From an uncultured Nitrospiraceae bacterium (GTDB lineage Bacteria > Nitrospirota > Thermodesulfovibrionia > UBA6902), in NCBI GenBank assembly GCA_964347155.1, contig CAYFXR010000149.1:1-33332 (forward strand): a DNA stretch of 33,332 nucleotides. The letters run 5' to 3'. Under the pieces are notes generated by a model. The model had not been told where the DNA came from. It saw only the letters and a list, made by a program, of their open reading frames with translations, and did no database searches. Below are positions 1-33,332 of the stretch, in pieces. The position numbers and the translations under genes are program-made. Every line of letters starts with the position of its first letter. Within the stretch, counting starts at the first letter, position 1.

Positions 1-240
1 CTGGCGGGAGAGGGAAAGGGTGAGGGGGAACAAATTAATCAATCACCCCCACCTTAATCCTCCCCCGTCAAGGGGGAGGAGAATTAAGATGCCCCGCCTT
101 GTAGGCGGGGAGCTTCACTAACATGATGTTTAATCGGGAACGATTAAACAACCAAGAAAATATGTTTCGTCAATAGTCTGAACCGTTCAAACGCTTGGAA
201 CGGATGAAACGGTTTAAAACGCCTGCATTATTTGGGTTAA
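1..240 (+). repeat. Partial copy (window-truncated) of the MITE-like element family with GC-rich hairpin cassette; right terminus CTGCATTAT-TTGGGTTAA at ~221-240
   Basis: Right end matches family terminus (gcctgcattatttgggttaa). Body has G/C-stem hairpins (cctcccccgtcaagggggagg; ccccgccttgtaggcgggg) and GAACCGTTC-type mini-palindromes. Confidence 0.55.
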
Positions 241-312
241 GGATTGAAGGGGGGACTGCAAGATCATGCAGATATGTGAAAAAAATTGTATTTTTTTTGA
301 AAAGAATACAAA

Positions 313-337
313 TTTTTGAGCAATGCCTGCATAATAT
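313..337 (-). repeat. Solo terminal fragment of the repeat family (reverse orientation), abutting the aminotransferase start
   Basis: ttgagcaatgcctgcataat is the reverse complement of the family left terminus ATAATGCAGGCATTGCTCAA (cf. 31751-31775). Confidence 0.5.
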
Positions 338-340
338 GGT

Positions 341-1483
341 TTGAGGATTCTTATAGTGAAGAGAAAATTTATTGATAAGATATCACCCTTTATGGTAATG
401 GATATCCTTGCAAAGGCAAGGACAATGCCTCATGCCGTTCATATGGAAGTGGGAGAACCTGATCTTCCGCCTTCTATGAGGGTAAAAGAGGCTTATATAA
501 AAGCTGTCAGGGATAACCAATTTCATTATACTCCTGCTAAAGGACTAAAAGAATTGAGGGAAAGAATAGCGGAATATTATCAGAAGACATACAATGTTTC
601 TGTTTCACCTGAACGGATAATAATTACCCCAGGAACATCCGGGGCATTTATGGTAGTCTTTGCATTACTTACTGATATGGAAAAGAGGCTTATCCTTTCG
701 GATCCTTCGTATCCATGTTATAAGAATTTTGCCTATTTCCTTGAAACAGAACCTGTATTTTTTCCGGTTGGAAAAGATACCGATTATGAAATATTGCCTG
801 AAGCTGTTAAATCTCTTAAAGAAGTTGGTGCACTTGTCGTATCATCTCCAGCGAACCCGGTGGGTAATCTTTACAGAGAAAGAACATTGAAAGAACTGAT
901 CAGATTTTCTGAAGAAAGAGACTTCCGGTTTATATCCGACGAGATATATCACGGACTGGTTTATGATAAAAAGGAAAGCACAGCCCTCGAATTTTCTGAC
1001 AGGGTTGTTGTAATAAATAGTTTTTCAAAATTCTTCTGCATGCCGGGGTTCAGGGTAGGATGGATGATACTGCCAGAAGAGCTTGTGCGAAAGGCAGAGA
1101 TAATTGTGCAGAATATTTTTATTGCTGCCAATACACCGGCACAATATGCTGCCCTTGAGGCCTTCGACGATACCTTCCTTCTCTCTATAAGAAATACATT
1201 TAAACAGAGGAGAGACTTTCTGTATAATGAACTAAAAGATACACTTACTATTGACGTTGTGCCTGATGGTGCCTTCTACATCTGGGCTGATATCAGTAGG
1301 TATAGTAATGATTCAATGGAATTCTGTCAGAAAATTCTTGATGAAAAAGCAGTTGCAGTCACACCGGGAATTGATTTTGGTAAAAACCAGACAGAAAACT
1401 ATATAAGGTTTGCATACACTCAGGATATATCCAAGCTTAAAATAGGGATAGAACGTTTAAAAGAGTTTTTAAAGAAAGTTTAA
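341..1483 (+). CDS. Class I/II PLP-dependent aminotransferase (aspartate/aromatic aminotransferase-like)
   Basis: 380-aa ORF with SFSKxxxMxGxRxGW lysine motif and GEPD N-terminal motif. Start is a non-ATG (TTG 341 or GTG 356), because the conserved N-terminal segment KISPF precedes the first ATG at 392. Confidence 0.85.
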   Translation: MRILIVKRKFIDKISPFMVMDILAKARTMPHAVHMEVGEPDLPPSMRVKEAYIKAVRDNQFHYTPAKGLKELRERIAEYYQKTYNVSVSPERIIITPGTSGAFMVVFALLTDMEKRLILSDPSYPCYKNFAYFLETEPVFFPVGKDTDYEILPEAVKSLKEVGALVVSSPANPVGNLYRERTLKELIRFSEERDFRFISDEIYHGLVYDKKESTALEFSDRVVVINSFSKFFCMPGFRVGWMILPEELVRKAEIIVQNIFIAANTPAQYAALEAFDDTFLLSIRNTFKQRRDFLYNELKDTLTIDVVPDGAFYIWADISRYSNDSMEFCQKILDEKAVAVTPGIDFGKNQTENYIRFAYTQDISKLKIGIERLKEFLKKV

Positions 1484-1917
1484 ACTGTTTTTTTAAGATC
1501 CTCAGTCAAACTTTGAATCTTCTCTTTAATTTCATCTCTTGCTTTACGAAATGCATTCATAATTTTTTCCTCTGTCCCTGTCGTACCAACCGGGTCGTTA
1601 ATCGGCCAGTGAATCCTTTTTATCTCTGTGGGATTTACCGGGCATATTACTTCTGCATTTCCGCATAGAGTTAGTATTATATCCATGCTTTTCAACAGGT
1701 CCAATTCCATAACCTTTGAACGCTGTTTTGATATATCAATACCAATTTCTTTCATAACTTCTATTGCCCTTGGATGAACATAAAATTCAAAAAGCCCGGC
1801 ACTGTACGGTTCAATAATTTCTTTGCTAAAGTGTCGCGCAAGTCCTTCTGCAATCTGACTCCGGCAGGAATTGGCAGTGCATAGAAACATGACTTTATAT
1901 TTCTTTCTCTCTGTCAT
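1480..1917 (-). CDS. arsC: Arsenate reductase, thioredoxin-coupled LMW-PTP family (ArsC)
   Basis: 145 aa. The CTANSCRS P-loop (Cys13), TLCGNA and VICP cysteines are colinear with the Bacillus/Staphylococcus ArsC catalytic Cys triad. Overlaps the convergent aminotransferase by 4 nt. Confidence 0.8.
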   Translation of the reverse strand: MTERKKYKVMFLCTANSCRSQIAEGLARHFSKEIIEPYSAGLFEFYVHPRAIEVMKEIGIDISKQRSKVMELDLLKSMDIILTLCGNAEVICPVNPTEIKRIHWPINDPVGTTGTEEKIMNAFRKARDEIKEKIQSLTEDLKKTV

Positions 1918-2061
1918 TTAATCACAATTTTATAAAAGGTAATTTGATATCTGATGTGAGCGACCTATGCAGCCGCAATAAATGCGGCATATCGCTCTCT
2001 CGATTCGCCGGGCGAAAAGCTTGCGTTTACAATTTTTAAAAAGATCGATCAACTACATATT

Positions 2062-2243
2062 TTAACCCAAATAATGCAGACATTGCTCAATAAATTATTT
2101 AACTCGATAAATTTATTATTAAATTGTGCATATGGCTTTGAATAAACGTATTTACACTCGATCAATTAATATTGCGTTTAAGGTATCGAAAAATAATTTC
2201 TTTCACAAAGCCTGCATTATGTGAAATGCATTTTTGGGGTTAA
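2062..2243 (+). mobile_element. MITE-like element, sub-family 1, full copy (copy A)
   Basis: TIRs: TTAACCCAAATAATGCAGAC ... GCCTGCATTATGTGAAATGCATTTTTGGGGTTAA. Copies at 31743-31925 (+) and 11813-11995 (-) are >90% identical. Confidence 0.7.
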
Positions 2244-2366
2244 CGTTTTTTTGATAAAAAGATAAACAATGTATAACAAGACAATAAAAGAGTATCTATA
2301 AATTATGAAGAATACTGGCAGGGAATATAAGGAAGGAATTAATTAGTAATGGCTGGTAAGATTCGG

Positions 2367-3014
2367 TTACTTTTTACTTTTTATCTTTTCAAGCAGATCG
2401 CTTGCAAAGTCTTTATCTGATTTTTTTAAGACATTATATTCTTTTCTTGCTAAGTCTAATGACTTTTTACTTAATTCGACATAGGCAACACCAAGGTGAT
2501 AGCGGGCTTCTGCAAATGTGGGCTTAATCTTTACAGCTTTTTTATATGATTCAATAGCTTTTTCATATCTTTCCAGCTCGCTGTATATGTTACCGAGCGT
2601 AAAATACGCATTTGCATCTCTCGGTTTAAGTGTAACGGCTTTTTGAAGTGCTTTAATTGCTTCATCATTCTTGCCAAGCATGGAAGAGAGCATACCAAGT
2701 GAGTAGAGAGCATCTCCATATTTGGGATTTATTTTAACGGCGTTCTTATACGCATCATGTGCTTCTGAATACCTGTGAATGTTGAAGTATGCGTTACCAA
2801 GATGATGGTATGCCTCGGCATAATCGGGTTTTAGTTCAATGGCATGTTGAAAAGCGTCGATAGCTTCTGAATATTCTGTATTTTCACTGTTCTGGACACC
2901 GATATCAAAAAACGTCTCAGCAGAGGGTTCCTGGGCATAGAGGTCCATTGACAGAAAAGCAATTGACAGTGCTACAAGCGTTATTACTTTATAATAGTTC
3001 GATTTGAAAATCAT
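2367..3014 (-). CDS. TPR-repeat protein with N-terminal signal peptide
   Basis: Repeated 34-aa TPR units (AxxYxxLGxxYxxxxxYxxAxxxYxKA). The hydrophobic signal begins at the Met at 3014 (the ORF track extends it to 3062). Confidence 0.8.
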   Translation of the reverse strand: MIFKSNYYKVITLVALSIAFLSMDLYAQEPSAETFFDIGVQNSENTEYSEAIDAFQHAIELKPDYAEAYHHLGNAYFNIHRYSEAHDAYKNAVKINPKYGDALYSLGMLSSMLGKNDEAIKALQKAVTLKPRDANAYFTLGNIYSELERYEKAIESYKKAVKIKPTFAEARYHLGVAYVELSKKSLDLARKEYNVLKKSDKDFASDLLEKIKSKK

Positions 3015-3087
3015 AACTACCCATTTTATCAAAAAATATTTTTTTTTGTAAATAGGTGACAAAATGATAACAGGATGAAATCAATTT

Positions 3088-4092
3088 TTACCCGCCTATT
3101 TTAGACATAGCTTTTATATAGCTGGATAAAGTTATATTCTCATTGAGCAGATGCCTCTGAGGTTTTACTTTTACTGCATAGCAAAAAAGCTCGTCAATCT
3201 CGTTCTCAGTGGCTCCACTCCTCATCGGGGTTTTTATATCAACTGTTAAATCTGAAAAAAGACACGGCCTTATCTTCCCGTTGGCAGTAAGCCGGAGCCT
3301 GTTGCAATAGTTGCAGAAATGATCACTTAACGGACTGATAATTCCGATAACCCCCTTTGCCCCTTCAATCCTGAAATTTCTTGAAGGGCCTCTGCCTTTA
3401 AATTCAAGACGTTTAAGGTTGCCGAGAAATGATATTTTTTCCAGAACTTCTTCTGAACTTATGCATTTGTCTTTTGACCACATTCCGCTACACATTGCAG
3501 GCATGAACTCGATAAATCTTATGTGATATGGGTGGTTTAGAGTAAGCGATGCAAATGACCGTATCTCATCATCATTAAGACCACGTATGGGCACAACATT
3601 TATTTTTACCGGGGAGAGACCGATTTTTTCCGCCTCTCTTATGGATTTCCAGACACGATCAATATCGCCTCCATCGGTTATTTTCCTGTACCTGTCAGAA
3701 TCAAGGGTGTCGAGGCTTATGTTTACGCGGTCGAGACCGGCCCGTTTCAACATCCTGGCGAGTTTTGACAGTATAATTCCATTAGTAGTAAGGCTTAAAT
3801 CATATATGCCTATGTCTTTGATCGATGAAATCAGCTCAATGATATTCTTTCTCAGGAGAGGCTCACCACCGGTAATGCGGACTTTTCTTAAGCCTTGTTT
3901 GTAGGCAATGCGTACAAACCGCACGATCTCTTTATCTGTTAATATATCGGGTTCCTTGAAGTATCTCGGCCTCTTTGAAGGCATGCAGTAAATGCATTTA
4001 AGATTGCATTTATCCGTTATGGATATTCGGAGGTAATCTATACGGCGGTCAAAGGAATCTTTGAGAGGATATGTTTTATTTGACTGCTTCAT
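3088..4092 (-). CDS. moaA: GTP 3',8-cyclase MoaA (radical SAM, molybdenum cofactor biosynthesis)
   Basis: CNLKCIYCMP radical-SAM motif, a YLRISITDKCN N-terminus and C-terminal CxxCxxxxxxxxxxxxxC. The likely start is the ATG at 4092 (the ORF track starts at TTG 4110). Confidence 0.9.
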   Translation of the reverse strand: MKQSNKTYPLKDSFDRRIDYLRISITDKCNLKCIYCMPSKRPRYFKEPDILTDKEIVRFVRIAYKQGLRKVRITGGEPLLRKNIIELISSIKDIGIYDLSLTTNGIILSKLARMLKRAGLDRVNISLDTLDSDRYRKITDGGDIDRVWKSIREAEKIGLSPVKINVVPIRGLNDDEIRSFASLTLNHPYHIRFIEFMPAMCSGMWSKDKCISSEEVLEKISFLGNLKRLEFKGRGPSRNFRIEGAKGVIGIISPLSDHFCNYCNRLRLTANGKIRPCLFSDLTVDIKTPMRSGATENEIDELFCYAVKVKPQRHLLNENITLSSYIKAMSKIGG

Positions 4093-4176
4093 ATGCTGTT
4101 TTATTAACAACGCTTCATGTAAATTCGTTTTAACAGTTCCAGCCGTTCCAAATGTTCCAACGGATGGAACTGCTCA

Positions 4177-4201
4177 AACGGTTCAAACTGTTTGAACCGT
4201 T
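4177..4201. promoter_or_regulatory. Perfect 12-1-12 palindrome AACGGTTCAAAC-T-GTTTGAACCGTT between the moeA-like stop and moaA start
   Basis: Seen directly. Overlaps the stop codon of the upstream minus-strand gene. Related GTTCCAACGG/GGAAC half-sites lie at 4141-4170. Confidence 0.45.
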
Positions 4202-5306
4202 ATTTTCCAAACGGACAAACCGGAAAACGGCATTGATCACATTTTAAACACAGCCCTCCATGTCCGAGTTCCGCGATTTCCTTTCTACCTATCCTTTCAC
4301 CTGCAAGAACCCTTGGAAGTACTAGGTCAAATACGGTTATACTGGCGTACATGCCGCAGGCTGGTATACCAAGAATCGGGATGAGTTCAGAGTTTCGAGA
4401 AGTGAGATCCGAACTGTTAATTTTTAGATATGCTATAAGAAACATGGATCCGGGCTGAACAGGAGATCCATAATACATTTCTTCGACACCAAGATTTCTG
4501 ATCGCGAACCTTGTAACGTCATCAGGGTCAACAGACATGCCGCCTGTTGTGATAATAAGGTCTGCTCCCGTATCTATCAACTCTCTGATTCTTTCTTCGA
4601 TAAATTGAGCATCGTCAGGAGCAAAGTATACCCCGATGATTTTTCCATCTAGATGTTCTATTTTTTTTCTTATTACAGGCTCAAAGGCGTCCTTTATTTT
4701 TCCATGGTAGACTTCATTCCCTGTTATTACTACCCCTGTCTTGGGCTTTTTTATTTTTTTTACGCTTAAGACACCTCCTGCATCTACGGCTATTCTGACC
4801 GAATCCTCGACAATAGATTTTTTAACTACCAGAGGGATAGCCCTTGTTCCGGCAACAAGCTGTCCTTCTTTAACAATAGAGTTGTTATGAATCGTTGCGC
4901 ACGTAACCTCGCCGAGCAGATTGAATTCAAGGAGAGCTTTACGTTCTATTTTCAACAATCCATCTTTTTCAGCAACGAGATTTATTTTGCCTTCGTTCGG
5001 GTCTCCAGCCATTTTTACACCATCACCTGCAAGGGCCTTAGCAATTGCATATGCCGCATCGTTTTCATGCATCTCGTCTTCTTTCATCTCGAGGATAAAA
5101 AGATTTTCCTTCCCAAGTCTCTGGAGATGTTCAATATCCTTTTCTTGTATGATATGCCCTTTTTTAAACGCCCTGCCTTTGAATTCACCGGGTCTTATTT
5201 CGGTTATGTCATGTGACAATACCATTCCTACGGCTTCAGTTACGGGGACTGCCTTTGCACTGATACTTTTACTTTTATTGGTATCCATTTCTGTGATTTC
5301 ACACAT
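4200..5306 (-). CDS. MoeA/MogA-family molybdopterin-binding (MoCF biosynthesis domain) protein with C-terminal Cys cluster
   Basis: KTGVVITGNEV...TTGGMSVDPDDVT matches the MoCF_biosynth fold. The N-terminus is MoeA-like. C-terminal CLKCDQCRFPVCP. Adjacent to moaA. Confidence 0.6.
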   Translation of the reverse strand: MCEITEMDTNKSKSISAKAVPVTEAVGMVLSHDITEIRPGEFKGRAFKKGHIIQEKDIEHLQRLGKENLFILEMKEDEMHENDAAYAIAKALAGDGVKMAGDPNEGKINLVAEKDGLLKIERKALLEFNLLGEVTCATIHNNSIVKEGQLVAGTRAIPLVVKKSIVEDSVRIAVDAGGVLSVKKIKKPKTGVVITGNEVYHGKIKDAFEPVIRKKIEHLDGKIIGVYFAPDDAQFIEERIRELIDTGADLIITTGGMSVDPDDVTRFAIRNLGVEEMYYGSPVQPGSMFLIAYLKINSSDLTSRNSELIPILGIPACGMYASITVFDLVLPRVLAGERIGRKEIAELGHGGLCLKCDQCRFPVCPFGK

Positions 5307-5363
5307 GATTCCTCCATAGTTAGGTTTCCAGACTTGTACTATAATAAAGCTATCGTATCTCTT

Positions 5364-6122
5364 TTAAAACTTGATAACTTTTCTGGTTAAGAAAATAATT
5401 GCGACTATGATTACCGCCCCCAATATTTTTTCCATAGATTTTGGGGAAAATTTAAATGAACCCATAAATGAACCAACTGTCCCTCCGGCTAAAACTGCTG
5501 CTATAAGTGGAATGTAATTTGTTAAATCGATCGAATTGTATTGAAGACGGGATAGCAACCCAAAGCAGGAATTAAGCCAAATGAAAATAGCTCCACAGGC
5601 AGCGGCTTCTTTTTCAGTGCCTAACCCTAAGATTATTATTAAAGGGACAAGGTAAATACCGCCGCCAATTCCGACTATTCCTGCAAACAGACCAAGTACT
5701 GAACCGGCAATTAATGAGATGATTATTTTTCCATTTTGATTAATGTTCAGTTTGATAGTTGTGTTTTCCCAAGCGTATATTCGTAATGCCACAAAAACCA
5801 AAGATATTAATAGCATCCAGTAGAATATTTCTTTTGGTAGTCTAAGCGACCCCCCCAAATACGCCATAGGGATTGAAGATAGCAAAAAGGGCACAATAAG
5901 CTTTATCCTGGCATGCTTGTTTCGAATAAAGTTAACGCTTCCAACTGACGTAACAAATAAATTCAGTGACAATGAAATCATGGGTATTGCCAGTGAACTT
6001 ATCCCAAAGATAGCCATCAATGCAGTATAGGAGGAACCGCCACCGAGCCCCACGGAAGAATAAGTGAATGCCACAAGAAAAAATAAAAATGCTAAAACGT
6101 ATGGTGATCCAATTATTTCCAA
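5364..6122 (-). CDS. TSUP (TauE/SafE) family anion permease
   Basis: 252 aa, ~8 TM segments, duplicated G-x-G-G-G motifs (GLGGGSSY / GIGGGIYLVP). Confidence 0.8.
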   Translation of the reverse strand: MEIIGSPYVLAFLFFLVAFTYSSVGLGGGSSYTALMAIFGISSLAIPMISLSLNLFVTSVGSVNFIRNKHARIKLIVPFLLSSIPMAYLGGSLRLPKEIFYWMLLISLVFVALRIYAWENTTIKLNINQNGKIIISLIAGSVLGLFAGIVGIGGGIYLVPLIIILGLGTEKEAAACGAIFIWLNSCFGLLSRLQYNSIDLTNYIPLIAAVLAGGTVGSFMGSFKFSPKSMEKILGAVIIVAIIFLTRKVIKF

Positions 6123-6259
6123 AAGGCATGCCTCCTTACATGAGCTGTCAGATTTAAGCTATTAGCCATAAGCTAAAAAATTATGAGCTTAACGCTTATA
6201 GCCAAAAGCTGTCGTCGTAGCATCGTTGCATAACGCACCCAAAAAATTAAATTAAAAAA

Positions 6260-6601
6260 TCAACTTCTCCCGTTGCCAAATACTTCGATGAATTTCTTAT
6301 CGAGCATCTCATTCACGCCTTCTTCAAGTAGTTCATATTTCCTTAAAAATGTTTTTGCCTCTTTTGTTAATAATGCCCCGCCGCCGTGAAGCCCCCCGGC
6401 TCTTCTTTCCACAAGTCTTGTTCCGAGCCTTTGTTCCATTGTCTGTATATAACTCAGAGCCTTTCTGAATGATATATTGATGTCTTTTGCTGCCTTATTA
6501 ATTGACCCCAATTTATCAATAGCCTTCAGTAAAGCCTCCCTGCCTCTGCCGAAAACAGGTTCGCCATCAACCTCAAGCCAGATCTTTGAGCGAATCTGCA
6601 T
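6260..6601 (-). CDS. ModE-like N-terminal winged-helix regulator (molybdate-responsive regulator HTH domain only, no Mop domains)
   Basis: 113 aa. FGRGREALLKAIDKLGSINKAAKDINISFRKALSYI is the ModE N-domain signature. It lacks the C-terminal di-Mop domains of full-length ModE. Confidence 0.7.
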   Translation of the reverse strand: MQIRSKIWLEVDGEPVFGRGREALLKAIDKLGSINKAAKDINISFRKALSYIQTMEQRLGTRLVERRAGGLHGGGALLTKEAKTFLRKYELLEEGVNEMLDKKFIEVFGNGRS

Positions 6602-6712
6602 AGTATCGTTATAACATATTTGTCACAACGGTGTAAAGAAAAAAATGTCAAAATGCAATTATCGGAGGCATAGATAACTTCGAAATATTTAAAAATGCAA
6701 CATGATTACCAG

Positions 6713-6781
6713 ATGCCATTTTGCAATCGATAAAAATTTTTTACATACATTTATACTGTTATGATTGCAAAATGGCATGTT
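6713..6781. promoter_or_regulatory. 15-bp inverted repeat TGCCATTTTGCAATC ...37 nt... GATTGCAAAATGGCA upstream of the modE-like gene
   Basis: Seen directly. Located in the 285-bp gap between the fmdE-like and modE-like genes. Confidence 0.4.
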
Positions 6782-6886
6782 TAAAGGAGTTGCTTTTAAA
6801 GCTTTTTTCAGGTATCTATGCCTGTTATTTGCATAGGGAAATGACGTAAAAGAACAAAGAAACTGCGGAAATGTGGGACTGCTGTA

Positions 6887-7489
6887 CTATGGCGATTTAT
6901 AATAGGATCCCTGGGCACAGGCTTTACAGAAAAGTCTGCCGTTTACATTGACATCCCTCTTGTCCTGGACGTATTCACCACATTTTTCGCATTTAATTCT
7001 CCGAACGGGCCTTCCGGGCATATCCTCTTCAGGTACTTCAACGCTTACATTTGTCCATTCGAATAATTCGTTATCAGGCATGATCTTATAAGCTTCAAGC
7101 TGGCATTTATATTTATCTTCAATATCTGGAAAATAATTTTTTGCCTTGTCTTTGGATTCCTCTTTCGCAAGAATTCTTACCGCTTTTCCTGTTTTCAGAT
7201 TTGCATAAGTAGCTGCCATCTTTCCGAAATCAAGAAATTTTAACGACCTTTTACCCAGGCTGCAGCCGGTAACGGACTGTATTGCATCGGTAGCGCACCG
7301 GTCTATTTCAACATACACAATGAGCTTCTTTCTATCCTGCCCCTTTGGATCATTTATCCCTATCAACTCAAGTCCTAAAATGCTCATCCTTACACCAAGG
7401 ACCTGTCCAGGGCAAAGATGTCCATGTGTTTTTACTGATTCCTCGAGGAGTCTCTCAAAACCGAGTTTATCTAACATCTCATATTCCAT
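6887..7489 (-). CDS. FmdE/FwdE-domain protein with C-terminal zinc ribbon
   Basis: HGHLCPGQVLGVRM motif characteristic of the FmdE family. C-terminal CEKCGEY...CKAC. Confidence 0.75.
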   Translation of the reverse strand: MEYEMLDKLGFERLLEESVKTHGHLCPGQVLGVRMSILGLELIGINDPKGQDRKKLIVYVEIDRCATDAIQSVTGCSLGKRSLKFLDFGKMAATYANLKTGKAVRILAKEESKDKAKNYFPDIEDKYKCQLEAYKIMPDNELFEWTNVSVEVPEEDMPGRPVRRIKCEKCGEYVQDKRDVNVNGRLFCKACAQGSYYKSP

Positions 7490-7611
7490 CTCCTATTTTT
7501 ATCCAACCTGCAAATTTTCTTTTACTTATTTCAATGTATAGTACCTGCTTTGCTTCAAAAAAGCCAATCCAAATCCACCTTCAATTTTCTATGATTTTGT
7601 ACCTACTTCCT

Positions 7612-7825
7612 TTACCCAGAAAATGCATTTTAAATAATGCAGGCTTTGGAAGAAAATTTATTTATCGATACATTAGACGCAATTCCAACCAATCTAAGGT
7701 GAATATTTTTATTCCAAGCTATATGCATGATTTAATAGTAAATCCATCCCGTAAAATATTTACTATTTACGGGATAAATCGAATTAAATAAATTTTATTA
7801 CAATGTCTGCATTATTTAAGTTTAA
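7612..7825 (-). mobile_element. MITE-like element, sub-family 2 (copy B), with extra internal hairpin CCCGTAAA..TTTACGGG
   Basis: Reverse complement aligns along its length with 10164-10343. Termini TTACCCAGAAAATGCATTTTAAATAATGCAGG and CAATGTCTGCATTAT. Confidence 0.65.
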
Positions 7826-7899
7826 AAATATTTAATTAAATATATTAATATATTAATTAATTATATTAATTGATATAATAGGTCTTAAGAGAGGGGAAT

Positions 7900-8754
7900 A
7901 TGTTTAAACTCAGTATATTCCTTATAGCATTTCTAATACTTTTCATTAGTACAAATATATCATATGCTAAGGAAAAGGAGATTATCTTTGCCATTTCGCC
8001 AATGGCATCTCCTGTTTCCACTCTCTCTTATTACAATGATTTTATAAGATATCTTTCTAAAAAGACAGGTCTAATGATCATTCCTAAACAGAGGAGAACC
8101 TACGCTGAGATTAACTCCCTTTTAAAGAAGGGCGAAGCAGAGTTCGCCTATACGTGCACCGGGGCTTACATAAGAGGCAATTTTGACTTCGGACTTGAAC
8201 TCCTTGCCGTGCCAGTCATAAATGGCAAGACAAGCTATCATTCATACATAATTGTAAACAAAGAAAGCAAGATCGAGATCTTCTCCGGGCTTCGAGGAAG
8301 GGTCTTTGCCTTTACAGACCCGCTCTCATTGACAGGGAGACTGTACATCATACATCTCCTTGATACAATGGGTCTCATACCGGAGGAATTTTTTGAAAAG
8401 ACTTTTTACACATCAAGTCATGAAAAATCAATACAATCTGTGGCAAATGGACTTGCAGATGGGGCGGCAGTTGACAGTCTTATTTTTGACGATATGAAGA
8501 GAAAACATGCCCCGTCCACAAGCAATGTAAGAATTATAAAGATTTCACCGCCTTACGGCATACCTCCGGTTGTGGCGTCTCCTGTTGCGGAAAAATCAAC
8601 CAAGCAGCTTATATTAAAGACCCTTATTAAGATGGCAGAGGATACAACCGGAAGGGAGATTCTCCAGGGAATCCATATTGAAAAATTTATTATTCCTGAC
8701 CCTGCTATTTATAAGACTGCGGCAGAAGTGAGGGAGGCAACATTTCTACGGTGA
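7900..8754 (+). CDS. PhnD/SsuA-family periplasmic solute-binding protein (sensor-associated, AioX/ArxX-like)
   Basis: Signal peptide. PhnD-like fold motifs. Single mature Cys in FAYTCTGAY. A strong SD (AGAGGGGAA) precedes the ATG. Overlaps the kinase start (GTGA). Confidence 0.8.
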   Translation: MFKLSIFLIAFLILFISTNISYAKEKEIIFAISPMASPVSTLSYYNDFIRYLSKKTGLMIIPKQRRTYAEINSLLKKGEAEFAYTCTGAYIRGNFDFGLELLAVPVINGKTSYHSYIIVNKESKIEIFSGLRGRVFAFTDPLSLTGRLYIIHLLDTMGLIPEEFFEKTFYTSSHEKSIQSVANGLADGAAVDSLIFDDMKRKHAPSTSNVRIIKISPPYGIPPVVASPVAEKSTKQLILKTLIKMAEDTTGREILQGIHIEKFIIPDPAIYKTAAEVREATFLR

Positions 8755-10175
8755 GATTAGGAAAAATCTACAACAGCATAGCATTTCGCATCTCTATCTC
8801 CATTGCCGTTGTAGTGGCTGCTACAACGATGGGTGTGAGTTGGCTGCTGCTGAGAGAAGAAAGAAAAACACTGGAACTTGAACTTCGTAGCAAGGGAATG
8901 TACCTTGCAAATACAATGTCCCACCATATCATCGAACCATTCCTTTATGAGGAACGGCATGAAATATTCTCTCTTCTCAAAGCATCTATGATTGACGAAG
9001 AGAGTCTTGTGGTGCATGCCGAGGTCTATGACAAGAATAGAGAATTGATTGTTACAGCAGACAAGGATGAAAAGTGGCAAACAATAAAGTTTCAGCCGCT
9101 TAACTTTGAAGATTCACTAGAGGATATTATTATCGAGGAAGACAATATCTTGCCAATTTATCATATATCTTTACCTCTTAAAGTAGAAGCACTTGGAACT
9201 ATTGGATTTATCAGGCTGTGCATAACAAAAGAATACCTTTATAAGACCCTTGGAAATGTAAAACAGAAGCTTTATCTTCTGTCAGCAGCCGTTATCTTTA
9301 TCGGCATAATGCTGGGACTCTGGATGGCAAGAAAAATTTTAAGACCAATACTTATTCTTAATAAAGGGGTAAAAATGGTTGGTGAAGGAGGGCCGGGTGT
9401 TGAGATACCTGTAGTTGGAGAGGGCGAGATAAAAGAGCTGGCACTTTCTTTTAACAGAATGTCCGAGAAATTGAAAGAACAGATTGAGGTGATAAAGACC
9501 GCTCAGGAAAATCTTATAAGGACAGAGAAACTCTATGCCGTTGGAGAATTCTCTGCAGGAATTGCACATGAAATAAAGAACCCTCTTACATCCATCAAAA
9601 TGCTTATGCAGACTACACGATACAAAAAAAAGGCACTGTCCGACAGAGATTTTGAGATTATTGAGGGAGAGATAAACAGGATAGATCGTATCGTAAAAGA
9701 GTTTCTTGCTTTTGCAAGACCTGAAAAGATTGAAAAGACAGATATAAGTATAAATGATGTCCTTGAAGAAGTTATTACATTGACCGAGCCAAAGATGAAA
9801 CAAACTACCATACAACTTGAACAGATGTTTTCTCCCAACCTGCCGATGATCAAGGGAAATCTTGATGGTCTCAAACAGGTTTTTCTCAATATTGTTCTTA
9901 ATGCCTTACAAGCAATGAATGGTGGTGGCACACTGGGTATAGAGACATCAAAGAATAAAGATATGCTGTCAGTTGTAATAAGAGACACCGGCGCTGGGAT
10001 TCCAAAACAGGATTTAAAAAGAATTTTTGACCCTTTCTTTACAACAAAAGAGGAAGGAACCGGTATGGGACTGGCTCTAACGTATAAAATAGTGAATGAC
10101 CACTCTGGCAAGATTGATATAGATTCGACTACATCCGGTACAACGGTAAAAGTGGATTTGCCCTTACCCGAATAA
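8751..10175 (+). CDS. Sensor histidine kinase (2 TM, periplasmic domain, HAMP, HisKA, HATPase_c)
   Basis: HEIKNPLTSI H-box and N/G1/G2 boxes (DTGAGIP, GTGMGLAL). GTG start overlaps the upstream stop. Confidence 0.85.
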   Translation: MRLGKIYNSIAFRISISIAVVVAATTMGVSWLLLREERKTLELELRSKGMYLANTMSHHIIEPFLYEERHEIFSLLKASMIDEESLVVHAEVYDKNRELIVTADKDEKWQTIKFQPLNFEDSLEDIIIEEDNILPIYHISLPLKVEALGTIGFIRLCITKEYLYKTLGNVKQKLYLLSAAVIFIGIMLGLWMARKILRPILILNKGVKMVGEGGPGVEIPVVGEGEIKELALSFNRMSEKLKEQIEVIKTAQENLIRTEKLYAVGEFSAGIAHEIKNPLTSIKMLMQTTRYKKKALSDRDFEIIEGEINRIDRIVKEFLAFARPEKIEKTDISINDVLEEVITLTEPKMKQTTIQLEQMFSPNLPMIKGNLDGLKQVFLNIVLNALQAMNGGGTLGIETSKNKDMLSVVIRDTGAGIPKQDLKRIFDPFFTTKEEGTGMGLALTYKIVNDHSGKIDIDSTTSGTTVKVDLPLPE

Positions 10176-10343
10176 TGCAGACATTGTAATAAAATTTATT
10201 TAATTCGATGGATTTATTATTAAATTATGCATATAGCTTGGAACAAACATATTCACCTTTGATTGGCTGGAATTGCGTCAAAGGTATCGAGAAATAGATT
10301 TTCTTCCAACGCCTGCATTATGTGAAATGCATTTTTTGGGTTT
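10164..10343 (+). mobile_element. MITE-like element, sub-family 2 (copy C), wedged exactly between kinase and sigma54-regulator genes
   Basis: Left TIR TTACCCGAATAATGCAGAC encodes the kinase's last codons L-P-E-stop. Right end ...AAATGCATTTTTTGGGTTT immediately precedes ATG 10344. Confidence 0.7.
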
Positions 10344-11750
10344 ATGAATACACTTCTTATTATAGATGACGAAAAAGCAGTGAGATACTCCTTTAAAAGG
10401 ATGTTTGAAGATGAATACAGGGTTTTAACTGCTGAGGACGGTGTATCGGCTCTGAATATTCTCGATACCAGCTATATTGGTGTTGACGTCATTTTCCTTG
10501 ATGTCAGAATGCCTGGCATGGGGGGGATAGAGGTGCTTAAAAAGATTAAGGAGATAACAAAGAACATTCCTGTTGTAGTAATGACGGCATTTGGCGATTC
10601 TGATACTGCTATTGAAGCTATGAAAGAAGGGGCGTTTGATTACCTTACAAAGCCTTTAGAGGGTAACCAGCTAAAAGATGTTATTGAAAAGGCGCTTGCA
10701 TCGGCACGGCTTCAGCAAGATGCTTCCTGTTGTGGAACGATAGAAGAACTCTCGGATAAGGAAGAGACAATTGTGGGAAAAACTCAGTCAATTCTTGATG
10801 TTTGTAAGATGATCGGTCAGGTTGCAAACACAGATGTGCCTGTGCTCGTAACAGGAGAAAGTGGTGTAGGAAAGGAGTTAGTGGCACGGGCAATATACAA
10901 CCACGGTAGTAGAAAAGGTAGACCTTTTATGGCTGTTAATTGTGCTGCACTTCTTGAGGGTGTGGTAGAGAACGAATTATTTGGTTCAGAGAAAGGGGCA
11001 TTCACGGGCGCTGACAAGAGGAGAATAGGAAGGTTCGAACAGTGTGACGGGGGTACTATCTTCCTTGATGAGATCGGAGATATGAGTATTCCAACTCAAG
11101 CTAAATTACTCAGGGTACTCCAGGATGGTAGCTTCGAGCGTATCGGAAGCAATGAGACAATAAAGACAAATGTGCGTATCATTGCTGCCAGTAATAAAAG
11201 TCTCCACGACGAGGTAAGGAACGGCAGGTTCAGAGAAGACCTGTTTCACAGACTCAATGTTTTTTCCATACACATTCCTGCGCTCAGAGAAAGAATGGAA
11301 GATATTCCGTTGCTCTCAGATTACTTCCTCTCAAGGGCGGTCAGGGATACGGATAAAAAGATCACGGGATTTTCACATGACGTAATTAAACGTTTTATGT
11401 CATATAACTGGCCGGGCAATGTGAGAGAGCTTGAAAATACCATAAAACGGGCTGTGGTAATTACTACTGGAGAGGTTCTTGGTGTGAATGATGTTATTTT
11501 AAATGCTGAGTCATGTACAAAAGAGTTTCAAGAGCTTTCTGTGGTAATTGACGGTTTATTTGAAAGGACGATTAACACGCAAGCCCCTTCAGACAGTTAT
11601 CACTCTATCCTCTCACGTGTGGAAAAATGTCTTATTGAAAAGGCACTAAATGTAACAAAGGGGAATCAGGTACAGGCATCTGCACTACTCGGTATTACAA
11701 GAGTCACATTAAGAAAAAAGATGCAAGAGTTCAAAATCCCGTCTGTATAG
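10344..11750 (+). CDS. Sigma-54-dependent response regulator (REC + AAA+ sigma54-activator + Fis-type HTH), NtrC/AioR-like
   Basis: Receiver Asp (FLDVRMPGMGG), Walker A GESGVGKE, GAFTGA motif, C-terminal HTH. Confidence 0.9.
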   Translation: MNTLLIIDDEKAVRYSFKRMFEDEYRVLTAEDGVSALNILDTSYIGVDVIFLDVRMPGMGGIEVLKKIKEITKNIPVVVMTAFGDSDTAIEAMKEGAFDYLTKPLEGNQLKDVIEKALASARLQQDASCCGTIEELSDKEETIVGKTQSILDVCKMIGQVANTDVPVLVTGESGVGKELVARAIYNHGSRKGRPFMAVNCAALLEGVVENELFGSEKGAFTGADKRRIGRFEQCDGGTIFLDEIGDMSIPTQAKLLRVLQDGSFERIGSNETIKTNVRIIAASNKSLHDEVRNGRFREDLFHRLNVFSIHIPALRERMEDIPLLSDYFLSRAVRDTDKKITGFSHDVIKRFMSYNWPGNVRELENTIKRAVVITTGEVLGVNDVILNAESCTKEFQELSVVIDGLFERTINTQAPSDSYHSILSRVEKCLIEKALNVTKGNQVQASALLGITRVTLRKKMQEFKIPSV

Positions 11751-11812
11751 GAAATGCACAGCCTTTATGCATACTTTTGATCATTTTATATAACTCACTC
11801 CTGATTAAATCC

Positions 11813-11995
11813 TTTAAACCAAAAAATGCATTTCACATAATGCAGGCTTTGTGAAAGAAATTATTTTTCGATACCATAAACGCAATATTAATTGATCGAA
11901 TGTAAATACTTTTATTCGAAGCCATATGCACAATGTAATAATAAATGTATCGAGTTAAATAATTTATTGAGCAATGTCTGCATTATGTAGGTTAA
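11813..11995 (-). mobile_element. MITE-like element, sub-family 1 (copy D), inverted relative to copy C, so the two flank the regulator gene
   Basis: Reverse complement ~90% identical to 2062-2243. Confidence 0.7.
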
Positions 11996-12021
11996 ATAAC
12001 GAATTCCCTTTATCTTTATTT

Positions 12022-12037
12022 TGGCATGTTATTTGCT
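12022..12037 (+). promoter_or_regulatory. Sigma-54 (-24/-12) promoter TGGCATGTTATTTGCT upstream of CheY-like gene
   Basis: GG and GC spaced as in the TGGCAC-N5-TTGCA consensus. Nearly identical to the second site at 12746. Confidence 0.6.
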
Positions 12038-12098
12038 TAACATAACGTCAATACAAGAGTATCTTGACCGTATTATATTTTACGAAACCAAAGATTAC

Positions 12099-12503
12099 AT
12101 GCTGGTAGAAAATAAAGAAAACACTTCTACAGGTATAAAAAAAAGGATTCTGATTGTTGATGATGAAACATTGATTCTCTCTCAGCTGTCAAATGCCCTT
12201 CGTATTTTTTGTGATTTTCAAGGTGAAGTGAAAACTGTTAAAAGTGGCAGGGAAGCTGTGAGAGAAATCAGTCATTGTTTCTGTGACATATGTTTTCTTG
12301 ATATCAATCTCCCTGATTTAAATGGCTTGGAAGTAATGAAAAAAATAAATGAGTTATCTCCTGTGACAAAAATTGCAATTATGACAGCGAGTCTTATAAA
12401 TAATGATATGATGAAGACAATAAAAGACGGCGCATCTCTTCTTATCGAAAAGCCATTCGATCTCTCCCGAATCAAGACTTTTGTGAAACAGGTATTGGGG
12501 TAA
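12099..12503 (+). CDS. Stand-alone CheY-like response-regulator receiver domain
   Basis: RILIVDDE ... DINLPDLNG ... TAS...K receiver motifs. The ORF-track N-terminal extension (12021-12098) overlaps the sigma54 promoter. The first in-frame ATG is at 12099. Confidence 0.75.
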   Translation: MLVENKENTSTGIKKRILIVDDETLILSQLSNALRIFCDFQGEVKTVKSGREAVREISHCFCDICFLDINLPDLNGLEVMKKINELSPVTKIAIMTASLINNDMMKTIKDGASLLIEKPFDLSRIKTFVKQVLG

Positions 12504-12745
12504 ATCTGGGTGTTTTATGGTGTGTCGTAATTGATATTCAGAAACGTATCCTGAAACACGTGCAGCACAAGATTCGGGTAAAATCTTTGCATAGAAAATA
12601 TACAGCCTGTACAATCACTATCCAGAATAATCCAAGAAATGCAGTTAGCCACGATTATAGTGACCCTTTGCCGAGCCCCATTTATAAATGACAAAGGGAG
12701 TTTTTTAAATACTTAATACCATCTTGTAAAAGTTTCAGGGCTAAA

Positions 12746-12761
12746 TGGCAGGTTATTTGCA
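12746..12761 (+). promoter_or_regulatory. Sigma-54 promoter TGGCAGGTTATTTGCA upstream of SPFH gene / respiratory operon
   Basis: Excellent match to TGGCAC-N5-TTGCA. Lies 52 nt upstream of SD AAGGAGGA (12813-12820) and ATG 12826. Confidence 0.7.
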
Positions 12762-12825
12762 TCAAGAAAGGGAAAGGTTCATTGAACAAAAAATCTTTTA
12801 CGAAAAATAAAAAAGGAGGAGTTTG

Positions 12826-13605
12826 ATGCAACAGCTAACTTCTATTGGTTTCTTACTAGCTGTAATTTTAGGTATATATCTTCTTTCAATTGCAATTTAT
12901 ATTCTAAGGGAATACGAGAGGGGTGTCGTCTTCAGGCTTGGTAGGTTAATACCTGTAAAAGGTCCTGGTCTTGTAATTATCATACCAATTATCGATAGAC
13001 TTGTGAAGGTAAGCCTGCGGATCGTTGCCTTGGAGGTGCCTGCTCAGGACGTAATTACAAAAGACAACGTCTCCATAAAAGTAAGTGCGGTTCTCTATTA
13101 CAGACCTGTTGATGCTAACAAGGCCATAACGGAAGTTGAAGATTATCATTACGCTACTTCGCAGATATCTCAAACAACCCTGAGGAGTGTTTTAGGACAC
13201 AGTCATCTTGATGAGCTCCTTGCCAAAAGGGAGGAATTAAATTCTCGGCTACAAAAAATCATTGATGACCAAACAGAACCCTGGGGCATTAAGGTTACGA
13301 CGGTCGAGGTAAAAACCGTTGACCTTCCATCAGAAATGTTGAGGGCAATTGCAAGACAAGCAGAAGCTGAAAGAGAGAGAAGGGCAAAAGTCATTCATGC
13401 AGAAGGTGAATATCAGGCATCTCAAAAACTTGCAGATGCAGCGGCTATCATTGGGACCCAGCCAACGGCAATACAACTCAGATTTCTCCAGACATTAGTA
13501 GAAGTAGCTACTGAAAGGAATTCAACAACAATATTCCCTGTACCCATAGACCTTCTGGAACCTTTCTTGAAGAAATCTAGAAAAGAGAGTGGTGGAGATT
13601 TGTAA
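12826..13605 (+). CDS. SPFH/band-7 (stomatin/prohibitin-like) membrane protein
   Basis: N-terminal TM helix. [15 protein letters not shown]-domain signature. Coiled-coil/Ala-rich C-terminus. Confidence 0.85.
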
Positions 13606-13626
13606 GGGCGAAAGATTGCATACGCG

Positions 13627-14541
13627 ATGTATAGAGAAAACCGAAAGATGAGAAAGCTGAACCGAAGAGAATTTATAAGGCTGACAGCTGTTGGCGGGAC
13701 CGGCATTCTCCTGCCCCAACCGCTAAGGGTGCTTGATGACGCGTTTGACCAAATTATCGGGACTACACAGCAGAATAGCAAGATCGAATATGTACCGAAG
13801 CCGGTCACTGGGGTCAGATTCGGGATGGTTATAGACCTCGGAAAGTGCATTGGTTGCAGGCGGTGCATGTATGCCTGTAAACGGGAAAACAATGTGCCTG
13901 ACACCATTTCCCCTCCTTATATCATGGTGTTTGAAACCGAATCAGCTACGGGCGTAACAGGCCACTTCCCTTCACCGGAAATTCCGTGGAAGGGCACAAC
14001 AATGTATTACACCAGACTCCGGAAAGATAAGTGGTATATGCCAGTACAGTGTAACCATTGCGATCATGCTCCGTGTGTGAAAGTTTGTCCTACCGGAGCG
14101 TCATATAAAGATCCTGATGGTCTTGTATTGATAGATTATGAAAAATGTATAGGATGCCGGTATTGTATGACTGCATGTCCGTACAACGCCCGAAGATTCA
14201 ATTGGTGGGAGCCGGAGATACCTCATGACCGTATAAATCCCCTAGTGCCCTTACGCAGACACGGCATTGTAGAGAAATGCACCTTCTGCGTACACCGTAC
14301 AAGAAGGGGTAAATTCACACGTTGTGTGGAAGTATGCCCGAACAAGGCAAGAACCTTCGGAAATTTCAATGACCCTGACAGCAGGGTTTCCAAATTGGTT
14401 GAAACCGAAAGGAACTTCCGACTAAAGGAAGGACTTAATACAGAGCCACGTATATGGTATCTCACAAGACCCAAAGAAAAGCGCATGAGGTGGTATCGTC
14501 CCCTGCCTCCGTCTGAAAATATCAGAGGTGTCAGGTCATGA
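13627..14541 (+). CDS. TAT-exported 4x[4Fe-4S] ferredoxin subunit (NrfC/PsrB/DmsB-like)
   Basis: Twin-arginine motif NRREFIRL. Four Cys clusters (CIGCRRCMYAC; CNHCDHAPCVKVCP; CIGCRYCMTACP; CTFC...CVEVCP). The alternative start at 13648 is equally possible. Confidence 0.85.
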   Translation: MYRENRKMRKLNRREFIRLTAVGGTGILLPQPLRVLDDAFDQIIGTTQQNSKIEYVPKPVTGVRFGMVIDLGKCIGCRRCMYACKRENNVPDTISPPYIMVFETESATGVTGHFPSPEIPWKGTTMYYTRLRKDKWYMPVQCNHCDHAPCVKVCPTGASYKDPDGLVLIDYEKCIGCRYCMTACPYNARRFNWWEPEIPHDRINPLVPLRRHGIVEKCTFCVHRTRRGKFTRCVEVCPNKARTFGNFNDPDSRVSKLVETERNFRLKEGLNTEPRIWYLTRPKEKRMRWYRPLPPSENIRGVRS

Positions 14542-15716
14542 AAGATGTAAGCAGATCCTTTCACATCTTTGTTGTCGTATTGCTGGTCGTGATAGGCCTG
14601 GGCAGCTTCAACTGGCTTCGTTTCTTAACACATGGCCCCGGACTTACCGGTTCAAGTGATGCGGTGCCATGGGGAATATACATAACCGGGCTGGCATACT
14701 TTATAGGATTAAGTGCAGGCGCAACAATCGTCGGATTATTGATACACGGGTTTGGCCGTAATGACTACAAACCAATAGGGATACGCGCAATTCTTCTCGC
14801 GCTCCTCTGTATCTTCGGAGCCACACAATTTGTCCTGGTAGACCTGGGTGTTCCTTTTAGGGGATTGAAGGTGCCTCTCGTACTTCACAACCTGACGTCA
14901 CTCTTCCTTATCTCCTCGTCAAGCTATTACGGATTTATGACCATATTGGGAGGAGAACTCTACTTCTCAATAAAAGTGGCGAAAGGGAAAGCAAGCCACC
15001 GGGATGAAACAATAGCAAAATGGCTTGGAATTCTTGCGGTTCCGTATGCCCTCTGGGTAGTTCATGCCTTCACTGGATCAATCTTTGGTGTAGTAAAAGC
15101 AAGGGAAATGTGGAATACCCCCATGCTGCCGGTACATTTCGTGATATCAGCCATTGCAAGCGGATTTGCCATGGTGATATTGGTAGGAATAATAACATCG
15201 AAAATAGAAAAAAGAGAGCTCCTGAGCAGTGGAACTTATGACCACATGGGTAAACTGCTGGCCTTCTTTGTGGTAGTAACCCTGTTCCTTGACTTCTTTG
15301 ACTATTTTATTCTTCGATACAGCGCAAAAGCAGAGGCAATGGAAACATGGCATATTCTGACGGGCAGATATGCCCCTGTATTGGCAATGAATATCGGTGG
15401 ATTGGCTTCTGCGTTTTTGATACTGATCTTCAGAAAGGGGAGAACCGTCAATGGAATGTTTATTGCTACGATCCTGGTACAGCTGGCAATCATAGCATAT
15501 CGTATTAATCTGGTATCAGTAGGACAGTTAGTCCCTTTATTCCCGGGTATGGGTGAAATATACTACAGCCCGACATTTTCAGAGATATCAGTGGCGTTGG
15601 CTTTAGTGGCGCTTGTAATACTCCTTTATGCGGTGCTGTCCAGGATAATGCCTATGGAAGAAACAGTTCAGGAACTTGTACAGCAGCCGGTACAACGCAG
15701 CTGGAGGCATAGATAA
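14538..15716 (+). CDS. NrfD/PsrC-family polytopic membrane quinol-interacting subunit
   Basis: 392 aa, ~9-10 TM helices. ATGA overlap with the upstream FeS gene, typical for PsrBC/NrfCD pairs. Confidence 0.85.
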   Translation: MKDVSRSFHIFVVVLLVVIGLGSFNWLRFLTHGPGLTGSSDAVPWGIYITGLAYFIGLSAGATIVGLLIHGFGRNDYKPIGIRAILLALLCIFGATQFVLVDLGVPFRGLKVPLVLHNLTSLFLISSSSYYGFMTILGGELYFSIKVAKGKASHRDETIAKWLGILAVPYALWVVHAFTGSIFGVVKAREMWNTPMLPVHFVISAIASGFAMVILVGIITSKIEKRELLSSGTYDHMGKLLAFFVVVTLFLDFFDYFILRYSAKAEAMETWHILTGRYAPVLAMNIGGLASAFLILIFRKGRTVNGMFIATILVQLAIIAYRINLVSVGQLVPLFPGMGEIYYSPTFSEISVALALVALVILLYAVLSRIMPMEETVQELVQQPVQRSWRHR

Positions 15717-15752
15717 TTATTCATTAAGAAGCAAAAAGGAAAATTGAACTAG

Positions 15753-17219
15753 TTGATAGGCGGAGGTGAAAAATTGGACAAACAATCACGTGTAGATGTT
15801 CCAAATAGATATATTCAAAATAGATCCAGAAAAACAAAAAATGACTTTTCATATTATTGGGGTATTTGGTTTATCTTAGGCATTCTCCTTATATATATAC
15901 TGATAAAAATCGTCACCTATGCGCCACATACGGAAGAAGAAAAATGGATACCGGAACCTGCCAGGATTACTATCCCCGGCAGTCCCGATTATGTTGGTTC
16001 AGAGAGGTGCAGGGATTGCCACTGGAAGGAATACGATACCTGGAAGAATACATTACATTCCAAGTTTATGCAACTCCCGAATGAATACACGATCATAGGT
16101 GACTTTGAGAAAAATAACAAGTTGACTGTTAAAGTCACGAGTAAGGTGCCCGGGCTATCAAACAGACTGGTTACCAGCACAATGTATAAGAAGAACGGTG
16201 GTTTCTACGTGAACACCATTGGTCCTCATTTGAAGTACAACAATTATGAAATCACTCACGTCATCGGCATCGGAAGGAGACAGACATATATCACTACGTT
16301 CTCAAACGGTGAAATGCATGTCCTTCCAGTCGAGTGGGACGTCGAGAAGAAGACGTGGGTTGACAACAACGGCTTAAAAAACCACTACCCTGGAGATGGT
16401 GAATACTGGAGCGATAAGGGCAGTATCTGGCAATACAGGTGCGGTGGCTGCCACGTTACCGGCATGAAGATAAATTATGATGAAACAAGAGATTTCTTTG
16501 ACACCGACTGGGTAGACACCGGCATTGCATGTGAGGCATGCCATGGACCGGGTAGTAATCATGTCCAGGCTGCAAGTATGTTCTTTGAGGGCGAGAAGGA
16601 CACAATCATTAATCCGGCAAAGTTGCCGTGGCGGCTTCGTGCCATGATATGTGGCCAGTGCCACAACTGGGGATTAAGCACTACTGCAATTTCCCCAAAC
16701 AAGGAAGGCTTCCCGAAACAATTCAGCTACCCGTATGGTTATCAGGCTGGAAAAGCACTCTATCTCTACTATGTAGAGGAGCGTAAAAAGGAGAAGATAC
16801 ACCACCAGCAATACAATGAGTGGCAGCAGAGCGAGCACGCAAAAACAGGCGTTATGTGCACGAATTGTCACAATGTCCATCAAGAAGAAGATATAAAAAT
16901 TGCCATGACAAAGCTTACCCCGGACAGCTTATGTATGGATTGCCACAAGACATTGCAAAGAAGGGCAGCGCACAGAATTCATACATTCGGAAGCTGTGTT
17001 GCCTGTCACATGCCGAAGACAATAGGGCATGAACACAGTCATACATTTAAATTTATTTCGCCTGAGCTGAGCATAAGGGCGGGAGGCATTGAAAAACAAC
17101 CTAATTCCTGTAGCGGCTGTCATCACCACAAAGAGACGCCATTAGTGAATCTTGTTGAATTCCTTGATGCCGCCAAAAAAAGAGATATGCCGAAACCATT
17201 TTCAGCACACAGGAGGTAA
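15753..17219 (+). CDS. Membrane-anchored octaheme cytochrome c
   Basis: Eight CxxCH motifs (CRDCH, CGGCH, CEACH, CGQCH, CTNCH, CMDCH, CVACH, CSGCH). N-terminal TM anchor. No ATG before the anchor, so a TTG start (15753 or 15774) is assumed. Confidence 0.8.
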   Translation: MIGGGEKLDKQSRVDVPNRYIQNRSRKTKNDFSYYWGIWFILGILLIYILIKIVTYAPHTEEEKWIPEPARITIPGSPDYVGSERCRDCHWKEYDTWKNTLHSKFMQLPNEYTIIGDFEKNNKLTVKVTSKVPGLSNRLVTSTMYKKNGGFYVNTIGPHLKYNNYEITHVIGIGRRQTYITTFSNGEMHVLPVEWDVEKKTWVDNNGLKNHYPGDGEYWSDKGSIWQYRCGGCHVTGMKINYDETRDFFDTDWVDTGIACEACHGPGSNHVQAASMFFEGEKDTIINPAKLPWRLRAMICGQCHNWGLSTTAISPNKEGFPKQFSYPYGYQAGKALYLYYVEERKKEKIHHQQYNEWQQSEHAKTGVMCTNCHNVHQEEDIKIAMTKLTPDSLCMDCHKTLQRRAAHRIHTFGSCVACHMPKTIGHEHSHTFKFISPELSIRAGGIEKQPNSCSGCHHHKETPLVNLVEFLDAAKKRDMPKPFSAHRR

Positions 17220-17279
17220 CGTATTTAGGTTTTCTTGCTGCAAGATCTATGAACAAAGGAGGGAACTGAACAATAGGCC

Positions 17280-18851
17280 ATGAAAAGAGTTCTTTTATAC
17301 GTAATAACTGCCCTGATAGTCATGACAAATATTCATTATTCATATGCTGCAGAGGAATCATCCGCGGAGTTGCCTTATGTAAGACCCCAGTTTTTCTGTG
17401 GCGCCTGTCATGTCCTTACTTATCCTAAGGTAATAAAAAAGGCGCATACGTCATGGCAGGCTGGTAAACATAAAGATGTCCCCTGTGTAGATTGCCATTA
17501 TCCTCCTGAAAAACTCGATGTCAGAATCCCCGAACATGAAAAAATTCCAAGAGATGAAGAGACTGCATCAGGCAAGAAGACGGCTCTGGAGTTTATGAAG
17601 ACCGAGCTGGAAGTCTTATCAAGGCTGATAACAATATTGAATATGGAAGAGTCAGTGATAAGGACAAAGCCAAGAATTGACGACAGGAGTTGTAAGCAAT
17701 CCAAATGCCATCCGCCAACCGGCATTGGCAGGGAAGGAGAGTTCTGGACTAAAAAAATCAATTTCTTTGAGTATGAAAGAGAGGATAAATCAAAAGGCGT
17801 TATCCCGTATGTTCATGAAAAACATTTTGATAAGGAGAAATGGATAGAAGGTCAGGAGATGCACTGTACAACCTGTCATCAACATGAGACTAGTCAGAAA
17901 CATTTTGAAGTCTCCCGGAAGAAGTGCTTTCTCTGCCACTTTAAGAATGTCAAATTAAATGAAGAACGGGCAAAATGCTCACTATGTCACGAGATTCCCA
18001 CAAAACCTCTTCAGAGACAAAAGAAAGAAGGAGCAGACCCTGATGAAAAACCTATTACTCATCAATCGATTGAAGAGGCAAAGGTACAGTGCGAGAGCTG
18101 CCATCTCCACTTTATAAAAGGTAACGGTACGGTAAGGAAGGAAAAGTGTCTTAATTGTCATGAAAATGAAGAATCAACTATTAAGGAGGTGCTTAATAAA
18201 AAACGTATGCATGAAGAACATGTAGCAGGACAGAATGCCGGTTGTTTTAGTTGCCATGAGACTATTGAGCATAATAAACAGGGAGATTTTATAGATATTG
18301 CAAGGGAAAACTGCCAGGCATGCCATCCTGATCATCATAAGTACCAGAAGATGCTTTTACTTGGAGAAAAGAGGAAAGGAGTATCACATATCCCGGGCCT
18401 CATGTTTGCTGTGAATACGAACTGCCTCGCATGTCATCTTGAAGAAAGACTTATTAATGGAGAGAAAGTTGTGCATGGCTCGGGAAAGGCGTGTGCTGCT
18501 TGCCATACTGAAAAACATGAAGGCATGGTAAAGGAGTGGAAGGACAAGGCAGGGGAAGAGTTAAAGAATGCCCAGGAGATCGGCAAAGAGGCTTCAAATG
18601 CTATTGAAGAAGCAAAGGGCAAGGTGAGGGAGGAGATATTAAAAGAAGCATTGGCAATGGTAAAAGAGGGTCAGGAGAATTTAAAGATTGTTGAATACGG
18701 AGGGGGGGTTCACAATAAGAAATACTCTATAATGCTTCTTGACGTGGCCATGTCCAACTTTGAGGATGCCATAGATTTGCTTAGTGAAGATGAGGACGAA
18801 GAGGAAGGCGAAGAAGACGAAGAATACGATGAAGATGAGGATGATGAATGA
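17280..18851 (+). CDS. Dodecaheme cytochrome c (11 CxxCH + 1 CX4CH) with N-terminal anchor and poly-acidic C-terminal tail
   Basis: Motifs counted directly, including the non-canonical CKQSKCH. Final 27 aa are almost entirely D/E. SD AAGGAGGGA upstream. Confidence 0.85.
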   Translation: MKRVLLYVITALIVMTNIHYSYAAEESSAELPYVRPQFFCGACHVLTYPKVIKKAHTSWQAGKHKDVPCVDCHYPPEKLDVRIPEHEKIPRDEETASGKKTALEFMKTELEVLSRLITILNMEESVIRTKPRIDDRSCKQSKCHPPTGIGREGEFWTKKINFFEYEREDKSKGVIPYVHEKHFDKEKWIEGQEMHCTTCHQHETSQKHFEVSRKKCFLCHFKNVKLNEERAKCSLCHEIPTKPLQRQKKEGADPDEKPITHQSIEEAKVQCESCHLHFIKGNGTVRKEKCLNCHENEESTIKEVLNKKRMHEEHVAGQNAGCFSCHETIEHNKQGDFIDIARENCQACHPDHHKYQKMLLLGEKRKGVSHIPGLMFAVNTNCLACHLEERLINGEKVVHGSGKACAACHTEKHEGMVKEWKDKAGEELKNAQEIGKEASNAIEEAKGKVREEILKEALAMVKEGQENLKIVEYGGGVHNKKYSIMLLDVAMSNFEDAIDLLSEDEDEEEGEEDEEYDEDEDDE

Positions 18852-18983
18852 TTTTATGCTCTGTCCTATGATTGAAATATAGTAACTACTCATGTCTCTT
18901 CCTTTGGAATTTGAAAAAAAGGGAGGATTATAGGGGTGAGTTGCTACAAATATAACACAATTGATCGAAAAAAGGAGGTAACC

Positions 18984-19856
18984 ATGAGTAAGATAAATAC
19001 TGTAACTGTATCCCGCCGCGATGTGCTCAAGACAGGCAGCGCTGTTGTTGCGGCTGCTGCTACAACAACAGGCCTTGTGCCAGATGTAGCAGAGGCTGCA
19101 AAAAAGAAAAAGAAAAAACTTGCCCGCTGGGCTATGGTAGTTGACCTCAGGAGATGCATTGGCTGCAGGGGATGCTGCATTGCAGACAAGGCAGAATATG
19201 GAGCTGCACTCGGAAGGTATAACACGGTTGTCAAGAATGTAGAGTACGGCAAATATCCTGCTCCCCAAAAGCATTTCCTTCCTCGTCTGTGTAACCACTG
19301 TGCAGGCGACCCATCAAAAGAATGGCAGGTCCCGCCATGTGTTGAGGTATGTCCCGAAGCAAAAAGCGGAGAGAGGAAGAAAATGGGGAATGAAAGATAC
19401 AGGACAGGCGCTACGTATAAGCGACCTGACGGGATGATTTTGATAGATCCCAACCTCTGTATCGGCTGTTACAAATGTGTTGATGCATGTCCGTATGGAG
19501 TGCGCTCTCCTGACCCTAATGTAAAGCTTACCAGGCCTGACAGGGAAAAGGATATCGGAGTGGGTAAATGTACGTTCTGCCGGCATCGTGTCGATAAGGG
19601 AATTACGACTTCATGTACGAATACCTGTCAGGGCATGGCAAGGAATTTCGGTGATCTGAACGACAAAAAAAGCAAGGTCTATAAACTTGCCAAGGAATTT
19701 AAATTGCTCGAAAACAGGGACAAGTCAACCCTGCTTCCGGAAGAAAAGACTATGCCTCACGTATTTTATATAGACCCGGATGGTGTGTTAGCGCACTACA
19801 ATAAGAAAATTACAAAAGAGACAAAATTGCGGGAGTTTACATCCTGGTTTGAATAA
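18984..19856 (+). CDS. TAT-exported 4x[4Fe-4S] ferredoxin subunit partner of the molybdopterin enzyme (PsrB/ArrB/DmsB-like)
   Basis: SRRDVLK TAT motif after ATG 18984 (SD AAAGGAGG). Four Cys clusters. The ORF-track GTG 18936 extension is unlikely. Confidence 0.85.
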   Translation: MSKINTVTVSRRDVLKTGSAVVAAAATTTGLVPDVAEAAKKKKKKLARWAMVVDLRRCIGCRGCCIADKAEYGAALGRYNTVVKNVEYGKYPAPQKHFLPRLCNHCAGDPSKEWQVPPCVEVCPEAKSGERKKMGNERYRTGATYKRPDGMILIDPNLCIGCYKCVDACPYGVRSPDPNVKLTRPDREKDIGVGKCTFCRHRVDKGITTSCTNTCQGMARNFGDLNDKKSKVYKLAKEFKLLENRDKSTLLPEEKTMPHVFYIDPDGVLAHYNKKITKETKLREFTSWFE

Positions 19857-19889
19857 TGAATAACGAAAATACAGAAAGGAGGAAATAAA

Positions 19890-22373
19890 ATGGCTAATGT
19901 AACACGACGAAATTTCATACAGCTGGGCATCGCAAGCGGAGCCCTCCTTGCTGCCGGAGAAGGTATTGTATTCCCTGCTTTAGCTGGTGCAGTAAAGTTA
20001 GATAAAGGCGGCAAGGATTTCAACTTTAAGACGGATGCAGAGAGAACAGCCATTCCAACTGCATGCTGGTCATGTTTTACCAGGTGTGCGGCTATCGGTT
20101 TTGTGGAGGATGGCAAGCTTGTTAAAATCGAATCCAATCCTAATTCTATCAGAACCGAGGGCAAAATGTGTGCAAAAGGACAGTCAGGTCCCAACGATAT
20201 CTATTTCCCGGACAGGATACTCTATCCAATGAAACGTGCAGGCAAACGCGGTGAGGGTAAATGGAAGAGGATTTCCTGGGATGAGGCTATTACAGAATTA
20301 TCAGGACGGCTAAAAAAGCTCCGTGACGACGGTAATCCAGAGAAATTCATGTTCCACTATGGCATGATGGAGGCAAGTTCTAGAAAACTGATGAAAAACG
20401 TTTTCCTTGATACGTACGGCACAGGGACGATAGGAAACCATACCTCTACAAGCACGAGCGCAAAAAAGACAGCGCAGGAACTGACGTGGGGCGAGTTCTT
20501 CGATAACTGGGACTTTGACAATACCAAGTTTGTCATGAATTTTGGAAGTAACGTGCAGGAGGCCCATATCAATCATGTACCTTGCTCAAACAGGCTGATA
20601 AAGGCAAGGGTTGAAAACGGTGTAAAGAGTGTTACCTTTGATGTGAGATTTTCAAATACCGCGGCAAAGTCAACTGAATGGATACCAATCAAACCGGGAA
20701 CCGATGGAGCAGTTGCCCTCGCTATGTGTAATGTGATAATGCAAAACGATCTTTATGACAAGGATTTCTTTACATTCATCAGGGCTAAGGAGAATGTCAA
20801 TCTCTCTATAGACGAAAAGGTATCTGCTTTGAAATCTCACCTCTCCCGATATACACCTCAATGGGCGGAAAAAGTAAGCGGTGTGAGCGCCGCTAAGATC
20901 GAATCTCTCGCAAAAGAATTCGCAAAGACAAAGCCTGCAGTAGTAATCAGCTTTAGAGGGGCAATAGCCCATTACAACGGTGTCGAAAACGAACGTGCTA
21001 TCCAGATGCTTGCTGCAATAACAGGCAACATTGATAACCCAGGCGGAAGATGCAGAGGTGTGCGAGCCAGATGGGAATATCCAAAGGGGCCGAAAGATAA
21101 ACCGGAGACAAAGAGACTGGATATAATTGACGGCAAAGGCGCAGCCCTACCGACTCACAACATGGGACACCAGGTATTTAAGATGATCAAGGAAGGCGGT
21201 AATGGAAGACCTGAAGTATACATGTGGTACTGCTATAACCCTGTGTATGTGAACGGCGAAAGCACGGAGAATGCAGAGGTTCTGAAAGACGAAAAGATGA
21301 TCCCCTTTACAGTGGCTTCAACTATTGTCTATGACGAATCGAGCAAACTCGCTGATTTGATCCTGCCTGATGCCACCTATCTCGAAAGATGGGACTGGGA
21401 AGACAATGTCTCCCCCACTCAGATTCCAGAATACTATATCCGACAGCCCCTGGTAAAGCCGCTTGGGGAGGCCAGGGATTTTGGAGACGTGGTGATTGAG
21501 ATTGCAGAGAAAATGGGCATGCCTTTAGGTGTTGGCAGTTCTAAAGAGGAGTTTGTAAGGAAATCCTGCGAGATGACTCCCGGTGTAAAGGAGGCAGGCG
21601 GCTTTGAGTACATGAAGAAGCAGGGTGTGTGGCATGACCCGAATGAAAAACCTCGTTATCATCTATACAGGGAAGAAGTAAAGACTGACGGTGCAATTCT
21701 TGATGAAGCAACGGGCGTATACTGGAGAGGAAAAGCAGGTGAAGATTACACCAAGACCAGAAATGCATACAGACAGTATGTTGGCCAGAAAATAGGAGAC
21801 AAGGTCTACAGAGGCTTTTATCCTGACAAGCTCAATAAGACTGGTTACTTTGAGCTTTACTCCGCGCTTATGAAAGAAAAGGGCTTTGACCCTCTTCCAA
21901 CCTGGATGCCGATACCTGAGCATGAGAACATGAAGCCTGATGAGCTGATTCTTGCTACCTATAAAGTCGCCATTCATATCCTCTCAAGGAGTTCACACCG
22001 TAAATGGCTAAGCGAGGTTTACCATGACAATCCAGGATGGATCAATCCTAAAACCGCAGCTACACGGGGTATCAATGATGGAGACAAAATCAAGGTTAAA
22101 TCAAGAGTCGGAGAGATTATAACCAGAGCACGTGTTACCGAAAAGGTTATTCCCGGAGTCATAGCCATCTCCTTTCATGCAGGACGCGAGGAAAGCGGAA
22201 GATACGGATCAGGCAATAAGTCACCGGAGGCACATGATAATGACCCGGATCTCCAGAACAAGTTCTGGGATACATATGGTGTAAATTCAAACAGGATTAT
22301 CCCCAACTCTTCTGACCCAATAAGTGGCCAGCTGTGCTGTATGGATACGGTTGTAACAGTGACAAAAGCATAG
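19890..22373 (+). CDS. TAT-exported molybdopterin oxidoreductase catalytic subunit, Psr/Phs/Ttr/Arr clade of the DMSO-reductase family
   Basis: TRRNFIQLG TAT signal. N-terminal CxxCxxxC...C [4Fe-4S] motif (CWSCFTRC...MCAKG). RISWDEAI and FGSNVQEAH family motifs. 827 aa. SD AAGGAGGA. Confidence 0.85.
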   Translation: MANVTRRNFIQLGIASGALLAAGEGIVFPALAGAVKLDKGGKDFNFKTDAERTAIPTACWSCFTRCAAIGFVEDGKLVKIESNPNSIRTEGKMCAKGQSGPNDIYFPDRILYPMKRAGKRGEGKWKRISWDEAITELSGRLKKLRDDGNPEKFMFHYGMMEASSRKLMKNVFLDTYGTGTIGNHTSTSTSAKKTAQELTWGEFFDNWDFDNTKFVMNFGSNVQEAHINHVPCSNRLIKARVENGVKSVTFDVRFSNTAAKSTEWIPIKPGTDGAVALAMCNVIMQNDLYDKDFFTFIRAKENVNLSIDEKVSALKSHLSRYTPQWAEKVSGVSAAKIESLAKEFAKTKPAVVISFRGAIAHYNGVENERAIQMLAAITGNIDNPGGRCRGVRARWEYPKGPKDKPETKRLDIIDGKGAALPTHNMGHQVFKMIKEGGNGRPEVYMWYCYNPVYVNGESTENAEVLKDEKMIPFTVASTIVYDESSKLADLILPDATYLERWDWEDNVSPTQIPEYYIRQPLVKPLGEARDFGDVVIEIAEKMGMPLGVGSSKEEFVRKSCEMTPGVKEAGGFEYMKKQGVWHDPNEKPRYHLYREEVKTDGAILDEATGVYWRGKAGEDYTKTRNAYRQYVGQKIGDKVYRGFYPDKLNKTGYFELYSALMKEKGFDPLPTWMPIPEHENMKPDELILATYKVAIHILSRSSHRKWLSEVYHDNPGWINPKTAATRGINDGDKIKVKSRVGEIITRARVTEKVIPGVIAISFHAGREESGRYGSGNKSPEAHDNDPDLQNKFWDTYGVNSNRIIPNSSDPISGQLCCMDTVVTVTKA

Positions 22374-22462
22374 GATTACTCCAAACAATGGGCATTAAAG
22401 AGAAGGAGTTAAAGATTGTTATCAAAATATGCATACACGTCAGTGGAGGACAAATTTAACAA

Positions 22463-22746
22463 TTAACTCAAATAATGCAGAGTCGATTCGACCTCAAAAA
22501 TACCCGTCATACCTCCCCCTTTGGAAAAGGGGGATTTAGGGGGATTTTATAATGATAACGTCCTATAAATCCCCCCTCTCCCCGTATAGGGGCGTTGCAT
22601 CAACGGCGAAAAGCCGCGTTGCGGCCTCGCCGCTTTACGCGGGGCTTTACGCCCCACTTTAATAAAGTGGGGGAAATATATAATTAATATTGCGTTTAAG
22701 GTATCGTCCCGACACATCGGGACATTATTTAAAATGCATTTTTGGG
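22463..22746 (+). mobile_element. MITE-like element (copy E) carrying a ~185-bp GC-rich multi-hairpin cassette
   Basis: Family termini TTAACTCAAATAATGCAGAG ... TTAAGGTATCG...AAAATGCATTTTTGGGCT. Internal hairpins: CCCCCTTTGGAAAAGGGGG; GGGGGATTTTATAATGATAACGTCCTATAAATCCCCC; CCCCACTTTAATAAAGTGGGGG. Confidence 0.65.
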
Positions 22747-22754
22747 CTGAAGAA

Positions 22755-23408
22755 ATGACGAAAAAAATGATCGAAACAGCAAGACAACGAAGCAATATTT
22801 ACGGACTGCTTGCACTTGTTTACCGCAAAGAGGTGACAAAGACACTATTAAGGCATTTAAAAGACCCGGAGTTCCTTTCTGTCTTGTCAAACATGGGAGC
22901 TAGGCTGGAGGATGATTTTTTGAAAAGGCCCGAGGACGAATTAATAGAAGACCTTTCGATAGAATATACAAGACTGTTCTTAGGGCCTGGTAAGCATATC
23001 TCTCCCCATGAATCTGTTCATCATGAGAGAGGTGACGGAGATTGGGGCCAATTGTGGGGCAGGGCAACCGTTGAGGTAAAAAAATTTATTGAAACAGCAG
23101 GGCTTAAATATACGTCCAGTTACCCAGGATTACCTGACCACATCAGCGTTGAATTTGAATTCATGAGGGAAGTTACCAGGCGTGAAGCACATGCCCTCGA
23201 AGAGAATGATAATGATGGGCTGCTCTCTTGTCTGATGATGGAGAACAAATTTATCGAAGACCATCTCTTAAAATGGGTTCCCATCTTTTGTGATAAGATC
23301 ATCTCTGAAGCGGAATTGTCTTTTTACAGGGAAATAGCAAAAATAACAAAGCTTTTTATTGAATTTGAAAAAGAAGAATTGAAGGGATATATATCAGTTT
23401 TATTTTAG
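22755..23408 (+). CDS. TorD/DmsD-family redox-enzyme maturation chaperone
   Basis: EYTRLFLGPG signature. The ORF-track start at 22734 lies inside the repeat terminus (AAATGCATTTTTGGG). ATG 22755 or 22767 is more plausible. Confidence 0.75.
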   Translation: MTKKMIETARQRSNIYGLLALVYRKEVTKTLLRHLKDPEFLSVLSNMGARLEDDFLKRPEDELIEDLSIEYTRLFLGPGKHISPHESVHHERGDGDWGQLWGRATVEVKKFIETAGLKYTSSYPGLPDHISVEFEFMREVTRREAHALEENDNDGLLSCLMMENKFIEDHLLKWVPIFCDKIISEAELSFYREIAKITKLFIEFEKEELKGYISVLF

Positions 23409-23415
23409 ATTTTAT

Positions 23416-24201
23416 TTATCGCAGTCTGAGGTCTGCTGTCACTTTATCCTTATGGCATGTGATACATATTTTAAAAATTGGGCCACTTATACGGAACGTT
23501 GAATTCCCACTTGCTCCTTCTGCCTCAGATCTTTCAGTTTGACCAGCCAGACGAACCCTGTATTTCTCACTAGCCCCTTTTGCGGCAGATTTCTCATAAG
23601 GTATTACTCCTCTTTCATGTGGATTATGACAGGTAGCACACATAATTTCCCCTTTGAAATTTAGCGGAAGTATTATATCGAACTCTTTTTCTGATGCTTT
23701 CATCATTGCCAGCATCTCATTGGATGGCTTGCATATGTGATTTGCATTTACAGGATGTGCATGGTCATACACTTTACTGTGACATCCCAGGCACAGCACA
23801 TCAAGACTTCTAATGAATTTAATTTCCGGACGATGGATTGTAAATGTTGCACGTTTTTCATCAGGCTTTTCCGGATGGCAGTATAAACACTTTTCTCTGA
23901 TAATATCTCCTGTTTCATTTAACTGGTTATGAGGATCGAAAATCTTATATTTATTTTTTTGATGGCACTTAGAACAGATATCTTTTTTTTGAAGGGAGGC
24001 TTTTTTTTGAAATTTCCTTACAGTTCTCTTGTGAACTTTATGCCATCCCCACTTTCCTCTATAGGAAGGATCTATTTCATCGTTTTCAGTATCATTCTGA
24101 GTAAATCTGACAGGTATTATTTTACCTCTCTCTTGTGCGGATAATGTATTGCTCATAGGAATCATTATTATGAGTAGGAGAATTGATATTGTGCGATTCA
24201 T
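23416..24201 (-). CDS. Periplasmic pentaheme cytochrome c
   Basis: Five CxxCH (CSKCH, CLYCH, CLGCH, CATCH, CITCH). The signal peptide starts at the Met at 24201. The upstream 46 codons of the ORF-track model read through a repeat copy. Confidence 0.8.
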   Translation of the reverse strand: MNRTISILLLIIMIPMSNTLSAQERGKIIPVRFTQNDTENDEIDPSYRGKWGWHKVHKRTVRKFQKKASLQKKDICSKCHQKNKYKIFDPHNQLNETGDIIREKCLYCHPEKPDEKRATFTIHRPEIKFIRSLDVLCLGCHSKVYDHAHPVNANHICKPSNEMLAMMKASEKEFDIILPLNFKGEIMCATCHNPHERGVIPYEKSAAKGASEKYRVRLAGQTERSEAEGASGNSTFRISGPIFKICITCHKDKVTADLRLR

Positions 24202-24211
24202 TATCACGCCA

Positions 24212-24350
24212 TTAATCCAAACAATACATTTCAGATAATGCAGGCTTTGTGTCCCGATGCATCGGGACGATACCTTGGAAATTCGTAATCCATGTCCGTA
24301 GTACGTGTCCGTAAAAAACGGATAACGGACACGTTTCACGATAATATAAG
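24212..24350 (-). repeat. Partial MITE-like copy (copy F) plus hairpin CGTGTCCGT..ACGGACACG
   Basis: TTAATCCAAACAATACATTTCAGATAATGCAGGC terminus. Internal GGTATCGTCCCGAtgCATCGGGAC is shared with copy E. Confidence 0.55.
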
Positions 24351-24509
24351 AAATACAGTTAAATTTTGTATTTTAAGAGCAAAAATAATGCCAATATATA
24401 AAATTAAAAAATAACTTTATTTTTAAGTAGTTGCATGTGATCAATTATGTTCTTAATGTCTAAAAAATATCCAGGATGTATATTCTCTATACAAAAAAAT
24501 AGAATGTCA

Positions 24510-25697
24510 TTAAATTTCTATATCCTTCCACTTTATTAAATACATGACAACAATCCCTACAAAAAATGCGATTCCCATATTAGTTGTTGCAAGACCGATA
24601 CCTGCAATCATTAATGCTACGAAAAGGTCTCTCTTTTCTTTTACATCTCTTATCAGCAAAGCCAGTTCAAGCCCTGCATATAGAAGAAGTATACCCAGAA
24701 CAGCATTGGGGATTGATGACAGAAGAGATATCCCTATCTTGCCAAAGACAAGGGCAATCAGCACAAAAATAGCCCCGATCATTACATTAGAACCACCTGT
24801 CCTTGCACCGAATCTGTAGTGTGCAGCAAGACCGCCTGCACCATGACACATAGGCATCCCTGCAATTGATCCCGTAACGATGTTCGTAAGACCCATGCTT
24901 GTAGCAAATCCACGATAACTTACCCTCTTGGTACTCTCTCCTTTACCAAAAAGGGAAAAACATGTATCAGCGGTGCCCATTACCGCATTACCCAGGGTTA
25001 GAGGTATCTGGGGAATTACAAGAAGAATAAAGGCGTTCACGAAGTCATCCATAGTGGGTTTGAAGACTTTAATCGGTGCAGGTCCTAATGAGAGGCTGAC
25101 ACCTTCCAGTGCTCCGCTTAACACGCCGATAACGATTCCCGTGAATACTATTACGATGGCTGCTGGAAAGCGTTTGCTCGATATCAACATAAGTACAATG
25201 ACAAATCCTAAAATACCGATTACTAGATTGAAAGAGATGCCTGTAAAAGAAATAACCGCACCGGATTTTTGGATAAAAAGCTCAGGTTTTTGGATAAAAC
25301 TGATTCCTTTCGTGATAAGGATAAGTCCAAGCCCTAACTGTATACCCCTCATGATTGGTTTTGTAAAGAATTTAGCTAGCCAGTCAATCAAACCGGTAAA
25401 GGATAAAAATAGTAAAATTGCCCCAAAAGTTATACCTGATGCCGCTATAATCGGCAAGGTTATCTTCGCAGGATATGCAATAGCAATTGCTGATACCACC
25501 TTTAACGGCTGTACAGGTATGGGGAGTTTATAATAGATACCACTGACGATATAAAAAAGACCAACCATCAAAAGCACAGAAGTTACACCAAGACCGGTAA
25601 TAACTATTAGTGCTACAGAAAGCGGAATTAATGTACCAAGGTCTCCCAGAGAGCCTGCAAACTCTACCCTGTCAAACTTAAATGAGCCAATCTGCAT
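24510..25697 (-). CDS. MOT1-family (SulP-like, no STAS domain) putative molybdate transporter
   Basis: Contains both MOT1 signature motifs: PVQPLKVVSAIA (cf. PxQPMKxIxA) and GMPMCHGAGGLAAHYRFGARTG (cf. MPxCHGxGGLAxQYxFGxRxG). ~10 TM. Confidence 0.7.
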   Translation of the reverse strand: MQIGSFKFDRVEFAGSLGDLGTLIPLSVALIVITGLGVTSVLLMVGLFYIVSGIYYKLPIPVQPLKVVSAIAIAYPAKITLPIIAASGITFGAILLFLSFTGLIDWLAKFFTKPIMRGIQLGLGLILITKGISFIQKPELFIQKSGAVISFTGISFNLVIGILGFVIVLMLISSKRFPAAIVIVFTGIVIGVLSGALEGVSLSLGPAPIKVFKPTMDDFVNAFILLVIPQIPLTLGNAVMGTADTCFSLFGKGESTKRVSYRGFATSMGLTNIVTGSIAGMPMCHGAGGLAAHYRFGARTGGSNVMIGAIFVLIALVFGKIGISLLSSIPNAVLGILLLYAGLELALLIRDVKEKRDLFVALMIAGIGLATTNMGIAFFVGIVVMYLIKWKDIEI

Positions 25698-25827
25698 ATA
25701 TAGAATCCCTACCCCACCGTCAGATAGTCCTTTCAGTCTTCTTTACGCGCAATGTCATAAGAGTATATATCATTTTGAAAAATAAAAGTTAATATAATGA
25801 TTTTAAATAAATTTTTTTATTTGCAAC

Positions 25828-25856
25828 TTGACAGTCTCATATGATAGTAATATATA
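25828..25856 (+). promoter_or_regulatory. Sigma-70-like promoter TTGACA-17-TATATA upstream of GYD gene
   Basis: Consensus -35 hexamer and near-consensus -10. ~35 nt upstream of SD AAAGGAGGA / ATG 25891. Confidence 0.5.
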
Positions 25857-25890
25857 AATATTAAATAAATATTTTTAGAAAGGAGGAATT

Positions 25891-26175
25891 ATGGCTAATT
25901 ATATTGCCTTAAGTACTCTTACTGATGAGGGAAGAAAGACCATCAAAAAAAATCCGGACAGGATTAAAGAAGTAAACAGGGAAATTGAGGCTATGGGTAT
26001 TAAGGTATTGGAACAGTACGCAGTGCTCGGCCCATATGATTTTGTAACATTACTTGATGCCCCCAATAATGAGACTGTTTTAAAAATGTCTGTCGAACTC
26101 GGTTCAAGAGGCACGGTTCAGATGATCACCCTGCCGGCTCTCTCAGTAGATGAGTTTATAAAAACCCTGAAATAA
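25891..26175 (+). CDS. GYD-domain protein
   Basis: 94 aa. GPYDFV motif and ~95-aa length typical of the GYD family. Confidence 0.7.
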   Translation: MANYIALSTLTDEGRKTIKKNPDRIKEVNREIEAMGIKVLEQYAVLGPYDFVTLLDAPNNETVLKMSVELGSRGTVQMITLPALSVDEFIKTLK

Positions 26176-26363
26176 AATCATAATAGGTGATAGGGGACGC
26201 GTAACGGGTAACGAGTTAAAGTATTTATTTAACCTGTTACTCGTTACTTATGACAAATTGTTTTTCTAATTCCCTGCAACTGGTTGAATTTATTGACAAT
26301 TATTGGCTATTGACAAGCAGAATATTTGATTTTATCCACTTGTTCTGGCATGCTAAATATATG

Positions 26364-26765
26364 AGGATAATGGGGCTTGATGTTGGTGATAAATACATAG
26401 GCGTAGCGGTGAGTGATGGCCTTGGGCTCACAGCTCAGGGGATAGACACTATAAAAAGGAATAACTATATATTAGCGTTAAAAGAGATTATCAAGGAATA
26501 TCATGTAGAATCAATTGTAGTTGGACTCCCCAAAATGCTTAACGGCACCATTGGTATTCAGGGTGAAAAAGTTATTCAATTTACAGATGAATTAAAATCA
26601 TCCATTCCCTTACCAGTCTCCTTCTGGGACGAAAGATTGAGTACGGTGAGCGCTGAAAGGGTTTTATTAGAGGCTGATGTGTCCAGGAAGAAAAGAAAGG
26701 GTCTTCGCGACAAGGTCTCAGCAGTAGTTATCCTTCAGAATTATCTCGATAGTGTAAAACAATGA
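26364..26765 (+). CDS. ruvX: Putative pre-16S rRNA nuclease / Holliday-junction resolvase-like YqgF (RuvX)
   Basis: [20 protein letters not shown]-terminus. The ORF-track upstream extension (26250-26363) is not conserved. Confidence 0.8.
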
Positions 26766-27799
26766 AAAAAATATTTTTTCTTATCATACAGATAGTTTCT
26801 GTGGTGACCGGTTTTGCCATCTTGGTAAGTCTTGCCTTTTTTATTCATATCTCAACACCTGTTTCGTACAAGGAAATCTGGAAAGAGATTGAAATTCCAG
26901 AAGGAGTAAGTTTTAAGAAAGGAATTGAGATTTTAGAAGATAATGGTATTATAAAAAGTAAAATTACCTTTCTCTTACTGGGCAGAATAACCAATACCGA
27001 TAGGCAATTAAAAGCTGGATTCTATCATCTCAGTGCCTCTATGATCCCGGTGCAGATCTTTAAAGATCTAATTGCGGGCAGGACAGTTCAATACAGTATT
27101 ACAATCCCTGAGGGTTCAACTCTGGAAGATATCAGAAAGAAATTTAAAGGTACAGGTCTTATTGACAAAGAATCTTGGCAGCTCGTTTACGATAAGGATT
27201 TTCTTGATTCTCTTGAAGTACATGCTCCAAGTCTGGAAGGTTATGCATATCCTGATACCTATAATTTTCCAAAGGGAACAGAGCCAAGAACTATCTTTAA
27301 AATTATGGTTCAGAGGCTCATGGAGAATTTTAAAGAACCCTTAAGAAGAAGGGCTATAGAACTCGGTATGACTGAAAACGAGGTCTTAACTCTTGCTTCG
27401 ATTATTGAAAAAGAAGCGATATATAATTTTGAACGGCCCTTGATATCAGCTGTTTACCACAATCGTTTAAAGAAAAAAATGAGACTCCAGGCTGATCCTA
27501 CAGTGCTCTATGGAGTAAAAGAGAGATGGAAGCGGATTCGATACAGGGATTTAAGGAGGGTCACACCATATAACACCTATATAATTAAAGGGTTACCACC
27601 GGGTCCGATTGCATCTTCCAGTATAATGTCCATAAAGGCCGCACTTTATCCTGCAAAAGTTAATTATTTATATTTTGTCTCGATGAATAACGGTAAACAT
27701 CATTTTTCCTTCACCGGGGAAGAGCATGAAAAGGCGGTAGACGTCTATCAGCGCAACAGCTATAATAAAACCCAAAATGGCAAAAAAAAAGTCAACTAG
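26762..27799 (+). CDS. mltG: Endolytic murein transglycosylase MltG (YceG family)
   Basis: N-terminal TM. YceG-like domain (ITIPEG, GLPPGPI). ATGA overlap with ruvX. Confidence 0.8.
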
Positions 27800-28829
27800 A
27801 CAGATAAGACTCGGAGGTGTAAAAATCGGGGGAAGCGCACCTGTGGTCGTCCAGTCTATGACAAAAACCGACACCCGTAATGTATTTTCCACTGTAGCTC
27901 AAATAAAAAGGCTACAGGCTGCTGGCTGCGAAATAATAAGAGTTGCAGTCTTGAATGCAGAAGCTGCTCAGGCCATAAGATCCATAAAGAAAAAGATAAA
28001 AATTCCCCTTATTGCCGATGTCCATTTTGATCACAGACTTGCTCTTGAGTCAGTAGCAAATGGAGCGGATGGATTAAGGATAAATCCTGGGAATATCGGC
28101 AGCAAACTGAAAATAAAAGAAGTTGTAAATGCTGCAAAAGATAAAGGAGTTCCAATAAGGATAGGGGTTAATGCAGGATCTCTGGAAAAAGAGCTGTTGA
28201 GAAAATATAAACATCCATCTGCAAAGGCACTTGTTGAAAGTGCAGGAAGGCATATAAAAATCCTTGAAGACATGAAATTTACCGCCATTAAAGTCTCTCT
28301 TAAGGCATCCGATGTTTTGAAAACGATTGAGGCTTACCGCCTTTTTGCTGAGAAATTCAGATACCCTCTTCATATCGGTATTTCAGAGGCAGGTCCTGTT
28401 TTCTCAGGAACCGTAAAGAGTGCTGTTGGTCTAGGAATACTTCTCTCAGAAGGTATTGGAGACACAATAAGAGTGTCATTAACTGCAGAACCTGTTGAGG
28501 AAGTAAAGGTTGCTTATGAGATTTTGAAATGTTTGCATTTGAGGCAAAAAGGTCCGGAGCTGATTTCCTGCCCTACGTGCGGTCGATGTCAAATAGATAT
28601 AAGGGGAATTGTAGATAGTGTTGAAAAGAAACTTGTTGATATAAAAAAACCCGTTAAGGTAGCTGTCATGGGATGCGTGGTAAACGGCCCGGGAGAAGCA
28701 CGGGAAGCTGACATAGGAATTGCAGGTGGAAAGGGCATGGGTATCCTTTTTAAACAAGGCAAAGTCGTGAAGACTCTAAAAGAACGAGAACTTTTCAGTA
28801 CGTTAATAAGAGAGATCAAGAAGCTGTAA
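27777..28829 (+). CDS. ispG: 4-hydroxy-3-methylbut-2-enyl-diphosphate synthase IspG (GcpE)
   Basis: IRLGGVKIGGSAPVVVQSMT N-terminus. C-terminal CPTCGRC [4Fe-4S] motif and GCVVNGPGE. Confidence 0.9.
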   Translation: MAKKKSTRQIRLGGVKIGGSAPVVVQSMTKTDTRNVFSTVAQIKRLQAAGCEIIRVAVLNAEAAQAIRSIKKKIKIPLIADVHFDHRLALESVANGADGLRINPGNIGSKLKIKEVVNAAKDKGVPIRIGVNAGSLEKELLRKYKHPSAKALVESAGRHIKILEDMKFTAIKVSLKASDVLKTIEAYRLFAEKFRYPLHIGISEAGPVFSGTVKSAVGLGILLSEGIGDTIRVSLTAEPVEEVKVAYEILKCLHLRQKGPELISCPTCGRCQIDIRGIVDSVEKKLVDIKKPVKVAVMGCVVNGPGEAREADIGIAGGKGMGILFKQGKVVKTLKERELFSTLIREIKKL

Positions 28830-28898
28830 AAATATAAATTGCGCCGCAGCAGAACCGCGAGGTATGAAAACAAAAAAATATGTATCTTTAATTAAATG

Positions 28899-29231
28899 CT
28901 ATAATTGGGCACAATAACGAACGCTTTCATTTTCATGGTCATTATATCTGCTTTTATATTTAGTAAATGTCCTGACCACTTTTCCTTGTTGGAACGTATA
29001 TTCTTTAAGTGCCTCTTTCTTATGTTTTTTCGCATTTTCTATTTTATGTTCATATCCCTTTAAACTTTCGATTAAACAATTGAGTATATTTGTTGCAATA
29101 TCAATAATCTGATTTTCCGAGAAACCTTTTTTTCGCAAAATCCGATAAAAAACCTTTGCAACAACCCTTGCTCCCTTTTTTGTATCCTTTGCTGCAATGT
29201 TTATTACTTTGTCAATGTTCGAATAATTCAT
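28899..29231 (-). CDS. Small hypothetical protein co-transcribed with dehydratase/activator fusion
   Basis: SD GGGGGTGA 6 nt upstream of ATG 29231. 4-nt gap from the upstream gene stop. No recognisable domain. Confidence 0.45.
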   Translation of the reverse strand: MNYSNIDKVINIAAKDTKKGARVVAKVFYRILRKKGFSENQIIDIATNILNCLIESLKGYEHKIENAKKHKKEALKEYTFQQGKVVRTFTKYKSRYNDHENESVRYCAQL

Positions 29232-29235
29232 AACA

Positions 29236-31428
29236 TCACCCCCTGTACATTTTATTTTCGTTTGCCGCAATAATTGCTGCTCCCAATGCCCCGATAATTT
29301 GTGGATTATCGGGAACTAAAATTTTCTCCCCAACACCTCTTTCGAGAGCACGAACTACACCACCATTAAGTGCTACTCCTCCTGACATAGCGATTGGTGT
29401 AATAATCTTTGGAGATAACTGCCTCAATAAAGTAATAGTCCTGGTCACAACCATTTCATGAATACCCCTTACGATATCATCTGCTGAAGAGCCTCTGGCA
29501 ATTAAGCTGACGACTTCTGACTCTGCGAAGACAGTGCACATTCTGCTCAGCGTTAAAGACTTTTTTGCATTAGCGTCATAGTCGCTTAAATCTTCCAATC
29601 CAATTCCTAACGCATTTGCCATTGCTGCAAGGAACTTGCCGGTTCCAGCAGCGCATGCATCATTCATCCGAAAGCGCGCTTCGTCACTCAAAATAACTTT
29701 TGTATCCTGTCCGCCAATCTCAACGATTGTCTTGACTCCGGGAAATAGATATTTCATCCCTTCATTATGGCAAGTGATTTCTGTTATTACTTTATGGGCA
29801 AAAGATACATTTTCGCGACCTACGCCTGTAGCAACAACGCTTTTACAACTTCCTATTTTTAATCCACCCGCTGTACTAAGAGCCTCTTTGCTCGCCCTTT
29901 CTATAGCTTTTCTATTGTCAGAGCCAGTAGGAATAACACTGGATCCCAATATATTTCCTTTTCCGTTTTGACTAAATACCACAACCTTGATTGAAGAAGA
30001 TCCTACATCAATTCCCATGTAGCATTCTTTATCAGCAGCCCAAGGGAGTATGTTTAATTTCCTTTTATCAGGTGTATCATAACTATAAATGGATTGTCTG
30101 GCTTTTAAACCTTCCAGAAAGGCATGAAGTCTTGTTCTCACCAGTTCGCTGCGTTCATCGACCAGACAATCACTGCTCAGATTCAAAATAGGCAATCCTT
30201 TTTTTTGATTTAAAAACTCGGAAACTACAGGAAAGGTATTTTTGGTCCATTCACAATTTTCATGAGAGAAATGAATTGCTCCATCTACCTTAAACTTTTC
30301 TGCAAGATTATCAAGGTCTTTTGCACGCTTTAATGACGTTCTATATTGTCCACCACCCGAAAGAATTTCCCTGGCAAGGCTCTTATAGGGATTTGAAGGG
30401 TCCACTTCACTTCGCGAAGGATAATTTACTTCCTCGAAAGCAATCACAGCGTTATGCTCTTCCAGTATGTCAAATATTTTATTGTCGTAATAAGGTCTAA
30501 GATGGAGCCAGAGCAGCCTCAATTTTTCTTTGGGAAGATCATTATTATTTCTTTCTACTCTCGCTTTGAGTTCTGAATAGAGAAGACTATAGATTTCCAC
30601 AATCTCTTCAGAACCCCAGGTTTGTGACAGAACCGTAGCATAATCGAGGGCTTCTCTACTTGGCATTGGGGAAGGCACGGTCTGCCGCAGCTCCTCAATC
30701 TTTTTCCAGTACCAGGCTGCCTGATTTGAGAACTCAATTACCTTTGGAAGTCTTTCTTTTTCTACTTCACTTACACTTATTCCAGTCTTTCTGCATAGTA
30801 GAGCCGTTAGACGTCTAAACTGGTTAGCAACATACTCAACAGACTCTGCACTGCTATCCAACGGTATATTCAGATAGAAATAATCACTTCCATAAAATCT
30901 ACTGACATCATGGAGAATGGAACCTATTCCATTACAGAAGCTGGGAGACCCTATAACGAGATCCGGTGTTGGCATTATTCCCTCATGTACTCCTCCAATT
31001 GTAGTTTTTAAGAAGGAGCATAATTTAGGTTCATATTGATTTTCTTCAGCTTTCTGAATAGCATTTCTTATTGCCGGTTGACACTGGGCAACTGCGGAAC
31101 AGGACATTTCAGGGGTAAAAGGCAGGGCACCTGCAGCATAAAGAATTTCTGATGGTACCAGGAAACTTCTCCAGGCAACTACAGTATTTGGATTGTAGGC
31201 ACTCAGTAGCTGTCTGGCAATCAAGGCCGTCCGTTTGTCAGTTGATTTTAACAGTCTGCTTTTTTTCTCTCTCTGCTCTTTACCTCCATATTTTAAAGCT
31301 TTCAAAAATTTCTTCTTTTGGTCTAATCGGGTATGACTTCTTCTGTTGCTGAGAAGTTCTTTTTTGTTCTTTGAGCAGAAGTTGAAAGTGTTTTGACTAC
31401 TTAATGTGCTTATTGTTTCCATATACAT
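29236..31428 (-). CDS. Fusion protein: N-terminal 2-hydroxyacyl-CoA dehydratase (HgdB/HadC-like) domain + C-terminal BadF/BadG/BcrA/BcrD (HgdC-type) activator ATPase
   Basis: C-terminal YMGIDVGSSSIKVVVF, GGQDTKVI, DACAAGTGKFL and GGVALNG ASKHA/activase motifs. N-terminal ~440 aa is HgdB-like. Confidence 0.7.
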   Translation of the reverse strand: MYMETISTLSSQNTFNFCSKNKKELLSNRRSHTRLDQKKKFLKALKYGGKEQREKKSRLLKSTDKRTALIARQLLSAYNPNTVVAWRSFLVPSEILYAAGALPFTPEMSCSAVAQCQPAIRNAIQKAEENQYEPKLCSFLKTTIGGVHEGIMPTPDLVIGSPSFCNGIGSILHDVSRFYGSDYFYLNIPLDSSAESVEYVANQFRRLTALLCRKTGISVSEVEKERLPKVIEFSNQAAWYWKKIEELRQTVPSPMPSREALDYATVLSQTWGSEEIVEIYSLLYSELKARVERNNNDLPKEKLRLLWLHLRPYYDNKIFDILEEHNAVIAFEEVNYPSRSEVDPSNPYKSLAREILSGGGQYRTSLKRAKDLDNLAEKFKVDGAIHFSHENCEWTKNTFPVVSEFLNQKKGLPILNLSSDCLVDERSELVRTRLHAFLEGLKARQSIYSYDTPDKRKLNILPWAADKECYMGIDVGSSSIKVVVFSQNGKGNILGSSVIPTGSDNRKAIERASKEALSTAGGLKIGSCKSVVATGVGRENVSFAHKVITEITCHNEGMKYLFPGVKTIVEIGGQDTKVILSDEARFRMNDACAAGTGKFLAAMANALGIGLEDLSDYDANAKKSLTLSRMCTVFAESEVVSLIARGSSADDIVRGIHEMVVTRTITLLRQLSPKIITPIAMSGGVALNGGVVRALERGVGEKILVPDNPQIIGALGAAIIAANENKMYRG

Positions 31429-31742
31429 TTTTCTTTTTTCCTTTACGTTTTGTTATTTGCTGTTTCCCTAATAGACGTTACAATTCGGAAAATCTTGCAT
31501 AAAACATTTTTAAAATTTTGTATTAAAGTTTTCACATGATTCATAATACCTATAAACAGAAATGCAATATTTCCTTTTTTCAGCTAATATTGCTTTATTT
31601 ATCGGGACTTCCTTTTTATTTCTCCCTATATATTTAAGAATCTTTTCTATTCGTGCCCTTCATCTAAAATTAGACGGACATTGTATCGTTATGTTTATTC
31701 ATAGAACAAATCTAATGCCAGATTAATGCAAACTTATGAGTA

Positions 31743-31925
31743 TTAACCCCAGATAATGCAGGCATTGCTCAATAAATTATTTAACTCGATAAATTTATTA
31801 TTAAATTGTGCATATGGCTTTGAATAAAAGTATTCAAACTCGATCAATTAATATTGCGTTTAAGGTATCGAAAAATAATTTATTTCACAAAGCCTGCACT
31901 ATTTTAAATGCATTTTTTGGGTTAA
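31743..31925 (+). mobile_element. MITE-like element, sub-family 1 (copy G)
   Basis: ~95% identical to 2062-2243. TIRs TTAACCCCAGATAATGCAGGC ... GCCTGCACTATTTTAAATGCATTTTTTGGGTTAA. Confidence 0.7.
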
Positions 31926-32145
31926 TAGAAATTTTTACTTTCAATGAGTTAATGTGTATTTGGAAGATTTTTTATGATAAGCTGAATGTCTTTACTAATT
32001 TGTTATTATGCAAAAGCTGTGTGTACTTAAAAAGCTATATAGGAACAAATATGTTGAAATTGTTAATTAAATAAGGAATGGATATGATATCAATTTCTAC
32101 TTGAGATGATATCAAATTTACCATATACTTCATATGTGGAGATAT

Positions 32146-32208
32146 AAAATATGCAGGACAGTTGTATATCTGTAAGACGAGCTTTTGAGATGCATTTTTT
32201 GGGTTAAA
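32146..32208 (+). repeat. Mini (internally deleted) derivative of the repeat family upstream of panC
   Basis: AAAATATGCAGGACAGTTG (left-TIR-like) ... GATGCATTTTTTGGGTTAAAGG (right terminus). 65 bp upstream of panC ATG. Confidence 0.45.
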
Positions 32209-32274
32209 GGCAAGGTGAAGTGGGAAGGAAATCCTGAAGAAATGCGAAAGGGAAGAAGTGGTTAAAGAGGAAAC

Positions 32275-33123
32275 ATGGACGTCATTAAAACTATAAAAGA
32301 GATGCAGGCTTTGAGCCGGAAGCTCCGTGCTGAAAAGAAGACCATAGGTTTTATTCCCACAATGGGGGCATTGCATGAAGGTCATTTAAGTCTTGTCAGA
32401 AGATCAAAACAAGAAAATGACATAACTGTTGTCAGCATTTTTGTAAACCCAACTCAATTTGGACCAAAAGAGGATTTTGAAAGATATCCGAGAGATAGAA
32501 AAGGAGATTTAGATAAACTATCATCTCTTGAGGTTGAGGCTGTTTTCATGCCTGAGAACGGCGAGATGTATCCGGAGGACTTTTCTGCATCAATCGATAT
32601 TGGGAATATAGGCAGGATGCTCTGCGGTCTTTCAAGAGAGGGGCATTTCAACGGCGTGGCAACCGTTGTTGCCAAGCTTTTTAATATCGTAATGCCTGAC
32701 AGGTCCTATTTCGGGCAAAAAGACTTTCAGCAGACAGTGGTGATAAAGAAATTAGTAAAGGATTTAAATTTTAATATCGATATTGTTGTCTGTCCTATTA
32801 TGAGGGAATCTGACGGCCTGGCTATGAGTTCAAGAAACACGTACTTGAATCAAGAAGAAAGAAAAGCAGCGCAATTATTATATAAGGCATTACAGTATGG
32901 AGAAAAGCTTATATTATCTAAGGGTGTTGATGCATCATCAGTTAAATCAAATATTGAAAAACTGATTCAATCTGAATCGCTTGCTCACATCGATTATGTG
33001 GATATTGTCAATCCACCAAACCTTGAGACAATGCAGACCATTGTATTACCTGTGGCTATTTGCCTTGCTGTTAAAATTGGAAATACGAGGTTAATAGATA
33101 ATATAATAGTTGACAAAAGATAA
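32275..33123 (+). CDS. panC: Pantoate--beta-alanine ligase PanC
   Basis: PTMGALHEGH HIGH-type motif. 282 aa. SD AAGAGGAAA. Confidence 0.9.
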   Translation: MDVIKTIKEMQALSRKLRAEKKTIGFIPTMGALHEGHLSLVRRSKQENDITVVSIFVNPTQFGPKEDFERYPRDRKGDLDKLSSLEVEAVFMPENGEMYPEDFSASIDIGNIGRMLCGLSREGHFNGVATVVAKLFNIVMPDRSYFGQKDFQQTVVIKKLVKDLNFNIDIVVCPIMRESDGLAMSSRNTYLNQEERKAAQLLYKALQYGEKLILSKGVDASSVKSNIEKLIQSESLAHIDYVDIVNPPNLETMQTIVLPVAICLAVKIGNTRLIDNIIVDKR

Positions 33124-33260
33124 GAAGGGATTTGTTCAGAAATAATTTTTGTCTGTTTATTAAATAGCCTTTTCATATCTTCAACGTAAAAGCTAAAATA
33201 TCAAAAAGGGTTCAAGAACCTTATTTTATAAATCCCCGAAAAAACTGCTTAAGTAATAAT

Positions 33261-33332
33261 ATGACTGATAAAGATCAAGACGTGAGAGTCCTTCCATTGA
33301 AAGACCGCAGGGAAGAAATACTTCCGCTTGCA
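33261..33332 (+). CDS. 5' fragment of an unidentified ORF (runs off window)
   Basis: ATG 33261 MTDKDQDVRVLPLKDRREEILPLA... Only 24 codons visible. Confidence 0.25.
   Translation, partial: MTDKDQDVRVLPLKDRREEILPLA

Follow-up and report, generated by a model that had tools for sequence, protein, structure and literature searches.

A candidate serine metal ligand in a sub-clade, mostly from Nitrospirota/Thermodesulfovibrionia, of a cysteine-ligated family of periplasmic molybdoenzymes

Introduction

In enzymes of the DMSO reductase family, a Sec, Cys, Ser or Asp side chain binds the molybdenum. The identity of this ligand is regarded as fixed and clade-defining, and laboratory swaps of this residue, such as the DmsA Ser176 variants and DMSO reductase S147C, mostly cripple activity. 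The catalytic subunit described here has its best PDB matches, by sequence as well as by fold, in PsrA (2vpw) and ArrA (6cz7). Other described systems that it resembles in part are DmsA, YnfE and YnfF of E. coli, the QrcABCD system and alternative complex III, and the MOLY cluster (MolyA/B/C), whose members are candidates for sulfur disproportionation (Novak et al. 2026, PMC12998232).

We analyzed a 33,332-nucleotide stretch of DNA from an uncultured Nitrospiraceae bacterium, hereafter the window, which carries an operon for a predicted molybdenum-dependent enzyme with a putative serine ligand. A literature search found no published description of, or function assigned to, either the Cys-type or the Ser-type members of its family.

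Results

The catalytic subunit and its metal-ligand position

The gene at 19,890..22,373 (+) is an intact ORF encoding a Mo/W-bisPGD catalytic subunit of 827 aa. The protein has the Pfam domains Molybdop_Fe4S4 (residues 55-105), Molybdopterin (109-540) and Molydop_binding (686-814), and the matches to PF00384 (E = 1e-40) and PF01568 (E = 7e-19), together with the four-domain fold, assign it to the Mo/W-bisPGD enzymes, to which all its top Foldseek matches belong. It carries a Tat signal (TRRNFIQ) and the four FS0 cysteines C59, C62, C66 and C94 (CX2CX3C...C), aligned with C8/C11/C15/C42 of FdhF and C46/C49/C53/C81 of NapA. The AF2 model is of moderate confidence (pLDDT 79, pTM 0.83) and is weakest in the loops of interest, namely residues 181-190, 697-702 and 766-790. 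When the catalytic subunit was compared with the NCBIfam models, no family scored at or above its cutoff; PhsA, DmsA/YnfE, ArrA, QrcB, TtrA and other identities were all far below theirs and were rejected. The parent family, too, has no NCBIfam model above cutoff.

The first-pass annotation had described a catalytic subunit without Cys in the segment where the metal ligand is expected, and indeed residues 176-193 (YGTGTIGNHTSTSTSAKK) contain none. It had also correctly placed the N-terminal FeS motif, the family motif FGSNVQEAH (residues 218-226), and the first Cys past FS0 at about residue 232 (C232). By alignment, the ligand column is occupied by Ser188 (codon AGC at 20,451..20,453, +; TGC or TGT in Cys-type relatives), which lies in the loop H184-T-S-T-S188-T-S-A-K-K193. 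In phmmer alignments, Cys173 of PsrA and Cys193 of ArrA fall on Ser188, and in a MAFFT L-INS-i alignment its column contains FdhF Sec140, NapA Cys179, DmsA Ser205, YnfE Ser196, YnfF Ser195 and TorA Ser191. All these alignments point to Ser188, one of the four residue types (Sec, Cys, Ser or Asp) that serve in this column. The Ser-Thr pair formed by residues 188 and 189 is new with the ligand change and resembles the S-T or S-S pairs of YnfE, YnfF, TorA and DmsA. The first pass had also named C232, in NHVPCSNRL, as the residue that might turn out to align with the ligand. It cannot be the ligand, because the relatives examined have V or L there and the column is not conserved.

Serine-type and cysteine-type homologues

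To survey the family, we used 120 protein clusters with at least 63% identity to the catalytic subunit. The ligand column holds Cys in 107 of them (HTSICEGGKW) and Ser in 13 (HTSTSTSAKK), the latter loop being found on 7 independent contigs. Among loci L001-L080, six are of the Ser type (L001-L004, L007 and L013), while all other GTDB species-representative loci checked have Cys; an additional locus, L081, is of the Ser type as well. The Ser group is monophyletic, also after removal of the diagnostic columns, and its members come mostly from Nitrospirota/Thermodesulfovibrionia MAGs. As far as the sequences allow one to judge, it is one young sub-clade inside a Cys-ligated family, and the Ser-type enzyme has descended from Cys-type ancestors, not from the Dms clade. 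Proteins of the two types are still about 75-80% identical.

Within the Ser clade, dN/dS is 0.04-0.09, with dS above 1 (synonymous sites are saturated). Both AGC and AGT are used for the ligand Ser. In the ligand loop, T187 and S188 are kept in 13/13 clusters and T189 in 12/13, and the FS0 cysteines are present in every Ser-clade sequence spanning them. Conservation of at least 98% among the Cys-type proteins is found at 227 positions, and the Ser type keeps 200 of these. K192, R356 and R700 do not vary in either group, and H184 is kept too. In one MAG, PIVU01, the two types coexist, with a Cys copy at L009, a Ser copy at L013 and a separate operon for each.

The family as a whole is large, comprising at least 2,400 database proteins at E < 1e-30, with members in Desulfobacterota, Nitrospirota, Alpha- and Gammaproteobacteria, Nitrospinota and Mariprofundaceae. 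Many of its loci adjoin arsenic-type oxyanion sensors.

Residues changed together with the ligand

About ten positions that are near-invariant in the Cys-type relatives are altered in the Ser clade alongside the ligand: R159 is replaced by hydrophobic residues, the other changes are I187T, E189T, W193K, H203F/Y, T227I/V, Y355F, H698L and H799N, and Y204F is found in part of the clade. The basal member of the clade, P0009, has these accompanying changes only partially. Residue 159 (20,364..20,366, +), which is Met in the window, is Arg in 100% of the Cys-type homologues, and the Ser clade has M, T, V or L there. Its counterparts in the alignments are Arg165 of ArrA and His145 of PsrA. Residue 698 (21,981..21,983, +) is Leu in 13/13 of the Ser clade and His in 98% of the Cys-type homologues, and an aligned His is common to DmsA, YnfE, YnfF, TorA and NapA of E. 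coli. The loss of this conserved His could weaken pterin binding.

Positions 193 and 204 align with Lys198 and Tyr210 of ArrA, respectively, and position 355 adjoins R356, the Arg aligned with Arg332 of PsrA. We take ArrA Arg165, PsrA His145 and PsrA Arg332 to be active-site positions. The closeness of positions 203, 227, 698 and 799 to the metal is suggested by alignment and not by measured distance. According to the alignments, several of the changed positions correspond to substrate-contacting residues of PsrA or of ArrA, the latter taken from PMC10654088.

Operon and cofactor genes

The operon starts with an SPFH/Band7 membrane protein gene (12,823..13,605, +; Pfam Band_7), which is kept at this place in both Ser- and Cys-type Nitrospirota loci (L001, L005, L017, L081). 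It is followed by a quinone module consisting of a Tat-exported DsrO-like Fe-S protein (13,627-14,541, +; NCBIfam DsrO, 218.9 bits, cutoff 200; Tat motif RREFI) and an NrfD-family membrane protein (14,538-15,716, +; Pfam NrfD). Then come two multihaem c-type cytochromes, both matching Pfam cytochrome families: the first (15,753-17,219, +) has an N-terminal membrane anchor and 8 CXXCH motifs, the second (17,280-18,851, +) has 11 CXXCH motifs and one CX3-4CH. They are presumed to be the wire from the quinone module to the catalytic dimer. Directly before the catalytic gene lies the gene for a four-cluster Fe-S subunit that also carries a Tat signal (the B subunit; 18,936..19,856, +; Pfam Fer4_11 and TAT_signal), whose NCBIfam matches are TtrB-, DsrO- and ArrB-like, all under the cutoffs. 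In essentially all family loci the B-subunit gene adjoins that of the molybdopterin protein, and the B subunit is the electron-transfer partner of the catalytic subunit.

The TorD-like chaperone noted next to the catalytic gene in the first pass is confirmed by Pfam as a TorD/NarJ-family redox-enzyme maturation chaperone (22,734..23,408, +; Nitrate_red_del, E = 1e-24) and, together with the other evidence, favors cofactor insertion. A TorD-family gene is kept downstream in the Ser-type loci L002, L003, L004 and L013, and no TorD gene was found within 10 kb in the Ser-type locus L081. A five-haem c-type cytochrome gene (23,416..24,339, -) is convergent with the operon and has its own sigma-54-like element; its homologues are found near the operon in L003, L004, L005, L013 and L081.

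Other genes of the contig are related to molybdenum. A MOT1-family molybdate transporter is encoded at 24,510..25,697 (-; Pfam MFS_MOT1, E = 3e-51), and a Mo-cofactor block at 3,088..7,489 (-) comprises five genes: those for MoaA (3,088-4,110, -), a MoeA-like protein (4,200-5,306, -), a TauE-like protein (5,364-6,122, -), a protein with a ModE-like domain (6,260-6,601, -) and an FmdE-like protein (6,887-7,489, -). The cofactor-supply genes thus include those for the TorD chaperone, MOT1, MoaA, and the MoeA-like and ModE-like proteins. The contig also encodes an ArsC-like low-molecular-weight phosphatase (1,480..1,917, -; Pfam LMWPc). It is slightly under the cutoff for the thioredoxin-type arsenate reductase family (TIGR02691, 156 bits vs 174), and its homologues adjoin the family loci L006, L049, L063 and L085.

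In the first pass, Ser, Asn or Thr ligation and a cofactor-less subunit were both considered unusual for this gene neighborhood. Yet operons with the same order, Band7-FeS-NrfD-multihaem-multihaem-FeS-MoPt-TorD, encode enzymes of the Cys type at further loci of Nitrospirota (L005, L006, L009, L017, L019 and L055).

Sensor and regulation

Upstream of the operon, three genes encode a three-component sensor of the AioXSR/ArxXSR type (7,900..11,750, +). These are an ArrX/AioX-like periplasmic binding protein (7,900-8,754, +), which matches ArrX (6x6b) with E = 7e-46 and AioX with E = 1e-32, and, as identified by Pfam, a HAMP histidine kinase (8,751-10,175, +) and a sigma-54-dependent response regulator (10,344-11,750, +). 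In the binding protein, the pocket residues Y/C/Y/S/T/H/D, listed for the AioX subfamily in PMC5908839, are conserved, and the pocket of the ArrX/AioX-type sensor is the same beside Ser-type and Cys-type enzymes. Still, the sensor type is no proof of arsenic, as ArrXSR-like modules are also known next to a non-arsenic enzyme of the DMSO reductase family (PMC13444090).

A sigma-54-type -24/-12 element, TGGCAGGTTATTTGCA, is located at 12,746..12,761 (+), 62 nt 5' of the Band7 gene (12,823), and similar elements are found at 12,022-12,037 (+) and 24,378-24,393 (-). Each of these three proposed sites has one mismatch to the consensus, is intergenic and is correctly oriented, while the number of consensus matches across the whole window is not above chance (23 vs 15 +/- 4). 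The operon is probably switched on by the ArrX/AioX-type oxyanion sensor via the sigma-54 regulator.

Discussion

The proposed enzyme

The best explanation, to which we assign a probability of roughly 0.6, is that the catalytic subunit is a functional, cofactor-containing oxidoreductase of the periplasm that uses Mo-bisPGD (possibly W) and binds the metal through Ser188 instead of the ancestral Cys, and that it is a neofunctionalised paralogue and not a dead one. A single T-to-A change on the stem of the sub-clade would have turned the TGY codon of the ligand Cys into AGY for Ser, and the ten or so near-invariant residues would have been altered together with it. The resulting enzyme may have acquired a new substrate specificity, a new operating potential, or both. 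Electrons would pass from the catalytic site via FS0 and the four clusters of the B subunit to the two multihaem cytochromes, and further to the DsrOP/QrcCD-like Fe-S/NrfD module, the overall direction being either to or from the quinone pool.

The first pass had suggested Ser, Asn or Thr ligation with chemistry similar to that of DMSO and TMAO reductases. The first part agrees with the hydroxyl residue Ser188 in the ligand column. As to the second, K192 and R356 are kept in the pocket, K193 is new there, and an ArrX/AioX-type sensor adjoins the operon. These features favor an oxyanion substrate, and because of them an oxyanion seems no less likely than a neutral S- or N-oxide.

A further-reaching reading, which we hold only tentatively and at less than even odds, is that the recent Cys-to-Ser swap and the rebuilt pocket have yielded a new respiratory enzyme of Thermodesulfovibrionia, controlled by an ArrX/AioX-type switch and acting on a substrate outside the characterised Mo-bisPGD families, the parent family being an undescribed oxyanion respiratory system. 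Examples of such substrates would be another arsenic, antimony or selenium oxyanion, or the enzyme might run the reverse reaction of the parent enzyme. The parent family is widespread in bacteria of marine sediments and oxygen-minimum zones.

Alternative explanations

Among the alternatives, the one that survives best, although we consider it unlikely, is that the Ser-type enzyme uses the same substrate as its Cys-type relatives, and that the ligand change with compensation in the second shell shifts the Mo potentials or the oxygen tolerance for another niche or direction. This would agree with the operon architecture and the ArrX/AioX-type sensor pocket, both equal to those of the Cys-type Nitrospirota loci, and with the retention of K192, R356, R700 and H184. 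However, equivalents of substrate-contacting residues have been replaced as well (R159, W193, H203 and, in part, Y204), and PIVU01 retains both copies with separate operons, which is commoner for divergent function.

It is improbable that the protein is a scaffold without cofactor, similar to QrcB or ActB, with a purely structural or electron-transferring part in a cytochrome:quinone oxidoreductase, as the first pass had offered for its second option. In favor of this reading, the operon combines an NrfD protein with a DsrO/QrcC-like Fe-S protein and with multihaem cytochromes, the protein lacks the canonical ligand, the His common to the five E. coli Mo-bisPGD enzymes has become Leu698, and QrcB is among the weaker NCBIfam matches. 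On the other hand, the same cytochrome/NrfD context serves Cys-type enzymes, the match to the QrcB model reaches 183.6 bits where 440 would be needed, and the ligand loop is highly conserved in the Ser clade, which would be unexpected for an empty site. Retention of the TorD gene both here and at L002, L003, L004 and L013, the genes for Mo uptake and cofactor synthesis flanking the operon, and the 200 of 227 near-invariant positions kept also argue against a cofactor-less Qrc/ACIII-type protein.

More doubtful still is a reading in which another residue binds the metal, or no protein ligand exists, as in the arsenite oxidase Aio, with Ser188 as a space filler. The loop is rich in hydroxyl residues, so that the metal might in principle be bound by Ser186, Thr187, Thr189 or Ser190 instead, and the AF2 confidence in this loop is low. 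Against this, the known ligands of six independent reference enzymes all align exactly with Ser188, and C232 is not conserved. Finally, nothing was found to speak for an artefact of sequencing or assembly, or for a pseudogene, and the probability of either is negligible: the Ser loop is neither chance nor error, because it is found in 13 of 120 clusters and on 7 independent contigs that stem from different studies, has AGC as well as AGT codons for the ligand Ser, and belongs to an intact ORF under strong purifying selection.

Significance

The fact to be explained is that Cys is the rule among close homologues, and the Ser form is, by its placement, one young sub-clade with about ten co-altered invariant residues. 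If the preferred reading of a functional Ser-ligated oxidoreductase is correct, a ligand swap has been made in nature between proteins that still share about 75-78% identity, with the result under strong selection. The Cys-type sister, the basal Ser-type protein P0009 and the derived Ser-type proteins would form a ready-made series for studying viable ligand swaps. Such a series could show which second-shell changes are needed and how the swap affects the potential and the substrate range. The finding also brings into view a large family of molybdoenzymes of the periplasm, many of them encoded beside arsenic-type oxyanion sensors.

Comparison with known systems

The best PDB match is PsrA of Thermus thermophilus (177.6 bits; Foldseek E = 4e-41, TM 0.73-0.81). 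Like PsrA, the catalytic subunit is exported by the Tat system, contains FS0, pairs with a B subunit of four clusters, is linked to quinone via an NrfD-family protein, and keeps the equivalent of Arg332 as R356. Unlike PsrA, with which it shares only ~22% identity, it has Ser188 in place of Cys173, its catalytic dimer is separated from NrfD by a second Fe-S protein and two multihaem cytochromes, and a TorD chaperone is present. The score with the PhsA model (NF012032) is 342.1 bits vs a cutoff of 694.

The second-best PDB match is ArrA of Shewanella ANA-3. The Cys-type parent family has Arr-like residues at several positions (R159, H184, T185, C188 and Y204, corresponding to Arg165, His189, Ser190, Cys193 and Tyr210), and the Ser clade has Lys at the position of ArrA Lys198. 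As in the ArrXSR, ArxXSR and AioXSR systems, an XSR sensor is adjacent, with a binding protein closest to ArrX and a sigma-54-type regulator, as are AioR and ArxR; an arsC-like gene is on the contig. Unlike ArrA, the protein scores only 174.8 bits with NF041714 (cutoff 1600), has a Ser ligand instead of Cys, and lacks (R/K)GRY, having FHYGMM, which is FHYGRM in the parent family. The corresponding ArxA motif is XGRGWG.

Similar to DmsA, YnfE and YnfF, the protein has Ser in the ligand column with Ser or Thr directly after it, carries the FS0 cysteines, is exported by the Tat system and has a chaperone of the TorD/DmsD family. It differs from them in having Thr and not an aromatic residue before the ligand (Y-S in these enzymes) and R356 where DmsA has W386. 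The score with TIGR02166 is 326.9 bits vs a cutoff of 777.7, though it almost equals the PhsA score.

With QrcABCD and alternative complex III, the locus shares a multihaem cytochrome, a molybdopterin-fold protein without a Cys ligand, an Fe-S protein and NrfD. Unlike QrcB (NF041783, with the sub-cutoff score given above) and ActB, it has a TorD chaperone and Mo genes, and conserves the ligand loop and the cofactor-domain positions; to our knowledge, qrc operons have no dedicated REMP chaperone. MofABC/Mob of iron oxidisers, considered as another candidate, are ACIII-type proteins of a different family.

Like the MOLY cluster, the locus encodes an A subunit, a B subunit and a TorD-type chaperone (PMC12998232). 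The 27 seeds of the MolyA profile include a Cys-type member of the family, WP_015403467.1 of Desulfocapsa sulfexigens (HTSICEGGKW), which is the only seed with the family motifs in the 200 of 236 files searched (PMC12998232). The MOLY synteny, MolyA-MolyB-MolyC, has no membrane anchor (PMC12998232), whereas the operon described here includes an NrfD anchor module.

Ligand-column residue of the catalytic subunit

The ORF at 19890-22373 (+) encodes a protein of 827 aa with a twin-arginine signal (TRRNFIQ) at the N-terminus and the three Pfam domains of a Mo/W-bis-pyranopterin-guanine-dinucleotide (Mo-bisPGD) catalytic subunit, Molybdop_Fe4S4 (residues 55-105), Molybdopterin (109-540), and Molydop_binding (686-814). 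The cysteines of the N-terminal [4Fe-4S] cluster (FS0) are C59, C62, C66, and C94; residues 176-193 form the loop YGTGTIGNHTSTSTSAKK, and the first cysteine downstream of FS0 is C232. The first-pass annotation was right in all it said of the sequence, including the FS0 motif, the FGSNVQEAH motif, the absence of Cys from the loop, and C232 as the next cysteine.

Three independent alignments concur in placing Ser188 in the metal-ligand column. In phmmer searches against the PDB, the cysteines of PsrA, SLC(173)TA, and ArrA, HSSVC(193)AE, both align with Ser188 in H184-T-S-T-S188. When Ser-type and Cys-type family members, which carry Ser and Cys, respectively, in the ligand column, were aligned with E. 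coli K-12 dmsA, ynfE, ynfF, torA, napA, and fdhF, Ser188 shared one column with FdhF Sec140 (in-frame TGA), NapA Cys179, DmsA Ser205, YnfE Ser196, YnfF Ser195, TorA Ser191, and the Cys of the family. Third, the alignment of the family has Cys in this column in 107 of 120 homologues. PsrA, ArrA, DmsA, and TorA, which were among the comparisons proposed at first pass, all put the ligand residue on Ser188. The residue after Ser188 is Thr, which YnfE, YnfF, and TorA also have (S-T); DmsA is similar (S-S). The idea that C232 could serve as a displaced Mo ligand had to be abandoned, because relatives examined have V or L at this position and the column is not conserved.

A Ser-type clade within a large family

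The homologue set comprised the best 120 of 2,422 proteins with E < 1e-30, 63-100% identical to the query. The ligand column is Cys, within the loop GNHTSICEGGKWTAQELTWG, in 107 of these 120, while the remaining 13 (protein clusters P0001-P0010, P0012, P0013, and P0015) have the Ser-type loop GNHTSTS(T/N)(S/N)AK(K/W). The Ser clade is monophyletic: in a neighbour-joining tree, with 19 diagnostic columns removed beforehand, all 13 sequences form one clade, with P0009 basal and the Cys group P0011, P0017, P0055, P0018, and P0021 as sister. Pairwise identity is 76-91% within the clade and reaches about 81% between the clade and Cys-type proteins.

A scan of species-representative genomes yielded 242 loci, of which 80 were kept. 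Six of the 80 (L001-L004, L007, and L013) are Ser-type and all others checked are Cys-type. By their labels, five of the six Ser-type records belong to Nitrospirota, Nitrospirae, Nitrospirales, or Thermodesulfovibrionia, and the sixth to Deferribacteres. The Cys-type proteins range over Desulfobacterota, Nitrospirota, Alpha- and Gammaproteobacteria (including the isolate Sedimenticola hydrogenitrophicus SB48), Nitrospinota, Mariprofundaceae, and others. Our literature searches turned up no account of the family or of its Ser variant.

The Ser-type gene is under purifying selection and is not decaying. Within the clade, dS exceeds 1 and dN/dS is 0.04-0.09; 200 of the 227 positions conserved in at least 98% of Cys-type proteins are kept in at least 90% of the Ser clade; K192, R356, and R700 are invariant in both types, and the FS0 cysteines are found in every Ser-clade sequence spanning them. 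The ligand codon is AGC or AGT in Ser-type and TGC or TGT in Cys-type genes, a difference of one T-to-A change with later synonymous drift.

The third FS0 position, residue 66 (20085-20087), is Cys in all 12 Ser-clade sequences covering it and in 35 Cys-type proteins, and Asp in 71 of 107 Cys-type homologues, e.g., P0031 and Desulfocapsa sulfexigens WP_015403467.1. For most family members, this implies a putative FS0 cluster with an Asp ligand or with three irons.

Apparent remodelling of the active site

A number of residues that are 98-100% conserved in Cys-type proteins are replaced throughout the Ser clade: R159 (by M, T, V, or L), I187T, C188S, E189T (N in P0009), W193K (12/13), H203 (by F or Y, 12/13), T227 (by I, V, F, or S), Y355F (S in P0009), H698L, and H799N. 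In addition, Y672W is present in 13/13, W802 is replaced in 13/13 by varied residues, and Y204F is partial. The basal P0009 has only part of the set, retaining W193, H203, Y204, and K406, which suggests that the substitutions arose one after another.

By alignment, position 159 corresponds to ArrA Arg165 and PsrA His145, positions 184, 185, and 188 to ArrA His189, Ser190, and Cys193, position 193 to ArrA Lys198, position 204 to ArrA Tyr210, and position 356 to PsrA Arg332. ArrA Arg165, PsrA His145, and PsrA Arg332 are presumed to contact the substrate. The His at position 698 also occurs in DmsA (H707), YnfE, YnfF, TorA (H702), and NapA (H726). ArrA Tyr166, His189, Ser190, Lys198, and Tyr210 are presumed to hydrogen-bond the substrate (PMC10654088). 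Given these equivalences, the remodelling appears to be centred on positions that contact the substrate or, by inference, the pterin in characterised relatives. An AlphaFold2 model (37-sequence alignment; mean pLDDT 79, pTM 0.83) has low confidence at residues 181-190, 697-702, and 766-790, loops normally packed against the cofactor.

Compared to the Cys-type parent, the aligned pocket loses Arg159, Glu189, and three histidines, gains Lys193, and keeps Lys192 and Arg356. As it is still cationic, we would favour an oxyanion over a neutral S- or N-oxide as substrate. Of the earlier proposal of Ser/Asn/Thr ligation with DMSO/TMAO-like chemistry, the ligand part agrees with Ser in the column, and the chemistry is the less favoured.

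A Nitrospiraceae homologue (L019:5166-7709) keeps the Cys ligand in the loop VDSICLSGKF and has the pocket changes R159A, H184V, E189L, W193F, and H203Y. It looks like a second, independent specificity variant in the same operon type.

Operon and sensor genes

The operon starts downstream of a sigma-54-like element (12746-12761, +) and comprises, all on the plus strand, Band7 (12823-13605), a Tat-exported DsrO-like Fe-S protein (13627-14541; DsrO model 218.9 bits, cutoff 200), NrfD (14538-15716), a membrane-anchored 8-haem cytochrome (15753-17219), an 11-12-haem cytochrome (17280-18851), the Tat-exported four-cluster B subunit (18936-19856), the catalytic subunit, and, last, TorD (22734-23408). 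Upstream of the operon are genes for MoaA, FmdE, a MoeA-like protein, a protein with a ModE-like domain, and an ArsC-like phosphatase. The genes for a 5-haem cytochrome and for MOT1, a molybdate transporter, are found on the opposite strand. The same architecture occurs outside the Ser clade, in the Cys-type Nitrospirota loci L005, L006, L009, L017, L019, and L055; Desulfobacterota have a rearranged version, and Proteobacteria the plain FeS-NrfD-MoPt-TorD order, MoPt being the catalytic gene. The Nitrospirae MAG PIVU01 carries both a Cys-type (L009) and a Ser-type (L013) operon, and in L007:2535-11792 another FeS-NrfD-cytochrome set comes after the Ser-type gene, which suggests tandem operons. 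Both arrangements are consistent with paralogy.

At some Cys-type loci, such as L082:6333-13301, a Porin_5 outer-membrane protein and a NapC/NirT-type cytochrome precede the enzyme, replacing the NrfD module, and an NAD(P)-binding Fe-S flavoprotein and a Rieske/cytochrome b complex lie downstream. Such loci show that electron-transfer partners can be exchanged very freely within the family.

The catalytic gene and torD are separated by 360 nt (22374-22733) that are unusually G+C-rich for a contig of 40% GC. This gap contains two tandem copies of AGGGGGATTT, a 16-nt inverted repeat (22523-22538/22566-22581), and a perfect 10-nt hairpin (22652-22672), and may be a terminator, an attenuator, or a small repeat element. 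Elsewhere, the gene at 29236-31428 (-) encodes a 730-aa fusion of 2-hydroxyacyl-CoA-dehydratase D-component and BcrAD/BadFG activator ATPase domains, unrelated to the Ser188 finding.

The gene at 7900-8754 (+) encodes a periplasmic binding protein that matches ArrX of Chrysiogenes arsenatis (6x6b, E=7e-46) and AioX (E=1e-32), with phosphite/phosphonate binders only at E=4e-12 or worse, and that keeps the Tyr, Cys, Tyr, Ser, Ser/Thr, His, and Asp that define the AioX-subfamily pocket (PMC5908839). Next come a HAMP histidine kinase and a sigma-54 response regulator (7900-11750 in all), in the order of AioXSR and ArxXSR. Such sensors occur at 25 of the 85 family loci covered by the synteny scan (L001-L085), e.g., L009, L013, L028, L029, L077, and L085, and span several phyla; as most of the 25 loci are Cys-type, the module is a feature of the family as a whole. 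An ArsC-like gene is frequently found close by. In L009, the binding protein that accompanies the Cys-type copy of PIVU01 has neither the Cys nor the Asp of the pocket (Y-S-N-Y-S-L-S-H-G). A putative sulfur reductase with ArrXSR-like genes next to it has also been reported (PMC13444090). The sensor type points to an oxyanion, possibly arsenic, without proving it, and the Cys-type parent family may be an undescribed respiratory system for arsenic or another oxyanion.

Two further sigma-54 -24/-12 elements precede the receiver gene (12022-12037, +) and the 5-haem cytochrome gene (24378-24393, -). All three are near-consensus (TGGCA-N6-TTTGC), with one mismatch, and have the right orientation; the total count of consensus matches over the whole window is not above chance. 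The TTG annotated as the start of the receiver ORF (12021) lies in an overlap with its element, so translation probably begins at the ATG near 12098.

Proposed function and alternatives

We propose that Ser188 Ogamma coordinates the Mo of a bis-PGD cofactor, which would be inserted with the help of TorD ahead of Tat export; that the dimer of catalytic and B subunits would exchange electrons with the quinone pool via the two cytochromes and the DsrOP-like module; and that the Ser-type enzyme has acquired a substrate or potential different from that of its Cys-type parent. We assign this joint reading a probability of about 0.6.

The strongest alternative is a retuned enzyme acting on the same substrate as the Cys-type relatives. 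The shared operon and invariant residues would fit it, the coordinated substitutions at active-site-equivalent positions less so, and we consider it rather improbable. A cofactor-less Qrc-like module, raised at first pass, is more doubtful still. The locus retains the TorD chaperone, and the protein its FS0 cysteines and cofactor-domain positions. Coordination by another residue, or by none, would agree with the low model confidence around Ser188 and is at odds with the concurring alignments, making it very unlikely. An artefact, given 13 related sequences under purifying selection, is hardly conceivable.

The first-pass observation is real and more specific than could be seen then: in a large oxyanion-sensor-linked molybdoenzyme family, as judged from sequence, Cys has been exchanged for Ser at the ligand position in nature and under selection, and the pocket has been rebuilt. 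What is new, and of concern to molybdoenzyme specialists, is a Ser variant within a large uncharacterised family.

Comparison with known families

The Cys-type protein WP_015403467.1, from the cultured Desulfocapsa sulfexigens, is one of the seeds from which a survey of candidates for sulfur disproportionation built its 'MolyA' profile (PMC12998232); the genes in that set are heterogeneous, with a candidate function only. Curated models for PhsA/PsrA, ArrA, DmsA/YnfE, TtrA, and QrcB are all negative for the catalytic subunit, ruling out these assignments. The protein is a member of the Mo-bisPGD superfamily and is predicted to work alike. Foldseek ranks PsrA (2vpw) and ArrA (6cz7) at the top, followed by formate dehydrogenases, Nap, acetylene hydratase, and DMSO reductases. 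The Psr/Arr group is the nearest in likeness to the Cys-type parent family, and the catalytic subunit differs from this group in having Ser in place of the Cys ligand.
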